Position numbers and translations under genes: made by a program | Assembly (NCBI GenBank): GCA_963662275.1 | Contig: OY759316.1 | Location: 576,001 to 640,000 of the forward strand | Origin: Candidatus Cloacimonadales bacterium | Lineage (GTDB): Bacteria; Cloacimonadota; Cloacimonadia; Cloacimonadales; DAONDQ01 | DNA: 64,000 nucleotides | Direction: 5' to 3' | Part shown: positions 1 through 64,000 of the stretch, piece by piece | How positions within the stretch are numbered: the stretch's first letter is position 1 | How the letters are laid out: the number at the start of each line of letters is the position of its first letter | The notes under the pieces: model-generated | What the model was told of the DNA's origin: nothing | The model's input: the letters and a program-made list of their open reading frames with translations, nothing else | The model's database searches: none

Positions 1-377
1 TTGCTAATGACAACATTATATGTTCCTTCCTTCAATCCTGAAAAGGAAAAAGTTCCATCCGCATTTGTTGATGCTGATTTAATAGGAGTTTTTTCCCTAA
101 AATCAAATTCCGTTTGCTGATTTACTTGAACTCCAAGTGCTGGATACTCTTGGTTTATTCGAACAAGGGTTGTGTCAAGTGTAGCTAGATGATAAATAGC
201 AACGGTAGCTCCAGAGTAATCAGTTAAACCTTCAATACTGATTCTACCCGTTAAATTGCTTTTGGGAGATGTAGGAGAAGAACAACCACTTATCATTATT
301 AATACACTGCAAAGAATGAGGCTAATCAAGGTGCACTTATGATAAAATGCTTTTATTGTAACATCATTCAGTTTCAT
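1..377 (-). CDS. Putative lipoprotein with carboxypeptidase-regulatory/Ig-like domain (runs off window start)
   Basis: Manual translation MKLNDVTIKAFYHKCTLISLILCSVLIMISGCSSPTSPK...STNADGTFSFSGLKEGTYNVVIS; lipobox-like ISGC; AAGGAG upstream; absent from ORF track. Confidence 0.65.
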   Translation of the reverse strand, partial: MKLNDVTIKAFYHKCTLISLILCSVLIMISGCSSPTSPKSNLTGRISIEGLTDYSGATVAIYHLATLDTTLVRINQEYPALGVQVNQQTEFDFREKTPIKSASTNADGTFSFSGLKEGTYNVVIS

Positions 378-652
378 ATACTGCTCCTTAATTTATTCAT
401 TTGAATTTTCATATACCTAATACAAATAATCAAGCGAAATTAGCAAGAAAAAAAACATGATGCCAACTATTCTAGAAAAAAAATGTACAGAATTATTGGT
501 TGAAATGAGATGAAGAATTTCTGAATTCAGCTTGTCCATGTGAAATCACTTGCGTATGATGAATAATATGGATTTCGTTTGGGTTTATCAACATTAGACT
601 GTCTTATTGAACAACAAATCATGAGTCAATAATTTGGGATGTCAATTACTTG

Positions 653-2470
653 TTATTTATTTTGATTCATCCAATAATACATATTTACCCATTTCCATAT
701 TTCCTTGGCTGCATGAGTCTTTCGTAATAGATGTTTCTTATAAAGAGACTGCGCTTTTGTTAAATCAATATATTCACTCAACACAGGTAATGAAAGGATT
801 TCTGTAATTCTTGTTTTCCAAATCGGTGTTCTAAACCATTCATCCTGCGGAGTTCCAAAGCCTATCTTGTCTTGTCTAAGCCTGATTTCTTCCGGTAAAA
901 TACCTTTCATAGCTTGACGTAAGATATGCTTTGTCATACCGTTTTTGATAATCATCTCAGATTTTGTAGCTAACGTACGTTCTACTAATCGATAGTCTAA
1001 GAATGGTACTCTGGCTTCCAAAGAAAAGTGCATCGAATTTCTATCTTCCCACTTGAGTAAGTGCTCAAGTTTAAATTCGAAATGATTGAGAAGGGCTTCT
1101 TGCAGTGACTTTGACGAATACAAGTTATCTGATACCTGATTTGTTGCAAGGTATTGAGATACAAAATCAGGATTTAGATATCCAAATTCAGAAACTCTTA
1201 GTTTGGTTCTTGATGAAGATGGAAGTAGAAAATAAATCATAGATTTAATCCCAAATACTGACTTATGTTGATTCAGATACAGTATCATCTCTTTACCTAA
1301 TTTTGCTAGATCAGCTCTTTGCAGTAATTCTTTGAAATAGAAACCAAAAAAGTAATGATATCCTGCTAGCTGTTCATCTGCACCTTGTCCATCTAAAGTT
1401 ACAACGACATGCTCCTTTGCTAACTGCATGACCTTGTACTGGGCATATGGACTTGTAGAAGCTACCGGTTCTCCTATTGCATTGATAAAATCTTCAGTTT
1501 CATCAAATAGACTTTGAGCCGTAGGCGTAGTATAGTGCATATTTGTTAATTGATGTTTGTAAAGGTTGATAAATTTTGATTCATCACCCTTTTCTCCTTG
1601 GGAATAGACTGCAGAAAAAGTATGAATATCATTTTTTCCAAATTTACTTATCAGAGTTGACACGATACTTGAAGAATCCAATCCACCGCTTAGGCATATT
1701 CCTACTGGGACATCACTTCTTAGTCGTAGATTGATTGAAGATGTAAAAACATCAAGATATTCTTCAGGGTTCATAAAAGGTTTTGTAATACTCATCTTCA
1801 AATTGTACCATTGCTTCAGGACTAATCCGTCACAATCGAGGTAAAACTTATACCCATGAGGGATTTTACGGATCTGTTGGTAAAATGTATTCTCTGTCTG
1901 ATCAGTACGGTTGAAAACCAGATAATCAAGCATGGTTTGTTTATTTATAGATAATTCACTTTTATCCAGCCCAACAATCGCATTGATATCAGAAGCATAA
2001 ACGAAACTTTGTTTATTATATAAATAATAAAATGGCTTTACTCCAAATCTATCTCTTGCACCAAAAAGCTTGTTCTCAATCTTGTCGTAAATTACAAAAG
2101 CCCACATTCCATTAAAGCGATCAAGGCATGCATCTCCCCATTGTAAATAACTCTTCAGTAGAACTTCTGTGTCAGTATTTGTCTTGAAAACATGTCCCAA
2201 GGATTTGAGGTCTTCACGCAATTCGATATAGTTGTATAACTCTCCGTTAAAAGTAAGAATATACCTGCTATCTTCCGAAATCATTGGTTGATGTCCTGCC
2301 TGGCTTAGATCAATAATACTAAGTCTGACAAATCCCAAGCCAACGTTCTTGTTAATATATAGCCCTTCATCATCTGGACCTCGATGCTTCATAGCATGCA
2401 TCATGAATCTAATTTTCTCCTCCGCAACCGGTTTATTCTCCAGATTGTATATTCCGCATATGCCACACAT
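653..2470 (-). CDS. asnB: Asparagine synthase (glutamine-hydrolysing)-like amidotransferase, probably glycan amidation
   Basis: N-terminal MCGI, HRGPD, NGELYN, RDRFGVKP, LSGGLDSS, EARVPFLD; glycan-locus context. Confidence 0.9.
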   Translation of the reverse strand: MCGICGIYNLENKPVAEEKIRFMMHAMKHRGPDDEGLYINKNVGLGFVRLSIIDLSQAGHQPMISEDSRYILTFNGELYNYIELREDLKSLGHVFKTNTDTEVLLKSYLQWGDACLDRFNGMWAFVIYDKIENKLFGARDRFGVKPFYYLYNKQSFVYASDINAIVGLDKSELSINKQTMLDYLVFNRTDQTENTFYQQIRKIPHGYKFYLDCDGLVLKQWYNLKMSITKPFMNPEEYLDVFTSSINLRLRSDVPVGICLSGGLDSSSIVSTLISKFGKNDIHTFSAVYSQGEKGDESKFINLYKHQLTNMHYTTPTAQSLFDETEDFINAIGEPVASTSPYAQYKVMQLAKEHVVVTLDGQGADEQLAGYHYFFGFYFKELLQRADLAKLGKEMILYLNQHKSVFGIKSMIYFLLPSSSRTKLRVSEFGYLNPDFVSQYLATNQVSDNLYSSKSLQEALLNHFEFKLEHLLKWEDRNSMHFSLEARVPFLDYRLVERTLATKSEMIIKNGMTKHILRQAMKGILPEEIRLRQDKIGFGTPQDEWFRTPIWKTRITEILSLPVLSEYIDLTKAQSLYKKHLLRKTHAAKEIWKWVNMYYWMNQNK

Positions 2471-2471
2471 A

Positions 2472-3413
2472 TTATACCGTTCCTCTTTTTAGTACAGATT
2501 TGTAGAGTGTTATGATTTTTTTTGCTACTGATTCTGAATCAAGTCCAAGCTGGATTAGTCTTTCACGTCCATGAGTTCTTGTACCATATTGTAATGCAAG
2601 ATCAATCTTACGTGCAAATTCTACAGGATCATGGGATGAAATGAAATAACCCTCTTCATTACCAACCAACCAACTGACATCACCAACATTTGTAGAAACT
2701 ACAGGGCAATTACAAGCCATAGCTTCTTTGATAATTTGGGGAGAGCCTTCTGAAAAGGATGTCATGATAACTAAATCAACAAGGTTCAGCAACAAATTAA
2801 CTTCAGAACGATTCAGTCCTTTTAACTCTATCAGGTTTATATCATAGTTTTCCTTAAGCAAATTGACTGCCTGGAAAGCAAGGGGAGCATTTTTTACAGG
2901 TATCTGAAAATCCGAACAAAAAAGAATATTCACTTTTCCAGATACAATCAAAGGATTATCTGGTAACACATAATTCGTCATGGGACAGAAAGTATCAATA
3001 TCAATACCGCATGGTATCACTGTCGTTTTTTGCTTAGGTACTAATGCTGCCATTTTGTCACTGACAACAATACTTATCGCTAATTTAGGTATGACAACTT
3101 TATCCGCAACAAATCGAAAAGAAGGGCGATTTAAATCACACCCGTGAAAAGTACCGATTTTGATAATCTTGGATTGAAACAGGCAAACGAGGATGGACCA
3201 GATAAAATGACCATGTAAAATATCATAATCATGACGTTTCAAGTATTTTCTCAAACGAAAGATATTTTTTAAGTATCCACGGATTCCTTTACCATTGATC
3301 AGAAAGTTATCCACATGAATCCCTTGTTTTCTTAAAGCATCTCCCTGTTCTTTGACAAAGGGGGATATGCCATATGAAGAATTTCCACTACTTACTAATA
3401 GCACCTTTAACAT
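2472..3413 (-). CDS. Glycosyltransferase family 4
   Basis: IPCGID, SFSEGSPQIIKEAMACNCPVVSTNVGD; start revised to ATG 3413 (MLKVLLVSSG). Confidence 0.85.
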   Translation of the reverse strand: MLKVLLVSSGNSSYGISPFVKEQGDALRKQGIHVDNFLINGKGIRGYLKNIFRLRKYLKRHDYDILHGHFIWSILVCLFQSKIIKIGTFHGCDLNRPSFRFVADKVVIPKLAISIVVSDKMAALVPKQKTTVIPCGIDIDTFCPMTNYVLPDNPLIVSGKVNILFCSDFQIPVKNAPLAFQAVNLLKENYDINLIELKGLNRSEVNLLLNLVDLVIMTSFSEGSPQIIKEAMACNCPVVSTNVGDVSWLVGNEEGYFISSHDPVEFARKIDLALQYGTRTHGRERLIQLGLDSESVAKKIITLYKSVLKRGTV

Positions 3414-3438
3414 TTTTTTCTTATCTGAGTTCTCAACC

Positions 3439-4197
3439 TTATTGCGCAGAATATCCACCATCGATAACCAAATTAGAGCCTGTAATCCAACGTGACCGAT
3501 TGGAAAGAAAAAAAACTGCTGCATCGGCAATATCTTCAGGAAGACCTAGACCAAGAGGATGTCGACTAATGATATCATCTACAGACTCTTTGGATAGATT
3601 CGAAAAAAGATTCTGTACCAATTCTGTTTGTACAATTGCTGGTGAAATGCAGTTTACCCGAATTCTTTTTGTAGCGTATTCCAAAGCAAGTGCTTTTACA
3701 CCGGATATTAAAGCTCCCTTGCTGCTGCAATAGGCAACTTTTCCCGGTTCTCCTAATAAGCCCATGACAGAAGATATAAAAACGAGACTTACCCCATCTG
3801 GCTGCATGTTTTTCTTTTTAATTATCTGTTTTGAAAGTTCAAAACCTGCTACAACATTAAGCGAATAAATTTTTTCATAATCAATTGGATCCGTCATTGG
3901 AAAAGGCTTAGTCATTTCTGTTCCGGCTGAATGGATAAAACCAGAAATTCTCCCTACTTCTTTTACAGCATTTTCAATTATTTCTGGAATCAATTCGTAA
4001 TTCGTAATATCAACTGAGTAGTTTCGATTGTTTATACCTTTTAACAACTGCATAGTATCGTTTAATCTCTTCTGATCTCTTCCGAGAAGGATTAAATTAG
4101 CTCCGAGATTACTGCAACTGATAGCACATGCTCTTCCAATTCCAGATGAAGCACCAGAAATTACGATGGTTTGGGATGATAAGTCGATAAATTTCAT
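3439..4197 (-). CDS. SDR family oxidoreductase (FabG-like)
   Basis: SGASSGIG, YCSSK (YxxxK), RVNCISP, ITGSNLVIDGG. Confidence 0.9.
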   Translation of the reverse strand: MKFIDLSSQTIVISGASSGIGRACAISCSNLGANLILLGRDQKRLNDTMQLLKGINNRNYSVDITNYELIPEIIENAVKEVGRISGFIHSAGTEMTKPFPMTDPIDYEKIYSLNVVAGFELSKQIIKKKNMQPDGVSLVFISSVMGLLGEPGKVAYCSSKGALISGVKALALEYATKRIRVNCISPAIVQTELVQNLFSNLSKESVDDIISRHPLGLGLPEDIADAAVFFLSNRSRWITGSNLVIDGGYSAQ

Positions 4198-4692
4198 AGC
4201 TGCTTAACCCTTGAATGCATATTCTTATAGAAATCCATAAAATTCCTTTATTTTCGATAATTATTATAAAATTGCATCTATATAATTTATTCGGAATATG
4301 TCCAGATATTTCATTTTTTGAACTATTTCAAGACTACTGTATTCGTTTCTGCTTATCCTCTTAGATCAAGTAGGATGAATTCCAACTCTTAAGCAAAATA
4401 GTTCTTGTTATTTCTCTCTATTTGTGATTTCTAATCTCGTAAATAGCAGGTGTCTTCATTTATAATGTAGGGATAATCTAGGGATAATCTAGACTTTGTT
4501 ATGTTATCTTTAGTTTATTGTCCTTTTGTAATTTTGTAATCCGAACTTTTTGATTTATGAGGTATCAAAGGATAAATCGATCATATCTGTGAGAGAAAAT
4601 ATCCAAAAAAGATGAAAATCATTGACATCAATTTAAGATAGCAACAATTCGTCTTTAAAAACACATAGAAGTGTTGAATTGGAGATAGAGCT

Positions 4693-5694
4693 ATGCCAGG
4701 ATGTAAAATATCAATGATTGAGACATATTTTCCCAAAAAAACTGTCACGAATGAAGATTTGTCACAAGAGTTTCCCGATTGGTCACCTCAGAAAATTGAA
4801 AAAAAAATTGGTATCGCAGAAAGACATGTCACTATTGAAAACGAAACTGCTGTGGATCTTGCTCGAGAAGCCTGTCAAAAGTTATTTCTGATAGAAGATA
4901 AATCAAAAATAGATTTCTTGCTTCTTTGCACTCAAAGTCCTGATTATCTGCTTCCTACTTCAGCATGCATTCTTCAGGATCAATTGGGACTTCCAACGAC
5001 AATAGGTGCATTGGATTTTAATCTTGGCTGTTCAGGGTTTGTTTATGGTTTAGCTCTTGCCAAGGGCTTGATCAGCGCTAATATTGCAAAAAATGTTCTT
5101 CTCATAACATCAGAAACTTATTCAAAACACATACATCCTCAAGATAGAGGAAATCGAAGCATCTTCGGAGATGGGGCAGCAGCATGCATTGTATTTGATT
5201 CTGATGATAACGGGATTTTTGATTTTGAACTAGGTACTGATGGGAGAGGATGGGAAAATTTAATTATCCGCAATAAAGGAATGAGAAATTCTTCCATAAA
5301 TAACTCAGAAGATTGGATTGATGAATCGGGATCAATTCGAAATGACAATAATCTGTATATGAATGGTCCAGAAATCTTCAATTTTACTATTGAAGCTGTT
5401 CCTAAATTAATTGAAGAAGTATTGAAAAAGAATAAAGTTGCACTTGCTGATGTGGATTATTTTATTTTCCATCAGGCAAATCAATACATGCTGAATTATC
5501 TCAGAGATATCATTGGAATACCTGAGAGTAAGTTTTATTTAAATATGATGAATACAGGTAACACTGTTTCAGCAACGATTCCTATTGCCTTGAAGGACGC
5601 ATTGGAAAAGATGTTAATAAAAAAAGGTGATAGGGTACTTTTAGCTGGTTTCGGTGTTGGTTATTCGTATGGTTCAACCATAATTACAATATAG
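4693..5694 (+). CDS. Ketoacyl-ACP synthase III (FabH-like)
   Basis: Triad motifs LGCSGF, FHQAN, GNTVSATIP; AGFGVG. Confidence 0.92.
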   Translation: MPGCKISMIETYFPKKTVTNEDLSQEFPDWSPQKIEKKIGIAERHVTIENETAVDLAREACQKLFLIEDKSKIDFLLLCTQSPDYLLPTSACILQDQLGLPTTIGALDFNLGCSGFVYGLALAKGLISANIAKNVLLITSETYSKHIHPQDRGNRSIFGDGAAACIVFDSDDNGIFDFELGTDGRGWENLIIRNKGMRNSSINNSEDWIDESGSIRNDNNLYMNGPEIFNFTIEAVPKLIEEVLKKNKVALADVDYFIFHQANQYMLNYLRDIIGIPESKFYLNMMNTGNTVSATIPIALKDALEKMLIKKGDRVLLAGFGVGYSYGSTIITI

Positions 5695-5708
5695 ATTGAG
5701 GAGATAAA

Positions 5709-5939
5709 ATGGTTATCAATCAGTTTCTTAATGATCTTAAAGATCTACTTGAATTGTCTGAAGATATCGATCTGAATACAGATCTCAAATCACTTGATGA
5801 ATTTGACTCTATGGCTATTATGTCTTTAGTTGCATTCTTACATAAAAAATTTGGAAAGCAATTCAATGCAAGGCAACTGAATAATATTACTACTGTACAG
5901 TCTTTAGTTGACCTAATAGGAAATGATAGTTTTAATTAG
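5709..5939 (+). CDS. Acyl carrier protein
   Basis: 76 aa, acidic, FDSM phosphopantetheine motif; GAGGAG RBS; follows FabH. Confidence 0.85.
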   Translation: MVINQFLNDLKDLLELSEDIDLNTDLKSLDEFDSMAIMSLVAFLHKKFGKQFNARQLNNITTVQSLVDLIGNDSFN

Positions 5940-6022
5940 ATAAAAGAGAATATGCTAAAATGATTCGAGTTACCATAGGAAAAAATGGAAAATTGTTTGT
6001 GTGCGGATAAAAGGCTGAATTT

Positions 6023-7426
6023 ATGTTTCTAAGTTGGCCATATTTCCCAATATTAATTTTTTCGGCAATTATTTACTGGGCACTTCCGAAACAAAGAAAT
6101 CGAAATCTATTTCTGACAGCAGTGAGTTTAGCATTCATCTATTGGTTTGATAAAAATGCTGTTATTGTCGTCATCGGTTTAACTCTATTTACCTTTTTAA
6201 TTGCTTGGTGGATCGAAAAAAGCCAAGGTGGAAAACTTGCACATACGATAGGTATTGTAGGTTTACTACTTGTTCTTGCCATATTTAAGTATTTGGGATT
6301 TTTATCGGGGACTTTAAACAGTCTATTTAGCTTTGTACATCAACTTCCAGTTTTTCAATTTGAGAAATTATTTCTTCCGTTGGGTATTTCATACATTACA
6401 TTTAAATACATAAGTTATTTAACAGATATACAATGGGGGCTTTTCAAAAAAGGTAACTTTCTTGATTTACTTTGCTATGGAAGTTTGTTTACAATTTTCG
6501 CGGCAGGTCCTATTGAACGTTTTGATCGCATGAAACCTCAATTCGAATCTGATAAAATTGTCTTTAAATTGAATTACGTTGAAGTTGCTTTTGAAAGGAT
6601 TATCTTTGGTCTTTTTCAGAAACAAATATTAGCTGATCGTTTGGCTGAGTATACATTGCAATTCTGGTATTATCCAACAACGTATACTCTAGTATCTCAG
6701 ATAATAGTGCTATTTGGATATGCACTCCAAATGTATTTAGATTTTTCCGGTTATAGTAGTATAGCAATCGGTTCATCTAGATTGTTTGGATTGACAATTA
6801 TGGAGAACTTCAATAATCCTTATTTGGCATCTAATATTAGTCAATTCTGGAGGCGATGGCACATTTCCTTGTCAGAGTGGATTCGTGATTATATATTCTT
6901 CCCTCTGTATCAATACAAATCATATAGTTTTTGGCTTTTCGTATGTGTTCCGATTATTGCAATGGCTTTATGTGGGCTTTGGCATGGAGCATCCTGGAAT
7001 TATGTACTTTGGGGTATTTGGCATGGAGTAGGAATAGCTATTTATCATTATTGGAATAAGTACAAGAAGAAACATAAAAAGTTTGAATTAGCTCTAAATA
7101 CTCCAATAATTTCCCGAACGGCTATTCTTGTTACATTTTTCTATGTTTCGTTGGGGGGGATTATTTTTCGTACAACAAATCTCGGTCATTTAACAAATTT
7201 ATTTTTTCACCATGGCGAGCAAGAATTAAGTATTCGAGGCAAAGCACTTATATTAGTTTTGCTGCTATGCATATTCCTTGTACCCAATTATCATAAGATA
7301 TTACAGAAAATCTCGATGAAAAGATATTACCCATATGTGAAATGGTTTGTGTTATTTGTTATCATTGAATCTATCTTCTTTTTATCACCAGCCACTTCTG
7401 CGCTTTTTATTTATGCAGGATTCTGA
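6023..7426 (+). CDS. MBOAT O-acyltransferase (AlgI/DltB-like) with fused C-terminal FIYAGF motif
   Basis: LPLGISY, AGPIER, DFSGYS, FWRRWHISLS, GLWHGA (catalytic His); ends LFIYAGF. Confidence 0.92.
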   Translation: MFLSWPYFPILIFSAIIYWALPKQRNRNLFLTAVSLAFIYWFDKNAVIVVIGLTLFTFLIAWWIEKSQGGKLAHTIGIVGLLLVLAIFKYLGFLSGTLNSLFSFVHQLPVFQFEKLFLPLGISYITFKYISYLTDIQWGLFKKGNFLDLLCYGSLFTIFAAGPIERFDRMKPQFESDKIVFKLNYVEVAFERIIFGLFQKQILADRLAEYTLQFWYYPTTYTLVSQIIVLFGYALQMYLDFSGYSSIAIGSSRLFGLTIMENFNNPYLASNISQFWRRWHISLSEWIRDYIFFPLYQYKSYSFWLFVCVPIIAMALCGLWHGASWNYVLWGIWHGVGIAIYHYWNKYKKKHKKFELALNTPIISRTAILVTFFYVSLGGIIFRTTNLGHLTNLFFHHGEQELSIRGKALILVLLLCIFLVPNYHKILQKISMKRYYPYVKWFVLFVIIESIFFLSPATSALFIYAGF

Positions 7427-8346
7427 TGAAAAAGCTCATTATTTACATTCTTTTCATCCCTTGCATTATCACCATGAATAATCTAGTTAATCTGACTATC
7501 AGTAATAACTTCGCTGAGGATGTATTTACGAATGAATATCCATATCAATGGGTGGAAAAATTACATGTAAAACCTAAGATAGTTCTTGTGGGTAGCTGTA
7601 CAACTCAAACTGGCTATTCTGCAAAAGAGCTACAGAAATTATTAGGATTACGAGATGGAGAAGTGATTAATCTTGCCACCGCTCCTAGTAGTCCAGAAAT
7701 TACGTACTTTATTGTGAAGAAGTATATTGATAAATTTGATGATAACGCATTAATATTGTATGGTTTTGACCCAGAAATTCTTAGTGAAGTTTATTATCAT
7801 TATTTGAATATTTTATTATCGCACTGGTCATTAAGGGAAAGAATTAGTTATATCTCATCACATAACACTGATTTTCCAACAACTATGAATATTGTTAATG
7901 GGGGGAATGTTTTCATGAATATCGAGGACATTTTTGTTACTAACAGTAAGGATACCAAAGGGGATGATTATGGAAGTACTAAGTATTTAAGAGGATTAGA
8001 TCCAACTATACCTGTCGAGCAATCTTTTTGTCTTTCTACATTTCATATTTCTCAGCGTTTTTTACAGAATTTCGCAAAACTAGATAATCTTGTATATCAA
8101 AAACACAGAAAAATGATCGTCTATTATCCAGCGTATTCAAATCGCTTTATGAAGCAATATATTGAATTAAATTATCATAACAATATTCAGACTCAATTAC
8201 ATAAAGTCATAAAGTATAGCCGGTTTGAAGACCAGTTAACAACACACCCAGATTCATGCTATCTTGATTTGATTCACATTTCACTAAAAGGAAAGAAAAC
8301 AAATCTACCAAGAATCCTCAGGTTAATACAGAAATCAGGAAACTGA
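7426..8346 (+). CDS. Membrane-anchored SGNH-like/DltD-like acyltransferase partner
   Basis: N-terminal TM; VLVGSCTT block-I-like motif; VINLA; C-terminal DLIH; TGATG coupling to MBOAT. Confidence 0.65.
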   Translation: MKKLIIYILFIPCIITMNNLVNLTISNNFAEDVFTNEYPYQWVEKLHVKPKIVLVGSCTTQTGYSAKELQKLLGLRDGEVINLATAPSSPEITYFIVKKYIDKFDDNALILYGFDPEILSEVYYHYLNILLSHWSLRERISYISSHNTDFPTTMNIVNGGNVFMNIEDIFVTNSKDTKGDDYGSTKYLRGLDPTIPVEQSFCLSTFHISQRFLQNFAKLDNLVYQKHRKMIVYYPAYSNRFMKQYIELNYHNNIQTQLHKVIKYSRFEDQLTTHPDSCYLDLIHISLKGKKTNLPRILRLIQKSGN

Positions 8347-8439
8347 TATTAATATGAAAAAGAGCATTCCAATTGAATTCATGATCCTAATAACAATCAA
8401 GATGAATCAGTGGTTAGCAGTGGCTCGGAAATTTAAGTT

Positions 8440-9840
8440 ATGTTTTTAAGTTGGTTCTATTTTCCTTTTTTAGGGATAGTAGCTTTCATTTATTGGATGC
8501 TTCCTAAACAAAAAATACGGAATATTTTTCTATCATTCGTTAGTTTTGTATTCATTTATTGGTTTGATAAAAAATCCATTGTGGTCATTCTTGGTCTCAC
8601 GATATTCACTTTTGCGATAGCTAGTTGGATTGAAAAAAGGAATGGAGGAAAACTTGCTCATACTATCGGAGTAATTGGATTAATTATCATACTTGCCATA
8701 TTTAAATACTTGGGATTTTTATCGGGAATTCTAAATAGCTTAGTGAGCTTTGTGCATCAACTTCCGAGTTTTCAAATAGAAAAATTATTTCTTCCTCTAG
8801 GTATTTCATATATTATATTTAAGTATATTAGTTATATCACTGATATTTATTGGGGGACTTTAAAGAAAGGAAGTTTTGTTGATCTGTTATGCTACGGGAG
8901 TTTATTTACAATTTTAGAAGCTGGACCTATTGAACGTTTTGAAAGGATGCAGCCTCAACTAGAATCAAGTAAGATCATATTTGATGTTAAACATGTTGAA
9001 GTAGCAATAGAAAGGATTATCTTCGGACTTTTATTAAAACAAGTAATCGCAAACCGATTAGCTGAATACACGATCACATTCTGGCAAGATCCATCTAAAT
9101 ACTCCTTAGTAGCCCAGGTCACAGCACTATTTGGATATTCCCTTCAGATTTATTTCGATTTTGCCGGTTACAGTAGTATTGCTATCGGATCATCTAGATT
9201 ACTCGGTTTGAAGATAATGGAGAATTTTGATAATCCGTATCTTTCATCTAATATCAGCCAATTTTGGCGTCGTTGGCACATTTCATTGTCCGATTGGATA
9301 CGAGATTATATCTATTTCCCACTGTCCCAAAATCAATCCAATAGATTCTGGATTCTGATTTGTGTACCGATAATCTCAATGTCTTTGTGTGGATTGTGGC
9401 ATGGTGCATCATGGAATTTTGTGATATGGGGAGCATGGCACGGTGTTGGGATTGTTATTTATCAAAATTGGAATAAGTATAAGAGACAGCACAAAAAATC
9501 AGTATTAGCTCTGAATACTCCTTTAATTTCTTTTGTTGCTATGATAATTACATTTATCTATGTTTCATTGGGATGGATGTTATTTCTCTCTACAGATATC
9601 TCCCATGTGACAGATATTCTGATCAAACATGGCGGGAAAGCATTAAGTATACGCTCTACAGTACTCATTTTAGTACTGTTGCTATGCATTTTTCTCGTAC
9701 CCAATTATAATAACATATTGAAGAAATTATCAGAGAAAAGATACTACCAATTTTTGAAATGGCTTACTTTGTTTATTATCTTGGAATGCATTTTAAATTT
9801 ATCATCAGCCAAGACGCTTTTTATTTATGCAGGTTTCTGA
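8440..9840 (+). CDS. MBOAT O-acyltransferase, paralog of 6023-7426, fused FIYAGF tail
   Basis: Same motifs, collinear with the first copy; ends LFIYAGF. Confidence 0.92.
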   Translation: MFLSWFYFPFLGIVAFIYWMLPKQKIRNIFLSFVSFVFIYWFDKKSIVVILGLTIFTFAIASWIEKRNGGKLAHTIGVIGLIIILAIFKYLGFLSGILNSLVSFVHQLPSFQIEKLFLPLGISYIIFKYISYITDIYWGTLKKGSFVDLLCYGSLFTILEAGPIERFERMQPQLESSKIIFDVKHVEVAIERIIFGLLLKQVIANRLAEYTITFWQDPSKYSLVAQVTALFGYSLQIYFDFAGYSSIAIGSSRLLGLKIMENFDNPYLSSNISQFWRRWHISLSDWIRDYIYFPLSQNQSNRFWILICVPIISMSLCGLWHGASWNFVIWGAWHGVGIVIYQNWNKYKRQHKKSVLALNTPLISFVAMIITFIYVSLGWMLFLSTDISHVTDILIKHGGKALSIRSTVLILVLLLCIFLVPNYNNILKKLSEKRYYQFLKWLTLFIILECILNLSSAKTLFIYAGF

Positions 9841-10778
9841 TGAAAAAGTTAATTTTTTTAGTTATCTTCATACCCTGTACTATTATCCTGAATAATGTAA
9901 TTAATCTGATGATTAGTAGTAACTTTGCTGACTATGTGTATACAAAAGAATTCCCCTATCAATGGGTTACTAAACTATCTGTAAGTCCCAAAATAATCTT
10001 GGTAGGTAGTTGTACGACGAGAAGAGCTTACTCGTCAAAAGCGCTACAGGAGGCATTAGGATTGCAGGATGGGGAAGTAATAAATCTTGCGACAACTCCA
10101 AATAATCCAGAGATCACATATTTTCTGGTGAACAAGTACATTAATAGCTTTGCTAGTAATGCTCTCATTTTGTATGGTATCGACCCCTTTATCCTTAGTG
10201 AGATTTATTATAAGAATTTTAACATTCTATTGTCTCAGTGGAGTTTGAAAGAACGATTCGATTATGTTGCTGCAAATAATAGTGATTTCCCCACTACAAT
10301 GAATATCGTAGATGGAGGTAACGTTTTCATGAATATAAAGGAAATTGTCATGAATAACAACACTGATACAAAGCTAAATGATTTCGGCAGCACTATTCCA
10401 AGTAAGGTTGCAGAATCTGATCAACCTCCACTCAATCAATGGTTTTATCTTTCTACTTATAATATATCTCAGCGTTTTATGGAGAATGTCTCAAAACTCG
10501 ATAAATTAGTATATCAAAAACACCGAAAAATGATTGTCTATTATCCCGTTTATCCGGATTGTTATATGAAGCAATATGAAAAGATCAATTGTCATAACAG
10601 CATTCAGGCTCAATTACATAAAGCTATTCAACTAAATCGTTTCGATGACCAATTATCAACTTATCCTGATTCCTGCTACGTTGATCTTGTACATATTTCT
10701 CAAAAAGCGAGAAATGATTTTTTAGCAAGTATAATTGATGTCATTAAGAGATCCGGATTCCAAGTTACAACAAAATAG
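9840..10778 (+). CDS. SGNH-like/DltD-like partner, paralog of 7426-8346
   Basis: Start revised to ATG 9840 (TGATG coupling, MKKLIF); ILVGSCTT, VINLA, DLVH. Confidence 0.65.
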   Translation: MKKLIFLVIFIPCTIILNNVINLMISSNFADYVYTKEFPYQWVTKLSVSPKIILVGSCTTRRAYSSKALQEALGLQDGEVINLATTPNNPEITYFLVNKYINSFASNALILYGIDPFILSEIYYKNFNILLSQWSLKERFDYVAANNSDFPTTMNIVDGGNVFMNIKEIVMNNNTDTKLNDFGSTIPSKVAESDQPPLNQWFYLSTYNISQRFMENVSKLDKLVYQKHRKMIVYYPVYPDCYMKQYEKINCHNSIQAQLHKAIQLNRFDDQLSTYPDSCYVDLVHISQKARNDFLASIIDVIKRSGFQVTTK

Positions 10779-10894
10779 CAATACTGCAACCGATAACTAG
10801 CCTTTTATACACAAAATGAATTGTGGTTCATTGAAGATGAATGTGAAGTTCAGTACTTTTCTTAGTCGGATTCAATAAATGAGAACAATATAAC

Positions 10895-11914
10895 TCACTG
10901 TTTGAAGGTTTTGAATAGATCTAAACCTAGTACTTGATTGCCTAGAGTATTAAAATGTCCACCAGTGATAAAATAACGTCCATCATAACTAATAGAACCA
11001 TCATATCCAAAATTAATTCCTGCTTTTCGGCAATCAACGTCAATTATTTTATTCCATTTATCGCTCATTATTGATAAGCACAAAAACCTATCACCATATT
11101 GTCTATGCATTTCATGAAGATTTGATAACAATATGAGATATGCCTCTTGATTAAATTCAAGAGATGAATAAGGACGATAATAGATTTTTTCTGCTTTTGT
11201 TGAACCTTTAACGATACCCGGTTTTCGGAAACTGACTCTTACCAGATTTACTAAAGATGATTTATTACAGATCAACTTCACAATATCGAATTTCCAGTCA
11301 TGAGTTTCCTGATCAAAATTATCTGGTAATACGTATGATTCAGACTTAGCATTTAGCATATTTGTTACGGTTCCATCATTAATAATTAAGATAACATAAT
11401 CAGGTTTAATTTTTTTTGACCAATGAATCAATCGGCACCATCCCTCAAATGGTATTTGTCCACCAAGACCGATATTGATAACTTGAAAATCTTTAGATAT
11501 ATGCTTACTTAATAATTCTTGGAATACCGATGTGGACATCTCCTTTGGAGCTGTGGCTCTTGCTTCAACATATGAGTTGCCCATAACATAAATGTACTTG
11601 GAATTATCGTTTATAACTACATCTGTTCCCTGAAGCCCAAGATTGTTTTTCCTATAGACATGATATCCACCTTCCAATGAATAATAACTCGCATGAGGTA
11701 AAAACTCGTTTTCGTAAAGAGGAGCATTGGGAGTTTTATCATTCGGATAGATATGATATGATTTTCCAAACCCTAAAGTCGGGAAGTGTGTTACTACTCT
11801 TACTAAAAATTCAACACATACAAATGAAATGGCGGTAATGATAATATATAGAAGTGCTATTTTGAGTTTCGAAGTCAACATACAAAACTTCCTAGTATAT
11901 AAATATACATACAT
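10895..11914 (-). CDS. SGNH/GDSL-family protein (acyltransferase/esterase partner)
   Basis: N-terminal TM, NNLG, VMGNSYVE, VINIGLGG, KPDYVILIIND, GGHFN. Confidence 0.75.
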   Translation of the reverse strand: MYVYLYTRKFCMLTSKLKIALLYIIITAISFVCVEFLVRVVTHFPTLGFGKSYHIYPNDKTPNAPLYENEFLPHASYYSLEGGYHVYRKNNLGLQGTDVVINDNSKYIYVMGNSYVEARATAPKEMSTSVFQELLSKHISKDFQVINIGLGGQIPFEGWCRLIHWSKKIKPDYVILIINDGTVTNMLNAKSESYVLPDNFDQETHDWKFDIVKLICNKSSLVNLVRVSFRKPGIVKGSTKAEKIYYRPYSSLEFNQEAYLILLSNLHEMHRQYGDRFLCLSIMSDKWNKIIDVDCRKAGINFGYDGSISYDGRYFITGGHFNTLGNQVLGLDLFKTFKQ

Positions 11915-11918
11915 CTAA

Positions 11919-13067
11919 TTACCTCAACCACCAAGTTCCAACGGTGACGAAAACAAAAGTAATAACAACACTCACATACTGAAACCATACTGCTTCAGCA
12001 GCTTTTGAGAGAGAACGATGTTGACGTTTGAATTGGCTCCATAATCTCCAGATAGCAATTCCTACTCCATGCCAGATACCCCATATTACAAAATGCCAAG
12101 CTGCACCATGCCACAGACCGCATATTCCCATTGCTATGATGGGTGTACATACAAACATCCAGAATTTGCTTGTGCTTTTTTGTGATAGAGGAACAAAAAT
12201 ATAATCTCTTATCCAATCAGACAAGGATATGTGCCAACGTCTCCAGAACTGACTGATATTCGGAGCAAAAAAAGGGTTATCGAAATTTTCCATGATTGTC
12301 AAACCATACAATTTGGATGAACCAATGGCAATATCGCTATAACCTGAAAAATCAAAATAGACTTGCAGGGAAAAACCAAACAAAGCTGCTATTTGAATTA
12401 AAGATGAATAATGTTCCGGTCCTCTGAAAACCGGATTGATAAGATATCCTAACCAATCTGCCAATACATATTTCTTGATTAAACCATAAACGATTCTTTC
12501 AAAACCTACACTGATAAAAGCGGTTTGAAATTGAATACGTCGACTTTCTAACTGTGGTTTTAGGCGAACGAATTGCTCAATTGGACCAGCAATAAAAATT
12601 GTATAAAGAGAACCATAGCAAAGAAAATCCAGAAATTTACCCTTTTGAATGATCTCCCATTTTATATCAGTTAAATAGCTAATATATTTGAAAACAATAT
12701 AGGATATACCCAAAGGTAGAAACAGCTTATCTATTTGAAATATGGGTAGGATATGAATAAAACTCATCAAACTATTTATGATACCGCTTAGGAATCCAAG
12801 ATACTTAAAAATAAGAAGAACAAGTATCAGACCGATAATACCCATTGTGTGGACGTAATGTTTACGGATTTTTTCCATCAAGATAGCTATCCCATAGGTA
12901 TATAAGGTTAATCCGATGACTACCAATACCGCATTAGGATCAAGGTATCCGATAAAAATGAAGCTAATCAATGTTAAGAATGTATTACGCCACTTTTGAT
13001 TGGGAATTAACCAATAAAGTAAAACTGTAATGATTACAAATGGGAAAAAGAGAACCTTACCCAACAT
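11919..13067 (-). CDS. Short MBOAT O-acyltransferase (DltB-like length, no fused tail)
   Basis: LPLGISY, DFSGYSD, FWRRWHISLS, GLWHGA; ends TWWLR; start probably ATG 13067. Confidence 0.9.
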   Translation of the reverse strand: MLGKVLFFPFVIITVLLYWLIPNQKWRNTFLTLISFIFIGYLDPNAVLVVIGLTLYTYGIAILMEKIRKHYVHTMGIIGLILVLLIFKYLGFLSGIINSLMSFIHILPIFQIDKLFLPLGISYIVFKYISYLTDIKWEIIQKGKFLDFLCYGSLYTIFIAGPIEQFVRLKPQLESRRIQFQTAFISVGFERIVYGLIKKYVLADWLGYLINPVFRGPEHYSSLIQIAALFGFSLQVYFDFSGYSDIAIGSSKLYGLTIMENFDNPFFAPNISQFWRRWHISLSDWIRDYIFVPLSQKSTSKFWMFVCTPIIAMGICGLWHGAAWHFVIWGIWHGVGIAIWRLWSQFKRQHRSLSKAAEAVWFQYVSVVITFVFVTVGTWWLR

Positions 13068-13114
13068 AATAAGTTTCTCCAAGATCTATAATCTGGTTGA
13101 TGCTATGATAATGA

Positions 13115-13273
13115 TTAGAAATTTGCATAGAAAAACGGATTGCTTGTTGTTACAATTATATGGTTAAAAGCAATAGAAGCAATAGCCAAAATAAAGAGAA
13201 AGCTTAAAATGAAATACTTGAGTAATGAAGCCAATAGTGGCTTTGTCTCGCTTAACTTTGAAAATAATTTCAT
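13115..13273 (-). CDS. 52-aa DltX-like single-TM acyl-shuttle peptide (absent from ORF track)
   Basis: MKLFSKLSETKPLLASLLKYFILSFLFILAIASIAFNHIIVTTSNPFFYANF*; purine-rich RBS; lies between ACP and tail-less MBOAT. Confidence 0.8.
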   Translation of the reverse strand: MKLFSKLSETKPLLASLLKYFILSFLFILAIASIAFNHIIVTTSNPFFYANF

Positions 13274-13334
13274 CTTCAACCTTCCCTTTTGTTAGCATAT
13301 GGGATACAATTGCATATATCATAAAATGAATAGA

Positions 13335-13583
13335 TTAATCCTCAAATTTATCCATCCCGATTAGATTCATTAAATCACCAATCGTACCAACTTCATTCAG
13401 TTTTTTTGCTATAATATTGATTCCAAATCTTTTACTGATAAAAGATACGAGTGACACAACCGATAAGGAATCATAACCTTCGATGCTTGCTAGTTTGGTA
13501 TTAACAGTTATTTTGGGCGCGTCAGGATCTGAAGAATCAGCAAATTCATTTAACAACTCTTCGATAAATCGGTCTTTTTTCAT
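13335..13583 (-). CDS. Acyl carrier protein
   Basis: YDSL motif; start ATG 13583 after AGGAGA. Confidence 0.85.
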   Translation of the reverse strand: MKKDRFIEELLNEFADSSDPDAPKITVNTKLASIEGYDSLSVVSLVSFISKRFGINIIAKKLNEVGTIGDLMNLIGMDKFED

Positions 13584-13597
13584 GTCTTCTCCTTTAG

Positions 13598-14902
13598 TCA
13601 ATTCTGAAAATTAATCTGTCTGAATTTTCTTTGCATTTTACTCATAAATGGTTGAATGCTTGAGGCAGCCAATACGATGAGGAAGCAATCAAGCACAATT
13701 CTATAACGCTCAAGGGTATAAGGGATAAATAGCACATGTATTATGGTATGCCAAATGAAGATACACAGCAGAAAAACAAATATCTGATTATCTTTTGTTT
13801 TCAGTTTTAACATTCCATAGAAAAAAAAAGGTATGAGCATACCATACATCAATCCAGAAACAAGATTGTGTTTTAGAGACCATTTACCATCCCAGAGATA
13901 ACCATCTAATTTATACCCTTCGTGGAAATCTACTGGAGCCCATAACTCTAGAAACCGCGACCATAACTTCTCACCAGTTGAGAATTTATGGGGCAATAAA
14001 CCTCTTCGAATGGCTGCCGCGAATTCAGGTCGAATTTCTCCATCAATCAGATGTGCAGTATAACCATTTCTAACGGAGTCAATTTGTGTTGGTGTTAATT
14101 CCCATGCCCAATCATTATTCGCATAATACTCCTGGTATGGGTATCCGAAAAGTTTGTCAGTAATGGGTGCTGTTCTGACTGAAAGAATCACAATTTTATG
14201 GTAAACATGATAATTACGTATTAACCAGGGAACCATACACATGAATACAATTAAGGAAAAGATCAAAGCAGATTGTAATTTTTTGATAATGCTATCTGTA
14301 TTAAGCATAAATAATGCTACAAATAGGAGAGGAATATAGGCAAAAAATCTCTCATCAATATGGATCAAGAGAGAATAAGAGAGTGAACACAGAAGTAGGG
14401 GAATCCATTTCCTAGAGACTTTTCTAAAACGTAAAACACAAAATATGGTCGATAAAAATAAAAAATGAATCCAAATCTCTTTTCCTGAAGTTACGATGAA
14501 TCGAAGATAGAAATAATAAACAGAACTCCATATTAAAGCCATAAGTCCAATGGTTTCATTAAACAACTCTTTCCCTAAGTAATAGATCAGGATACATAAT
14601 CCCGTACTTAATAGTGTATTAAATAAGAAAATAACCAACCAGGATTTTCCCAATAGCGTAAAAAGAATTGCTAAAATCCAACCCATCCCAGGTCCAACTA
14701 CTTTTGCCACTGAATTCATCGATGTAATATCCGGTAAGAAAAATCCCTGTGTCATAACACTTTCAGCAAGACTGTAGTACGCTAAATCATCAGCGAAACC
14801 TTCATAGACTTTTGTATAGTAACCATATAATGCCAAGATCAAACGTATTATGAAAGCAACTGATATGATATAAAATAAAAGGCTAGTATTAGTAATTTTC
14901 AT
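13598..14902 (-). CDS. GT-C fold (ArnT/PMT, GT39/83-like) lipid-donor glycosyltransferase
   Basis: Multi-TM; DD..Y..LA first loop; PWLIRNY; ERY near C-terminus. Confidence 0.75.
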   Translation of the reverse strand: MKITNTSLLFYIISVAFIIRLILALYGYYTKVYEGFADDLAYYSLAESVMTQGFFLPDITSMNSVAKVVGPGMGWILAILFTLLGKSWLVIFLFNTLLSTGLCILIYYLGKELFNETIGLMALIWSSVYYFYLRFIVTSGKEIWIHFLFLSTIFCVLRFRKVSRKWIPLLLCSLSYSLLIHIDERFFAYIPLLFVALFMLNTDSIIKKLQSALIFSLIVFMCMVPWLIRNYHVYHKIVILSVRTAPITDKLFGYPYQEYYANNDWAWELTPTQIDSVRNGYTAHLIDGEIRPEFAAAIRRGLLPHKFSTGEKLWSRFLELWAPVDFHEGYKLDGYLWDGKWSLKHNLVSGLMYGMLIPFFFYGMLKLKTKDNQIFVFLLCIFIWHTIIHVLFIPYTLERYRIVLDCFLIVLAASSIQPFMSKMQRKFRQINFQN

Positions 14903-14911
14903 TCAATTTTC

Positions 14912-15295
14912 TCAGCTTCGTGTTACAAGGAAAACGCCAATTACTATGACAAAAACACCAAAAATTCGATAAGTATTCACATTTTCATGAAAAAGTAAAG
15001 CACCAAATAGAAGAACCAGAACATATGAAAGACTCATTATTGGAGCAGCTTTACTGATATCAACAGATGTCAGGATATATAAATATATCGACATCGATAA
15101 AACATAGCAGAATACTCCTGTAATCAATTGCCAGTTCGTTAAAATATTTTTAAATACAAAATCTAAAGATATTAGTTTCAAACTTAAGTCGAGTCTCTGG
15201 GAGGCATATTTCATTAATACTTGTCCAAGTACTCCAACAGCTAAACAAATAATGAAAATCAATACCATCTGCAACCTAAGCTTATCTTCGTTCAT
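14912..15295 (-). CDS. EamA/SMR-type transporter (ArnE/F-like flippase)
   Basis: 127 aa, 4 TM, GQVLMK, DISKAAP, FHE....RIFG. Confidence 0.75.
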   Translation of the reverse strand: MNEDKLRLQMVLIFIICLAVGVLGQVLMKYASQRLDLSLKLISLDFVFKNILTNWQLITGVFCYVLSMSIYLYILTSVDISKAAPIMSLSYVLVLLFGALLFHENVNTYRIFGVFVIVIGVFLVTRS

Positions 15296-15644
15296 TCTTT
15301 TTTTTCTGTTGTCTTATCATCCCGTCATTAACAGCTAAGAAGGATATTACTTCTTGCAACCTATCGGAAACTTCACAGAGCTTGATCGACAGATGTAAGA
15401 TATAAATAAGGAGGAAGAATATGACACCAACAACGACGATTCCTGAAGCATCTGCAGATCCAATTAAAACAGAAACAGCCTTTATCTGACTTTCAAAGAT
15501 GACCAGGCAGAACATAGCTAAACTGATAATGAGCCAAAGCACGGAATAAAATGGTTTGATAGAGCGTTTTCTAACTAGTAAGATAAAAACAAATAGGAAA
15601 AATAACGCTGATATCAGGGCTAAAATTCTAAGCGTTAATGTCAT
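15282..15644 (-). CDS. DUF2304-like membrane protein
   Basis: 3 TM, VRKRSIK..YSVLW, typical position after a DPM-like GT2. Confidence 0.7.
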   Translation of the reverse strand: MTLTLRILALISALFFLFVFILLVRKRSIKPFYSVLWLIISLAMFCLVIFESQIKAVSVLIGSADASGIVVVGVIFFLLIYILHLSIKLCEVSDRLQEVISFLAVNDGMIRQQKKKNERR

Positions 15645-15645
15645 A

Positions 15646-16362
15646 TTATGAACCTCTGATTTGATCTTTTTGTAATCTTGTACCGATTATCGATATAATT
15701 CCGTAAATGATGAATTTAACGCTATTCATGAAATTGAAAACAGATTTCCCCGAAGTACGTGGATTCATCACGACCGGTACTTCCTTCATCCTCAATTTGG
15801 CATATGCTGCAATCATCAGCATCTGTGCACAATGCTCATATTCATGTTTATGCTGATTTGCAAAAAAGTGAATTGCTTTTTTATTATATGCTCTGAATCC
15901 TGAAGTAATATCTGTGATGCGTTGTCCTGTAAACCAAGTAACAATATCAGAGAATATGGTAATTCCAAGTCTTCGAAATTTGTATGATTGAAATCCTTCA
16001 TTTGTAATGAATCTTGATCCAATCGCAATATCAGCGTTTCCATCCAAGACAGGTTGTAGTAGGTCATGCAGACAAGAAGCATTATGCTGATTATCTCCAT
16101 CAAGATTGCAGTAAATGTCATAATCATTGAGATAAGCGTAAAGAAAACTGGTTTTAATTACACCGGAAACCCCACCCGTATTAACTGCGTGACGCAAATA
16201 CTCTTCTCCACTTTTTTTTATTAGCTCATAACTTCTATCAACGGACGAGTTATCTATTATCAACAGATCTGCGTCTATTTTGGCATGATTACGAAAGTCA
16301 GCAATTGTATCTAGGATTGCTCCTTCCTCATTGTAGCATGAAATAACGGTTAAAATTTTCAC
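15646..16362 (-). CDS. GT2 polyprenyl-phosphate glycosyltransferase (DPM1/ArnC-like)
   Basis: YNEE, IDNSSVD, DGDNQH, IGSRF, TDITSGFRAY. Confidence 0.88.
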   Translation of the reverse strand: MKILTVISCYNEEGAILDTIADFRNHAKIDADLLIIDNSSVDRSYELIKKSGEEYLRHAVNTGGVSGVIKTSFLYAYLNDYDIYCNLDGDNQHNASCLHDLLQPVLDGNADIAIGSRFITNEGFQSYKFRRLGITIFSDIVTWFTGQRITDITSGFRAYNKKAIHFFANQHKHEYEHCAQMLMIAAYAKLRMKEVPVVMNPRTSGKSVFNFMNSVKFIIYGIISIIGTRLQKDQIRGS

Positions 16363-16400
16363 TATTTGCTCCAGTGCAAGTTAAACGAAGTAATTCTCTA

Positions 16401-16961
16401 TTAGTCTTGAATTAAGGGATGATTCTGGTTGAAATTAAACAATGACATGAGAAGTACATCATGATAGCAGGAATTATGATAATGCTGTGCTTTTAATGTT
16501 CCTTCCAGGATAAATCCATTCTTTTCAAAAACTCTTCTCGAAGCAGTGTTATCAGAAGTAATAAAGCATGTAAGCTTATTCAGATTTAAATTCCCAAATG
16601 AAAAATCAATCAGCAATTGCAATATCTCTGTTCCGATTCCTTTGCCATGAGTTTCATGTTCTCCAATGACTATCAAAGGATTTGCATTCCGGTTCACATA
16701 ATTGATATTCGTTAGTCCCGTGAAACCCAAAAGACGAGATGTTTCATTATCGATCACAGAAAAATAGATATTTTTATTACTTGTAGAACTAACTACTGAA
16801 TTCATCCAGTCTTCTTCCTGCTGTATTGTAACAGGATATGGATGCATCATGGCTGAGTACTTATAATTTGCATTATTATGCCATTCATTAATTAAATCCA
16901 GATCTTCGCTCTTCATCTGCCTAAAAGAAATATGCTCTCCATTCAGTAGATATTTGCTCAC
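16401..16961 (-). CDS. RimJ/RimL-type GNAT N-acyltransferase
   Basis: HGKGIG, N.AS.RVFEKNGFILEG. Confidence 0.85.
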   Translation of the reverse strand: MSKYLLNGEHISFRQMKSEDLDLINEWHNNANYKYSAMMHPYPVTIQQEEDWMNSVVSSTSNKNIYFSVIDNETSRLLGFTGLTNINYVNRNANPLIVIGEHETHGKGIGTEILQLLIDFSFGNLNLNKLTCFITSDNTASRRVFEKNGFILEGTLKAQHYHNSCYHDVLLMSLFNFNQNHPLIQD

Positions 16962-16984
16962 TAATAGGCTCCTTTTAAAAAAAA

Positions 16985-18172
16985 CTAATCACTCAAAATA
17001 TACTGTGATATATAATGGGTGATGCTATTTGATTGTATTTCCAATTTCTCACGCTTATCGCTACTGATTATAAAATATCCATATCTGTCAAGACTATTCT
17101 TCACTATCCAAGTCATGCTGTTGACCATTAAATCGCACGTAAATTCTTCAATACAAGGAAACTTCTGCTTCAACTCTTGTTCATTTGGAAGATGTTTTAT
17201 CATCTGGTTTGTGGGTAAATTAAGATAAGTTATCATCGAGGCTTTATTCTCAATAGAATATTGGGGTTGATCACCAATAGCTATTAAGATGACTTGCTTT
17301 TCCATATTCACGGTTGTTGATAACGGAACGAGACGAGAAGTAATATAATCTCCTCCCAGCCTTGGACCAATCTCAATAATCGTAATTTTACCATCATGTA
17401 TTTTCAATTCAGCATGAATTGCAGTATTATTTAAACCAGCCTGTGTTAAAACTTTCTGCAACAGAACGTGGAGTGAGAGTTTGAAGTCCATTGTGTACTT
17501 TGATGGTTGAATATGTCCTAATTCGACATTATACGGAGGGGGAGTAACGATTTTATCGGTTATCTGTATCAGTGTTAGCACATTCTTGTATATAAATGCT
17601 TCTACACTGATTTCATCTCCTTCCAGATATCCTTCCATAATAAACTCATCAATAGTAGAATATCGCAAGGTTTCTTCAACAGATTTCAAAAGAAAATCAT
17701 ATGAATCACATTTTATAACCCCTCGACTTCCGGAATTTCGAAGTGGTTTAATAATGACTGGGAATGCTATCTCATCTTCCCTGGGAATAGTATTTATATG
17801 ATAAACTCCTCCCTGGGCATGCCGAAATGAATTAGCTTTTAAAAATTCTTTGAATTTACCTTTATTAAGAACTAATTCAACGCTTTCATAAGAAGGAAAT
17901 ACTAAATTCATTGCTTTTGCAATACGCGCCATCATTGAGATCGGATGATCTGTCGCAGCCGTTACAACACCCGAAATATTATGTTTTTGTGCAAGTTGAA
18001 GCGTATATTCATAGTCATTTCCAGCTACCACGTAGAAATAGTCAGCAATGGTATTGGCTTCTGCATTAGGATTCGGATCAATGACAACCGATTCAAAACC
18101 CATCTCTTTTGCCGTTTGTATGATCGAAATTTGGAGACCACCTCCTCCAAAAATCATGATGGCTTTATTCAC
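16985..18172 (-). CDS. ATP-grasp ligase
   Basis: FGGGGLQ, FPVIIKP.RNSGSRGV, EISVE, IEIGPRLGGD. Confidence 0.85.
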   Translation of the reverse strand: MNKAIMIFGGGGLQISIIQTAKEMGFESVVIDPNPNAEANTIADYFYVVAGNDYEYTLQLAQKHNISGVVTAATDHPISMMARIAKAMNLVFPSYESVELVLNKGKFKEFLKANSFRHAQGGVYHINTIPREDEIAFPVIIKPLRNSGSRGVIKCDSYDFLLKSVEETLRYSTIDEFIMEGYLEGDEISVEAFIYKNVLTLIQITDKIVTPPPYNVELGHIQPSKYTMDFKLSLHVLLQKVLTQAGLNNTAIHAELKIHDGKITIIEIGPRLGGDYITSRLVPLSTTVNMEKQVILIAIGDQPQYSIENKASMITYLNLPTNQMIKHLPNEQELKQKFPCIEEFTCDLMVNSMTWIVKNSLDRYGYFIISSDKREKLEIQSNSITHYISQYILSD

Positions 18173-19305
18173 ATCTGTTCCAAAATTAATGCAAGTTCTG
18201 AGACTATTAGATCAATCTGTTGTATCGTTAATCCTGAATAGATTGGAAGCGTAATTTCGTGGTCAGTGGCAAAATCGGTTTCAGGTAAATCGGCATGATA
18301 GTTTTTATATATTGAGAATCTATGTGCCGCTGGATAATGTATGCTTGTTTGAATTCCTATTGTATGTAACTTGTCACGCACTCTATCACGATACTCATAA
18401 TCACCATTATTTAAGATAATGGGGAATATGTAATTAGAACAGAATTCCTGATGATCTTTAAAGGGAATAGTAATATTAGGAATTGTACTCAGCTTTTCCA
18501 GATAATACTTACGGAGTATCATTCTTTTTTGTAGATCAACGTATAATTTGCGAAGTTGAACGATGGCAATGGATGCTCGGATATCATCCATCCGATAATT
18601 ATAGCCTAAAGCTACAACATCATAGGAAGTCGAATGTCCGGAAGCTCGTTCATATGACATGGAAGTCATTCCATGAGAGCGGAGCAATTTGATTTTGGCA
18701 GCATACTCATCGTTATTTGTAATGATCATACCGCCTTCACCTGTAGAAATATTCTTATTGGAAAAAAAACTGAAACAACCTAAATCTCCAATTGTTCCTA
18801 ATTTTTGATGATGATATTCGGAAAGAGGTCCATGACAGGCATCTTCAATTACCTTTAAATTATGTTTTTCAGCAATTGCCATAATTTCATCCATCTTGCA
18901 GGGGAAACCAGCAAAATGCATGACAGCAATGGCTTTTGTACGAGGAGTAATCTTCTTTTCGATATCAACGGGATCTATCGTTAAGTCATCTTTCGAAATA
19001 ATATCACAAAAAACGGGAGTTGCCCTGACATAAAGTATAGAATTCACGGTAGCTACAAATGTCATGGCAGGAACAAGAACCTCATCCCCGTCTCCAATGC
19101 CTGCAACTTCAAATGCCAAATGCAATGCCACCGTACAGTTTGTTAAGGCAATTGCATGCTTGACTCCAAGCATGGATGCAAACATGTTTTCCAGTTCAAT
19201 ATTCTTTGGACCTGTCGAAATCCACTTGGAATGTATTGTCTCTAAGGCAGCTTTTTCTTCTTCATGGTCAAAATTCAAATCAAAAAGTGGTATATTATAA
19301 CTCAT
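18169..19305 (-). CDS. DegT/DnrJ/EryC1/StrS sugar aminotransferase
   Basis: NCTVALH, IEDACH, FSFFSNKNISTGEGG, GYNYRM. Confidence 0.93.
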   Translation of the reverse strand: MSYNIPLFDLNFDHEEEKAALETIHSKWISTGPKNIELENMFASMLGVKHAIALTNCTVALHLAFEVAGIGDGDEVLVPAMTFVATVNSILYVRATPVFCDIISKDDLTIDPVDIEKKITPRTKAIAVMHFAGFPCKMDEIMAIAEKHNLKVIEDACHGPLSEYHHQKLGTIGDLGCFSFFSNKNISTGEGGMIITNNDEYAAKIKLLRSHGMTSMSYERASGHSTSYDVVALGYNYRMDDIRASIAIVQLRKLYVDLQKRMILRKYYLEKLSTIPNITIPFKDHQEFCSNYIFPIILNNGDYEYRDRVRDKLHTIGIQTSIHYPAAHRFSIYKNYHADLPETDFATDHEITLPIYSGLTIQQIDLIVSELALILEQM

Positions 19306-19320
19306 ACTTAATCCTGGGTT

Positions 19321-20292
19321 CTAAACATTATAAATGTCAGTTTTATAAAGAGAGAGGTTCTCGTTTAAGAATTCAATCGTTTCACGAATACCGGAATCAA
19401 GATTATATGAAGGTTTCCAATCCGTATTCTCCATAATTTTCTGATTTGCACAATATAAACGTTCAACCTCGCTTTTACCAGGTCTTATCCGTTCATCATC
19501 CGTCTTTATCTCTATAGGAATTTGTAATAAATTACTTATCTTTTTTACCAAATCACCAATGGAGATTTCTTCACACATTCCAATATTTGTCACTTCTCCA
19601 AATAAACGATCTGATTGAAGAATAGAGATAAAGCCTCGAACTGTATCTTTTACAAATGTCAAGTCTCTTGTGGGATGCAAATTACCTAGATTGAGTTCTG
19701 TCTTACCGCTGAGTATTTGAGTAATGACAGTAGGAATTATCGCACGTGCTGATTGCCTCGGTCCATAAGTATTAAATGGTCTGACTATTTTTACCGGCAA
19801 GCCAAATGAACGGTAATAACTGATTGCCATTTGATCTGCTGCAATTTTAGATGCAGAATAGGGTGATTGACCAACAAGCGGGTGATTCTCATCAATGGGA
19901 ACATATTGAGCGGTTCCATATGTTTCACTTGTCGAAGTGACAAGAATGTTTTCCAAACTTCGTACTCTTGCGGTTTGAAGAACATTGTATGTACCTTCAA
20001 TATTGGTACGAATATAAGCTAAGGGCGAAACATAAGAATACGGAATACCGATGAGAGCAGCTAAATGAAGAACAGTGGAACATCCATCCATCGCATCATA
20101 TACAGAATCATAGTCGCGTATATCTCCGGTTACGATTTCCATATCGTTCTTGTACTTTGAATTTTCCAACCAACCCCAAAAATTCTTGGAGTTGTAATGG
20201 ACAAATGCTTTTACTTCATAACCCAACTCAACACAATATTCTGCCAAATGTGAACCAATAAAACCGCCTGCTCCAGTGATCAGTAATTTCAT
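19321..20292 (-). CDS. NDP-sugar 4,6-dehydratase (LegB-like)
   Basis: TGAGGFIGSH, LAALIGIPYSY, STSETYG, YSASK, RPFNTYGPRQS. Confidence 0.88.
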   Translation of the reverse strand: MKLLITGAGGFIGSHLAEYCVELGYEVKAFVHYNSKNFWGWLENSKYKNDMEIVTGDIRDYDSVYDAMDGCSTVLHLAALIGIPYSYVSPLAYIRTNIEGTYNVLQTARVRSLENILVTSTSETYGTAQYVPIDENHPLVGQSPYSASKIAADQMAISYYRSFGLPVKIVRPFNTYGPRQSARAIIPTVITQILSGKTELNLGNLHPTRDLTFVKDTVRGFISILQSDRLFGEVTNIGMCEEISIGDLVKKISNLLQIPIEIKTDDERIRPGKSEVERLYCANQKIMENTDWKPSYNLDSGIRETIEFLNENLSLYKTDIYNV

Positions 20293-20418
20293 CTTATTTC
20301 CTTATCTACTTTTTTTATTTGTGTTGCATGATTAACCTTCAAATCACGAAACTCTATCCTGATAAGATTTGTAAAAAATCCTGATATTTGGGTTTATTTC
20401 TCAGTAATTTATTGGTTA

Positions 20419-21117
20419 TCAATTCCCTGAAAAATGCTCCTGATAGACTTCTTGTGCTTTTTCGTAATCGTTAATACGACCAATATCGAGCCAATATTCT
20501 TTCAAATCAAATTTCGAAACAGGAATTTTATCATGCAGAAGGTTCTTAATCAGGCTATCCATACCAAAATAGGTATCGTCTGGTATATAGTCAAATATCT
20601 GGGGAGTCATCACATAGATGCCAGCAAGAAGATAGAGGACGATATCTGGCTTTTCCTGGATATCTGTAACATAGTCTCCATCAAAAAAGATATTTCCAAA
20701 GGCAAATGGTGTTATATCTTTCTTGACTGTGATCGTTAAAACTGTTTGTTTTTGTTTAGCAAAATCGTACAAATTTGAGAAATTGAGCAAAGTTAAAATA
20801 TCACCGTTCATAACGAGGAATGGCTCCGTAAGTTCCTTCTTCAAAAGCGTCAGGGGACCAGCAGTACCGAGAGGTTTTTCTTCTCGGCTGATACTAAGTT
20901 TCACACCATAGCGTGTACCATCACCGAAGAAATTTTCTATATAATTTGATTTATAATTCGTTGCTAAGAATATTTCATCAAAGCCGTGCTTTTTGAGATG
21001 CTCGATTTGAATCTCCATGACAGCTTTTTCCCCAATTGGCAATAAGGGTTTGGGAATCACTTCCGTAAATGGTTTAAGTCTCGTGCCTAAACCTCCAGCT
21101 AGAATCACTGCTTTCAT
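20419..21117 (-). CDS. Sugar-phosphate nucleotidyltransferase
   Basis: ILAGGLGTRLKP, PKPL, LGTAG, NGD, WLDIG. Confidence 0.92.
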   Translation of the reverse strand: MKAVILAGGLGTRLKPFTEVIPKPLLPIGEKAVMEIQIEHLKKHGFDEIFLATNYKSNYIENFFGDGTRYGVKLSISREEKPLGTAGPLTLLKKELTEPFLVMNGDILTLLNFSNLYDFAKQKQTVLTITVKKDITPFAFGNIFFDGDYVTDIQEKPDIVLYLLAGIYVMTPQIFDYIPDDTYFGMDSLIKNLLHDKIPVSKFDLKEYWLDIGRINDYEKAQEVYQEHFSGN

Positions 21118-21138
21118 GAATTCACCTTTCTCGATATT

Positions 21139-22080
21139 TTAATACGATGCTTTTATGGATTCGACTGTCTTAATTAATCCTGATTTAAAATTAACCAATG
21201 GTTTGAATTGCAGTCCTTCACCAGCTTTTTTTATACTGGCTAAGGAATGCTTTACATCTCCTGCTCGTTCCGGAGATAGAATCGGTTCTATCTTTGTACC
21301 TAATATCTCATTAAGAGATTCCACTAACTCCAGTAGAGTAAATCTTTCGCCACAAGCTATATTGAAAACATTACCGGCAACTCCGGGAGCTGTACATGCA
21401 ATAATATTCGCTGCCACATTATTATCCACGTAAGTAAAATCCCTGGATTGCGTCCCATCTCCATAGATGACAGGTCTGATATTCTTCATCATACATGTGA
21501 TGAATTTGGGTATGACTGCACTATATTGCGATGTGGGATCCTGGTTTGGACCAAATACGTTGAAATAACGAAGGCATACTGTTTCCAAATTATACAGGCT
21601 TGTATATATCTGGCAATAACGTTCTGCAGCATACTTCGTCAAAGCATATGGTGAAAGTGGTGCAACAGGCATATCCTCTTGTTTTGGCATAATTTCACTA
21701 TTTCCATAAACAGAGGACGATGAAGCATAAATTACCCTTTTCACACCAAACTCACGAGAAGCTTCCAGCACATTCAAGGTTCCTAGAATATTCACATCGT
21801 TCGTTGTTATGGGATCATTAATACTACGGGGAACAGAAGGTAGTGCACCTTGGTGAAGAACATAATCCACCCCTTTCACAGCACTGCGAACAATATGGAA
21901 ACTGCGTAAATCACCTTCGAACATTTCAAAATTGGGATTTGTCATAAATGGCAGAATATTACTTCGTTTTCCAGTGGCAAAGTTATCCAGAACCCGAATC
22001 TTGTATCCTTTATCTAAAAGCGTTTTTACAATATTCGAACCAATAAAACCGGCACCACCTGTAACCAAAAAAGTATTCAT
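21139..22080 (-). CDS. UDP-GlcNAc/Glc 4-epimerase (WbpP-like)
   Basis: TGGAGFIGS, PSVPRS, ASSSSVYG, PYALTK, LRYFNVFGP. Confidence 0.9.
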   Translation of the reverse strand: MNTFLVTGGAGFIGSNIVKTLLDKGYKIRVLDNFATGKRSNILPFMTNPNFEMFEGDLRSFHIVRSAVKGVDYVLHQGALPSVPRSINDPITTNDVNILGTLNVLEASREFGVKRVIYASSSSVYGNSEIMPKQEDMPVAPLSPYALTKYAAERYCQIYTSLYNLETVCLRYFNVFGPNQDPTSQYSAVIPKFITCMMKNIRPVIYGDGTQSRDFTYVDNNVAANIIACTAPGVAGNVFNIACGERFTLLELVESLNEILGTKIEPILSPERAGDVKHSLASIKKAGEGLQFKPLVNFKSGLIKTVESIKASY

Positions 22081-22240
22081 CTCAACTCTCCGTAAAAAAT
22101 GAGTAATTTGTATGTTATTCTCAGTTCCAAATTATCTACAAAATGAAGAATTATTCTTAATTTGTAATAACAACCAGCTTACATCTATCAAATTAGAGTT
22201 GTTTTTGTCAATTATTATGTCAGAATCCTATGTGGATATG

Positions 22241-24325
22241 CTATTCAATAAATACCAGTTTACGTGTCTGTACCTGCGAACCAGACTGCATATTAATCAA
22301 GTAGATACCTGATTTGATTTTCTTCCCATCTGAATCCTGGCAATTCCATGAAGATATAAAAACTCCTTGCTTTCCACCTTGTCCAGATAGTGAACGTACC
22401 AACTGCCCCTTGATGTTATAGATTTTGAAGATAACACTGTGCGTTGTTACAGACCGATATTTTAATGATACAGTATTACTATCGGACATGTGTCGCAAAA
22501 GAGCAGGATTGGGATATACTCCGAGGAATATATCATGAGTAAATATCGCAGATTGATCATCATTATTCGTGGCTGGTACAACTGTAAAATGACGGCATCG
22601 GGAAGATGAGGAATTAGCTGGAATTGAGATATCAGAGGCATTTACCTGGTAATAAACGGTATCTCCAGCGTTGATATTATCAATTGGAATTTCAAAAGAA
22701 TAATCCCTATTATTAACCGAGACTGGATTGAGTGAGTATGAAAGAACGGTGGTATCTATACCATATACTAAATTTACCTGGTCGATACCTGAATTATCGG
22801 TCACATGAGCAATTGTCTGGTAAGGGAAAGCAGCAAGGGTAATATTTGGAATTGGACTTATATCAATAACTGGTGCCAAACTATCAGATGAAATGCTAAA
22901 CCGGAATGGATCAAAAACTCCCATTCTTGGAACATTGGCACTATGACCTGATTCATCAGCTCCATGTATGTAATATTGAACCTGGGACCCCGGTGGTATT
23001 ATAGGCAGTGTGACTTCGCATAAAGAAGGATTTGATTCATTTTGTACTAGATTCAAAGATTGGAAAGAACCGTTATTTATTTTATAATAGATTTTTAGAG
23101 AATCAGAATAAAGACGCATTCCGCTATGAGCGATGAAATTAACACTCAATGAAATGGGATGCCCATACAAATATGCCCCGTGAAGCGGAAGATGGTCGAT
23201 AAATAGCATATCTTTATCAATGATTTCATGAACTCTACAATGTAATGCATCCGTTGATTCCCAAGGCGTAGATGAAGCAGCCATGAACCCAATGACTTCA
23301 TAACCCGGTAGTGCATTTTTATATGCTTGGAGTGCAGGATCATCTGCGATATCAGAAATCTGTGGTACAAAAACTTTATTATTCAATATCAGTGAGTTAG
23401 TATATGGCTGATCTTCGGGAGTGGATACACGGTAGACTTGAAATGGATAACCGTAACCACAATTATGGGTTGTGTAATAGTTTGCCGTTGCTTCAATAGC
23501 ACTATACTGAGGATGAGAAGTGGGAACAGATCTAATCAGTACTTTATCGGGTGCCAGGAATTTACCCCAGCAATCAATATGGTCGATATAAGTATTATTC
23601 GGATCATCAAGAACATAGAAGTTTTCAATTCCCATATAATCACGCATTTTCTGGTTTACATTAGTTTGATTATCACCATTTTCTGTATAAGTTATTTTGG
23701 TTTGAGAGGCTGTGTGATAACCGTCAGTCATAAAATTTCCACCGGTTTCCTGGAGATTCATTCCATATAAAGGAATATCATTCATTGAGGCAAAAGTCCG
23801 CGGTAATTCATCATCATTGGGACGGGGGCGATTATATACAAAATCCACTAGACCAAGCTGATTATTGCCATCAAAAACAAACCAAGGTCCGAAATCTCTT
23901 GTCCAATATGAATCTGTAGGTGCTATCATGAAACTACAATTCTCCATATACACACCATTACTTTGATATGCTGTAATCGCCTGGTTCTGTTGTGATGTAC
24001 TTGCAACAATAGTAATGACCTTTACATCTTGAGACAATTCAGCAATCAGCGTATAGGGAATACCTAGAGGCCAACGAATCAGGGCTCCTGTCGATTGCTC
24101 AAATTCAGCTACTGCACGAACCGGTGCTACGGGAGGATTTGTTTCCTGGAATATGCGTGTATTCTGATTTATGCCGGCTGCTTCGTCGGGAGTCATCCAA
24201 TGTGGCAGCATACCCGGATGAAGCTGGTTCCAGTCTTGTGTCATTTTTTGCATATCAAATTGATTTTTTGCCGACAAACTCATCATCAAAGTCAAGAACA
24301 AAAATAAGATCAGTCCACGTTTCAC
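22241..24325 (-). CDS. Secreted agmatine/peptidylarginine deiminase family protein with FlgD/T9SS-like C-terminal domain
   Basis: AEFE, WTRDFGP, GGNFMTDG, HIDCW, YTNS, LHC; CTD YPNP...IYNIKGQLV; start GTG 24325 after GGAGG, then a signal peptide. Confidence 0.85.
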   Translation of the reverse strand: MKRGLILFLFLTLMMSLSAKNQFDMQKMTQDWNQLHPGMLPHWMTPDEAAGINQNTRIFQETNPPVAPVRAVAEFEQSTGALIRWPLGIPYTLIAELSQDVKVITIVASTSQQNQAITAYQSNGVYMENCSFMIAPTDSYWTRDFGPWFVFDGNNQLGLVDFVYNRPRPNDDELPRTFASMNDIPLYGMNLQETGGNFMTDGYHTASQTKITYTENGDNQTNVNQKMRDYMGIENFYVLDDPNNTYIDHIDCWGKFLAPDKVLIRSVPTSHPQYSAIEATANYYTTHNCGYGYPFQVYRVSTPEDQPYTNSLILNNKVFVPQISDIADDPALQAYKNALPGYEVIGFMAASSTPWESTDALHCRVHEIIDKDMLFIDHLPLHGAYLYGHPISLSVNFIAHSGMRLYSDSLKIYYKINNGSFQSLNLVQNESNPSLCEVTLPIIPPGSQVQYYIHGADESGHSANVPRMGVFDPFRFSISSDSLAPVIDISPIPNITLAAFPYQTIAHVTDNSGIDQVNLVYGIDTTVLSYSLNPVSVNNRDYSFEIPIDNINAGDTVYYQVNASDISIPANSSSSRCRHFTVVPATNNDDQSAIFTHDIFLGVYPNPALLRHMSDSNTVSLKYRSVTTHSVIFKIYNIKGQLVRSLSGQGGKQGVFISSWNCQDSDGKKIKSGIYLINMQSGSQVQTRKLVFIE

Positions 24326-25057
24326 AAGTTCCTCCAAATACTGTTTCAGTTCTAATTTTATATACATTTTTTATGCCAATTTCGTGCTAAAGATTTCAAA
24401 TATCTTCACAATCCAGTTTTTATTGCTTTCTAAACTGAAATCGTCACCGAATTTTTGCTAAAGGGGTTATCATGCTATCATCTTGAGATTGAAATGCCTT
24501 GCCGGCACTTCCGTATGCAGGCATAAAGTTTTTCCTTTCCCTGTAAAAAGACCTGAGGTGTTAATTTTTTTATGCTAGCATACCGCAGGTATTTCTTCAA
24601 TTGCAGCAGTTGTTCTAGCAGTTCAGATATGTAGAATACACCATTACTATCGGGGATACAATATAACAATCCCGTACTTGATGTAATATGGCAGATACTG
24701 CCGGATAATTCTCATTTGTATGAAAGCATCGTTACCTTCCATTTATTATAAGTGCGATATGCTATTGCACAGCTTTCTCTACTATTCGTTAACGCACGCT
24801 GGGTAAAGATAAATAACACCTTTTTGTCTATATTGAAGAGTGTGTGTCGTGAGGTTTCTCATCGCATGGTGTACCTTTTGCCATCTCACCGTGTACATTT
24901 TACACCTTACTGAATAAGGCATTCTACCTAAATTATCTAAACTTTCTGCAACACTTTCTTAATTTAGCTCCTATTTCAGGAAGTATCTATTCTTCAAGGC
25001 TTGCTGTTTCCAGCAGATGATTGATCTTGATTCTTGCTTTGGCAAAAAAAGTCCAGA

Positions 25058-25143
25058 CAAGCATGCCGGAGTTCAAAATTCCTACGAAAACAACCATACT
25101 ACTACCAATTTATAGGAATTGCGGACTCCAGTATTCCTTAGCT
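25058..25143. repeat. Imperfect palindromic dispersed repeat, related copy at about 39735-39804
   Basis: GGAGTTCAAAATTCCTA...TAGGAATTGCGGACTCC followed by TCCTTAGCT in both copies. Confidence 0.55.
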
Positions 25144-25317
25144 ACTTTTTTCCACAGAGTCAGATTTCAGATTAGCAGAGAAGAAACCACGAAAAAGACC
25201 AAAAACTCGAAAGGGGAACGGAGTATTCCAAAATTTGAGGAAACGGAAAAATATAAAATGGTCGAATAACCGGCTAAACCCGGAGCTTCCATCTGTTTTT
25301 TTTCCATTATTCATCTC

Positions 25318-26163
25318 CTACAACCCACTCCCTTCTGCAAACCATCTGAATATCAGCATATTGGGTTCTTCAGGCTTAGCCCAGAAGAAGAATCTGTGCT
25401 TTTTTAGTATGGGTATCATATTCGCTTGAGTAGCAGGTACGAGGATTTCAATTTCCTTTGAATTTCGAAAGAGGTAATTCAGAGCAGGTATCACTTCCAT
25501 CAGACTTTCTTCTGTGAGTGAAGGTATGACTGCACAGAGTTCGTAACCTCCAAGGTAAAAAATCGTTCTGCCAACTTGATATGCGTGCGCATGTTCTTTC
25601 ATCCATTTTCTTCCTGGTTTGGAATTTTGCACAGATTTCCAACCGTAGGGAAGATACGCTCCGTGATTTTCCAGGAGTGATTGAGGAAGTTCCACACTTT
25701 CCGGTTCGATTTGTCTTTTCGAGACAGAACGGCTAAGTACAAATGATTCATTGACGACCCGGAATCCGACCTTCTTTGCCATGCTAATGCTCTCAATATT
25801 CTTGTAGTATGTGCAAAATTCAATCGTTTTGCTTGTTCCCTGCTCTAATCTTAACAGAGCTTTTTTCATAAGAAAATTATTCAGTTGCTTTCCAAACCCA
25901 TGCTTGAGATAATCCGGATGAACTCGCAGTCCTTCCAGCCATACTACTTTCTCTGGAAATAGTGTCATTTTGGCAGTACCCACTATCTTTCCTTTGTATT
26001 CTGCTAAGTAAAAATTTCCATCATTGATCCATTCCTCAGCAATTCTTCCCAAGTAATCATCGCCCCCCCAAGTTAAATCCGAAATCTCACGGATACCAGC
26101 AAGATCTGATAACATGCATGGACGAATTGTTGCTTCCAACATCAATTTCTTTTTCTTACTCAT
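25318..26163 (-). CDS. GNAT family N-acetyltransferase
   Basis: TWGGDDYL, WLEGLRVHPDY.K.GFG; start ATG 26163 after GGAG. Confidence 0.82.
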   Translation of the reverse strand: MSKKKKLMLEATIRPCMLSDLAGIREISDLTWGGDDYLGRIAEEWINDGNFYLAEYKGKIVGTAKMTLFPEKVVWLEGLRVHPDYLKHGFGKQLNNFLMKKALLRLEQGTSKTIEFCTYYKNIESISMAKKVGFRVVNESFVLSRSVSKRQIEPESVELPQSLLENHGAYLPYGWKSVQNSKPGRKWMKEHAHAYQVGRTIFYLGGYELCAVIPSLTEESLMEVIPALNYLFRNSKEIEILVPATQANMIPILKKHRFFFWAKPEEPNMLIFRWFAEGSGL

Positions 26164-26803
26164 TTTGACTCCATATATTGACCAAATATATTCTCTCAAC
26201 AATATAAGCAACCTATTTTCATTGATGAATTCGGTTGAATTTCCGCTATCTATGTTGTAAATATTCAACATTTTTTCCATTATGCCACTATCTACATGCT
26301 TGATTTCATTGACTAACCTATCCTATTGTAATATGTTATGAATAATGTTCCTTATGGCTTCTCATCTGCATTGTTGATTAATCAAGCATCTCGTTGTGAA
26401 GGCACATTTAAGAAGAATTAATATGATATTCAGATTATTTGGCAGAAAACAAAATAATTTGAAATGAAATGAATGAAATGAAGTCTTTCAATATGAGTAC
26501 AAAATTTATTAAGCTGTTATTGACAACTGATCAACGAAGGATAATATTCAGCGTGATCTGGAAGAATTGATGATATGAACAGAGCGATCTGTATAGAATA
26601 ACGTCGTGGAGACAATGAAATGCATAACTGTCTTGTTTGTAGGACTTTTCAACTAGGAAAAGACAGGGAATGTCTTTCAAATGAATTTTTTTTTGACTGG
26701 ACATATTAACCGTGTTTTAATTACTTGGCAATTATTGGATAGACTTTGTTTGAATCGGAAGAAAACCTGAATTTAACTTGATTTAAGAGAAGGTAATAAA
26801 AAG

Positions 26804-29452
26804 ATGAACATCAGAAAAACAGCAATGATTTATACAATATATGCCTTTGTATTGTATATTATCATTGTTCTGATTGTTTCTCGCTTTCTCATTCTCAATG
26901 CTTTTACCAAATTGGAAGTCATCCGCGGTGTTCAACAAGCAGAAAAAGTTGATCAGTCCATCAAACAAGAACTTATGAACTTGAATAGTTTCACGATGGA
27001 TTGGTCTTCCTGGGATGATACTTGGAATTATGCTTCAAAACCAAATACCGCTTACATTAAAAGCAATATGATAGATGATACTTTCACTAATTCCAATCTT
27101 AATTTTTTAGCCATTTTCGATAAGAATAATCAACCACTAACCTATAAAATGTTTGATCATCATATGAAAAGAGTTCCTGTTATGTCGAATGAACTTGTCA
27201 ACATAATTGATAGGAAATATCTCTATACTGCTGATTCAGATTCGTCACGTAAGGAAGGATTGATCCAACTGGAAGATTATCCTATGATGGTTGTTTCAAA
27301 GCCAATACTACATTCTGATGGTTCGGGACCTATCATGGGTTATCTGGTAGTTGGTCGAATTCTGGATATAAACGATCCGCATCAGTTGCCGACGCTGCAC
27401 TCTTTCGATATCAAAGGATACCGTTTGGATCGGGCAATTAGTGACCCGATTGATCAGAAATTTATACCTCTGGTAACTCAGCAAAAACCTGTCGTTCATT
27501 TTTCTGATAAAAAGATGCGCATTACATATGGTGTGCTGAACGATATTAATGGGAAGCCGATTTTTGCCTACAAACTTACAGCAAATCCAGAGATCCTCAA
27601 TCTTGGAAAAACAACGATCATTACGTTCATGCTGGTATTTTTCTTCTTCACTTTCCTGATTATCTATGTCACGATAAATATCCTGGATCGGAGAATTCTA
27701 ACTCGCCTTGTCGACCTTCAGAATGATGTCATTGAAATAAGGAAAGACAACAATTTTAGTAAACGAGTGAAAGAAGAAGGTCAAGATGAGATTTCCCGTT
27801 TGGAATTCCAAATCAATTCCATGCTTGGTAGTTTGCAGGAAGACCGTATATTACTTGAATCAGCTCTCGTAGAAGCTCAATCGGCAACGAAGGCCAAAAG
27901 CGAATTCCTGGCAAATATGAGCCATGAAATACGCACACCTTTGAATGGGATCATTGGTGCTATCAATCTAATTGATCAGAAAGAGCTGAACCTGGAACAG
28001 CAGAACCTGCTTGAAATCATCCATTTTTCCTCCAATTCATTACTTAATCTCATCAATGATATTCTTGATTATTCCAAATTAGAAATCGGTAAAATGGAAT
28101 TTGACTGTATTGCTTTTAATCTCCGGGATTTGGTGGAATCTATCATTGATTCTTTTGCCATTAAAGCCGATCAAAAAAATATAGAAATTATGTATCACAT
28201 GAATCCTAACGCCATTGAAGAATGCATGGGTGATCCATATCGTCTGCACCAAATCCTGAATAATTTGATCAGTAATGCCGTCAAGTTTACTGACCAGGGA
28301 GAAGTTCATGTATTTGTGGACATGATCGATAAACAAGAACAAGTTGGAATGTTCAAATTCCAAGTCACCGATACCGGTATTGGTATAGCAGAAGATAAAA
28401 TCACGGAAATCTTTGAAAGCTTTAAGCAAGCTGACGGTTCAATCACACGAAGATATGGAGGAACAGGTTTAGGACTGCCAATTGCAAAACAGATTATTGA
28501 ACTGATGGGTGGAAGTGTCTCCGTAACCAGTAAAATAGGCAGTGGAACTACTTTTACTTTTGAAATATCTCTCTTATTGAAATCAACAGAACCACAGACT
28601 CGAAAAGTTGATTCTGCTCTATTATCCAAAAGTAGGATTCTCATTGTTGACGATAATTCGACAAACCTATTTATTTTATCTGAGATATTGAAGAGTTATG
28701 GTTTTTCTTATGAAACAGCAAGCAATGGTTTAATTGCCATTACCAAGGTAAAAGAAGCAGATGTGCAACACCAATCTTTCGATGTCATTCTCATGGATGT
28801 CCAGATGCCGGATATGGATGGTTTTGAAGCTATCTCAAGAATCAAGACTCTTGAATTGCTTAAGGAACCTAAAATCGCAATTCTATCTTCTGTAACGCGA
28901 AGTGAAGATCTCGTCCTCGCTCGTAAAATAGGAGTTCAACGCTACCTACAGAAACCTGTCAAATTAAGAAAGATGATCCATCTACTCAGGGAACTCATCC
29001 TGGATGAAAACTCATCTTCTCTTTCTTTCGATCCGGAGAATGAAGAGCAAACAGATTCTGCTGATAAAGAACCTTTAACAATCTTGATTGCTGAAGATAA
29101 TGTCATCAATTTGAAAATAGCTGTAAGTATGCTTGAAAAAATGGGACATCATGTGTTAGCCGTCAACAATGGCGAACAGGCTGTAGATATGTATCATAAA
29201 CACGAGATGGACCTGATTTTAATGGATGTTCAAATGCCTGTAATGGATGGTTTTGAAGCCACACGTATCATTCGGACAATTGAAAAAAAGACTGGTAAAT
29301 TCACTCCAATTCTTGCTTTGACTGCCCATGCACTTGCCGGACAACGCGATGCTTGTCTCGAAAAAGGATTGAATGACTTTATCTCCAAGCCTATAACCTA
29401 CCAGGCTTTATCTGAAATCATCAATAAATATAGAAATACAAAAAAAGAATAA
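26804..29452 (+). CDS. Hybrid sensor histidine kinase (CHASE4-HAMP-HisKA-HATPase-REC-REC)
   Basis: DWSSWDDTW, FLANMSHEIRTPLNG, NAVKFT, DTGIG, GGTGLGL, two MDVQMP receiver motifs. Confidence 0.93.
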   Translation: MNIRKTAMIYTIYAFVLYIIIVLIVSRFLILNAFTKLEVIRGVQQAEKVDQSIKQELMNLNSFTMDWSSWDDTWNYASKPNTAYIKSNMIDDTFTNSNLNFLAIFDKNNQPLTYKMFDHHMKRVPVMSNELVNIIDRKYLYTADSDSSRKEGLIQLEDYPMMVVSKPILHSDGSGPIMGYLVVGRILDINDPHQLPTLHSFDIKGYRLDRAISDPIDQKFIPLVTQQKPVVHFSDKKMRITYGVLNDINGKPIFAYKLTANPEILNLGKTTIITFMLVFFFFTFLIIYVTINILDRRILTRLVDLQNDVIEIRKDNNFSKRVKEEGQDEISRLEFQINSMLGSLQEDRILLESALVEAQSATKAKSEFLANMSHEIRTPLNGIIGAINLIDQKELNLEQQNLLEIIHFSSNSLLNLINDILDYSKLEIGKMEFDCIAFNLRDLVESIIDSFAIKADQKNIEIMYHMNPNAIEECMGDPYRLHQILNNLISNAVKFTDQGEVHVFVDMIDKQEQVGMFKFQVTDTGIGIAEDKITEIFESFKQADGSITRRYGGTGLGLPIAKQIIELMGGSVSVTSKIGSGTTFTFEISLLLKSTEPQTRKVDSALLSKSRILIVDDNSTNLFILSEILKSYGFSYETASNGLIAITKVKEADVQHQSFDVILMDVQMPDMDGFEAISRIKTLELLKEPKIAILSSVTRSEDLVLARKIGVQRYLQKPVKLRKMIHLLRELILDENSSSLSFDPENEEQTDSADKEPLTILIAEDNVINLKIAVSMLEKMGHHVLAVNNGEQAVDMYHKHEMDLILMDVQMPVMDGFEATRIIRTIEKKTGKFTPILALTAHALAGQRDACLEKGLNDFISKPITYQALSEIINKYRNTKKE

Positions 29453-29492
29453 GTATCTAATAGAGCAGAATCAGCATCTGGTTCTTCAAATG

Positions 29493-30011
29493 CTAATATA
29501 TCAAATAACCAATAAATCCTGAAATGAGTATCAGGTAAACTGGATTTGCTCGAAATTTCAAAGAGATAGAAAGAATCAGCAGAAATATACCTCCACTCTT
29601 CAAATCAATCACTGAATCTTTCCCTAATAATACTGCAGCGGCTGCAATCAATCCTAATAAAGCTGGTCTGATCCCGGATAAAGCAGCAGTAAAAAAGGTA
29701 TTCTTTTTAAACGAGACATATAGTTTTGTAACCAATATCATCAACAGGAACGGCATTGTAACTAATCCTGCAGTCGCTGCAAAAGAACCCCAGAAACCAG
29801 CTATTCTGTAACCGACAAATGTTGCTGCATTAATGGCAATTGGACCGGGAGTTGTCTGAGAAATAGCCACGATATCAATAAAGTCAGTATTCACAAGCCA
29901 ATGATGTGTACTCACAACTTCCTGTTGAATAAATGGCAGCATGGCATATCCGCCCCCAAAACTAAACAAGCCAATTTTCGCAAATACCAGGAATAAGATT
30001 AGATAGATCAT
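29493..30011 (-). CDS. chrA: Chromate transporter short-chain subunit
   Basis: FSFGGGYAM, SQTTPGPIAIN. Confidence 0.9.
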   Translation of the reverse strand: MIYLILFLVFAKIGLFSFGGGYAMLPFIQQEVVSTHHWLVNTDFIDIVAISQTTPGPIAINAATFVGYRIAGFWGSFAATAGLVTMPFLLMILVTKLYVSFKKNTFFTAALSGIRPALLGLIAAAAVLLGKDSVIDLKSGGIFLLILSISLKFRANPVYLILISGFIGYLIY

Positions 30012-30637
30012 TTCTTTTTCTTCAGGAAAAGGATACCGGAAATCAATGCCAGCAAAATCATGTATATTGGGGATATACCAAAAAAGGAAATACCTGCAAA
30101 AACAAGAATTGGAAGCCAGCTAATCTTCCACGAGAGTTTACTCATCTGTGCAAGTTTCACTAGTGAGGCTGCTATTAATGCAACAACAGCCGGTCTGATA
30201 CCTGCAAATATTCTATTCCAGAGAGGCTGCTGATGAAATTGATAGAGAAAGATGGAAATCAACAAAATGGCTATAAAGGATGGTAGAACAGCACCCATTA
30301 CAGCAGCTATAGCTCCCGGTAAACCTGCTAAGACATATCCTGTATGAGCAGCAATATTGACAGCAATTGGACCGGGAAGTGATTGTGATAATGCCAGACC
30401 GTCCATGAAATCATCGGTATTCATCCATTTGCGTTTTTCGATGACTTTCTTTTGAATGAGTGGAAGCATGGCATATCCGCCACCGATAGTAAATGTTCCA
30501 ATTTCCAGGAAACTCCAGAATAAAGCTATCGATAACTTCAATCTGCTTGGAGTAGTGCTATCTTTATGAAATTTCTCTGTAGTTTCGTCTTCATACGGTC
30601 GTTTGAAATTTGTTACACCCACAGACGGTTTTACCAT
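30008..30637 (-). CDS. chrA: Chromate transporter short-chain subunit
   Basis: FTIGGGYAM, SQSLPGPIAVN. Confidence 0.9.
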   Translation of the reverse strand: MVKPSVGVTNFKRPYEDETTEKFHKDSTTPSRLKLSIALFWSFLEIGTFTIGGGYAMLPLIQKKVIEKRKWMNTDDFMDGLALSQSLPGPIAVNIAAHTGYVLAGLPGAIAAVMGAVLPSFIAILLISIFLYQFHQQPLWNRIFAGIRPAVVALIAASLVKLAQMSKLSWKISWLPILVFAGISFFGISPIYMILLALISGILFLKKKK

Positions 30638-30645
30638 GAATTCAA

Positions 30646-32442
30646 TTATTCTCGATCAGCTTTCAGCACTGCCAGGAAGGCTTCCTGGGGAACGGTAACG
30701 GAACCGATTTCCTTCATCCGTTTCTTTCCTTCCTTCTGCTTTTCCAGGAGTTTTTTCTTACGGGTAATATCACCACCATAGCACTTCGCAAGGACGTTTT
30801 TTCTCATAGCATTAATTGTACTCCTGGCGATGATCTTGGCACCAATGGAAGCTTGCAAGGCAATCTTGAAAAGATGGCGGGGAATGACTTCGCTAAGCGT
30901 ATCCGTTACACTTTTACCCCAGCTATAGGATTTATCCGTATGACAAATAAACGACATGGCATCCACTTTCTCGCCATTGATCATGATATCGACTTTTACG
31001 ACATCAGAAACACGATATTCCTTGAAGGTATAATCCAAGGAAGCATAACCGCGACTGACAGTTTTAAGTTTATCATAGAAATCAAAGATGATCTCAATTA
31101 GAGGCATTTCATAATGCAGAGAAACACGCTTTTCATCGATGTATTGAATATCCTTTTGAATACCGCGTCGTTCTTGTGCCAGTTTCATGAGATTACCTAT
31201 GAAATCTGTGGGAGCGATTAGCTCTACATCCATAATCGGTTCTAAAATGTAATCGATTTTGCTGGGATCAGGAAAATCAATCGGATTATATACTGTGATA
31301 TCGCTTCCATCTCTTAATCGAATATTGAATCTGACACTTGGGGTAGTTGCTATGATAGGTAGATTATATTCTCGGTAGAGGCGTTCCTTCACTATCTCTA
31401 AATGCAGCATACCTAAAAAACCGCATCGAAAGCCATAACCCAAGGCAAGAGAACTTTCCTTTTCATAGACAAGGGAAGCATCATTTAATTTAAGCTTGGC
31501 AATAGCAACAACCAAATCTTCATAATCTTCACCATTAATGGGGAAGATTCCGCTATAAACCATAGGTTTTGGTTCCTGGAAACCGGGAAGAGCTTCTGAA
31601 CAACCACCTTTTGCCAGTGTAATGGTATCCCCAACACGAGCATCAGATACTTCCTTGATATTACAGATAATATAGCCCACTTCTCCGGCTGTCAGACCAC
31701 CTGTTGGAATTCCCTTAATCCCGAGATATCCTATTTCCTCTATATCATATTCATGATTATTAGACATTAGCCTAATCTTATCCCCTTTGGAAAGCTGCCC
31801 ATCAAAGATTCTGACTAAAACAACGACACCCCGATATGTATCAAAATAGGAGTCGAAGATCAGGGCTTTAGGTGGATGAGAATTATCACCTACAGGATGA
31901 GGGATATGTTTGATAACACCCTCGAGTACTTCTATAATACCTAAGCCTGCTTTGGCACTAGTCTTTAAAATCTGGTCAGCAGTTACACCCAGTATTTCTT
32001 CCAAGTCATGTTGTGTTCCTTCAATATCTGCTTTAGGCAAATCAATTTTATTGATAACTGGCACTACTTCCAGATTGTTTGCCATTGCTAAGTATAAATT
32101 ACTCATTGTTTGCGCTTCAATACCTTGAGAAGCATCCACTAATAGAAGAGCTCCTTCACAGGAAGCAAGACTGCGGGAGACTTCATAAGAAAAATCTACA
32201 TGCCCTGGTGTGTCGATTAAGTTAAGAACATATTCTTCACCTTGGTATTTATATGTCATACGGATAGCATGAGATTTGATGGTAATACCTTTTTCACGTT
32301 CGAGATCCATATCATCTAATACTTGTGCCATCCCACCCCGGCTGATGACTCCAGTCTCTTCTAAAAGGCGATCAGCTAAAGTTGATTTGCCATGATCTAT
32401 ATGAGCGATGATACAGAAATTACGTATAAGTTCTTGCTTCAT
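30646..32442 (-). CDS. lepA: Elongation factor 4
   Basis: IRNFCIIAHIDHGKSTLADRL, DTPGHVDF, KCYGGDITRK; start ATG 32442 after GGAGG. Confidence 0.97.
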   Translation of the reverse strand: MKQELIRNFCIIAHIDHGKSTLADRLLEETGVISRGGMAQVLDDMDLEREKGITIKSHAIRMTYKYQGEEYVLNLIDTPGHVDFSYEVSRSLASCEGALLLVDASQGIEAQTMSNLYLAMANNLEVVPVINKIDLPKADIEGTQHDLEEILGVTADQILKTSAKAGLGIIEVLEGVIKHIPHPVGDNSHPPKALIFDSYFDTYRGVVVLVRIFDGQLSKGDKIRLMSNNHEYDIEEIGYLGIKGIPTGGLTAGEVGYIICNIKEVSDARVGDTITLAKGGCSEALPGFQEPKPMVYSGIFPINGEDYEDLVVAIAKLKLNDASLVYEKESSLALGYGFRCGFLGMLHLEIVKERLYREYNLPIIATTPSVRFNIRLRDGSDITVYNPIDFPDPSKIDYILEPIMDVELIAPTDFIGNLMKLAQERRGIQKDIQYIDEKRVSLHYEMPLIEIIFDFYDKLKTVSRGYASLDYTFKEYRVSDVVKVDIMINGEKVDAMSFICHTDKSYSWGKSVTDTLSEVIPRHLFKIALQASIGAKIIARSTINAMRKNVLAKCYGGDITRKKKLLEKQKEGKKRMKEIGSVTVPQEAFLAVLKADRE

Positions 32443-32526
32443 TGAGACTTCCTCCACAAGGAACTCATTACTGCTCACCGTGTTTGTGTCAATGAGAAAG
32501 TGAAAGCATCATACTGACAGCATTTA

Positions 32527-34387
32527 GAGACTGTTCAAAATTAACCTCCATTTTACGCAGCCTTATTGGTAGTGACAGAGAAAAAGTGGTCTAAGTGCGA
32601 CCAATCCACATTTTCTTGACATATGCGGGAGATATTTAAACTTGCTAAAAGTGATTCCTGACGCATGATTGGTTGACCTTTATCGACCAGTTCTTTGAAC
32701 CAAAGCGAAAACACAAGGTTGCGGGTGGTTTCTTCAGATTTTAGTCCAAATCTACCGGATGTCACCTTCTTGATTTTGCGGTTCCAGCGTTCAGAGACAT
32801 TGGAAGTCAAACCTTTGCTGAGGTGTCTCCAATCACTAATGATATTGCTTTTGATGTATTCGGCGGCGGTTGGGGGAGTAATAGCTGTCAGGCTTGCGAT
32901 ACCCTTTTTCCTTCCGCCCGCCGTTTCTCTTCGGAAAGCTTTCATAATCCTCTTCTTAAAGAACTTGTCCCTGTCTTCAGGGAGATGACATTGACTGATT
33001 CTTTTGAAGAGATTTCGTATCTTATGGAACTTACAGAGTTGGTAATGGACTTTTGGAAACACTGTTTTTCTTGCAACTGCTAACGATTTACTGCCATCAC
33101 TGACAATCAGGGTTGGATCTTTCCTGTAGAGCTGTCTGAAGGTTCTGAAACATGCTTCGAATGATTCTTTCTTTGTGTCAGGATACAACTCACAAAACAG
33201 AGGGATGTGAGTCACAAAATCAACAATACTGATGACATAGTACGGAATACCTTTGATCTTCACATATTTCTCATCAATGCTGATCTTTCCGCTCCACTTA
33301 CCGATTGAGTTCAGAATCAGGCTCTGCAGGTCAGCGATTTCATGCCAGAGATTTGAGACTGTAGCTTTACAGGTGTTGAGCAGCAAAGCTATCGTCTCGA
33401 AGTTCATACCGCTTCCAACCAGGTAATGTACCAGCAGACACAGGTTCTTGCGTTCCAGACTATGGAACGGCTTTGCATCGGCGGTTCTATGGGATGTATT
33501 GCCTTTAGCAGTCTTCATTTGTTCCAGGAGTCTGTCACAGATAACAGGTGTATTCTGCTGACCGGCAAGCAGTTTCAGCAGATGTACAGCATCACCGCCT
33601 ACTGTCTTTTTCAGAAGAAGCTTCTGAGCTTGCTTAACTACAGACAGAGAATTGACCTGAGAAGCATATTTGCAGAAAGTGGTATAGGACATTTTAAAAT
33701 CATGATGGCTGATGAACTCCTGATACATGACATTTAAAGGTAAAAGCAGGTTATTGATAACAAAATTCTCGATCTGAGGAATACACTCCAGCAGGTCAAC
33801 TTTCCGGCTTAAATATGCCAGGATATCATGACCATGCTGCTCAAACTCTTGCCAGAAATTATGTACATTCCTGCGGTCTGCGTAGTTAAACAGATCAGCT
33901 ATTTGCTGAAGTGTAAGGAGGTTGTCTCCGCCTATTCCTACTAATAAGCGTAGAAACGCTATTAAGAACTTGTGGTTTGATGTTGTCTCAGGCAAAGTGA
34001 ATGAAAATGGTACGTTAATACTTACATGGTATTGGTTACTTTCATGACTAACACTTACCGCTTCTTGAATTGGAGTGTTTTTTTGTCATAATATCCTCCC
34101 TTTTGTTACCAGGTAACAAATGCCATTGAAGCTATAGCAAAAAACTTGTAAAGAACTATTTTATATGATTTTAACTACACATTTAGTCAGAAACGGCTTC
34201 GAAACATTACTTATAATCGCGTGTTTTTCAATTTTAGTCAAAAAGCTTAACTTGTGATTTGGTGTCCTTAGCAGAGCTTATCTGTCAATTCTGGAAGGTA
34301 TGTTAAATTATGACCGTTTCGACCACTTTTTTCAACTTGCTACTTTCTAACTTATTGAATATTATGAATAACTTCATGAACAGTCTC
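32527..34387 (-). mobile_element. IS256/Mutator-like insertion sequence, 1861 bp
   Basis: 11-bp terminal IRs GAGACTGTTCA (32527-37, 34377-87); flanks AGCATTTA/AGCATTTT resemble an 8-bp TSD with one mismatch. Confidence 0.8.
32553..34089 (-). CDS. DDE transposase, Mutator/IS256-like; 5' frame broken in an A7 run
   Basis: IDEKY, IVSDG, QLCKFHKIRNL, TSNVSERWN; RBS-preceded ATG 34089 is one base out of frame with the long ORF. Confidence 0.75.
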
Positions 34388-34526
34388 AGCATTTTGATCA
34401 ATTACAAGAGCAATAATAAATAAGTTGCATATACAGACAACTTCGAATTAGTGGTAAAAATAATGCAAGTTTAAGAGAAATCTATGTCTTCTCTTTATTA
34501 GCTCTTAACAGTAGAAGGAAAACCAT

Positions 34527-35747
34527 ATGAAAAAAACTTGGATAAGAATTATAATAATTGTCATCGTCATTCTGTTTGCCTGGAGAGTTTATTTGAAGAT
34601 AAACCAGATAAAATCAAAGGGTGACGCTGGTAGAGGTGGTAAGAATCGCAATGCAGCGGTGGTTGTCGAACTTGCGACTATTAATAAGGAAACCGTTAAG
34701 GATATAGGGAAATTCAGTGGTTCCTTGTCACCACGTTCGCGAATAATCATCTCCCCTAAAGTTTCTGGAAGATTAGAAAAATTAACTGTGGATATCGGCA
34801 GTATTGTGAAAAATGGACAAGTAGTTGCTCAACTTGATAGTGGAGTTTATGAACAGGATATTAATCAAGCAAAAGCTGCCTTAGCTATCACAAAAGCCCA
34901 AGTGAAGGAAGCGGAAAGTGCTTTAAAAGTATCCGATACGGAATTGGCAAGACAACGGACTCTTTTAGAAAAGGCGTATATATCTCAAGTAGAAATTGAT
35001 CAAGCTGAAAATCAGAATACTTCCTTAAAAGCAAAACGAGATGTAGCTCTTGCAACTGTTCAACAAAAAGAAGCAGCACTTAAGGCTGCCGAGATTCAAT
35101 TAGCATATACTAAAATTCATGTTTCTTGGGACGATGGTGGCAAAACACGTATTGTCGGTGAAAGATTTGTGGATACAGGAGAAATGCTGACTTCCAATTC
35201 TCAAATCATCTCTGTTTTGGATAATAGTTCAATGACAGCAGAAATCGATATTATCGAAAGTGATTATTCTAAAGTCAAAATTGGGCAGGAAGCTGTAATC
35301 ACCGCTGATGCGTATCCGGACAAACAATTTGTTGGGAAAATAGCCCGTATTTCTCCTCAATTAAAGGAAGATTCCAGGCAAGCTCGTGTTGAAATTGATA
35401 TTCCCAATTCTAATGGGCTCTTGAAACCGGGTATGTTTGCCCGGGTCTTCATTGAATTTAAAACTCATCCTAATGTTCCGATCGTTCCTATGGCTGCACT
35501 TACCCAAAGCAAAGGCGTTCAAGGTGTGTATCTTGTCGATAAGCCAACCATGACCGTTAAGTTCATACCTATTAAAACGGGGATACAGCAAGGGGATATG
35601 ATCGAAATCGTGGAACCTCTCATCCAGGGTGAAGTTGTCACATTAGGAAATAACTTATTGGAAGATGGAAAGAAGATACGTTTACCAAAAACAGATAGTT
35701 CAGACAAGAAAACAGGTGGGAAGAAAGGACAAGGTAAACGTCCATGA
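34527..35747 (+). CDS. RND efflux periplasmic adaptor subunit
   Basis: N-terminal TM, PKVSGRL...VDIG..VKNGQ, coiled coil, LKPGMF. Confidence 0.92.
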   Translation: MKKTWIRIIIIVIVILFAWRVYLKINQIKSKGDAGRGGKNRNAAVVVELATINKETVKDIGKFSGSLSPRSRIIISPKVSGRLEKLTVDIGSIVKNGQVVAQLDSGVYEQDINQAKAALAITKAQVKEAESALKVSDTELARQRTLLEKAYISQVEIDQAENQNTSLKAKRDVALATVQQKEAALKAAEIQLAYTKIHVSWDDGGKTRIVGERFVDTGEMLTSNSQIISVLDNSSMTAEIDIIESDYSKVKIGQEAVITADAYPDKQFVGKIARISPQLKEDSRQARVEIDIPNSNGLLKPGMFARVFIEFKTHPNVPIVPMAALTQSKGVQGVYLVDKPTMTVKFIPIKTGIQQGDMIEIVEPLIQGEVVTLGNNLLEDGKKIRLPKTDSSDKKTGGKKGQGKRP

Positions 35748-38700
35748 GCATTTCCAAACAATCTGTTCATCGACCTATTTTTACGATCATGATCGTCCTG
35801 ATCGTGATTATTCTAGGTGGGCTTGCTTTATCGCGCTTGCCCATCGATCTCATGCCAGATGTTTCTTCCCCTACGATCAGTGTATCCACAAGCTATTCGA
35901 ATGCCAGTCCCCTGGAAATGGAACAACTTGTCACCCAACCCATTGAACAAGCAGTCGCTGCCGTACCTGGTGTTCAAGATATCAGTTCTGAGTCATCAGA
36001 AGGCAACAGCGATGTTAGCATTACATTCAATTGGGGAACCAATCTTGATACAGCAGCTAATGATCTTCGTGACAGATTAGACCGTGTCATATCCAGGCTT
36101 CCAGATGAGGCAAGCAGACCTTCCCTACGTAAATTTGACCTATCCGCTATGCCTGTTTTAACCCTTGGTGTAACCAGCAAGCTTGATCCCATCGCTGTCC
36201 GCAAGATCATCGATGATCAAGTCAAATATCGCCTGGAAAGAGTTCCCGGTGTTGCTGCGATGGATGTACGCGGTGGATTGGAAAGAGAAATACACGTCAA
36301 TATTGATCCTCAGAAGATAAAAGCTTTACGCATCCAGTTAAACCAGGTGATGAATCAGATCAGGGCAGAAAATGTCAACTTACCGGCTGGAAACATCATT
36401 GATGGTAGCTACCAAGTCACGATTAGAACTCCCGGGGAATATAAAAACCTGGATGAGCTTAGAAACACTGTCATCATGCAGCGTGGCGGTTCACCAGTCA
36501 AACTATCCGATATAGCCACGGTTGACGATTCTTACGTTAAAATATCAAGAATCATACGAATCAATGGACAACCCGGAATTAATATATCAGTGAATAAACA
36601 GTCCGGGACAAACACGGTCAATGTAGCGAAGGGTATCATCAAGGAACTGGATAACATTAATGAAGAAGTGCCGCAGATTAAGATCATTCCCATCATAGAT
36701 TCATCCATATATATCAAGCGTTCTATTGATAATGTTGCCAGTTCGGCTTTCATTGGCGGTTTTCTTGCAGTCCTCATCATCCTCGTTTTTCTCAGGAATC
36801 TGAAGAGCACTTTGATCATTTCAACAGCTATTCCGATTTCGATTATCGCCACATTCGGCTTATTATACTTTAACGGATTCACTCTCAATTTGATGACACT
36901 AGGCGGCCTTGCCTTGGGTGTCGGAATGCTCCTCGACAATGCCATCGTGGTATTGGAGAACATCTTCCGGCATACTGAAGGTGGAAAAGATCGTGTTGAA
37001 GCTGCTGTTTTCGGTGCTGAAGAAGTACTGCCTCCTATCATTGCCAGCACACTCACGACAGTTGTCGTATTTCTACCTTTGATTTTCGTACGTGGCATGA
37101 CAGGAATCATGTTCAAGCAATTGGCTTATGTTGTCGTCTTCTCCATGGCTTGTTCCTTAATTACAGCCATTACACTGGTTCCTATGCTTGCAGGTAAATT
37201 ACTGACAATCAAGGATGTAAAAGACAAATCAAAGTCATTTTTCGCTAAGATAGGAGATGCCATTGGCGCTTTTCTACATACTGTGGAAGTGCAATATACC
37301 AAGCTTCTTCATTTAGCTTTGAACCATAGACGGGCAACGACTCTCATTGCTTCAGGCTTATTGCTTTTCAGCATGATCCTAGTCCCGTTCATTGGTTCTG
37401 AATTGATGCCGGCAACGGATGAAGGTGAACTGCGTATCAACGTAGAAATGGAAGCAGGTACAAAGCTGGAGATCCTGAGTGAAAAGATGAACCAGGTGGA
37501 AAAGATCATTTCTGCTAAGATACCAGAGATCAAGAATATTGTTTCTACAGCCGGTGGTTCCGGTTGGGGTCCAAGCTCTTCCAACCAGGGTTCGTTCAGA
37601 ATTACCGTTGTTTCCAAAACAGAAAGAAAGAAATCAAGTGAAGATATTGCTACTGATATGCGTAAACTGCTGACCAATATACCCGGCGTTACCATCAGGG
37701 TTCGTACTGCTTCTAACAACATGATGTCGCGTTTCATGGGTGGAGGAGGACGTATTGAGATCCAGATCCGGGGACATGATTTTAATACCGCTGAAGGAGT
37801 AGCCCGAAAAGTCCTGAAAGCTGTAGAAAATGTGAATGGCATAACTGATGCAAATCTTAGCCGTACTGCCGGAAGCCCTGAAGAATTGGTAGTCATTGAC
37901 CGTGCCAAAGCGGAAGAACTCGGGCTGACAGTTCAGCAGATCGCCGAAATGTTGGAAACAGTGTTATCCGGTACCCAATCGGGAAATTACCGTGAAGCCG
38001 GAAAAGAATATGCTATCAGGGTTCAAGTCAAGGATACGGATAAGCTTCCTCTCAATGAAATATTGGATATGTCTCTTGTGAATTCGAGTGGTTTGCCTAT
38101 TGTTCTTCGTAATGTAACACGGGTTGAGAAGAGTACAGGTTCCACCATGATCGAACGCTTAAACCAGGAAAGAATGATCGATGTTTCTGCCAATTTGAGT
38201 GGCAGAAGCATGAGCGCTGTCATGAAGGATATCAAGACGGCTATCAAGGACGTTCCTGTTCCGGATGGTTTCAGTATAGGATTTGGCGGTGATTATGCCG
38301 AACAGCAGAAAGCATTTAAGGAATTGATGGTGGGATTCATTCTCTCATTGATTCTAGTTTATATGGTGATGGCTTGTCAGTATGAATCATTGAAAGACCC
38401 GTTTGTTGTCATGTTTTCCGTACCTCTGGCAGCGATTGGAGTTATTCTTATGCTCTTTTTAACAGGTACTACATTCAATATTCAATCCTATATAGGTTGT
38501 ATCATGTTGGGGGGAATCGTTGTGAATAATGCGATTCTTTTGGTAGACACCACTAATCTATTAAGACGACGTGATGGTATGCCAACTCGAGAAGCTATTG
38601 AAGAAGCCGGAAGAAGAAGACTGCGTCCTATTCTCATGACAGCATTAGCCACGGTATTAGGACTTATTCCTATGGCTATCGGTATGGGTGAGGGTGGAGA

Positions 38701-38824
38701 AGCGCAATCACCTCTTGCAAGAGCTGTTGTGGGCGGATTACTTAGCTCGACATTGATCACGCTTATATTTATTCCTGTTGTGTATTCTTTCTTTGAAGAA
38801 GGATTTAATAAAATTAAGAATTAA
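35744..38824 (+). CDS. RND efflux permease (AcrB-like)
   Basis: 1026 aa, GMLLDNAIVVLENI, GIVVNNAILLVD, RLRPILMT. Confidence 0.95.
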   Translation: MSISKQSVHRPIFTIMIVLIVIILGGLALSRLPIDLMPDVSSPTISVSTSYSNASPLEMEQLVTQPIEQAVAAVPGVQDISSESSEGNSDVSITFNWGTNLDTAANDLRDRLDRVISRLPDEASRPSLRKFDLSAMPVLTLGVTSKLDPIAVRKIIDDQVKYRLERVPGVAAMDVRGGLEREIHVNIDPQKIKALRIQLNQVMNQIRAENVNLPAGNIIDGSYQVTIRTPGEYKNLDELRNTVIMQRGGSPVKLSDIATVDDSYVKISRIIRINGQPGINISVNKQSGTNTVNVAKGIIKELDNINEEVPQIKIIPIIDSSIYIKRSIDNVASSAFIGGFLAVLIILVFLRNLKSTLIISTAIPISIIATFGLLYFNGFTLNLMTLGGLALGVGMLLDNAIVVLENIFRHTEGGKDRVEAAVFGAEEVLPPIIASTLTTVVVFLPLIFVRGMTGIMFKQLAYVVVFSMACSLITAITLVPMLAGKLLTIKDVKDKSKSFFAKIGDAIGAFLHTVEVQYTKLLHLALNHRRATTLIASGLLLFSMILVPFIGSELMPATDEGELRINVEMEAGTKLEILSEKMNQVEKIISAKIPEIKNIVSTAGGSGWGPSSSNQGSFRITVVSKTERKKSSEDIATDMRKLLTNIPGVTIRVRTASNNMMSRFMGGGGRIEIQIRGHDFNTAEGVARKVLKAVENVNGITDANLSRTAGSPEELVVIDRAKAEELGLTVQQIAEMLETVLSGTQSGNYREAGKEYAIRVQVKDTDKLPLNEILDMSLVNSSGLPIVLRNVTRVEKSTGSTMIERLNQERMIDVSANLSGRSMSAVMKDIKTAIKDVPVPDGFSIGFGGDYAEQQKAFKELMVGFILSLILVYMVMACQYESLKDPFVVMFSVPLAAIGVILMLFLTGTTFNIQSYIGCIMLGGIVVNNAILLVDTTNLLRRRDGMPTREAIEEAGRRRLRPILMTALATVLGLIPMAIGMGEGGEAQSPLARAVVGGLLSSTLITLIFIPVVYSFFEEGFNKIKN

Positions 38825-38833
38825 AATAGCAAA

Positions 38834-38857
38834 GTAGGGGCGTGCGATAGTACGCCC
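38834..38857 (+). repeat. GTAG-type REP-like palindrome
   Basis: GTAG-GGGCGTGC-GATA-GTACGCCC just after the RND stop codon. Confidence 0.6.
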
Positions 38858-38991
38858 GTCTTTTGCTCTTCCTGCCTTCACACCTTCTTTCCTTCTCCCC
38901 TTTCTCGCCTTCTTCAAATGTCTCTTGAAAGACAAATACAAGTGAAACTAAAAATCAACTAATCAGAAGGTAACCAAAATCTAAAATACTT

Positions 38992-39057
38992 TAGGAGCTG
39001 GTTAGGAACTGGTTAGGAGCTGACTAGGATCTGACTAGTACCTGCTTACTACCTCAT
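38992..39057. repeat. Degenerate 11-bp tandem repeats
   Basis: taggagctggt taggaactggt taggagctgac taggatctgac tagtacctgct. Confidence 0.7.
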
Positions 39058-39142
39058 ATAGGTGCCAAGAGTGTACGGTAGTGGCATCCTTCAGGTTGCC
39101 TTTTCTCATATATACTACCTCATATAGTTGCCAAGAGTGTAC
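39047..39142. repeat. Two 30-bp direct repeats (1 mismatch) separated by 36 bp
   Basis: TACTACCTCATATAG(G/T)TGCCAAGAGTGTAC at 39047-76 and 39113-42. Confidence 0.8.
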
Positions 39143-39200
39143 CACAAGGATTCCACTAGTAATACAAAAAAGTTTGAAAAAAGATACGAATAAAGCCTCT

Positions 39201-39315
39201 TCCTAAGAAAATCTAAGAAAGTCTAGATGATCCCTAGATGATGCCTAGATGATCCCTAGATGAAACATACCTCAAAAAGAAAGTGCGAAGTGCGAGGTTC
39301 GAAGTCAGAAGTTCC
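39201..39315. repeat. Short tandem repeats: 10/11-bp CTAGATGATCC-type and 7-bp AAGTGCG-type
   Basis: Directly visible in sequence. Confidence 0.65.
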
Positions 39316-39350
39316 GGAGAAAAGTAGCGATTTGCGGTAATATCTTAGCT

Positions 39351-39692
39351 ATGTATAGCGGAACAAACTATACTGCACAATTAGTTAACTACGCATGGTA
39401 TAGTGCAAACGCTAGTGGAACTACCCATACTGTAGGTACTAAGACAGCAGATGAACTTGGCTTATTTGATATGAGTGGGAACGTTTGGGAATGGACTTGG
39501 AATATCAATACTTCATATCCATCCGGTGCTCAGACTAACCCGCATGGTGCGGTCAGCGGATCTTACCGTGTGTTTCGCAGTGGTAGTTGGCAACTAATTG
39601 CGGATTTCTGTACCGTTTCCAGTCGTAACTTCAACACTGCGACTACCAAAGCTGGTGATTTCGGTTTCCGCTGCGTCAGGATAGCCCCTTGA
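39351..39692 (+). pseudogene. C-terminal fragment of an FGE-sulfatase (C-lectin fold) domain protein
   Basis: AWY, THTVG.K, LGLFDMSGNVWEW, RVFRSGSW, GFRCVR; N-terminal half and RLPTEAEWE motif absent; no RBS seen. Confidence 0.75.
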
Positions 39693-39916
39693 TAGGAAAG
39701 TTAAGGTTTTAGAGTTCCAATGAAAATCGGTTTTGAAGTCCGAATTTCCTATTACTCAGTATTCGTAAAAGACTCGAAGGAAATTTGAACTCCAAATCCT
39801 TAGCTTTCATGTGAAATTCAAAATCATAGATAGCTTACTATAGGAAGGTTAGAAAATTAAGGTAGAAAAACCTCCCTCGTTGATATACATAGATCAAATC
39901 AACAAAGGAGGTAACA

Positions 39917-41194
39917 ATGATTACCACATCAAAATCTAACCCAAAGAGGTTTTTTGTCAACTCAGAAATGATGCTTGTTGGCATTGATATCAGCAAGCAC
40001 AAACACAGTGTGTATTTTTGTGATTTTACAGGTGAACGGAAGCGTAAGCCATTTTTTATTACAAACAATCATGATGGTTTTCAGTATCTGCTAAAAGAAG
40101 CAGAACAGCAAAAGCGTTTGTGGAATCTGAACGAGATTGTATTTGGAATGGAACCAACAGGTTCATATGTAAAGCCACTCCAGTACTTCTTGGAAGAACG
40201 CTGCTATCAAATCCAAAGCATCAACCCATTACACACTAAAAGATGGAAGGATATTGAAGATAATCATCCATCCAAGAATGATTTGAAAGACAGTATTATC
40301 ATTACCTCTCTGTTAAGAATGGGCAAGAGCATCCATCATCGGAGACCTGAAGGTGTTTTCGCGGAGTTGAACAACTATGCAGCTTATTATCACCAGTTAA
40401 TCACAGATATTCGCAGGCAGAGGAACTATCTGGAAGCCTCTTATGCCTGTTACTTTCCTGAATTGAGTAACTTTTTCAAATTTAACAGTACGGGAGTAAT
40501 GTATATCATGGAGTGTTTTCCTCTTCCTCAGGATATCGTAAATGCAGGATATGAGAATTTTCTGAAGATTATGAAAACAAAAAGCAAAGGGTGCATAGCT
40601 ACAGAGAAGCTTCACAGTTTATATCAGGTATCTCTAACAAGTATTGGCATGAGTCAGGGAGCGGATAGTGCGAGAGTGGTCATAAATGCGATCTATGAGG
40701 ATATCAGCTATAAACAATACCATCTCAAACAAATCAAAACAGCAATCATGACATGTGTAGATAAAATCAGTTATGGATCGTTATTGGTGACAATACCTGG
40801 TTTGAGTAAAGTATCAGTGGGGTTAATTCTGGCGGAGACTGGAGATATCAATCAATATGGTCGATATCAGGATTTAGTCAAACTTGCCGGATTGAGTTTA
40901 AAACACAATCAATCAGGAGAATACCATGGGCAATATCATATCTCTAAGGTAGGAAGAGTAAGGTTGCGAAGGATCTTGTATATGCTTACTCTGGAAATGA
41001 TTATAAACAATCAATTAATCAATCAGATATATAATTATCAAGTAAAAAAGCGAGGTAATAACAAGGTCAAAACTATCGTTTCTTTGAGCAGTAAATTACT
41101 GGGAATCATGTACTCAATGGTTAAATATGAAAGGTCGTTTGATCCTGAACAGCGAAAGCTATATGCAGGTTATTTAACTGAAAATAATCAGTGA
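39917..41194 (+). CDS. IS110 family transposase/recombinase
   Basis: GIDISK..H, GMEPTG, KNDLKDS, TIPG, LAGL....NQSG, ISKVGR..LR; AAGGAGG RBS. Confidence 0.92.
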   Translation: MITTSKSNPKRFFVNSEMMLVGIDISKHKHSVYFCDFTGERKRKPFFITNNHDGFQYLLKEAEQQKRLWNLNEIVFGMEPTGSYVKPLQYFLEERCYQIQSINPLHTKRWKDIEDNHPSKNDLKDSIIITSLLRMGKSIHHRRPEGVFAELNNYAAYYHQLITDIRRQRNYLEASYACYFPELSNFFKFNSTGVMYIMECFPLPQDIVNAGYENFLKIMKTKSKGCIATEKLHSLYQVSLTSIGMSQGADSARVVINAIYEDISYKQYHLKQIKTAIMTCVDKISYGSLLVTIPGLSKVSVGLILAETGDINQYGRYQDLVKLAGLSLKHNQSGEYHGQYHISKVGRVRLRRILYMLTLEMIINNQLINQIYNYQVKKRGNNKVKTIVSLSSKLLGIMYSMVKYERSFDPEQRKLYAGYLTENNQ

Positions 41195-41469
41195 GCCAAG
41201 AAAAAAAAGTAGTCAAAAAATAATGGAGGTGTTTAGATTGGTTCACTCGCCGGATGATGTAGTCATTAGGCACTAAGGCTTGTTTACAAGACCTTCTACC
41301 ATAGCTCATTATAGCACACCGGCGGGTATTATCTCAGATAGGATAAAGTAAGAATAGGATACCATCAGAAGGTAATCCAGTATATCAGCAAGATCGGGAT
41401 GTAGAACCAAGAGAGCTTTGATAAGTAATATTCGATTTAATCATAGAATTCAGATCGAAAATCAGCGTC

Positions 41470-41524
41470 TCTGGAACCCTGCAATGACGCTTCGGTACCC
41501 TACGCGTCATTGCAGGGTTCCAGA
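41470..41524. other. Perfect 21-bp hairpin in the IS110 downstream non-coding region
   Basis: TCTGGAACCCTGCAATGACGC-13 nt-GCGTCATTGCAGGGTTCCAGA. Confidence 0.85.
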
Positions 41525-41888
41525 AAGCCAAGTACTATGAATATATTATAATATATAACTATCTAACTATATCAGCTTAATGTGTCGTCTTCCAGACTTT
41601 TTTTGCAAAAACTTTAGGTGGTATTTTTGTTAGATCGTAAATCCAGTAAGGACTTCCTGGGCTAACAGAGTTACGTCCTGCGGACTGGTATTCTACAGAT
41701 TACCGCCTGAAGTCAGCGGTACAAGACAACCGGCTGAACCCGGAGCCACAGGATAAGAACCGTTTCTCACTTTTCCTACACATTCTCTTATCCCTCTCTT
41801 GAAGAAGAAGTTATAGACTAGAGAAAGAATCAAACTCTCCGACACTAAAGTGCCACCTCTCTTTATCCAAAGAGAGGAATGGTTCCCC

Positions 41889-41918
41889 CTGTACGCTGTA
41901 CGCTGTACGCTGTACGCT
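41889..41918. repeat. Heptamer tandem repeat (CTGTACG)x4
   Basis: Directly visible in sequence. Confidence 0.85.
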
Positions 41919-42000
41919 TCTGCCATCCTTTTCCTTGACAATGGTTTCATCTAATAAAATTTAAAGACAGAATACGAGTAACAAATAAGGAGTTAGAGGC

Positions 42001-44076
42001 ATGGATCAGCATCGAATTGCTTCACATCCGATTCTTAACGTGCCGGAGCGGGAAGATATTCCTTTTTACTGGAATAAGATTCTGCTTACGGCAAAAAAAG
42101 ACGAGATGATTTCATCTGCACTCATTGCTAATGGCATTCACGTGTTTGGTCATCATCATAAGGATGGTTCTGCACAAGGTATATTCTGTGCCAATGGGCA
42201 ATGTGCAAAATGTTCTGTTATTGCGAATGGGGTCATTGTTAAATCCTGCATGACAGCAGTGCAAAAGAACATGGTCGTGGAAAGCGCAGACGGATTACCG
42301 GATCTGATTGATCTTGGTGAAGTTCCTTCCACACAAGAAATTGAAGAACTGGAAACTGATATTCTGATCATCGGTGGTGGACCTTCGGGTCTGGCTGCTG
42401 CAATTCAACTTGGTAATCATAACCTGCATGCTTTATTGATTGATGATAAAAATGAACTCGGTGGAAAGTTGGTTCTTCAAACTCATAAGTTCTTCGGTTC
42501 GCAGGAAGATTCCTATGCCGGTACTCGAGGTATCGATATTGGCAAGCTCCTGGCGGATAAAGTGAATCAATTATCTACAATACAAGTCTGGATGAATAGC
42601 ACTGCTCTTTTCGTGTTCAGTGATAAGAAAGTCGGTATTTTGAAAGATGGTGTCTATAAAATTGTGAAAGCGAAAGTCATCCTGAATGCAGCCGGAGCAA
42701 GGGAGAAGTTCTTGCGCTTTACTGGCAACACATTGGCTGGTATTTACGGAGCAGGTGCCTTTCAAACTTTGGTCAATCGTGATCTTGTAAAACCTACGGA
42801 AAGATTATTCATCATCGGTGGGGGAAACGTGGGTCTGATTGCCGGTTATCATGCTTTACAAGCTGGTATTCAAGTCGTTGGACTGGCAGAAGCAATGCCG
42901 CAATGCGGTGGCTACAAAGTTCATGCAGATAAACTGGTACGTTTTGGTGTGCCGATCTATACATCTCATACGATCTTATCAGCGAACGGAAAAGAGTCAG
43001 TGGAATCAGTCACGATTGCAGAGATCGATAATAAATTCAAACCGATACCCGGTACGGAAAAGACATTTACTTGCGACACAATCCTGATAGCTGTGGGTCT
43101 TGATCCTTTAAGTGAATTCACGATTGAAGCAAACGAAGCCGGTATTCCCATCTATTCAGCAGGAGACGCACTTGAAATAGCGGAAGCTTCCTCAGCCATG
43201 TTCAATGGTAAGATCATGGGTCTCAAGATAGCAAAAGATCTGGGTGCTGAGGTGGAAGATATTCCGGATGAATGGTATCAGAAGGCAGAAGTCCTGAAAT
43301 CACATCCCGGTGGAATCTTCCCTTATCCTGAAATGACAGTGGAAGAAGGTGTCATGCCCATCATTCATTGCCTGCAGGAAATTCCCTGTAATCCTTGTAC
43401 GACTGTCTGTCCCACCATTTCCATCAATATTGAAGACGGAACTCTGATGGGTCTTCCCAAATATACGGGAAGCTGCATCGGCTGTAATAAATGCCTGCTG
43501 ATTTGTCCCGGACTGGCAATTACGCTAGTCGATTATCGGAAGGATAAAGAATTTCCGACCGTGACCATTGCTTATGAAATCAGCAATATGCCTGTGAAGG
43601 TCGGTGATTTTGTTGATCTTGTTGAAATTGAAGGCAATGATCTTGGCAAGGCGGAAGTGACAGTAGTTCTTCAGAATCCGAATGTTAAAATGCAATTGAT
43701 CAAGATGAAAGTTCCAAAAAATATAGCTAAACGTGTTGCTTCTTTCAGGGTACAGAATGTGGAAGTGACAAAGCCTTTGGCACATGCGATCATTTCCAAT
43801 CATACACCTGATGATTCAATGATATGTCTTTGTGAGCGTGTGACAGTTGGTGAAGTACGTAAACTGATTCGGGAAGGGATAACGGATTTAAACCAGATTA
43901 AGGCTGTTACCAGAACCGGCATGGGACCTTGCGGAGCAAAGACATGTGATGTGATGATTCGATCTTTATTCCGTGAAGAAGGTATTCCCTTTGAGGATGT
44001 GGTTCCCAACACGAAACGTCCTGTTTTCATTGAAGTTCCACTCGAAAAGTTCGCAGACCCGAAGAAGAAGGCTTAA
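42001..44076 (+). CDS. Sarcosine oxidase alpha/proline dehydrogenase-like fused subunit (2Fe-2S, FAD/NAD oxidoreductase, 2x4Fe-4S, BFD 2Fe-2S)
   Basis: FCANGQCAKC, IGGGPSG, GGGNVG, C.QEIPCNPC...CP, CIGCNKC...CPG, ICLCE, GMGPCGAKTC. Confidence 0.85.
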   Translation: MDQHRIASHPILNVPEREDIPFYWNKILLTAKKDEMISSALIANGIHVFGHHHKDGSAQGIFCANGQCAKCSVIANGVIVKSCMTAVQKNMVVESADGLPDLIDLGEVPSTQEIEELETDILIIGGGPSGLAAAIQLGNHNLHALLIDDKNELGGKLVLQTHKFFGSQEDSYAGTRGIDIGKLLADKVNQLSTIQVWMNSTALFVFSDKKVGILKDGVYKIVKAKVILNAAGAREKFLRFTGNTLAGIYGAGAFQTLVNRDLVKPTERLFIIGGGNVGLIAGYHALQAGIQVVGLAEAMPQCGGYKVHADKLVRFGVPIYTSHTILSANGKESVESVTIAEIDNKFKPIPGTEKTFTCDTILIAVGLDPLSEFTIEANEAGIPIYSAGDALEIAEASSAMFNGKIMGLKIAKDLGAEVEDIPDEWYQKAEVLKSHPGGIFPYPEMTVEEGVMPIIHCLQEIPCNPCTTVCPTISINIEDGTLMGLPKYTGSCIGCNKCLLICPGLAITLVDYRKDKEFPTVTIAYEISNMPVKVGDFVDLVEIEGNDLGKAEVTVVLQNPNVKMQLIKMKVPKNIAKRVASFRVQNVEVTKPLAHAIISNHTPDDSMICLCERVTVGEVRKLIREGITDLNQIKAVTRTGMGPCGAKTCDVMIRSLFREEGIPFEDVVPNTKRPVFIEVPLEKFADPKKKA

Positions 44077-44077
44077 C

Positions 44078-45235
44078 ATGAATAACAATAAATATGATGT
44101 GATCATAATCGGTGCTGGTTCAATTGGTGTTCCAACAGCCATGAACCTTGCTGAGAAGAAATTGAAAATCCTGGTAATTGAAGAACTTGCAGGTCCGGGA
44201 CAAGCAAACAATAAAAAGGCAATCGGTGGTGTACGCGCCACACATTCAGATTTTGGAAAGATCAGGACTTGCCTGCGAAGCATCGAAATCTTCTCCACCT
44301 GGAAAGATATGTATGGTGATGACTTGGGCTGGATGTCCAATGGTTACAGCTATCCTGCCTATAACGAAGCAGATGAAAAAAAACTCAAGGATTTGATGAA
44401 GATTCAGCTATCTTTTGGTGTAAACATCAAATGGGTATCTGCTGAGGAATACAATGAACTGGTGCCGGGGATTGAGATGAAAGGCTTGAGAGGTTCCACC
44501 TATTCCCCCGAAGACGGAAGCTGTTCTCCGTTATTGGCTGAATCTGCCTTCTATTTTAGAAGTAAGAGACTCGGAGTTGAATTCAAATTTCACGAATCAG
44601 TGACAGGTATGAAACTCGAAGCAGGTAAAATCGTGGAAGTTCAAACCAATAAAGGTTCCTATTCCTGTGCCCATGTTATAAATGCTTCAGGTAATAACGC
44701 CAATGTGATAGGGAAGATGGCTGGATTCGATTTACCTGTAACCCCTGATTGCCATGAAGCAGGTATTACAGAACCTGTGAAACAGTTCTTTGGTCCAATG
44801 GTCATTGATATGCGCAAGGCTCCCGGTTCTGCAAACTTCTATTTCTATCAGAATCATGAAGGACAGGTCGTATTCTGTATCACTCCTGAACCTCAGATCT
44901 GGGGAGTGGATAATCGTTCCACCTCTGAATTCCTTCCTATGTGTTCTGCACGTATGCTGCAAGTATATCCGCGACTGAGAAAACTGAAAGTAAGAAGAAC
45001 TTGGCGTGGTCAATATCCCATGACACCTGATGGTTTCCCCATTATAGGCACAACCAATGAAGTCCCAAATTATACAAATGCCGTCGGCATGTGTGGACAG
45101 GGCTTCATGCTCGGACCGGGTGCAGCAGAATTATTATCGCGCATTGTGACACATGATATGACAAAAGACGATCTTCACGTCTTGCAGAGTTTCGATCTAT
45201 ATCGTGATTTCACCGGTATGGAGGTGTTTAAGTAG
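44078..45235 (+). CDS. FAD-dependent oxidoreductase (DAO/sarcosine oxidase beta-like)
   Basis: YDVIIIGAGSIG, PMTPDGFPIIG, GMCGQGFMLGP; start ATG 44078. Confidence 0.88.
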   Translation: MNNNKYDVIIIGAGSIGVPTAMNLAEKKLKILVIEELAGPGQANNKKAIGGVRATHSDFGKIRTCLRSIEIFSTWKDMYGDDLGWMSNGYSYPAYNEADEKKLKDLMKIQLSFGVNIKWVSAEEYNELVPGIEMKGLRGSTYSPEDGSCSPLLAESAFYFRSKRLGVEFKFHESVTGMKLEAGKIVEVQTNKGSYSCAHVINASGNNANVIGKMAGFDLPVTPDCHEAGITEPVKQFFGPMVIDMRKAPGSANFYFYQNHEGQVVFCITPEPQIWGVDNRSTSEFLPMCSARMLQVYPRLRKLKVRRTWRGQYPMTPDGFPIIGTTNEVPNYTNAVGMCGQGFMLGPGAAELLSRIVTHDMTKDDLHVLQSFDLYRDFTGMEVFK

Positions 45236-45257
45236 GGATAAACCCACGTGTTTATCC
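45232..45257 (+). repeat. GTAG-type REP-like palindrome overlapping a stop codon
   Basis: GTAG-GGATAAAC-CCACGT-GTTTATCC. Confidence 0.6.
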
Positions 45258-45320
45258 TCTGAAAGTAGAGAAGAACTCCGTTCATGCATGATTTTCCAGG
45301 CTGGATAACACCCAATTTGT

Positions 45321-45346
45321 GAGACGCCCAAGTTGGGCGTCTCTAC
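45321..45346 (-). repeat. GTAG-type REP palindrome
   Basis: GTAGAGACGCCCAACTTGGGCGTCTC; near-identical copy at 46971-46996. Confidence 0.8.
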
Positions 45347-45360
45347 AGTAAAAATGATTC

Positions 45361-45864
45361 TTACTCGAATTGTTCCAGCATCTTCAGGATAGGAAGAGTT
45401 GTCATATTCTCTACGATCGAAAGAATAGTTTGCGTGATTCCATTCACACTAGCGACACCAGGAGCAAAGTAGATTGGACGGAAATTGTAGTGATCTGCTC
45501 CATGGTAGGTAGCCAGGACACAATATTCAGCAGCAATTCCAGATAAAATGAGGGTATCAATGCCCAGTTCATTCAATTTCTTTTCCAGTGGTGTTCCAAT
45601 GAATGCGCTGGAATGAGTTTTGGTGATGCGGATATCAGAATTTTCTATTATCAGGTTTGGATGCATTTCATAACCATCTGTCCCTGGTATGACTCCCTCT
45701 TTTTCTGAGTTGTGATAGATCACGATTATCGGCAATTTCTTTTGCCGGAAGTTTTTTGCCATGGCATTTATCTCAGTAATTGCATCAAGCATTTCCTGCT
45801 GCATTGAAGGATTATTTCGATAATAAATTTCCTGGAGATCAATAATCAATAAAGCAGGTTTCAT
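45361..45864 (-). CDS. Isochorismatase/cysteine hydrolase family protein
   Basis: ALLIIDLQ, KTHSSAFIGT.L, GIAAEYCVLAT. Confidence 0.9.
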   Translation of the reverse strand: MKPALLIIDLQEIYYRNNPSMQQEMLDAITEINAMAKNFRQKKLPIIVIYHNSEKEGVIPGTDGYEMHPNLIIENSDIRITKTHSSAFIGTPLEKKLNELGIDTLILSGIAAEYCVLATYHGADHYNFRPIYFAPGVASVNGITQTILSIVENMTTLPILKMLEQFE

Positions 45865-45895
45865 TTCATATTCCTTTGGTTATGATCTCCATGAT

Positions 45896-46843
45896 TTATG
45901 CCGGGATAATAGCATGGCAGAATTTATCATGATTATCTTCAATCCATTTTTCAGCAGACCAAGCTGCTGTAGCACCATCGCTTACAGCAGTGACAATCTG
46001 ACGGAGAACCTTTTTCCGGATATCACCTGCTGCATAGATACCAGGAATATTCGTATGCATGTATTCATCAGTGACCACAAACCCCTGTTCATCTAACTCA
46101 ACCCTGGATTCGAGCAATTGATTATTTGGTAGGATACCGACATATATGAAACATCCATGCACAGGTAATTCGGAGGTTTGTTCCGTAATTCTATTGTATA
46201 AAACTAAAGATTCGATCCGGTTCTCTCCTAATATTTCCAATGGAATGGTATTCCAAATGAATTCAATTTTTTCATTTATAAAAGCCCGTTCCTGGATGGT
46301 ATGAATAGCACGCAATTTATCTCGACGATGAATGATATACACTTTGCTGGCAAATTTCGTCAGGAACAAGGCTTCTTCTACTGCTGAATCACCACCACCG
46401 ATCACTGCAACGATCTTACCCCGGTATAAAGCTCCATCGCAGGTGGCACAATTGGAAACACCTCTCCCGATCAGTCTTTCTTCACCTGGGATTTTCAGGC
46501 GACGAGGATGTGCACCTGTGCAAAGGATGATGGCTTTTGCCTCATATATTCCTGACTCGGTCTCGATGATCTTGCATAAACCATCCATCGCAACAGCCAT
46601 TATTTCTTTTTCAATGATTTCCACACCGAACTTCTCTGCCTGTAATTGCATTTGCTCTATAAGTTTATAGCCTGATACGACATTCTCAAAACCTGGATAG
46701 TTTTCAACTTCAGTAGTCAGCATGATCTGACCACCAACGAGTCCCTTTTCGAAGATGGCAGTTTTCGATCCACCCCGTGCCGCATAAATACCAGCACTCA
46801 GACCTGCTGGTCCAGCGCCGATAATGATAATATCATATTTCAT
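45896..46843 (-). CDS. trxB: Thioredoxin-disulfide reductase
   Basis: IIGAGPAG, ENYPG, CATCDG, GGGDSAVEEA, AAGD. Confidence 0.95.
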   Translation of the reverse strand: MKYDIIIIGAGPAGLSAGIYAARGGSKTAIFEKGLVGGQIMLTTEVENYPGFENVVSGYKLIEQMQLQAEKFGVEIIEKEIMAVAMDGLCKIIETESGIYEAKAIILCTGAHPRRLKIPGEERLIGRGVSNCATCDGALYRGKIVAVIGGGDSAVEEALFLTKFASKVYIIHRRDKLRAIHTIQERAFINEKIEFIWNTIPLEILGENRIESLVLYNRITEQTSELPVHGCFIYVGILPNNQLLESRVELDEQGFVVTDEYMHTNIPGIYAAGDIRKKVLRQIVTAVSDGATAAWSAEKWIEDNHDKFCHAIIPA

Positions 46844-46970
46844 ATAGTCTCCGTGTTGTTTCTATATTCAATATATGCGATGATGTGTTGGTTGTCAACT
46901 TGTAAAGAAGTTACGAATTACAAATTGAAGAGAAGAGAAGAATAGAGTAAAGGGTGGAAGGACAAAAGAA

Positions 46971-46996
46971 GAGACGCCCCAATTGGGCGTCTCTAC
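46971..46996 (-). repeat. GTAG-type REP palindrome
   Basis: GTAGAGACGCCCAATTGGGGCGTCTC. Confidence 0.8.
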
Positions 46997-47007
46997 ATCC
47001 AGGAAAT

Positions 47008-48462
47008 TTATCCCATATTGAGTGTGAAATATCTATAAGTACCGTTACGGTCTTTCACATAAAGCAGGATGATTTTGTTGTCTGTTTTCTCGATATCTTT
47101 TTTAGCCTCTGTCAGTGCTTTATTGAATTCAGAGATGCTGTTAATCTCAGTATCATTAATTTGCATAATAACATCGCCAATACTTAGACCAGCTTTAGAT
47201 GCAGGAGAATTGGGTTCGATACGGGAAATAATGACCCCTTTATCACCAGTTACTTTAAGTGACTTAGCCGTTTGACTATCAAGAGATTCTATTGTAAGTC
47301 CGGTTGCAACGGAAGATTTACCACTTTCATCAGTCTTGGAAGCTACATCATCATCAGGATAGGCTTCCAGTTGAACAGAAAGATTCTTTTCCTGTTTATT
47401 TCGGATTATTTTCACAGGAACTGTAGAACCAACTTTACATTCAGCAACAGCGATACGGAATTTTGCTACCGAAGATACTGCAGTTCCGTTGAATTCTTCA
47501 ATAACATCTCCATTCTTGAGACCAGCTTTACTGGCAGGAGTATTCTCTTCAACCTTAGCAACAAGGACTCCGGCAATATCCGGTAGATTAAAGCTAGATC
47601 TCAGTTCAGGTGTAATTTCCTGGGGAGAAATTCCCATGTAAGCTCGAACTACTTTACCTGTTTTGATCAAGTCATCTGATACTTTTTTAGCAAGATTGAT
47701 AGGGATGGCGAATCCGATACCGTTATTTCCACCGCTTGGACTAGTAATGGCAGCGTTAATACCAATGACTTGACCTTTGATATTAATGAGAGGTCCGCCA
47801 CTATTTCCAGGATTGATGGCTGCATCGGTTTGAATATAATCCTGGTATATCGGAGAATCATTGCCAAAATTCAAATTGGCTCGCCCAATTGCCGAAATAA
47901 CACCCACGGTGACTGTTCGTTCCAGACCTTCATCAAAAGGATTACCAATAGCAATAGCCCAATCACCAATTTCCATACTGGATGAATCACCTAAGGGAAG
48001 AACTACGATCTTATCTTCCTTTTTTACTTTTACCTTGAGAACACCAACATCAGTCATTCTATCAGCACCAACAATCTCACCGGAATAGTTTGCTTTATCA
48101 GCTAAAGTAACTGTTATTGTACCATCTTTACCGGGAGCGATAACATGATTATTGGTTAAAATATAGATTTCCTGTTTCTCCTGATCATATCTAAAGATGA
48201 AACCAGAACCTCTATATACTGCCTGTTGTTGTTGTTGAGGCATTTCAGGGAAGAAGTACTTAAAGAAGTCATTGGGGTTTGAATTGTTTAAACCAGTTGT
48301 GATTTTTGCTTCAACTTTGATTTGGACAACACCATCGCGAACATTTTTAACGATACTAACAAATGGGCTTTGTCCATTATCGGTAACCGGTAGTGCCAAA
48401 ACTATAGCAGGGACCGCTAAAATTATGAAGCAGATGAGAGATATGAGTTTTACTCTTTTCAC
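47008..48462 (-). CDS. degP: Do/DegP-type serine endoprotease with two PDZ domains
   Basis: GSGF, TNNHV, IQTDAAINPGNSGGPL, two PASKAGL PDZ repeats; start GTG 48462 after GGAGG. Confidence 0.92.
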   Translation of the reverse strand: MKRVKLISLICFIILAVPAIVLALPVTDNGQSPFVSIVKNVRDGVVQIKVEAKITTGLNNSNPNDFFKYFFPEMPQQQQQAVYRGSGFIFRYDQEKQEIYILTNNHVIAPGKDGTITVTLADKANYSGEIVGADRMTDVGVLKVKVKKEDKIVVLPLGDSSSMEIGDWAIAIGNPFDEGLERTVTVGVISAIGRANLNFGNDSPIYQDYIQTDAAINPGNSGGPLINIKGQVIGINAAITSPSGGNNGIGFAIPINLAKKVSDDLIKTGKVVRAYMGISPQEITPELRSSFNLPDIAGVLVAKVEENTPASKAGLKNGDVIEEFNGTAVSSVAKFRIAVAECKVGSTVPVKIIRNKQEKNLSVQLEAYPDDDVASKTDESGKSSVATGLTIESLDSQTAKSLKVTGDKGVIISRIEPNSPASKAGLSIGDVIMQINDTEINSISEFNKALTEAKKDIEKTDNKIILLYVKDRNGTYRYFTLNMG

Positions 48463-48609
48463 TATTCCTCCAAAAATGAGTACGTCCATAATTTGAAAAG
48501 ATTTGCATTCTTCACAATGCCATATCAATTACTGCTTTGCCTAACCTCCTATCAGATTTTGGTTCAAAAAATACGGATAGATTCTTGTTGTCAAAGAAAA
48601 AATATTGAT

Positions 48610-49206
48610 TTATCGACTGAATGCATGAACATGATAACTGCCGATATTATCCACCCAATAAGTATTTTCAGGATCTATAGGGATAGAAATAATAACACGG
48701 GCAAACTGGACGGAAGGATGAAAAAATCCTGTAGAAAGGAGAATTTCCTGCCAGTAAGTAATCGTTTTTAACTTATTCATATAACTATCTTTTCTATTTC
48801 CGATTTTATCAAAAGTCCGAAAATACAAAGTCACAGGAGTTGCTGATGGTACCTTCGATCTAACATAACAACGATTAACATAAGCTGATCGATTATCAAC
48901 AGGGAAAGCTTCAGAGACAATGAGAATCTGCTGAGTTGGACCATCAATCTTGATGGACTTGTCTCCATTTTGAACAGAAAGGGAATCCCAGGAGATGATA
49001 TTTTGGAAATCTGCGTTGGAGAGAAATGTCCAATCTTTTGGAAGCTTTTTATCCGGTAAAAGAGGCATCTCGAAATCAGGATTGGAAATCAGGTTAGGTT
49101 TTCCAATGATATCTCGGTCATAGAATAACAGACTAGGTCCAAAGAAACAGCTAGTAAGACATATTAGTGCTGCTACAGTAAGACATGCTTTAAGAACAAA
49201 TTTCAT
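48610..49206 (-). CDS. Putative lipoprotein with CBM4/9-like galactose-binding fold
   Basis: Lipobox LTSC; NLISNPDFE; YWVDN. Confidence 0.6.
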   Translation of the reverse strand: MKFVLKACLTVAALICLTSCFFGPSLLFYDRDIIGKPNLISNPDFEMPLLPDKKLPKDWTFLSNADFQNIISWDSLSVQNGDKSIKIDGPTQQILIVSEAFPVDNRSAYVNRCYVRSKVPSATPVTLYFRTFDKIGNRKDSYMNKLKTITYWQEILLSTGFFHPSVQFARVIISIPIDPENTYWVDNIGSYHVHAFSR

Positions 49207-49221
49207 ATGTTTTCCCCTTCC

Positions 49222-50442
49222 TTACTTCATAAAGCCACGTTCTAACAGATATTTCATCACGATTCCCACTGCAAGAGAATTGATCAATAGGTTCGAACCA
49301 CCATAACTGATAAATGGCAAAGGAATACCAGTTGTGGGTACGATACCGATATTCATTCCAATATTAATAAAAATCTGGAATGAAAGGTAAGCTGTTATCC
49401 CCGCTGATGCAATTTTCCTTTCTCTTACATTCAGTTTTCCCAATGCAAGTGTAAGATGCCATAAGAACAAAAAAAATACAACTAATAAAATAGAGCTACC
49501 AACAAATCCGAATTCTTCACCAATAACGGAGAAAATAAAATCCGTATGATGCTCGGGCAGGAAGTTCATATTTTTCTGCGTCCCCAGAAGAAATCCTTTC
49601 CCAAGTATACCACCTGAACCAATCGCTATTTTCGCTTGAATGATCTGATAACCAGCTCCTAATGGATCAAGGGTCGGATCAAGAAAAGTTAGTATCCGAT
49701 TCTGCTGATACGTTTTCAATCCCTGCCAGATAAATGGTGTAATCAGCGAAATAAAGACATTGATGACAACCGCAACGGCAATTCCAACCCAAGATAAGCG
49801 GTATTGTACTAAAAGATAAATAAATAGCAAGATAAAAATTATAAATATTAATAAATAAAAGGAAGTGATGATGCTCAATATTGGACTTATCATTAAAAGA
49901 ATGTAAATAAAGGGAATATCAGCCGCCGCATATATGGCAAGTAAGCTGAACCAGAAAACGATCGTTGTTCCAAAATCTGGTTCAATAAGGATGAGCGATA
50001 CTGGCAAGAGTGTGAGGACGAAACCCTTCAGCATAATGGAAAGTTCACTGAGGTAAGGTTTTGATAAAGCCTTTGCCACAACTAGGATTGTGAATAGTTT
50101 AGCCATTTCAGATGGCTGGAAATGAAGGAAACCGAATTGGAACCATCTATGAGAACCATTGATTGCAGGTAAGAATAAAACAACGACTAATGTCAGCAAA
50201 CTAAAAATATAACCGGGAATGATGAGCAAATCGATAATGGCAAAAGGAATTCTAAATAACAAGTAAAGTGTCACAAGAACAAAGACAACAAAAATTGCCT
50301 GTTTCCACCAGAAGTTCTTGATATTGTAACTATCGCCAATCTTCGTTGTCGAAGCACTATATATAGCAAATACTCCTAAAAGAAGTAGGATTACAAGAAG
50401 AATGAACAAAGTCCAGTCGAAGTTCTTACTCTGTAAAAACAT
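49222..50442 (-). CDS. rodA: Rod shape-determining protein RodA
   Basis: FQPSEMAK, EPDFGT, GYQIIQ, LPEHHTDFIF, TGIPLPFISYGGS. Confidence 0.95.
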   Translation of the reverse strand: MFLQSKNFDWTLFILLVILLLLGVFAIYSASTTKIGDSYNIKNFWWKQAIFVVFVLVTLYLLFRIPFAIIDLLIIPGYIFSLLTLVVVLFLPAINGSHRWFQFGFLHFQPSEMAKLFTILVVAKALSKPYLSELSIMLKGFVLTLLPVSLILIEPDFGTTIVFWFSLLAIYAAADIPFIYILLMISPILSIITSFYLLIFIIFILLFIYLLVQYRLSWVGIAVAVVINVFISLITPFIWQGLKTYQQNRILTFLDPTLDPLGAGYQIIQAKIAIGSGGILGKGFLLGTQKNMNFLPEHHTDFIFSVIGEEFGFVGSSILLVVFFLFLWHLTLALGKLNVRERKIASAGITAYLSFQIFINIGMNIGIVPTTGIPLPFISYGGSNLLINSLAVGIVMKYLLERGFMK

Positions 50443-52235
50443 TAAGATTTCCCCGCAACTACTTTTTCCGTACCATTTTTCATTTGATCATGATAATAGT
50501 GCATGATCCGACCAGCAATCGGGGCTGCTGAAGAACCACCGTGTCCAGCATTTTCCATAAACACACACACAGCTATTTGTGGAGTATCGGTACAATAATA
50601 ACCAACAAACCAGGCATGTGTAGATCTGCCAGCAATATTTTCAGCAGAGCCTGTTTTTCCATAAACCGAGGCTCCATCAAACCTGGCTGCACCTCCAGTA
50701 CCTCCTGGAGCATTAACAACCTTAAACAATCCTTCATGAATAATTCTTAGTGTACTTGAAGAAATTGGGAGTTGAGTCTCTAGATCCTGGTTCAAGTCCT
50801 TAAACAGAATAGTTTTTGTGCCAATAGCACGATCCAGTAAATGAGGTCTGATCCATTTACCATTATTAGCAAGTGCTGAATAATAGGCACACATCTGTAA
50901 GGGAGAAACTTGAATTTCTCCCTGGCCTATTGAAAGATTGACTTTTGGTCCGATAATTCCTGTAGATTTTCCGTAGTGTTTTTTGTACCAGAGAGTATTT
51001 GGGAACAAGCCTTCTCTTTCGTTCGGTAAATCCACACCTGTTCTCTGTGCCAGGTGATTTCCAAAAACAAAAGCCTGGAAATCATCTAATTTATATTTTA
51101 AGGAAAGGTCATAAAAAAATACATCACATGAGACACGGAGTGCTTCCTCGACGGGAAGTGAGCCATGTCCTGTTCGACTCCAACAGCGAAAGAATCGATT
51201 ACCAACCTGGAGTCCTCCTGTGCATGGACGATCTAAGGAATACTGACTGATAATACCTTTTTGTAAGCCATAGCTTGCTGGTATGGGTTTAAAAACAGAA
51301 CCCGGGGGGTAGACTCCATGAATTACCCTATCGAGCATTGGTTTATTGGGATCAAGATTAACTTTATCCCAATCTTCTTTTTTTAGTTTTGTCATCATGA
51401 TATTCTGATCAAAGTCCGGTTTGCTGGCATATGCAAGGATACCGCCTGTTTTTACATCCATTACAACAATAGCTCCATTGACTCCATTTGGAAAAGCAGA
51501 ACTAGCGAATTGCTGTAAATCAGAATCAATAGTCAGAATTAAACTCAATCCATTTTCAGGAGTTTGAGTCAGGTTATGTTTAAACAGATTTAGACTTTTC
51601 CCGGAAGCATCTACCTGGATAATCTCATTTCCATCTTTTCCATGTAAAAGGACTTCATAATATTTTTCTAAACCTGTTTTTCCTAAACTGCTATTGATGG
51701 AATAACCTTCTTCTTTCACTTTATCATACTCAACAGCATTGATACGACCGACATAACCGGTAAAATGGTTGGGAATCAGATACTGGCGTGTTGTTTCTAC
51801 CTTAAAATTCAAACAGGGATAATAGTTTAAATCTTCTGAAACTCGCATCATTGTATCATAATCGGTGTTTTCGGCTATCAGGATATCCTGGTATGAACGA
51901 AATCTGCTGCTTAAGATCAAGGAATCGACTTCCATATGATTAATTCCATAATTGACTTGCAAAAATTGCTTCAATCTCTTGGTGTTGTTGATTTTGGCAG
52001 GAGTTAGATAGAGGTTGAGAGATGGAATATTGATGACCATTGGTTTATAATTTCGATCATAGATTTCACCACGAGTTGCAGGTATTCTATTTAATCTGAC
52101 AAAGTTACGTTCTGCGATTTGGTGATAATAATTCCCCTTGATAATCTGCAATTCAAAAAGGGCAGATAATAGGAAAAGGAAAAGTGCTACAAGAATAATG
52201 CGGAATGTATTGGATGGAGTGAAATTAGTCTTCAT
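50442..52235 (-). CDS. mrdA: Penicillin-binding protein 2
   Basis: RGEIYDRN, YPPGSVFK, SCDVFFY, IGQG, GKTGSA. Confidence 0.95.
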   Translation of the reverse strand: MKTNFTPSNTFRIILVALFLFLLSALFELQIIKGNYYHQIAERNFVRLNRIPATRGEIYDRNYKPMVINIPSLNLYLTPAKINNTKRLKQFLQVNYGINHMEVDSLILSSRFRSYQDILIAENTDYDTMMRVSEDLNYYPCLNFKVETTRQYLIPNHFTGYVGRINAVEYDKVKEEGYSINSSLGKTGLEKYYEVLLHGKDGNEIIQVDASGKSLNLFKHNLTQTPENGLSLILTIDSDLQQFASSAFPNGVNGAIVVMDVKTGGILAYASKPDFDQNIMMTKLKKEDWDKVNLDPNKPMLDRVIHGVYPPGSVFKPIPASYGLQKGIISQYSLDRPCTGGLQVGNRFFRCWSRTGHGSLPVEEALRVSCDVFFYDLSLKYKLDDFQAFVFGNHLAQRTGVDLPNEREGLFPNTLWYKKHYGKSTGIIGPKVNLSIGQGEIQVSPLQMCAYYSALANNGKWIRPHLLDRAIGTKTILFKDLNQDLETQLPISSSTLRIIHEGLFKVVNAPGGTGGAARFDGASVYGKTGSAENIAGRSTHAWFVGYYCTDTPQIAVCVFMENAGHGGSSAAPIAGRIMHYYHDQMKNGTEKVVAGKS

Positions 52236-52734
52236 TGAAATTCAATTTCATTCGATAGAATAGGGATAGGGCATATGTAAAAATGACTGATAAAGCAGTG
52301 TTATAAACAATATTGAAAAGAACTAAAGGTATCAGTTTGATGGAATAACCCATCATGACAAGTTGAACTACAAAAAAAATGATAAAATATATGAGATTTA
52401 CAATGCTGATGATGATAATATGGGAGAGGAACTTTTCCTTATCTAGACTCTGGTGAAAACTATTAACGATTAATGAGAGGACTATGTAGCACAGAGTATT
52501 AATTCCCAGGAGATTCGGAGTTGTTAAATCCTGCATGATTCCAAGAAAAAAAATGATTGTTAAGGCAGGGATGATACTCATATTAAGATTAAGAAATACA
52601 ACGAAGGCAAGCATAAAATTGGGCACAATGCCAAATATGGAAATACCCGGGGCAATAATGACCTGCATATATAAAAGGATGATTCCCATTCCAACTAAAC
52701 GAATAAGATTCCACATTGGAAATTCCCGATTCAA
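52225..52734 (-). CDS. mreD: Rod shape-determining protein MreD
   Basis: Hydrophobic, PNF, GIMQDL...LGIN; operon position. Confidence 0.85.
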   Translation of the reverse strand: MNREFPMWNLIRLVGMGIILLYMQVIIAPGISIFGIVPNFMLAFVVFLNLNMSIIPALTIIFFLGIMQDLTTPNLLGINTLCYIVLSLIVNSFHQSLDKEKFLSHIIIISIVNLIYFIIFFVVQLVMMGYSIKLIPLVLFNIVYNTALSVIFTYALSLFYRMKLNFNED

Positions 52735-53426
52735 GCAGTACCTGCTAAATGTTTACGGATAATGCAGATAGGGGTAAGTTCATCTCCTTGGCCTTGTGGA
52801 TTATCTTTCATCACTTTTTGCATGAATGCTTTATCAATTCCTTTGCTGCCACCTATCATCCAACATCCGCCAATGTCATTGATATCCATAATCGCAGTTT
52901 CATATCCTAAGGCGTCATAAATTGCCTGAGATTCCTTTTCCGGATGCAAAGGACCTTTAATTACACATTGATCATAAGGAGGAACAGGTGAAGTATGTGC
53001 TGCATCAATCAAGGCAGCCTGCATACCCGCGATAAGATAAAAGTCGCCTTTCCTGCCTATCAACTTACCTAAGGCACCTACAAGAGCAGCAAAAAGAATA
53101 CGCCAAGCTCCACACTCATCAATAGCGCATTGCATACTTTCAGGAGCTCTTAACCCGATGCCATAGGGTACTTTTGCTACAAAACGCCATAATATCCTGG
53201 CAAGGAGTCCTATTTTCAATTGCGAGACTGGAACAGCCCTGCCTTGTGTAATGGCAAGCGGACTTTCGCTAATGGAAATGATGTCTCCTTGTTGGAGAAC
53301 ATTTCCGGCTGATTCTAGGATAATATCTGTAAGTGAATCACCGGGCATGAGAATTCTGGTTTTTATCGGAATTCTTTCGTATTGGATGCTATCAATCTCA
53401 ATGATTGGTTGAAAGTTCTTTTTCAT
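52731..53426 (-). CDS. Coenzyme F420-0:gamma-glutamyl ligase (CofE)-like protein
   Basis: PIKTRIL.PGD, GDIISISES.LAITQGR, FY.IAG....ID, IMDINDIG, DNPQGQGDELTP. Confidence 0.75.
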   Translation of the reverse strand: MKKNFQPIIEIDSIQYERIPIKTRILMPGDSLTDIILESAGNVLQQGDIISISESPLAITQGRAVPVSQLKIGLLARILWRFVAKVPYGIGLRAPESMQCAIDECGAWRILFAALVGALGKLIGRKGDFYLIAGMQAALIDAAHTSPVPPYDQCVIKGPLHPEKESQAIYDALGYETAIMDINDIGGCWMIGGSKGIDKAFMQKVMKDNPQGQGDELTPICIIRKHLAGTA

Positions 53427-54189
53427 AACTCATCTCCCTATTACCTTTCAGGACGAATACCGTTTCGGCGTTTTCAATCAAGGCAAAAGGCTGAATTTCT
53501 GCCTTTAAAAAAAGATTATCCTGGGATTCTTTCAGCTTTATGATCTTCCCGATCGGATATCCTTTTGGAAATATCTGCGAAATATTGGATGTTACAAGAG
53601 TATCACCGATATTGATCTGTGAACCTAATTTTATCATACCCATATAAACTCGACCATAATAATCTGTTTCCAGAACTCCCTGCACATTAGATGTCTTATC
53701 CATGATTGCTAATTTGAACAGGCTATGTGATAATGGTAAAATGACTGCATAATTGCGAGTAACGGTAATCACTTTACCAACTACTCCCTCGGCTGAAATT
53801 ACCGGATCATTCTGATTTATCTTATCATGAAATCCTTTATTAATAATCAGATTACGTTCCCAGAAATTACCGCTATACCCAATGACTTCTGCAACAATAA
53901 AACTCTTCCCAGCCAGGTTACGAGGTATATTCATACTGTTTTGTATCGTGTACAAACGGTTCTCCAGATTGAGTATATAAAGCGTTTGCTGAGCTACCTT
54001 TTCACTTAATTTGAGGTTGTTTTCACTTAATGTCTTCGTATTTTGAATACTAGTCACACTTTTCATGAAAGGTGGAAATATATAGTTACCCAGCCATTGT
54101 GCTTTTTGTATTCGTGTTTGTGTTGTACCCAGTAATAAGAATAATGCCAGGATTAAATACAAAAGCGCAACGATACGTTCCTTGGTCAC
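53398..54189 (-). CDS. mreC: Rod shape-determining protein MreC
   Basis: TM plus coiled coil, AEVIG, IINKG, GVVGKV, GDTLVTS, FPKGYPIG. Confidence 0.92.
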   Translation of the reverse strand: MTKERIVALLYLILALFLLLGTTQTRIQKAQWLGNYIFPPFMKSVTSIQNTKTLSENNLKLSEKVAQQTLYILNLENRLYTIQNSMNIPRNLAGKSFIVAEVIGYSGNFWERNLIINKGFHDKINQNDPVISAEGVVGKVITVTRNYAVILPLSHSLFKLAIMDKTSNVQGVLETDYYGRVYMGMIKLGSQINIGDTLVTSNISQIFPKGYPIGKIIKLKESQDNLFLKAEIQPFALIENAETVFVLKGNREMSYEKELSTNH

Positions 54190-54194
54190 GATAC

Positions 54195-55232
54195 TCAGTC
54201 TTCAATTTTTTTTATCAGAACTTCTCGATAGCTTTCAATGTCGTCAAGGATTCTACCGGCACCCTTGACAACAGCAGTCAAGGGGTCTGGTACGACATGA
54301 ACAGGTAAGTCGACAGTATTTCGAATTCGTTCATCCAGCCCTTTAAGTAGAGCACCACCACCAGTCAGGAAGATACCCCTTTCGGCAATATCAGCAGCTA
54401 ATTCGGGTGCCGTTCTTTCAAAGAGACGCTTGATCGCATCAATCATAGCAGTCACCGTCTCAGCCAGAGCTTCACGAATTTCTTCAGAACCCATTTTAAT
54501 TGTAACAGGATAACCAGTGATGATATCGCGTCCCCTGACTTCCATGTTAAGTTCCTGCTTTAAAGGATAGGCTGAACCGATCTTTAATTTGATCTTTTCT
54601 GCTGTTTGAATACCAACAAAGATATTGTTTTTCTTTCGCAGGTAATTCACAATATCCAAATCAAGCTTATCACCACCGATACGTATGGAATTATGAACGA
54701 CGATATGAGAAAGGGAAATAACAGCTATTTCACTAGTACCACCACCGATATCCATGATTAAGTTACCGTAAGGTTTGTCGATTGGGAGATCAGCACCTAT
54801 TGCAGCAGCAATTGGTTCCGAAACCAGAAACACTTCCCTGGCTCCAGCATGAAGAGCGCTGTCACGTACCGCTCGTTTTTCCACTTCCGTGATACCGGAG
54901 GGAACACAGACAATTACACGCGGACGAACTAAGAGTCTTTTTTTCTGAGCACGAAGAATCAGGTTTCTCAGCATGAGCTCAGTCACTTGGAAATCAGCTA
55001 TTACACCATCTTTTAATGGTTTAATTACACGTACTTCATCAGGATTTTTTCCGAGCATTTCTTTTGCTGGCATCCCAATGGCAATCATTTTTTTATTATC
55101 TGCTGACATAGCAACAACGGAAGGTTCATCAATCACAACACCGGAATTCTTTTTATATACGAGAGTGTTGGCAGTACCGAGATCAATAGCAATATCATTT
55201 GCCAAAACACCAAAGATTTTTAGAAAATTCAT
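54195..55232 (-). CDS. mreB: Rod shape-determining protein MreB
   Basis: AIDLGTANT, PLKDGVIADF, DIGGGTSE, LTGGGALL. Confidence 0.97.
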   Translation of the reverse strand: MNFLKIFGVLANDIAIDLGTANTLVYKKNSGVVIDEPSVVAMSADNKKMIAIGMPAKEMLGKNPDEVRVIKPLKDGVIADFQVTELMLRNLILRAQKKRLLVRPRVIVCVPSGITEVEKRAVRDSALHAGAREVFLVSEPIAAAIGADLPIDKPYGNLIMDIGGGTSEIAVISLSHIVVHNSIRIGGDKLDLDIVNYLRKKNNIFVGIQTAEKIKLKIGSAYPLKQELNMEVRGRDIITGYPVTIKMGSEEIREALAETVTAMIDAIKRLFERTAPELAADIAERGIFLTGGGALLKGLDERIRNTVDLPVHVVPDPLTAVVKGAGRILDDIESYREVLIKKIED

Positions 55233-55389
55233 AGGGTCTCCATATGCTTAATCATTTTTCCACAAAGAGTTACAACGCAACTTAACGTTCCTGCTCTTTT
55301 ACGTAGATAATGCATTGTGTCAAGCAGAAATGTAATGTCTCAAGAATCCTAAAAGATTTGAGCAGTCATTTTACAATATGAATATTGTA

Positions 55390-55863
55390 TTATTCTTCAA
55401 CCAGACCATTCAATTCTGAAGGATCATACCAGCTAATCAATCCTTGGATACGTTCAATCTCAGTCTGAAGTATGATTTTGTGATCGTATTCTTCCTTCGC
55501 GAATTTCTCAAATAAAGTACGAATTTCCATATCGTTACAACTCAGAGCCAGATACATGAACCCATCATGAGCTAAATCTTCTCTGCTCAGTGCAAATTCC
55601 AGGATACTTTTCGGATCACTGATCAAGTCAGCAGGAATGTCACCAGGTACTTCATCCCTGATGATATTGAGAGCTTGACCGGGGAACTCTATCTTGTAGG
55701 CAATTATGAGCTTTTCCTCATGAATCTCTTCCAATGGGATAAGACTATGGAATGCCTTTTTTGCATTTTCCTCTTTAAAACTCTTCGCTAAGGCTTTATA
55801 TAATTCCTGTGATCTGATCTCATTCTGAATTGCTAAAATATAAGCTTCTTTACGAGAATTCAT
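55390..55863 (-). CDS. Ferritin-like/rubrerythrin family protein
   Basis: AIQNE...Y, EEIH, ALSRE, EEYDH di-iron pattern. Confidence 0.82.
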   Translation of the reverse strand: MNSRKEAYILAIQNEIRSQELYKALAKSFKEENAKKAFHSLIPLEEIHEEKLIIAYKIEFPGQALNIIRDEVPGDIPADLISDPKSILEFALSREDLAHDGFMYLALSCNDMEIRTLFEKFAKEEYDHKIILQTEIERIQGLISWYDPSELNGLVEE

Positions 55864-55937
55864 AACATCAACCTCCTGTATTTGTTTTCTTTTGAAATTT
55901 CACTTTTAAGTATTCTGTGTCAATTAAAAAATATGAA

Positions 55938-57197
55938 TCAGTTCCTTATCGTTTCCATGGGATTTAATTTTGCAATCTTCCGAGAAGGATAGAATACACT
56001 GAACAGTGATATCAGGATACTAATAAGAGGTACTAGAATAAAATCCATTAATTTGATTTCGACTGGTAGATCTAAAAGCGGAAATGTACCCATGGGAATT
56101 TTGATCATGTGATAATGAGCTTGCAATTCTAGTAAGGATAAGGCAATGAATACACCGATGATAATACCAATTAAAGTTAGAAACATGCCCTGGAAAAGGA
56201 AGATATTACGGATGTTTAGATTATTCGTCCCCAATGCCTTAAGAATACCAATCTCTTTGCGTTTTAAGACCGTCAATTTGAGTAGATTCCCTGTCATGTT
56301 GAAGGATGTGATCAACAGCATTAAACTCAGGACTGAAATCATTACCATCTTTTCCATTTTCATGGCATTGAAGAGATTTGGGTCAAAATGGCTCCAATCT
56401 TCAACAACGTATTTCGGATATTTCTGCTGTAATTGCTGAGTGATGGTTTGAAGATGTCGTGAATCATATGTTCTGATTTCAATGTAGCTGACAGCGTGAG
56501 TATTTTGACTGAAAAACTGGCTATTCGCAAGGGAAATGTAACTGAAAAGACGATCATATTCCGGCATCCCTGAAACAAAAGTCCCAATGACGATTAAATT
56601 CTTATTTATCGGTAGCATTCCCAAGGGAGTAGGCGTTGTATGAACCGGTGAAACAACCTGGATAGTATCACCAACACTTGCCTGCAATTGTATCGCGAGA
56701 TCCATACCCAATATGATTCCATCTTCAGCGAAGAGTTTTTGGTCAGCATATCCGTTGACGATTCCTCTTAAAACTTGTTCTTTCCTTTTTTGTATATCAT
56801 CAGGAATAGGATCAAAGATATGAGTTACTTTTTTATGTCTCGGGAGATCTATTCCATAATTGACACTCCCGAGCATATTCTTTCCTTTTATAAGCATCAC
56901 TTCATTTTCAACAACAGGTGCAGCAGCGGTAATTAGAGGATCTTTTTCCAATTCAGTTAACAAAGGAACATAGTTTTCCAGTGGCTGATAGTTTTGTTGA
57001 TACAGTTTTACTTCTGCTTTGGTTCCGATAATCCGATCCATGATATCTCTGTCGAATCCATTCATGACAGAGGATACTACCAGCAGGGAGAAAATACTGA
57101 GAATGATTCCACCCAAGCTTAGCAGATTTGAACCTTGAATGAGGAATCTGTTTCTTCCTCGTAAATATCGAAACGCCAAGCGCAAGCTAAAATTCAT
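55938..57197 (-). CDS. LolC/E-type lipoprotein-releasing ABC permease
   Basis: AFRYLR, SVMNGF, AMKMEK, EIGILKALG. Confidence 0.88.
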   Translation of the reverse strand: MNFSLRLAFRYLRGRNRFLIQGSNLLSLGGIILSIFSLLVVSSVMNGFDRDIMDRIIGTKAEVKLYQQNYQPLENYVPLLTELEKDPLITAAAPVVENEVMLIKGKNMLGSVNYGIDLPRHKKVTHIFDPIPDDIQKRKEQVLRGIVNGYADQKLFAEDGIILGMDLAIQLQASVGDTIQVVSPVHTTPTPLGMLPINKNLIVIGTFVSGMPEYDRLFSYISLANSQFFSQNTHAVSYIEIRTYDSRHLQTITQQLQQKYPKYVVEDWSHFDPNLFNAMKMEKMVMISVLSLMLLITSFNMTGNLLKLTVLKRKEIGILKALGTNNLNIRNIFLFQGMFLTLIGIIIGVFIALSLLELQAHYHMIKIPMGTFPLLDLPVEIKLMDFILVPLISILISLFSVFYPSRKIAKLNPMETIRN

Positions 57198-58693
57198 TAT
57201 GTTCTTTTCATCTGGGGAAAAAATATCACTTCTTTAATAGAAGTATTATCTGTTAACAGCATGACTAACCGATCAATACCGATACCCATTCCTCCCATCG
57301 GAGGCATGCCATATTCGAGCGCTTCCAGGAAGTCTTCATCAACCAGGGTGGCTTCCAGATCACCTAACGCACGTAATGCTGCTTGTTTTTCCATACGTTC
57401 ACGCTGATCAAGAGGATCATTCAATTCTGTGAAAGCATTGGCAAACTCATTACCATTGATAAATAACTCAAACCGTTCAACCAGTTGTGGCTGTCCCGGT
57501 TTTGATTTAGCAAGAGGGGAGACCTCTTTAGGATAATCATAAACAAGTGTCGGCTGTATCAACTTTTCTTGAACGCAGATATCGAATATCTCAGCAATGA
57601 GACGTCCAGCCCCTGCATTCTTGGGAATCTCGATTTTCTTTGATTTACAAAATGCAGCAATTTTCACTTCATCGAAATCAGAAGCATCAAATCCTGTTGT
57701 TTCTTTGATCAAATCAAGCATTGTAGCACGTTTCCAGGGCTTGGAAACGGAAATGACCTGTCCCTGGAAAGGAACTTGATCCGTACCGTTTATAGCCATA
57801 GCACATTCATATACCATATTTTCTGTGATATCCATCATACCATTCAAATCAGTGTATGCCTGGTAAAGCTCGAGCAAAGTGAATTCTGGATTATGGGAAC
57901 GATCCATACCTTCATTACGGAAATTCTTACCGATTTCATACACTCTTTCGAATCCACCGACAATCAGTCTTTTTAAATACAATTCTGTGGCGATACGAAG
58001 GTATAAGTCCATATCCAATGTATTATGATGTGTAATGAACGGACGTGCATTAGCGCCACCATAAAGCGGTTGTAAAGTGGGTGTTTCCACTTCCAGGAAT
58101 CCCTGCCTATCAAGGAAACTACGGATCGTAGTAACTATCTTGGCTCGTTTTTCAAACACATGCTTATTATCAGGATTCAACAGCAGATCTAAATATCTCT
58201 TTCTGAAGCGGAGTTCTATATCTGTAAATTCATCATAACGAACAGTCTTACCTTCTTCAATTCTTTCTTTCACTGCTGGGAGCGGACGGATGTTTTTGCT
58301 TAGCATTGTAATATGTGAAGCTTTTACAGAAAATTCACCAGTCTGTGTTACTAAACAGGTACCATCGACTTGGATAAAGTCACCCGGATCACAGAGTTTG
58401 AATAATTCATAATTTACTTCGCCGAGTTCATCCTGTTTCACAAATATTTGTATTTTTCCACTGACATCCAGCAGATTTCCAAATCCTATTTTCCCCTGGC
58501 GCCGCATGGCAACTAACCGTCCGGCAATGGATACTGGCTGGTTACTTTCTAAGAATGTATCACGATTCTCGTGTAATTCTCCAATTTTATGTGTTCGAGT
58601 CGATGTAGTCGGATATGGTTCAATTCCCATTTCCCGTATCTTCGCCATCTTTTCCAGTCTAAGTTTAATAAATTGATTGTTGGCATCAAACAT
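57197..58693 (-). CDS. lysS: Lysine--tRNA ligase (class II)
   Basis: RYLDL, GGANARPF, YLRIATELYLKRL, FRNEG, YGMPPMGGMGIGIDRL. Confidence 0.97.
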   Translation of the reverse strand: MFDANNQFIKLRLEKMAKIREMGIEPYPTTSTRTHKIGELHENRDTFLESNQPVSIAGRLVAMRRQGKIGFGNLLDVSGKIQIFVKQDELGEVNYELFKLCDPGDFIQVDGTCLVTQTGEFSVKASHITMLSKNIRPLPAVKERIEEGKTVRYDEFTDIELRFRKRYLDLLLNPDNKHVFEKRAKIVTTIRSFLDRQGFLEVETPTLQPLYGGANARPFITHHNTLDMDLYLRIATELYLKRLIVGGFERVYEIGKNFRNEGMDRSHNPEFTLLELYQAYTDLNGMMDITENMVYECAMAINGTDQVPFQGQVISVSKPWKRATMLDLIKETTGFDASDFDEVKIAAFCKSKKIEIPKNAGAGRLIAEIFDICVQEKLIQPTLVYDYPKEVSPLAKSKPGQPQLVERFELFINGNEFANAFTELNDPLDQRERMEKQAALRALGDLEATLVDEDFLEALEYGMPPMGGMGIGIDRLVMLLTDNTSIKEVIFFPQMKRT

Positions 58694-58762
58694 GTGAACT
58701 CCTAATAAAATATATACATAAGTCTAAATATGAAGAATAGGTTACGTGTCAAGCAGAAGGTT

Positions 58763-58909
58763 GTAGCTCCGCCTTTAGACGGTTGTAGCTTGTAGTTTGT
58801 AGGAGCGCTGATTCCTCATCGGCGGATAGGGCGAATTCCTTTCGCCCTAAAACTAGTCGTAAATCAGGTGATTTGTAGTGGTTCGCGTCAGCAGACCTGT
58901 CTGCCCTAC
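58763..58909. repeat. Cluster of GTAG-type REP-like palindromes
   Basis: For example TAGGGCGAA-TTCCT-TTCGCCCTA (58827-49) and GCAGACCTGTCTGCCCTAC (ending 58909). Confidence 0.6.
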
Positions 58910-59009
58910 AAAAATATCGCAGAAAAAAAACTTGACTAACTAACTTCACATATTTCAAGTTCAGTTGTAAGTAGAACAATAATAATAATCCAAATCATTA
59001 GGAGGAACT

Positions 59010-59459
59010 ATGAGAATTATCTTTTTCGTCTGCCTCTGTCTAGCTCCATTTCTGTTGTATTGTGAAGTCATGTATGTTCATCTCTCCAATGGAACAACTG
59101 CTGAATTCCAAGTTGAAGATATTCAGCAGATCAATTTTAATAATGTCTCCAACAATGATTGGGTAGCGTTCCTACCTAAAGTATCAATTAAATTTTTAAC
59201 GAATTATCCCAATCCCTTTAATCCCTCAACCATAATTAAGTTTGAGCTTTCTGAACCGTGTCAGACGGAAGTTTCGATCTTCAATATCAGAGGACAACTA
59301 GTAAAGGTTCTGGCTAAAGAATATATGACAAAAGGTGTTCAGGAATTGACCTGGAATGGGTTGAATGAAACAGGAAAAGCATGCGCCTCTGGACCTTATA
59401 TTTATAAGGTGAAATGCGATGACCAAATCAAAGTCAACAAAATGCTGATGTTAAAATAG
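59010..59459 (+). CDS. Small secreted protein: short beta module plus FlgD/T9SS-like CTD
   Basis: Signal peptide, NYPNPFNPST.I.F, IFNIRGQLVK, WNG....G, KMLMLK; AGGAGG RBS. Confidence 0.85.
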   Translation: MRIIFFVCLCLAPFLLYCEVMYVHLSNGTTAEFQVEDIQQINFNNVSNNDWVAFLPKVSIKFLTNYPNPFNPSTIIKFELSEPCQTEVSIFNIRGQLVKVLAKEYMTKGVQELTWNGLNETGKACASGPYIYKVKCDDQIKVNKMLMLK

Positions 59460-59468
59460 GAGCATACG

Positions 59469-60401
59469 ATGTACAAAATATTACTTATTAGCAGCCTAAT
59501 ACTTTTTACTTCATTTCTTTTTGCACAGGCCCAGATGAACGTGCACACCACAACCGGGACCAGTACCTTTGATCTAAATGAAATCACGGGTATATCTTTC
59601 AGTCAGGGGACAACTCCTACCCAGATGATACTTGTCCCTGGCGGTACTTTTACAATGGGTGATACACATGGTGGCGGAGACGCAGACGAATTGCCTACGC
59701 ATAGCGTGACGTTATCATCGTTCATGATTGGCAAATATGAAGTGACTCAGGAAGAATGGTTGACCTTGATGGGTAGCAATCCTGCCAGTGGCTTTGGTTT
59801 AGGTCCTAACTATCCTGTGTACAACATATCCTGGTATGCTATCCTGAAGTACTGCAATCTGCGAAGTATTAATGAAGGTCTTACTCCGGTCTATACTATC
59901 AATAGCTCTACCAATCCTGTTTATTGGGGAGCAGTTCCGATAGCCGTCGATGCTATTTGGGATGCAGCAATTTGTAATTGGACAGCCAATGGCTACAGAT
60001 TACCAACTGAAGCCGAGTGGGAATTTGCCGCGCGGGGTGGAACATCCACTCCGGATTATTTATATAGCGGTGGCGAAGACGCAAATACCCTTTTATGGTA
60101 TCTGGATAATTGGGGAACAGCAAATAATTCAAGTCATACAGTTGGCGGACTTGCTCCCAATGCTCTTGGAATATATGACATGAGCGGCAATGTATGGGAA
60201 ATGTGTTGGGACTCGTATGGTGCTTATAGCTCAAGCCCGGAGACGAATCCTCATGGTGCTGCTAGCGGTACCGGTCATTTGAGACGTGGCGGTGGATGGG
60301 ATGGACTTGCACTCTACTGCAGGATTTCAAATAGGGGTTGGGGTGATCAATACTACACCTACTTCGAAGATGGATTCCGGCTCTGCAGGTCAGTCCAGTA
60401 G
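59469..60401 (+). CDS. Secreted FGE-sulfatase/SUMF1 (C-lectin fold) domain protein
   Basis: VPGGTFTMG, YEVTQ, GYRLPTEAEWEFAARGG, GIYDMSGNVWE, GFRLCR. Confidence 0.9.
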   Translation: MYKILLISSLILFTSFLFAQAQMNVHTTTGTSTFDLNEITGISFSQGTTPTQMILVPGGTFTMGDTHGGGDADELPTHSVTLSSFMIGKYEVTQEEWLTLMGSNPASGFGLGPNYPVYNISWYAILKYCNLRSINEGLTPVYTINSSTNPVYWGAVPIAVDAIWDAAICNWTANGYRLPTEAEWEFAARGGTSTPDYLYSGGEDANTLLWYLDNWGTANNSSHTVGGLAPNALGIYDMSGNVWEMCWDSYGAYSSSPETNPHGAASGTGHLRRGGGWDGLALYCRISNRGWGDQYYTYFEDGFRLCRSVQ

Positions 60402-60428
60402 TTTTTAGTTTTATTACCTTTTATTTTC

Positions 60429-60458
60429 CAATCTGCCGAATTTCGATTCGGCAGATTG
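60429..60458. other. 13-bp perfect hairpin with 4-nt loop (terminator or DGR-target-type hairpin)
   Basis: CAATCTGCCGAAT-TTCG-ATTCGGCAGATTG. Confidence 0.7.
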
Positions 60459-60585
60459 ACCTTGCTGGATGCCAAATTCCGATTTGCAAATCTGACAGAC
60501 TTTGAGGAGATGGGGCATCCTGTGGAAAATCGGAACTCTCCACCCCCTGTCATTGTCGATAGTGAAAACCTGCTTTCAGTTAGGT

Positions 60586-60726
60586 TCAAAGCAGAATTAT
60601 ATTTTCCAGCTTATATTTATTATGAAATCTCTTCAAATCAGTGTTAGTCCATCTTGCAAATGCTTTCCAAATATTCTTCTGAAACTCACGGATGTCCTTT
60701 CCGACAGGTATGGAGATAATGCTGCA
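60586..60726 (-). pseudogene. Orphan 3' end of a second mcrC allele
   Basis: CSIISIPVGKDIREFQKNIWKAFARW matches the mcrC C-terminus at 24/26 aa. Confidence 0.85.
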
Positions 60727-60791
60727 TTATTTTTTAATCCTTGAAGGGATAAACATTATAGTTATTGCAATTACGCGTAACGCCTGACTTT

Positions 60792-61002
60792 CGGAACGCC
60801 TCACCCCGTGAGGTGGCAAAACGCACCCCGTGCGTTTCCAGTATTCAGTTTATCTCACAAGCAATTTATTCGCTTTCAATATATAATGTCAAATAGTTTT
60901 TCAGCTCATAAAGTCTTCATTTCTTTTATCATAAGCAGTTGTATACCCCAGTCTCGCAGCGCACGGGGTGCGCTGTGCCACCTCACGGGGTGAGGCGTTC
61001 CG
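60792..61002. repeat. REPIN/MITE-like element: 43-bp inverted repeats (2 mismatches) around a 125-bp core
   Basis: 60792-60834 versus 60960-61002; each arm contains two small hairpins. Confidence 0.85.
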
Positions 61003-62251
61003 GAACAATCCATCCTGCAAACGCATCCCATATATTCTTCTGAAACTCCCGGATATCCTTTCCAACAGGTATGGAAATTATGCTGCATTCTTTGTCAGAG
61101 GGATGATTCTCTCCAGGTTTATAATAATTACCTTTTCTTGGTGGATGTTCCCCCGGATATACCAAAGCCACTTTATCTGCCTGGCAATATTCATGATAAG
61201 CATACATCTGCCTCAAATCATCAGGAGATGGATTCCCTGTACCCAGGTTCTTCCATTTCGTATCCCAAACGAGTTTTTTGTTATCATTTTCAATGATGAT
61301 ATCTGGCTGAATACGAGACTTGTAACCATTCTCAGGTTTCCAGAAGTCCACTGGAATCTGTGCCTTGATATGATATCCTGCATAATTCTTCCTGATACTT
61401 TGTCTCAAACTGACATAAACAAATTGTTCCCACAGGGCATTCATATCGAACATCAACGCCAGGACATGATTTCTACCCGTGGAAATATCGGGGTGATATT
61501 GGAGCAAAATCAATCTTGCAATCTCTATAGCTTTTCTGTAGGGTTCAGTTTTTCGATTGTATGTGATGCTATCGAAGATAACTTCTGATACATTTATGTC
61601 GGGCATTTCAGGGAAATTCAATAACAAAGCCCCAATTCTGCTTTGAAGAATAGTACTTGTATTGATGTGTTTCAGCAAACGGATTGTCTTGTAGAGTATG
61701 AAATGCAATTTATGCTCAGCATCGAATGTCGAGTAGCTGATGTAGAACCGTTCCCGGTGAACGATGTTTTTCTGGATATGTTTACCGAATTTGATACAGC
61801 CTTTTAATGCAGTTGCATTGCCTTCAATTTTATGATACTTTTTAACCAGCCCTTTATGCAATAAGGATTCAACTTCTGCCAAGAATAACTCAAAGTACAG
61901 ATCGAGTATGGAATTTGATTTTAGCTGTAACGCACTGCTGCTGGGTGCTTTTACTTCGAATAAGCCAACCGTTTTCAACATCCCAATCAGCATGTTCCGC
62001 CAAGTTTCTTTCTCTTCCGCTTTTGTGCTTTTGTCTGATTTGGGTAATACTTCAATGACCGTATTTCCCACTTGTATCACACCCACGTATTCACAAAAAC
62101 GAATGCCGTTATGTATTAATGTGAAATACGGGACACCCTTCTCACCATAAACAGTTTGAAATGCCCTTAATTGCTCAAGAGAAAGATGTTGATTATCTGT
62201 TCCTAAATGAATACACTCATGTTCAAAAACAGCATAGGGAGACTTCAACAT
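60983..62251 (-). CDS. mcrC: McrC family restriction endonuclease subunit
   Basis: YVGVIQ, IEVLPK, FDMNALWEQFV, IQPDII, WDTKWK, DLRQMYAY. Confidence 0.92.
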   Translation of the reverse strand: MLKSPYAVFEHECIHLGTDNQHLSLEQLRAFQTVYGEKGVPYFTLIHNGIRFCEYVGVIQVGNTVIEVLPKSDKSTKAEEKETWRNMLIGMLKTVGLFEVKAPSSSALQLKSNSILDLYFELFLAEVESLLHKGLVKKYHKIEGNATALKGCIKFGKHIQKNIVHRERFYISYSTFDAEHKLHFILYKTIRLLKHINTSTILQSRIGALLLNFPEMPDINVSEVIFDSITYNRKTEPYRKAIEIARLILLQYHPDISTGRNHVLALMFDMNALWEQFVYVSLRQSIRKNYAGYHIKAQIPVDFWKPENGYKSRIQPDIIIENDNKKLVWDTKWKNLGTGNPSPDDLRQMYAYHEYCQADKVALVYPGEHPPRKGNYYKPGENHPSDKECSIISIPVGKDIREFQKNIWDAFAGWIVPERLTP

Positions 62252-62254
62252 CTA

Positions 62255-64000
62255 TCATTTACTCTTAAGAAGTGTCTGGATTGCACCTATGAAATCATCA
62301 TCACTCATCTGTGCAACATCTTGAAGCCGATAGATATGACGACTGTTCAAATCATCCACTCGATAATCATTAAAGTCTTCTAAGATATACTCTTCCGTAC
62401 TATCTTGTTTTCCACCATTCAAGAAAAACCCTTCCCGTAAAACCAGCCCTATCTTCCCATAATCTCCATAGAAATACTCCTGGAGTAGAGGTATGATCTT
62501 ATTATGAAATACATTCTTCAAACCTGACACGTCTTTAATAGACATCAAATAGCTATGCCCGATCATGTGATCTTTATCCACCAGCTTTTCAATGCGTTTA
62601 TTAATCTTCTGAAGCAAGTAATTCAGAGATACACCTGCAATTTCCTTATCCAGTTGAGGTAAATCATACAAAGGCTTCATTTCTTCAAAACAGAACCTTC
62701 TTCGCAAAGCAGTATCCAGAGCTTCAATGCTTCGGTCTGCTGTGTTCATTGTCCCGATGATATAAAGATTTGTCGGTACGCTGAACTTATCATGGCTATA
62801 AGGTAATGTTACTTCTAATGCTTCAGGTTTCCCTTGTCGTTTATCTTCTTCAATCAAGGTAATCAATTCCCCGAATATCTGGGATATATTGCCTCGATTG
62901 ATTTCATCGATGATGAGAACGAAATTAGTATTAGGTTCTGTGGATTCATTTAAATGATGCTTAAGCTTCAAATACTCTATTACACTATACAAGTAACTCT
63001 CCTGGAAAAACTTATGATTACCACTCAGTTGGCTGATCAGTTTTTCTTTTGTTAGAGAACCAGTTAGTTTTGAATCAAGATAGATATTGAGATTATCATG
63101 TCCATTAAGTGATATCTCAAAACTTCTACCTGTTTTTGTTTGTAACTGAATGGTTTCTTTTGCTTGCACAGAGATTTCTCTTATCAAACTCTGATATGCT
63201 TCTTCAAAGTTATTTTGTTTTGGAATATTAGCATTATCACAAATCCTTCTAAAGATTCCTGGTACGACATCATATTTTACATATCCATCATCTTCTGCTG
63301 GTGGTAATGGCTTCAAACCTTCAATAAAATCCTCATAACACATACTTTGATGGAAAGTAGTAAATACAATACGCCCTTTATTGGCATTCTCATCAAAGAG
63401 GGTTTTGATATCCTTACGGGGTTTGTTGCGTATATCTATATTCAGGATTTCGAGAGCTTTATTCACAGTGTTGTATGTCTTTCCAGTACCGGGAGGTCCA
63501 TAGAGTATTTGATTCAATGGAATATCAATTCTTGATTCAAGCATAGTTACCTCCACTTTTTGTACATTTGTCTCTACTTTATTTGGTTCTAATATTACCT
63601 TAAACACATTTTCAAAGTCAGACCACATTTCAATTAGTGCGTTTTTAAGATAAGCTTTTTCTCTATCTGGATCATTTATCAAATCATCCCATGTGACACT
63701 TTTACTTGGAGATAAAAATGCATCCCAATGCATAAAACGCTCATCAACCCTTTGATATTTATTACTGAAATTATCTGCAATATATTCTCGAATATCATTT
63801 TGTATCTCAAGCAACTTATCATTAAGTATTGATTTTTTATTTTGCCTAATTTTGCCATAATGTATATAATACCTGACTTCAACATCTCTATGTTTACCTA
63901 CATGAATTCTCAGAGTTGCATGTGCATTATTAAAATTTGTTTGAAATGATCTCAAATACTTTGAATAACATACAAACCATTTATCTGGACTGGATTGATA
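62255..64000 (-). CDS. mcrB: McrB family AAA+ GTPase (5' end beyond window)
   Basis: NQILYGPPGTGKT, FHQSMCYEDFIEG, IIDEINRGN, GTMNTADRS, LRRRF; frame open to the window edge. Confidence 0.93.
   Translation of the reverse strand, partial: YQSSPDKWFVCYSKYLRSFQTNFNNAHATLRIHVGKHRDVEVRYYIHYGKIRQNKKSILNDKLLEIQNDIREYIADNFSNKYQRVDERFMHWDAFLSPSKSVTWDDLINDPDREKAYLKNALIEMWSDFENVFKVILEPNKVETNVQKVEVTMLESRIDIPLNQILYGPPGTGKTYNTVNKALEILNIDIRNKPRKDIKTLFDENANKGRIVFTTFHQSMCYEDFIEGLKPLPPAEDDGYVKYDVVPGIFRRICDNANIPKQNNFEEAYQSLIREISVQAKETIQLQTKTGRSFEISLNGHDNLNIYLDSKLTGSLTKEKLISQLSGNHKFFQESYLYSVIEYLKLKHHLNESTEPNTNFVLIIDEINRGNISQIFGELITLIEEDKRQGKPEALEVTLPYSHDKFSVPTNLYIIGTMNTADRSIEALDTALRRRFCFEEMKPLYDLPQLDKEIAGVSLNYLLQKINKRIEKLVDKDHMIGHSYLMSIKDVSGLKNVFHNKIIPLLQEYFYGDYGKIGLVLREGFFLNGGKQDSTEEYILEDFNDYRVDDLNSRHIYRLQDVAQMSDDDFIGAIQTLLKSK

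Follow-up and report, generated by a model that had tools for sequence, protein, structure and literature searches.

A Cloacimonadota Glycan Locus with Three MBOAT-SGNH Modules Probably Fed by Acyl Carrier Proteins

Described Systems and the Locus

In Gram-positive bacteria, the Dlt pathway (DltA, DltC, DltB, DltX, and DltD) brings about the D-alanylation of teichoic acids. The role of the FxYxxF motif is established for DltX and PatA (PMC12148441), and MBOAT/SGNH pathways other than Dlt are described, in the accessible text of this JBC 2025 PatAB paper, as having neither a carrier protein nor a DltX-like microprotein, and the PatA-PatB, AlgI-AlgJX, and WssH-WssI systems as using acyl-CoA. A glycan locus with its own ACP and a FabG-like enzyme is known from the group II flagellin glycosylation islands of Aeromonas (PMC7874193). 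According to the accessible text, which names no MBOAT, this set works with an AMP-dependent synthetase and LuxE/LuxC, and it is proposed to provide acyl groups.

The locus considered here is a Cloacimonadota glycan locus of an uncultured anaerobic bacterium, and its open reading frames were confirmed at positions 3439–13583 of a 64,000-nucleotide stretch of DNA (the window). Judged from its sequence, the system is a variant of the Dlt/PatAB kind that probably attaches short acyl groups to a surface glycan; our literature search found no description of such a carrier-fed MBOAT-SGNH system. By Pfam the window holds three MBOATs, two PP-binding ACPs, one KAS III (FabH), and one SDR. These, with SGNH-type partners of the MBOATs, had been read in the first-pass annotation as lying within a glycan locus, and Pfam, NCBIfam, and fold and motif evidence show that they are real. 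Unlike the Aeromonas islands, the locus has a FabH, and its ACPs abut MBOAT-SGNH modules. The arrangement lies within a single contig in two of four runs, possibly the source data themselves, and no joint at which the strand changes is listed for it in the runs checked.

The absence of a DltA-like adenylation enzyme from the window, also noted before, was confirmed, there being no AMP-binding gene by Pfam. Nor was one found among the four AMP-binding proteins of the genome (99.97% complete), which are an acetate-CoA ligase, two acyl-CoA-ligase-like proteins, and one Aas-like protein. D-alanyl transfer to teichoic acid is therefore unlikely. Unlike in Dlt, moreover, the MBOATs score only 195–211 bits against a DltB cut-off of 375 (TIGR04091), being 27–31% identical to two annotated DltBs, the ACPs, which do have the phosphopantetheine serine, are not DltC by family, and the host is a member of the Cloacimonadota whose glycan locus contains a Wzx.

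Two Fused Modules and One Split Module

The system had been called triplicated. There are three modules, but only modules 1 and 2 are copies of each other, arisen by tandem duplication; module 3 is architecturally different and lies on the other strand. On the plus strand, ACP1 (5709–5939; Ser34; PF00550, 1e-9) is directly upstream of MBOAT1 (6023–7426; 467 aa), which is followed by SGNH-like partner 1 (7426–8346), MBOAT2 (8440–9840), and SGNH-like partner 2 (9840–10778; the start at 9840, giving 312 aa, is the most likely one). The repeat has a period of 2417 nt and about 74% DNA identity; at the protein level the two MBOATs are 69% and the two partners 62–63% identical.

MBOAT1 and MBOAT2 have His321, two extra C-terminal helices, and a fused C-terminal LFIYAGF (Tyr464 and Tyr463, respectively). 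Partners 1 and 2 have an N-terminal membrane anchor and the GS and DxxH motifs (in partner 1 an N-terminal transmembrane helix, Ser57, and D281-x-x-H284), align at 95% in hhalign with the partner family of AlgI-like MBOATs, and have atlas neighbors annotated DltD/LB_356. No Pfam or NCBIfam match was obtained for any of the three SGNH partners; motif and profile point to partners 1 and 2 being of the SGNH type, the single-sequence model of partner 1 being unusable. With an MBOAT ending in FIYAGF and next to it a GS...DxxH SGNH protein anchored at its N terminus, modules 1 and 2 resemble PatA-PatB, AlgI-AlgJX, and WssH-WssI. The combination of histidine and fused C-terminal FxYxxF is present in MBOAT1 and MBOAT2 and not in MBOAT3.

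On the minus strand, module 3 consists of ACP2 (13335–13583; Ser39; FabH-cassette class by scaffold, 38% identical to ACP1), a microprotein X (13115–13273; 52 aa), MBOAT3 (11919–13067 or 13082; about 382 aa; His320), and partner 3 (10895–11914). This layout of carrier, one-helix FxYxxF microprotein, MBOAT, and anchored SGNH protein is that of DltC-DltX-DltB-DltD. MBOAT3 is of the DltB-like split type, the C-terminal extension and with it the shuttle motif being absent, and X, which has one transmembrane helix and ends in PFFYANF (Tyr49), would serve as its shuttle. X has no Pfam match, DltX included, although the atlas gave a lead to DltX (0.89). The first-pass annotation had overlooked this microprotein as well as the difference between fused and split architecture. 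X-type microproteins go with split MBOATs: of the phylum loci, 15 of the 17 that have a split MBOAT encode one, as against none of the 14 whose MBOATs are all fused. X also has a paralogue in its own genome (G000:2581113). As a check on chance, 35,206 six-frame ORFs of at least 30 aa from the genome were searched: F[IF]YxxF forms the C terminus of seven, every one of them an MBOAT or an X-type microprotein.

Partner 3 belongs to a family different from that of partners 1 and 2. It has a GNS nucleophile and, unlike DltD with its DxxH, a GGH without Asp before His, G307-H308 being invariant across the 25 aligned members. From a model with a pLDDT of 88 (25-sequence alignment) it is predicted to adopt the SGNH fold: the Foldseek and VIA-align lists contain mostly SGNH/GDSL chains, with a top Z of 17.4 and, for PatB, a Z of 12.3. 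Contrary to the account in the accessible text of PMC12148441, carrier proteins and DltX-like microproteins thus both occur outside Dlt, in the present locus as well as in its relatives.

An ACP as Probable Acyl Donor

The window MBOATs belong to a clade (42 rows, support 100) in which fused and split shuttles are mixed. A single origin of the fused forms was rejected (p-AU 5.6e-8). Of 37 distinct MBOATs of the clade, 28, fused forms among them, are preceded by an ACP at a distance of at most 2.2 kb, and 36 are without the GGxR motif. All three window MBOATs lack the PLGGxR loop, as does DltB, and both window ACPs are directly upstream of an MBOAT module. GGxR is likewise missing in two annotated DltBs and in all 12 MBOATs of FabH-ACP-SDR operons; it is retained in one annotated AlgI, in one Proteus MBOAT, and in 145 of 158 other MBOATs without an upstream ACP. 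Of the 13 exceptions among these, L221 has an ACP downstream. In the other direction, three MBOATs near a FabH or ACP retain GGxR (L232, L233, and L268). It should be noted that the losses represent only about three independent lineages. In the alignment with DltB, the loop falls where the segment corresponding to the DltC-binding helix begins, and it may be connected with CoA binding.

With the loop missing from all three MBOATs and a closely preceding ACP present in most of the clade (28 of 37), the donor to the window MBOATs is, to go by these sequence features, likely to be an ACP. The upstream ACPs, the loss of GGxR, and the lack of DltA together support carrier-fed MBOAT-SGNH acylation without DltA, as had been proposed. 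It is very improbable that the MBOATs are ordinary O-acetyltransferases of the PatA/AlgI type working directly on acetyl-CoA, with the ACPs and FabH as chance neighbors in a mosaic glycan locus. The fused architecture of MBOAT1 and MBOAT2 would fit, being tied to acyl-CoA donors in the accessible text of PMC12148441, and so would their BLAST scores, which are higher with AlgI-type proteins (167–181 bits) than with DltB (117–132 bits). Unlike the PatA/AlgI type, however, modules 1 and 2 have an ACP directly upstream of MBOAT1 and have lost PLGGxR, their MBOAT core belongs to the ACP-linked clade, and the fused forms of this clade, too, have ACPs upstream. Furthermore, L147, the only clade member to have kept the motif (as GGSR), is without a neighboring ACP, and a search of its genome (96% complete) gave no match to the Kbl paralogue.

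FabH, ACP1, and the SDR

FabH (4693–5694, plus strand) has the complete Cys-His-Asn triad (C113, H260, and N290), passes NCBIfam NF006829 (280 versus 249 bits), and fails TIGR00747 (252 versus 292). It is a non-housekeeping copy, the housekeeping fab cluster being at G000:3810413. The FabG-like SDR (3439–4197, minus strand; Pfam adh_short_C2, 4e-49), a candidate 3-oxoacyl-ACP reductase, is transcribed away from FabH. It has a TGxxxGxG-type Gly motif at 15 and YxxxK at 156, and remains under the FabG equivalog cut-offs (TIGR01830, 139.5 versus 297.75).

The six closest FabHs of the phylum (64–67% identity) are all in FabH-ACP-SDR-MBOAT-SGNH operons. Such operons recur at 8 of 20 FabH loci of the phylum, and their genes are contiguous in the metagenome loci L206, L221, L222, and L241. 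ACP1, of the FabH-cassette class, is sister to the ACPs of these operons (61–64% identity; SH-aLRT 98, from few columns). The window SDR is a classical SDR of the kind adjoining these FabHs, 33–52% identical to the SDRs of FabH cassettes and 42–45% to those of the operons, of which it is, by sequence, no close orthologue. No MBOAT is adjacent at the other 12 of the 20 phylum loci or at any of eight Bacteroidota FabH loci (in one of these, an MBOAT lies at a distance of 5 kb), and therefore the FabH cassette often serves something else.

The linkage of FabH, ACP, and SDR to MBOAT-SGNH genes that had been expected in relatives thus exists, but it does not extend to the clade of the window MBOATs, the MBOAT of the operons falling in another clade. 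That FabH/SDR is the conserved feeder of the window's clade is not supported: only 2 of 33 loci have a FabH at a distance of about 9 kb or less, and both also carry another class of ACP and Kbl. Indeed, the clade normally adjoins an ACP of this other class, often with a Kbl-like enzyme. A FabH-class ACP is directly upstream in none of the 33 phylum loci, the adjacent ACP being of the Kbl type in every one, and Kbl adjoins the ACP in 14 of them. Among relatives, the Kbl paralogue occurs in 26 of the 30 that have this MBOAT and in 38 of the 201 that do not, and a close FabH in only 4 of the 30 (in both counts kin are not independent). All 16 genomes with a divergent Kbl copy (57–68%) have this MBOAT. 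In module 3, ACP2 stands where relatives usually have the Kbl-type ACP.

Proposed Reaction Sequence

We consider it reasonably probable that the local FabH/ACP1 is the acyl source for modules 1 and 2; that what is supplied to at least these modules is a short 3-hydroxyacyl-ACP made by FabH and the SDR, the loader having been exchanged, is about evenly balanced. By analogy with Dlt and PatAB, for which a relay from MBOAT via a shuttle tyrosine to the SGNH protein has been shown, three such relays would O-acylate, outside the inner membrane, the surface glycan that the locus makes. At the cytoplasmic face, each MBOAT would accept the acyl group from phosphopantetheinyl-ACP, and its histidine would hand it to the tyrosine of the FxYxxF shuttle, fused in MBOAT1 and MBOAT2 and located on X for MBOAT3. 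The serine of the SGNH partner would receive the acyl group and then esterify a sugar hydroxyl. In this genome, MBOATs of the Kbl-linked-ACP clade would have come to lie behind FabH-class ACPs. FabH would condense acetyl-CoA (or another short primer) with malonyl-ACP1 and the SDR would reduce the product. Modules 1 and 2, at the least, would in this way receive a short 3-hydroxyacyl group, of which 3-hydroxybutyryl is the simplest candidate. The three modules may differ in the sites on which they act, as had been suggested. This chemistry is borrowed from known systems, and both the hydroxyacyl nature of the donor and the glycan acceptor are presumed.

Somewhat unlikely is a division of labor in which the MBOATs keep a Kbl-type ACP, probably acetyl-loaded, from elsewhere in the genome, and the local FabH/ACP/SDR provides a hydroxyacyl group for cytoplasmic N-acylation of a nucleotide amino sugar by DegT plus GNAT or by the LbH enzyme at G000:559543. 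The genome does contain a Kbl-type ACP (G000:2581314) and a Kbl paralogue with ACP and acetate ligase (G000:3205758–3209133), and the co-occurrence of MBOAT and Kbl is strong. MBOAT-free FabH-ACP-SDR sets are frequent in glycan loci, the Aeromonas islands have a similar ACP/reductase set (accessible text of PMC7874193), and L126 holds a Kbl-ACP-MBOAT module besides a separate ACP-FabH-SDR cassette. The window modules, however, have a FabH-class ACP where the Kbl-type ACP should be, and the nearest relatives of ACP1 are the MBOAT-operon ACPs rather than those of MBOAT-free cassettes.

FabH enzymes have a transacylase side activity. FabH could thus act as an acyl-CoA:ACP transacylase that takes the place of Kbl and loads an unextended short acyl group (acetyl or branched) onto ACP1/ACP2, resulting in ACP-dependent O-acetylation in which the SDR is uninvolved. 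Only the loader would then have changed, the probable acetyl chemistry of the clade being kept, and the divergence of the non-orthologous SDR fits this reading. We regard this as quite unlikely: the condensing triad is complete, and an SDR lies between ACP and MBOAT in all eight FabH-MBOAT operons of the phylum, which implies a keto intermediate.

If a 3-hydroxyacyl-ACP is indeed the donor, the locus offers a way of forming O-linked 3-hydroxyacyl esters outside the membrane. Bacteria would then export tailored acyl groups, beyond acetyl and D-alanyl, onto finished surface glycans, with a bearing on phage and antibody recognition, and the locus would be a source of enzymes for decorating glycans. 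The published division between Dlt, with carrier and microprotein, and acyl-CoA systems, with a fused motif (as given in the accessible text of PMC12148441), would no longer hold, and the PLGGxR loop would be a sequence marker of donor type. More tentatively, MBOAT-SGNH acylation may be a plug-in platform whose loader swap is recorded at this locus, with a fused-shuttle MBOAT drawing on an ACP for a 3-hydroxyacyl group made by a ketosynthase, and the adjoining DltX-type split module doing likewise.

Neighboring Glycan Genes

Behind ACP2, on the same strand, Pfam identifies a GT-C (PMT_2), an EamA flippase-like protein, a DUF2304 protein, and a GT2 (13598–16362, minus strand), a candidate lipid-carrier transmembrane glycosylation set that may be the source of the acceptor of module 3. 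Farther along (16401–22080, minus strand) are GNAT, ATP-grasp, DegT aminotransferase, LegB-like dehydratase, NTP-transferase, and epimerase genes, which by their Pfam/NCBIfam families are amino-sugar synthesis genes; the GNAT is a candidate rival consumer of the acyl-ACP. In L122, too, X-MBOAT-SGNH has related GT-C/GT2/DegT/LegB genes next to it, and L147 has a GT-C. One genome contains fused, split, FabH-linked, Kbl-linked, and ACP-less MBOATs, and the donor specificity of these forms can therefore be compared side by side.

Modules and Shuttle Motifs

All genes named in the first-pass annotation are present in the window, and the arrangement is real. What is called triplicated there is a tandem duplication of modules 1 and 2 (MBOAT1 with partner 1, MBOAT2 with partner 2) together with module 3, which is of a different build. 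According to sections of PMC12148441, the acyl group in such systems moves from a thioester donor to the MBOAT histidine, then to the tyrosine of an FxYxxF motif, to the SGNH serine and finally to the polymer; Dlt is described there as having a carrier and a microprotein, whereas other pathways are said to have neither and to use acyl-CoA as donor. MBOAT1 and MBOAT2 are fused forms, which carry the shuttle at their own C-terminal ends (LFIYAGF). MBOAT3 is a split form with no extension beyond the core; its upstream neighbor is a one-helix ORF of 52 aa (X; 13115–13273, minus strand), missing from the first-pass annotation, with the terminus PFFYANF; for comparison, an annotated DltX has 43 aa and ends in HFIYNEF. 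An F[IF]YxxF terminus is found in only 7 of the 35,206 six-frame ORFs of the genome, all 7 being MBOATs or X-like microproteins.

Of 17 loci in the phylum that have a split MBOAT, 15 carry the microprotein (both misses are at contig edges), against none of 14 loci with fused MBOATs only; 2 further loci are truncated. On core columns the fused members of the clade to which the window's three MBOATs belong are not monophyletic (6 changes, p-AU 5.6e-8, in a quick tree with two long rows), so the shuttle has switched repeatedly between a separate microprotein and the tail of the MBOAT. Between modules 1 and 2 identity is down to 63–69% with the catalytic residues intact, which would allow them separate acylation sites. 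Module 3 works like Dlt but falls outside it on DltA and on the DltB score; modules 1 and 2 work like PatAB, from which the presence of carriers is a departure. No description of an ACP- or FabH-fed MBOAT system outside Dlt, or of a Kbl-fed one, was found in the titles and abstract openings of the papers searched.

Many MBOATs of about 400 aa from Bacillota, Actinomycetota, and Eremiobacterota have no ACP, are of the PLGGxR type and lack the fused motif, with an ORF of 37–89 aa ending in FIYxxF nearby (L019, L020, L021, L025–L028, L043, L049, L050, L057, L080, L014, L023, and other loci). These ORFs are DltX-like microproteins in what appear to be acyl-CoA-type systems; according to PMC12148441, such microproteins are confined to Dlt.

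ACP as Probable Acyl Donor

DltC is placed on helix HC of DltB (M302–R317) in a section of PMC11035591. The stretch following RDY in the MBOATs aligns with the segment that immediately precedes the DltB HC residues, and at this position a GGxR loop is kept in 145 of 158 other MBOATs without an ACP within 2.2 kb upstream, in an annotated AlgI and in a Proteus MBOAT, but is absent from two annotated DltBs. It is also absent from all three window MBOATs, from 36 of 37 clade relatives, where 28 of the 37 have an ACP just upstream, and from 12 of 12 MBOATs of FabH-ACP-SDR operons (motif counts exclude duplicate short loci and sequences below 330 aa; in the FabH-operon MBOATs the loop was read by eye rather than by motif regex). 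The sole clade relative that keeps the loop, as GGSR, is at L147 and has no ACP. There are counter-cases: 13 of the 158 ACP-less MBOATs lack the loop, although one of these, at L221, has an ACP downstream, and three MBOATs near a FabH or an ACP keep it. It should also be noted that the loss of the loop covers only about three independent lineages. The predicted complex of MBOAT1 with ACP1 scored 0.03 against a mark of 0.32, which counts neither for nor against an ACP donor. From the sequence comparisons the window MBOATs are probably ACP-dependent, and direct use of acetyl-CoA appears very improbable.

At L118 (10444–15416) genes for an AMP-binding enzyme, a GNAT, an ACP, a fused MBOAT without GGxR, and an SGNH protein directly follow an X-ACP-MBOAT module. 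The AMP-binding set is an additional type of loader.

Origin of the Loader

A close FabH is found in 19 of 231 other genomes of the phylum. Among 20 FabH regions read, 8 are FabH-ACP-SDR-MBOAT-SGNH operons, which include the six closest FabHs (64–67%), and ACP1 is sister to the ACPs of these operons. With one FabH-operon MBOAT 80 metagenome loci were found, 4 with the same contiguous genes and 2 with FabH-ACP a few kb off; none of 8 FabH loci from 401 Bacteroidota genomes has an adjacent MBOAT. Linkage in other genomes, the check proposed with the first-pass annotation, gives a divided answer: FabH, ACP, and SDR recur beside MBOATs there, but rarely beside those of the window's own clade. This clade occurs in 30 of the 231 genomes and is separate from the FabH-operon MBOATs (quick tree of 78 selected rows). 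In 33 regions with a clade MBOAT the adjacent ACP is always of another class (LISSGxIDSFSLVSL); a Kbl-like enzyme stands beside the ACP in 14, and only 2 have a FabH at a distance of up to about 9 kb. A FabH-type loader combined with the membrane half of this clade is found in 0 of the 33 relatives. Since the linkages on the FabH side and on the MBOAT side differ, the window unites the loader genes that belong to one conserved system with the membrane genes of another.

A functional swap of the loader is the simplest account, because each of the two window ACPs immediately precedes an MBOAT module, and ACP1 is a descendant of MBOAT-feeding ACPs. FabH and the SDR would make a short 3-hydroxyacyl-ACP, from which modules 1 and 2 would put the acyl group onto the surface glycan, and module 3 would perhaps do likewise via ACP2. 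We give this mechanism about an even chance. Its weakest link is the place of the SDR, which is only 42–45% identical to the operon SDRs, is divergently placed and points away from FabH. A FabH acting as plain transacylase would dispense with the SDR, but the FabHs closest to it are in operons that contain one, and we regard this reading as unlikely.

A somewhat stronger, albeit still doubtful, rival is that a Kbl-type ACP supplies the MBOATs in trans and that FabH and SDR serve amino-sugar N-acylation. A Kbl paralogue is found in 26 of 30 genomes with a clade MBOAT vs. 38 of 201 without (kin are not independent), an ACP is alongside in 28 of the best 30 Kbl-paralogue loci, and the window's genome itself (G000) has a cluster of acetate-CoA ligase, ACP, and Kbl paralogue (G000:C1:3205758–3209133; L003:1759–5134) as well as a standard-type X-ACP-MBOAT-SGNH locus (L001; G000:C1:2581113–2586304). 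The position of both window ACPs and the kinship of ACP1 favor the swapped loader. ACP2 is 64% identical to one Kbl-type ACP over 22 residues; a mosaic origin, in which its docking helix would be of the Kbl type, was rejected, because its mean similarity to the Kbl-type class (41.6) is barely above that to the best FabH-class ACP (39.2). The AlgI-like MBOAT at 818841 of the genome was likewise rejected as the partner displaced from FabH-ACP1, since PLGGSR is retained in it and its place is outside the FabH-linked group. A further PLGGxR-type MBOAT of the genome is at 3347479.

The unlinked second module at L001 consists of X (FFYANF), a Kbl-type ACP, a same-clade split MBOAT (59% to MBOAT1), and a partner-3-like SGNH protein, followed by a further fused MBOAT (FIYAKF), likewise without PLGGxR, with its partner and no loader close by. 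At L003 a second Kbl lies past a long ORF, which is found again at G000:812767. Near the cluster there is a gene that, from its motif, we take to be AcpS-like.

SGNH Partners

Partners 1–3 have no family matches. Partners 1 and 2 contain the motifs GS and DxxH, and they match the family to which the partners of AlgI-like MBOATs belong; partner 3 has a predicted SGNH fold. The single-sequence model of partner 1 (pLDDT 35.6) is unusable, and a homologue search restricted to near lengths returned only partner 1 itself and its duplicate. Sequence-profile searches of the partner families against the PDB gave weak SGNH matches only (E 0.007–0.4), and 25 partner-3 relatives gave one GDSL and one DltD match in Pfam, both weak. 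DltD is absent among the 50 matches listed in the structural comparison of partner 3, the best being crocagin CgnD (Z 17.4, rmsd 3.6, 210 aligned). In the partner-3 family (10895–11878; alignment A3) an invariant GH replaces DxxH, and there is no catalytic Asp.

Genomic Setting and Acceptor

The genome is a single contig of 4.38 Mb. The glycan locus with the FabH and MBOAT genes is low in GC (32–34% vs. 39%), and neither MBOAT1 nor FabH has a match, at the thresholds applied, in the sole same-genus genome (99% complete). FabH-ACP1-MBOAT1-partner1-MBOAT2-partner2 form a plus-strand block embedded in a minus-strand locus. That this block is an invertible segment was rejected as unsupported: none of the 25 longest of 89 inverted repeats has arms on both flanks, and no strand-changing joint was found in 4 runs of contigs, although contigs drop rare variants. 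A promoter scan of 4150–4750 gave 2 sites vs. 3.6 expected.

Module 3 follows a GT2/DUF2304/EamA/GT-C set (13598–16362); in L122 and L147, too, genes of this kind are found next to X-MBOAT-SGNH. Past the left window end the locus continues with genes for a Wzx flippase and for glycosyltransferases, and a second FabH-SDR-LbH set is also located there. Candidate acceptors are therefore the polymer exported by Wzx or a side sugar added in the periplasm. The GT2/DUF2304/EamA/GT-C set resembles a lipid-carrier transmembrane glycosylation system and has genes for DegT, ATP-grasp, and GNAT proteins upstream of it. The second FabH, SDR, and LbH acyltransferase, with a PIG-L-like deacetylase and no ACP (L002:3544–6739; G000:C1:559543–562738), could draw on ACP2 or produce a cytoplasmic acyl group.

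Elsewhere in the window there are a peptidyl-arginine deiminase-like protein with an FlgD/Por-type C-terminal domain (22241–24367), a protein with a weak F420_ligase match within an mreB-mreC-mreD-pbp2-rodA operon (52731–53426), and an McrBC-like pair (60983–64000; McrC Pfam 2e-58) whose AAA_5 protein is truncated by the window end.

Follow-up and report, generated by a model that had tools for sequence, protein, structure and literature searches.

The window, meaning the whole stretch of 64,000 nucleotides analysed here, holds a gene for a small membrane protein (X), three MBOAT genes, their SGNH or SGNH-like partners, two carrier genes and a run of sugar genes:

3439..4197, minus strand: FabG-like short-chain reductase, by family match
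4693..5694, plus strand: FabH-like ketoacyl-ACP synthase III, candidate loader of ACP1 and ACP2
5709..5939, plus strand: ACP1, of the same class as ACP2 and 38% identical to it
6023..7426, plus strand: MBOAT1, 467 aa, fused form, ending LFIYAGF
7426..8346, plus strand: SGNH1, SGNH-like by motif only, with no Pfam match
8440..9840, plus strand: MBOAT2, 466 aa, fused form, ending LFIYAGF
9840..10778, plus strand: SGNH2, 62% identical to SGNH1
10895..11914, minus strand: SGNH3, with an N-terminal TM anchor and an SGNH/GDSL-fold domain
11919..13067, minus strand: MBOAT3, 382 aa from the ATG at 13067, tail-less, ending TWWLR, PF03062 over its cut-off
13115..13273, minus strand: microprotein X, with a basic N-terminus, one TM helix and a C-terminal FFYANF
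13280..13288, minus strand: Shine-Dalgarno-like purine stretch 6 nt 5′ of the X ATG, by resemblance to the consensus only
13335..13583, minus strand: ACP2, 82 aa, a PP-binding carrier of the FabH-ACP-FabG class
13598..22080, minus strand: upstream co-directional sugar genes, by Pfam and NCBIfam family matches

A preliminary description had placed a 52-aa single-TM ORF ending in NPFFYANF between ACP2 and a tail-less MBOAT, and such a frame is indeed found at 13273 to 13115 on the minus strand, from an ATG to a stop codon directly after NPFFYANF, with a single hydrophobic segment whose best 19-residue Kyte-Doolittle mean is 2.38. On this strand ACP2 is followed after 61 nt by X, X after 47 nt by MBOAT3 and MBOAT3 after 4 nt by SGNH3. 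The peptide had been called unannotated: its 52-aa form and its 54-aa TTG-start form are both absent from a collection of 15 billion proteins in which MBOAT3 is present, and it has no Pfam or NCBIfam match. Positions 11800-13700 are spanned in one piece, with zero differences, by contigs from two runs belonging to two studies, either of which may be the source of this assembly. When 10600-15000 was scanned for promoters and terminators, we obtained 17 sites against 22.0 expected and one terminator against 2.4 expected. Across the genome the FxYxxF ending occurs in 8 of 30,712 ORFs of 30-90 aa (and in 59 of all 313,180 stop-terminated frames), and the strongest TM segments among those eight (2.54 and 2.50) are those of X and of its paralogue, which adjoins the genome's other tail-less MBOAT.

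The catalytic histidine of MBOAT3, His320, aligns with the WHG of DltB 8jem and is invariant in the 32 aligned tail-less relatives. After the GLWHG histidine 62 residues remain in MBOAT3 and 146 and 145 in MBOAT1 and MBOAT2, so that the missing tail comes to about 84 aa, close to the 80 or so first estimated. The LFIYAGF endings described for the two long enzymes are likewise present. The terminal FXYXXF thus stands in cis on MBOAT1 and MBOAT2 and on the neighbouring X for MBOAT3, to which the two fused enzymes are 57-59% identical. The closest five relatives of MBOAT3 are labelled Cloacimonadota (three), Bacteroidetes (one) and Aminicenantes (one).

SGNH3 has no Pfam match. A model built from a 38-sequence alignment (pLDDT 89.4) gave TesA/GDSL enzymes as its top Foldseek matches (E about 1e-5, prob 1.00), and Ser103 and His309, numbered from the ATG at 11881, are invariant in 38/38 aligned sequences; block V reads GGH, with no Asp three residues before His309. 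We propose that SGNH3 is the outer transferase. In block I, where SGNH3 has its invariant Ser, SGNH1 and SGNH2 read GSC, while a relative at locus L149 and two DltD proteins read GSS; judging from the motif, the Cys of SGNH1 and SGNH2 is a possible nucleophile.

ACP2 clusters together with ACP1 and with carriers linked to FabH (SH-aLRT 100, though the alignment is short and gave long-branch warnings), and its nearest fetched relatives lie between FabH and FabG in 11/11 cases, with an MBOAT next in 8/11. Modules of the FabH-ACP-FabG-MBOAT type recur in the phylum (L200-L210; 8 of the 11 loci fetched), which suggests that acyl-ACP-fed MBOATs exist beyond the MBOAT3 clade. In type II fatty acid synthesis, FabH followed by FabG yields 3-hydroxyacyl-ACP such as 3-hydroxybutyryl-ACP, and 3-hydroxybutyryl-type groups from FabH-ACP-FabG modules may be used on glycans and sugars; no paper linking such modules to 3-hydroxybutyryl sugars appeared among the best 10 of 20 matches listed. 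We put the chances that the cargo of ACP2 derives from FabH and FabG at about even. The usual carrier of the MBOAT3 clade is of another type (DSFSLV), present in 30 of the 31 genomes with the clade and in one other. Since ACP2 is not this carrier, its pairing with MBOAT3 rests on adjacency. A gene that passes the glycine C-acetyltransferase (Kbl) cut-off frequently precedes the usual carrier, with 10 such cases among 34 metagenome loci. In the window genome, at L198:1415-8134 (G000:C1:3202414-3209133), an acetate-CoA ligase, a related carrier and a Kbl-like gene, the closest relative of Kbl there, stand in a row, with a second Kbl gene 2 kb on, and both Kbl genes and the ligase pass NCBIfam cut-offs; this operon points to acetyl as the probable usual cargo of the clade.

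The genes at 13598..22080 encode an epimerase, a nucleotidyltransferase, an epimerase/dehydratase, a DegT aminotransferase, an ATP-grasp protein and a GNAT protein, together with a GT2 enzyme, a DUF2304 protein, an EamA protein and a PMT_2 (GT-C) transferase. Together they include a pathway to a 4-amino sugar, and their layout presumably resembles an Arn-type lipid-linked sugar transfer system. By their position beside the acylation genes they are a candidate source of the acceptor.

A profile made from five X sequences retrieved, among 166 candidates, 86 proteins of 35-79 aa at E<=1. A TM segment and a terminal FFYAxF are present in 86/86, the ending being NPFFYANF in 73 of these. When 42 distinct genes were compared over 36 codons, the first, second and third codon positions showed identities of 0.64, 0.80 and 0.36, and comparison of the window X with the other genes gave a median pN of 0.34 and pS of 0.85, with pN below pS in 41/41 comparisons. 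Because many of these genes were retrieved via the motif, its invariance is partly built in, whereas the codon pattern is not affected by that retrieval. X is a real, conserved gene under purifying selection. Only the terminal FFYAxF is invariant; along the TM helix the sequence changes (mean column identity 46%). The last 14 residues are less basic than the N-terminal part in 87/87 X sequences, a pattern consistent with a cytoplasmic N-terminus and an outward-facing C-terminus. No fused form of the family was found at E<=10 among 7,999 longer candidates, which is weak evidence against such forms, and the profile gave only hydrophobic chance matches in the PDB.

The preliminary description had suggested looking for the peptide upstream of tail-less MBOAT homologues. 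In a first test, loci were retrieved with MBOAT3 alone, blind to X, which gave 79 loci with 33 closed tail-less MBOATs, 44 tailed ones and 2 that were cut. A same-strand frame with a TM segment and FxYxxF before the stop lay beside 31/33 of the tail-less MBOATs and beside 0/44 of the tailed ones, and both tail-less misses sit at contig ends; at a few GC-rich loci the frame is open farther upstream than a microprotein requires. A scan of 232 phylum genomes found the MBOAT3 clade at E<=1e-85 in 31, with 21 tail-less places (in 18 genomes), 16 tailed places and 2 cut at contig ends. Of the 18 genomes that hold a tail-less clade member, 17 have X, in 16 cases within about 5 kb on one contig, and the sole tail-less genome without it (G011) is 75% complete with a 3-kb contig. 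By comparison, X occurred in 1/12 genomes with tailed clade members only, where SGNH-like genes come after the MBOATs yet 11/12 have no X, and in 2/201 genomes without a clade match, one of these X genes being broken. Three of the 23 genomes first matched by the X profile (G008, G087 and G152) had been dropped as false, their matches being partial, at E about 1e-4 and without the motif. A third test started from the motif and covered 34 metagenome loci: 20 have a closed tail-less MBOAT and 1 a cut MBOAT. At 7 others the contig runs out after SGNH and/or Kbl genes alone, at 3 X stands at the edge of its contig without a visible partner, at 1 X is accompanied solely by a tailed MBOAT, and the last 2 hold broken remnants. 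As the genomes are related, the sets overlap and near-copies recur, these counts are not independent trials.

The window genome itself has two tail-less MBOATs, each with its own X, and five tailed MBOATs that all end in FxYxxF. Its second split module (L080:9114-14305, or G000:C1:2581113-2586304) consists of an X 44% identical to that of the window, a DSFSLV-type carrier, a tail-less MBOAT (61%), an SGNH gene and a tailed MBOAT ending FIYAKF, followed by a 358-aa protein without NCBIfam match; no loader adjoins it. In the same genome, G000:C1:3357394-3357468 is a short copy of the final codons of a tailed MBOAT that lies 8.5 kb upstream, at C1:3347395-3348975. Among X-related loci we observed the orders X-ACP-MBOAT-SGNH, ACP-MBOAT-SGNH-X, ACP-MBOAT-X and X-SGNH-Kbl-ACP-MBOAT. 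The dlt-like order ACP-X-MBOAT-SGNH noted earlier is therefore present in the window but neither conserved nor diagnostic among relatives, and since the order varies we do not count it as evidence. The dipeptide Tyr-Ala of the ending occurs in 86/86 X proteins, in 16/18 fused tails of the clade and in 1/49 fused tails outside it, which suggests that a single pocket may be read in cis or in trans.

The pairing has exceptions. Two nearly complete genomes, G033 (99%) and G006 (98%), have an intact X-family gene although their MBOATs, found by alignment search, are all long (open frames of 465-489 aa). In G006 the neighbour of the X gene is a truncated Kbl-like gene, and the contig ends 1.5 kb away. 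G033 has three long MBOATs, and there a variant X ending PFIYVGF precedes an SGNH gene; the same pair occurs at a second site in G027. At these sites (L170:5541-6706 in G033 and L171:5165-6370 in G027) the SGNH gene is SGNH3-like, and no MBOAT was present in the 14 kb fetched. In G012 (L173:2961-6593, G012:C255) a stop replaces the Tyr codon of an X directly before FabH, ACP, FabG and a tailed MBOAT, which reads as decay after loss of a tail-less partner. A broken X remnant also lies beside a tailed MBOAT at L098, X and an ACP precede a tailed MBOAT on a 3.4-kb contig (L087), and in G023 a tailed MBOAT sits between X and its tail-less MBOAT. Tandem arrays at L004:2708-8639 and L158 carry two tail-less MBOATs, two carriers and several SGNH genes with a single X; at L004 this X accompanies three SGNH genes, and in G116, too, a lone X stands next to two tail-less MBOATs and more than one SGNH gene. 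The last SGNH gene of L004 is split by a frameshift.

A tree of 133 rows placed the three window MBOATs in one clade of 52 rows, 34 of them split and 18 fused (SH-aLRT 97), and left two DltB rows outside it; the S. aureus DltB and Neisseria MBOAT sequences did not pass the alignment-length filter, and the trees therefore lack them. When the analysis is limited to core columns, 6 switches between split and fused forms are needed, of which the starred branches force 1-2, and depending on the set the starred branches force 1-3. A single fused group was rejected by an AU test that covered 32 of the clade's 52 rows (log-likelihood 106.6 lower, p 3.85e-12). Thus the architecture has changed more than once.

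The preliminary description called the peptide DltX-like. This holds for its plan but not for its family: PF12459 (DltX) has 0 matches in the genome, although the B. subtilis and L. lactis controls do match, and three annotated DltX proteins score at most 7.7 bits on the X profile. Clade fused tails score at most 7.0 bits, an hhalign comparison of X with one DltX gave a probability of 32% on the motif only, and the third ESM Atlas match, at 0.89, carries a DltX label on 36% of its members, which is a lead only. The likeness of X to DltX and to fused tails lies in plan and motif, with no profile similarity. The genome, 99.97% complete, has no match to DltD (PF04914) and a best DltA (TIGR01734) score of 115.3 against a cut-off of 559.85, and MBOAT3 scores 195.6 bits on the DltB model TIGR04091, below its cut-off of 375. 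We therefore rejected membership in a true Dlt system. The host had been thought a probable diderm, and it is one on the evidence of BamA and LpxC, both encoded with scores over their cut-offs.

The resemblance to known systems is nevertheless close. According to PMC12148441, PMC5541007 and reference operons, the Dlt system (dltXABCD, for D-alanylation of teichoic acids) likewise combines a tail-less MBOAT and its SGNH-fold partner with a phosphopantetheine carrier (DltC) and a single-TM microprotein of about 50 aa that has a basic N-terminus and ends in FxYxxF. The window differs from it in that MBOAT3 stays below the DltB cut-off and is 57-59% identical to fused paralogues, the carrier belongs with those of FabH-ACP-FabG modules, the cell is diderm, gene order is variable and the cargo is presumably other than D-Ala. 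Schultz, Snow and Walker 2023 (Nat Microbiol) is said to be the primary source on the motif. Among the literature matches listed we found no microprotein outside Dlt, and the primary motif paper or its supplements may already list some. PatA-PatB and AlgI systems share the FXYXXF, which is defined in PMC12148441; there the Tyr of PatA is covalently acetylated, Tyr-to-Phe abolishes this, and the Neisseria PatA peptide FIYANF, one residue from the FFYANF of X, is the assayed donor. MBOAT1 and MBOAT2 have this fused PatA/AlgI architecture with an SGNH partner after each MBOAT, whereas MBOAT3 lacks two helices and the motif and has a separate microprotein instead. The same article (2025, from the groups that defined the acyl shuttle) describes non-Dlt MBOAT/SGNH pathways as lacking a DltX-like microprotein and a carrier; the MBOAT3 clade, however, co-occurs with carrier proteins. 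DltX is conserved in Gram-positive bacteria and its tail binds DltD directly, according to PMC13653941, and dlt genes also occur in Dickeya and Pectobacterium, dltX being often overlooked by annotation (PMC5541007).

We consider it likely that X is a trans-acting acyl shuttle for MBOAT3, the free-standing subunit of a non-Dlt, carrier-fed MBOAT-SGNH relay. In this relay ACP2 would receive a short acyl group on the cytoplasmic side, most likely a 3-oxo- or 3-hydroxyacyl group from the FabH- and FabG-like enzymes. MBOAT3 would accept the ACP2 thioester and esterify Tyr49 of X, the proposed acyl acceptor, via His320, a step carried over from DltB and PatA. The X helix would replace the missing last helix of MBOAT3 and put FFYANF on the periplasmic side, from where the tail would hand the acyl group to Ser103 of SGNH3. 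SGNH3 would then acylate a glycan in the periplasm or on the cell surface, probably the amino sugar that the upstream GT2/EamA/GT-C genes produce, and MBOAT1 and MBOAT2 would perform the same chemistry with a fused tail. The covalent acyl-Tyr49 step is proposed by analogy with DltX and PatA. That X supplies in trans the Tyr motif missing from MBOAT3 had already been suggested in the preliminary description, and conservation, coding selection and a near-exclusive co-occurrence with tail-less MBOATs make this probable.

X could also be a structural or regulatory subunit that is never acylated, replacing the helix and plugging the funnel or holding MBOAT3 and SGNH3 together. The evidence presented here is all genomic and would fit such a scaffold too, and a competing model in PMC11035591 has DltB transferring directly, with DltX and DltD possibly regulatory. 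A scaffold does not readily account for invariance confined to FFYAxF on a helix that varies, nor for the acetylation of the homologous PatA Tyr (PMC12148441), and we regard this reading as unlikely. X might instead belong mainly to the SGNH partner, being common to several MBOATs, tailed ones included, or loaded by another enzyme, so that it would have no one-to-one link with MBOAT3. The variant X-SGNH pairs without a nearby MBOAT in G033 and G027, the lone X that L004 and G116 have for two tail-less MBOATs and several SGNH genes, and the direct binding of the DltX tail to DltD (PMC13653941) would all fit. Against this stand the 44 tailed MBOATs, none with such a frame nearby, and the 11 of 12 tailed-only genomes that lack X, and we hold the idea to be quite improbable. 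Finally, short frames ending in the motif do arise randomly, at the genome-wide frequency given above, and broken and orphan X genes exist, so that X might be no more than a random ORF, or else the vestige of a split-off tail next to an MBOAT3 that is truncated and dead. The 86 homologues under purifying selection, the absence of sequence differences in the two covering contigs and the 33 tail-less relatives that stop at the same place with the catalytic His intact render this very improbable indeed.

With split and fused paralogues about 58% identical in one cluster, tail swaps offer a direct test of action in cis or in trans. Both a microprotein and a carrier are present in this locus and its clade, in a dlt-free diderm, contrary to what PMC12148441 states for non-Dlt pathways. 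Moreover, since the protein collection lacks X, tail-less MBOATs may be taken for truncated proteins and their operons for incomplete ones. The relay chemistry itself is already known; what the locus contributes is a distinct peptide family, close split and fused paralogues side by side, evidence for repeated switching between the two forms and a carrier-fed route outside Dlt.

A separate clade of 30 tail-less MBOATs has a microprotein of its own, in three-gene SGNH-MBOAT-X cassettes. These occur at the tail-less members of L006-L073 and at L185 and L187, in Bacillota, Actinomycetota, Vulcanimicrobiota, Sericytochromatia and Caldisericota. As in the window, a tail-less non-DltB MBOAT stands with a small TM peptide ending FxYxxF. 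Unlike X, the peptide is different, mostly shorter (mostly 37-48 aa) and missed by the X profile, and the MBOAT clade is separate. No adenylation motif or carrier-like ORF was seen among the 24 loci listed, DltB was over its cut-off in 0/5 cassette genomes tested and DltA in 0/5 others, and such cassettes were not found in the literature searched. Free Tyr-tailed microproteins could perhaps form a general MBOAT-SGNH module that is repeatedly gained or lost and is no speciality of Dlt; in the carrier-fed MBOAT3 clade one shuttle could then serve several tail-less MBOATs and several SGNH proteins, as the single X of L004 suggests, and route different carrier-borne acyl groups to different glycan sites. 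On this view, a generalization that we offer tentatively and hold to be rather doubtful, the window would contain a matched set of split and fused enzymes (about 58% identical), two carriers of the FabH class and SGNH partners with Ser and possibly Cys nucleophiles.

Elsewhere in the window, positions 22241-24367 encode a 708-aa protein that combines a peptidyl-arginine deiminase domain of Porphyromonas type with a FlgD-Ig/secretion sorting domain at its C-terminus, and 39917-41194 looks transposase-like by eye. A 480-aa ORF with the same N-terminal sequence occurs at 32553-33995 of the window and at G000:C1:3203877-3205319, as expected for a multi-copy insertion sequence.

Follow-up and report, generated by a model that had tools for sequence, protein, structure and literature searches.

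A CofE-fold candidate amide ligase encoded in the mre operon of Cloacimonadota

The mre operon and its additional gene

The window considered here, meaning the whole 64,000-nucleotide stretch of DNA that was analyzed, comes from a Candidatus Cloacimonadales bacterium and contains an mre operon in the order mreB-mreC-X-mreD-pbp2-rodA, its genes assigned with Pfam and NCBIfam models. X denotes the gene of interest. The components, all on the minus strand, are as follows.

54195..55232, minus strand: mreB (Pfam and NCBIfam)
53398..54189, minus strand: mreC (Pfam and NCBIfam); its final 29 bp are shared with the start of X
52731..53426, minus strand: X, candidate CofE-fold amide ligase, 231 aa; open reading frame with an ATG start
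52225..52734, minus strand: mreD (Pfam and NCBIfam); its start overlaps or closely trails the X stop
50442..52235, minus strand: pbp2 (mrdA); TIGR03423 above cut-off
49222..50442, minus strand: rodA; TIGR02210 above cut-off
48610..49206, minus strand: lipoprotein-like gene, 198 aa, 3' of rodA; weak CBM_4_9 match

A preliminary description of this DNA had reported a CofE-like gene of 231 aa that shares 29 bp with mreC and abuts mreD, and both boundaries were borne out. mreC ends at 53398, within X (52731-53426), and mreD starts either at a TTG at 52734, sharing the 4 bp TTGA with the X stop, or at an ATG 14 bp past that stop. The GC and GC3 of X (0.42 and 0.33) are close to those of mreB (0.42 and 0.32), and X therefore shows no sign of recent insertion. 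The lipoprotein-like gene at 48610-49206 recurs 3' of rodA in 7 of the 14 relative loci fetched, whether X is present or absent.

Is this placement peculiar to one genome? It is not. Nearly all named close homologues of X belong to Cloacimonadota, where X was found, as a single gene each time, in 125 of 151 genomes (MreC passed its cut-off in 147 of these 151). X lies immediately 3' of mreC in 120 of the 125, so the placement is not due to chance. The five exceptions comprise a genome whose mreC is split, with a gap of 883 bp, another in which X sits at a contig end and still precedes mreD, and three, all of one genus, in which X has been relocated away from the mre operon. Each relocated copy converges with a similar gene, which is NlpC/P60 in the single copy that was scanned. 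At one locus (L034; G021:C148), mreC is in two pieces and an opposite-strand open reading frame lies between mreC and X. In 23 genomes, mreC is present and X is unmatched; mreC and mreD are adjacent in all 7 of these that were fetched, and X is therefore dispensable for the mre operon. Across 28 loci chosen as the best X matches, a choice that favours X over the others, median identity is 71% for X, 43% for MreC, 34% for MreD, and 53% for PBP2. X is a real feature, kept phylum-wide in Cloacimonadota. The preliminary description had also proposed coupling to the elongasome. This is supported as co-location only: X is absent or moved in some genomes with the operon intact, relatives of X lie at rpoD, murI, murB, or amidase loci, and no physical link of X to the elongasome is claimed here.

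The fold of X and the cofactor genes of its genome

What kind of protein is X? It matches PF01996 (E 1.6e-8) over residues 21-102 only and scores 12.2 bits against the NCBIfam CofE equivalog model NF009809, far below the cut-off of 274. A phmmer search of X against PDB sequences gave no significant match, and a profile of X against the PDB found CofE as the sole match (E ~4e-6). The AlphaFold model (pLDDT 94.3, pTM 0.91, built on a 62-sequence alignment) likewise matched only the CofE of A. fulgidus (Foldseek E 1.9e-9, TM 0.58); by VIA, this comparison gave Z 16.0 and an rmsd of 3.1 over 181 aligned residues, with the next match at Z 4.8. Profile alignment (hhalign) of X with six CofE-like sequences of actinobacterial loci had a probability of 98%. 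X has the CofE fold, but X is not CofE.

The conserved residues of X are T23, D48, E54, Q61, D141, D181-x-N183-D184, N209-P-x-G212, and T218-P219, and the C-terminal motif carries Q/N at 213. D141 and D181/N183, which are candidate metal ligands, line up with GVDASN and SDT of CofE and are kept in 99-100% of 612 family domains. In CofE, GTP and two metals activate a carboxylate, and a domain-swapped hairpin holds F420, as described in PMC10861534. Past the DT motif, X does not align with this F420-binding hairpin region (hhalign, the same six sequences), and the model has there one short strand and two elements, with no long hairpin. X also has a helical subdomain at ~71-134 with an insert of ~27 residues, hydrophobic and basic, and an amphipathic helix at 71-87, from which a membrane-facing substrate may be predicted.

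Could the organism make F420? The preliminary description saw no other F420 genes in the window, and this extends to the genome, which is 99.97% complete and in which CofD has no match and CofC and CofG have sub-cut-off matches only. folC is present (C1:993528-994730, 345 bits), so a role of the FolC2 type is not vacant for X. Elsewhere, in G463 and G213, X and CofE-like genes coexist. The two AsnB genes of the X genome belong to polysaccharide loci distant from X, and murI, at C1:2092048, is unlinked to it. MurE carries a DNPR motif, which we take to be of the mDAP type. It is part of a MurE-MurF fusion of 929 aa in the dcw cluster (L259:5626-8412). Relevant to a polyamine donor are speD-speE together with a group IV decarboxylase of 394 aa that is below all named cut-offs. 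No SLH domain was found in this genome. It does carry poly-gamma-glutamate genes (L260:3361-6187; G000:C1 ~19360-22190), with PgsB and TIGR04332 above cut-off and PgsC just below. At L256:2675-7397, an ATP-grasp-like gene, an FslC/LysA-like decarboxylase, and a urea-transporter/M23-peptidase fusion stand side by side, all below named cut-offs.

The wider family and its exchange with MurT/GatD

At E <= 0.001, the X family comprises 867 representative proteins, with named members in cyanobacteria, Eremiobacterota, Armatimonadetes, clostridia, Erysipelothrix, and Microbacteriaceae; homologues occur in 96 of 261 sampled Bacillota genomes. Among 75 long homologues scanned for fusions, TPR (12), AsnB/GATase (10), and Amidase_3 (6) recur, and Mur ligase, PlsY, CDP-alcohol phosphotransferase, M20 peptidase, GNAT, HD, adenylate kinase, and polysaccharide deacetylase occur once each. 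That TPR fusions outnumber every single cell-wall fusion type counts against a cell-wall reading. The AsnB part keeps both of its motifs in only 6 of 17 fusions checked. Near X in 76 Bacillota loci (30 best matches and 46 picked by hand, not a random draw) are amidases (14), MurJ-like flippases (10), murI (7), pyruvoyl arginine decarboxylases (6), and Orn/Lys/Arg decarboxylases (2). Most of 80 named X-family loci have no obvious cell-wall neighbour, and murB follows X in only 4 of them. No folate or F420 genes were seen among the recurrent neighbours of X-family loci.

Plasmid records gave no match to X, and phage records gave two unannotated records that match the family. One of them, labelled bacteriophage (L128; MT835656.1), encodes, amid housekeeping genes, a protein identical to an AsnB fusion of Brachybacterium paraconglomeratum and is therefore probably chromosomal. 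A glycine amide in the Brachybacterium wall found no confirmation: the paper on the Brachybacterium faecium genome describes the wall as type A4-gamma (A31.2) and names no glycine (PMC3035206). In a quick tree search on 169 rows picked from the 612 domains, copies from Microbacteriaceae group with those from Erysipelothrix in a single clade (SH-aLRT 98), and the Cloacimonadota branch deep and join the short-loop side, a placement that is not firm (SH-aLRT 94, midpoint root). The short loop is found in Veillonella-type, amidase-fused, and decarboxylase-linked forms; the long GIGL loop of X is common to the Microbacteriaceae, Erysipelothrix, and AsnB-fusion forms.

In group B peptidoglycan, the bridge is carried on the alpha-carboxyl of D-Glu, whose substituents decide cross-linking in these walls; Microbacteriaceae and Erysipelothrix have group B walls bridged in this way. 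Every one of 29 Microbacteriaceae loci places X after rpoD; an ATP-grasp gene accompanies it in 27 of them, and alanine-racemase-like genes do so in 24. A new observation here is that this rpoD slot holds either X or murT with a GatD that lacks its catalytic Cys. Across 151 Microbacteriaceae genomes, X (counted at E below 1e-50) occurs in 21, MurT_C in 104, both in 1, and neither, as far as these queries go, in 27; the single genome with both has an X-murT-gatD operon at a site other than the rpoD slot. Eighteen of the 104 MurT loci, spread over the score range, were fetched: 12 are in the rpoD slot (one with an intervening gene), 5 high-scoring ones lie elsewhere, and 1 is the operon shared with X. 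The catalytic Cys is replaced in all 11 rpoD-slot GatD sequences aligned and is kept in the control GatD of a high-scoring locus. GatD C94 has a catalytic role, and MurT/GatD acts on the D-iGlu alpha-carboxyl, according to PMC6113224. A MurT with a dead glutaminase would be expected if the amine were an amino acid, and X, in replacing it, is pointed to the same carboxyl. The Cys-less murT-gatD pairs (L151-L162) are themselves candidates for the amino-acid ligase of the group B bridge.

Overlap is nil in two other samples. In the order to which Microbacteriaceae belong (251 genomes, MurT_C in 82), overlap with X is 0 of 32, with 10.5 expected, and in Erysipelotrichales (101 genomes, MurT_C in 38), it is 0 of 8, with 3.0 expected. 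The genomes in these counts are related, the family and order samples share members, and the Microbacteriaceae copies of X form one clade; the exclusion may therefore rest on few events, the murT swap may be a single one, and P values overstate the effect. MurT_C was found in 0 of 151 Cloacimonadota genomes, and X itself contains neither the Mur-ligase middle domain nor MurT_C by Pfam. Speaking against exclusion are the 261 Bacillota genomes (X in 96, MurT_C in 93), in which both occur together 33 times against 34 expected. Two simple rules are thus ruled out: that X always excludes MurT, by this Bacillota overlap, and that X serves as the bridge ligase of all group B walls, by its presence in only 21 of 151 Microbacteriaceae.

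Why would a bacterium carry both X and MurT? In four of the 33 Bacillota genomes with both, 3-6 kb separate X from murT, and GatD keeps its Cys in the one checked. X may add an amino acid that MurT/GatD, or the fused AsnB, then amidates, or X may work at a different site. The latter would fit an alternative in which X ligates elsewhere on the stem, at the epsilon-carboxyl of mDAP, at the C-terminus, or in a later interpeptide-bridge step. In its favour are the co-occurrence just described, the X-murT-gatD operon in G537, the ATP-grasp and racemase-like genes beside X in Microbacteriaceae, and the fusions to AsnB, an enzyme that amidates mDAP in Listeria (PMC8554201). It is judged unlikely, since the in-place exchange with murT-gatD, together with an overlap that is nil or almost nil in three samples, indicates the carboxyl used by MurT and murI adjoins X in the Veillonella-type loci. 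Indirectly, the slot swap and the overlap counts narrow the probable target of X to the alpha-carboxyl of stem D-Glu.

In Negativicutes, cadaverine or putrescine is attached to the position-2 D-Glu (10.1101/2021.05.31.446380; PMC12826042), and the substituents of its alpha-carboxyl decide outer-membrane anchoring (10.1101/2021.05.31.446380). For Veillonella parvula, the published table lists in succession Vpar_0429 (thioesterase), 0430 (glutamate racemase), and 0431 (single-TM protein) (PMC5491611, Supplementary Table 1), and then Vpar_0432 (COG1478, "uncharacterized"), 0433 (hydantoinase), 0434 (deacetylase), and 0435 (RNase PH) (PMC5491611). In the locus L222, a thioesterase gene is followed by those of a racemase, the single-TM partner, an X homologue (E 1.4e-61), a hydantoinase, a protein of 445 aa, and RNase PH. 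Its X homologue occupies the position of Vpar_0432, two genes past the glutamate racemase, and the orthology of the two is drawn from gene order as that table gives it. Nine loci carry this block in part. The single-TM partner corresponds to the N-terminal domain of the 400-aa X-family forms. At L216-L224, L246, L247, and L250, a single-TM gene of 170-220 aa beside X has no Pfam match and represents an unnamed partner domain, the same one that is N-terminal in the 400-aa cyanobacterial-type forms. No homologue of this partner was found in the X genome.

Proposed function and known systems

What, then, does X do? Relatives of X replace a known cell-wall enzyme elsewhere, and the F420 genes searched (CofC, CofD, and CofG) are missing, so X probably links an amine to the peptide of the cell wall, as an enzyme not described before. 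That it carries out some ligation on a peptidoglycan precursor is quite likely. The more specific reading favoured here, held with moderate confidence, is that X is a CofE-fold, NTP-dependent ligase that places an amine on the alpha-carboxyl of the stem D-glutamate, the target of MurT: a known fold and a known chemistry in an undescribed pairing. X would work in the cytoplasm, probably leaning on the membrane, as an amide ligase that requires a nucleotide and metal. By analogy with CofE, it would activate the free alpha-carboxyl of the position-2 D-isoglutamate as an acyl-phosphate and then join it to an amine, the carboxyl being the one that MurT/GatD amidates with ammonia. The substrate may be lipid II rather than a UDP-linked precursor, and the position in the mre operon would co-express X with side-wall synthesis. 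The donor may quite possibly be a small amino acid such as Gly; a polyamine is a possibility to be held a little more tentatively, and ammonia or another donor is rather unlikely. The long GIGL loop and a genome lacking the TM partner and SLH domains set X apart from the Veillonella-type forms, but the tree placement, which is not firm, and the presence of speD-speE and the group IV decarboxylase lean the other way. The X operon has no glutaminase partner, and the donor is therefore probably not glutamine-derived ammonia. The undescribed amide ligase acting on peptidoglycan precursors that the preliminary description had proposed is thus the best-supported reading, upheld in part by the phylum-wide linkage and the missing F420 genes among those searched. 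The literature searched yielded no link between the X family and peptidoglycan and no gene assigned to the D-Glu alpha-carboxyl substitution reactions; a prior assignment in older or subscription work is possible.

Might X make its amide on some other part of the envelope, be it a lipid, a protein, or a secondary wall polymer? PlsY, CDP-alcohol phosphotransferase, and polysaccharide deacetylase, each found fused in one homologue, could be taken that way, as could the 12 TPR fusions among 75, the amphipathic helix 71-87, and the MurJ-like neighbours, which could serve other polymers. The recurrent partners are nevertheless peptidoglycan-specific (mreC and mreD, murI, murB, amidase, and the murT slot), and the lipid-enzyme fusions, one protein each, may be gene-calling artefacts, making this alternative improbable. 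Still less probable is that X takes no part in wall chemistry and is a passenger in the mre operon or an accessory without catalytic function. Its repeated loss or movement in Cloacimonadota with the operon intact, and the unrelated neighbours of many clostridial X loci, would fit such a role; set against them are an identity above that of MreC, MreD, and PBP2 in the 28 loci chosen as best X matches, the near-invariant acidic and amide residues over 612 domains, and separate insertions into different wall operons. Finally, polyglutamylation of a cofactor, F420 as by CofE or folate as by FolC2, the COG1478 member that replaces FolC in Chlamydia (PMC4161248), is suggested by the common fold and very improbable given the unmatched CofD, the sub-cut-off CofC and CofG, the presence of folC, the unaligned hairpin region, the coexistence of X with CofE-like genes in two genomes, and recurrent neighbours that include no folate or F420 gene.

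Ligation at the D-Glu alpha-carboxyl invites a broader proposal, put forward tentatively: the X family may be the unidentified enzyme class behind several wall chemotypes at this carboxyl, namely (i) the polyamine linkage of Negativicutes, (ii) the first residue of the group B bridge in some Microbacteriaceae and Erysipelothrix, and (iii) amino-acid amides made with an AsnB fusion or with MurT/GatD. If so, the family would be a second, unrelated solution to the chemistry of MurT, found in about one-third of the Bacillota sampled, in cyanobacteria, and in most of the Cloacimonadota, whose diderm wall would then carry a modification not described so far. Group B bridges would, on this view, have their other ligase in the Cys-less MurT-GatD pair. 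Named candidates that the family offers are Vpar_0432 in V. parvula and, in Microbacterium, the gene that follows rpoD; a modified wall is also predicted for a phylum that is largely uncultured. Many database entries named "coenzyme F420-0:L-glutamate ligase" also come from organisms or contexts in which F420 is an unlikely substrate.

How does X compare with known systems? CofE (A. fulgidus; PDB 2PHN, 2G9I, and 7ULD) and FbiB's N-terminal domain have the same fold, and the GD, DxN, and Asp motifs of CofE have aligned counterparts in X, for which acyl-phosphate chemistry is presumed. The two differ in that identity is 17%, the SKAEGR lysine is replaced, and the hairpin region is unaligned, and in the ~27-residue helical insert, the cell-wall gene context, and the genome without the F420 pathway genes searched. 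FolC2 (CT611), the chlamydial folylglutamate synthase, is a precedent for a CofE-family protein acting on a substrate other than F420; its gene belongs to a folate operon and stands in for a missing folC, whereas X lies in an mre operon in a genome that has folC. The lipid-intermediate:diamine transferase activity of Selenomonas and Veillonella adds an amine to the position-2 D-Glu, and the Veillonella-type locus holds an X homologue beside murI. That form has the short loop and a single-TM partner gene, whereas X carries the long GIGL loop and its genome encodes no homologue of the partner; murI, moreover, is unlinked there, and SLH domains are lacking. MurT/GatD has the same target as that proposed for X, the D-iGlu alpha-carboxyl, and yields the same Microbacteriaceae slot to it, with overlaps of 1 of 21, 0 of 32, and 0 of 8 in the three samples. 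It differs in its Mur-ligase fold, in its glutaminase partner, and in co-occurring freely with X in Bacillota.
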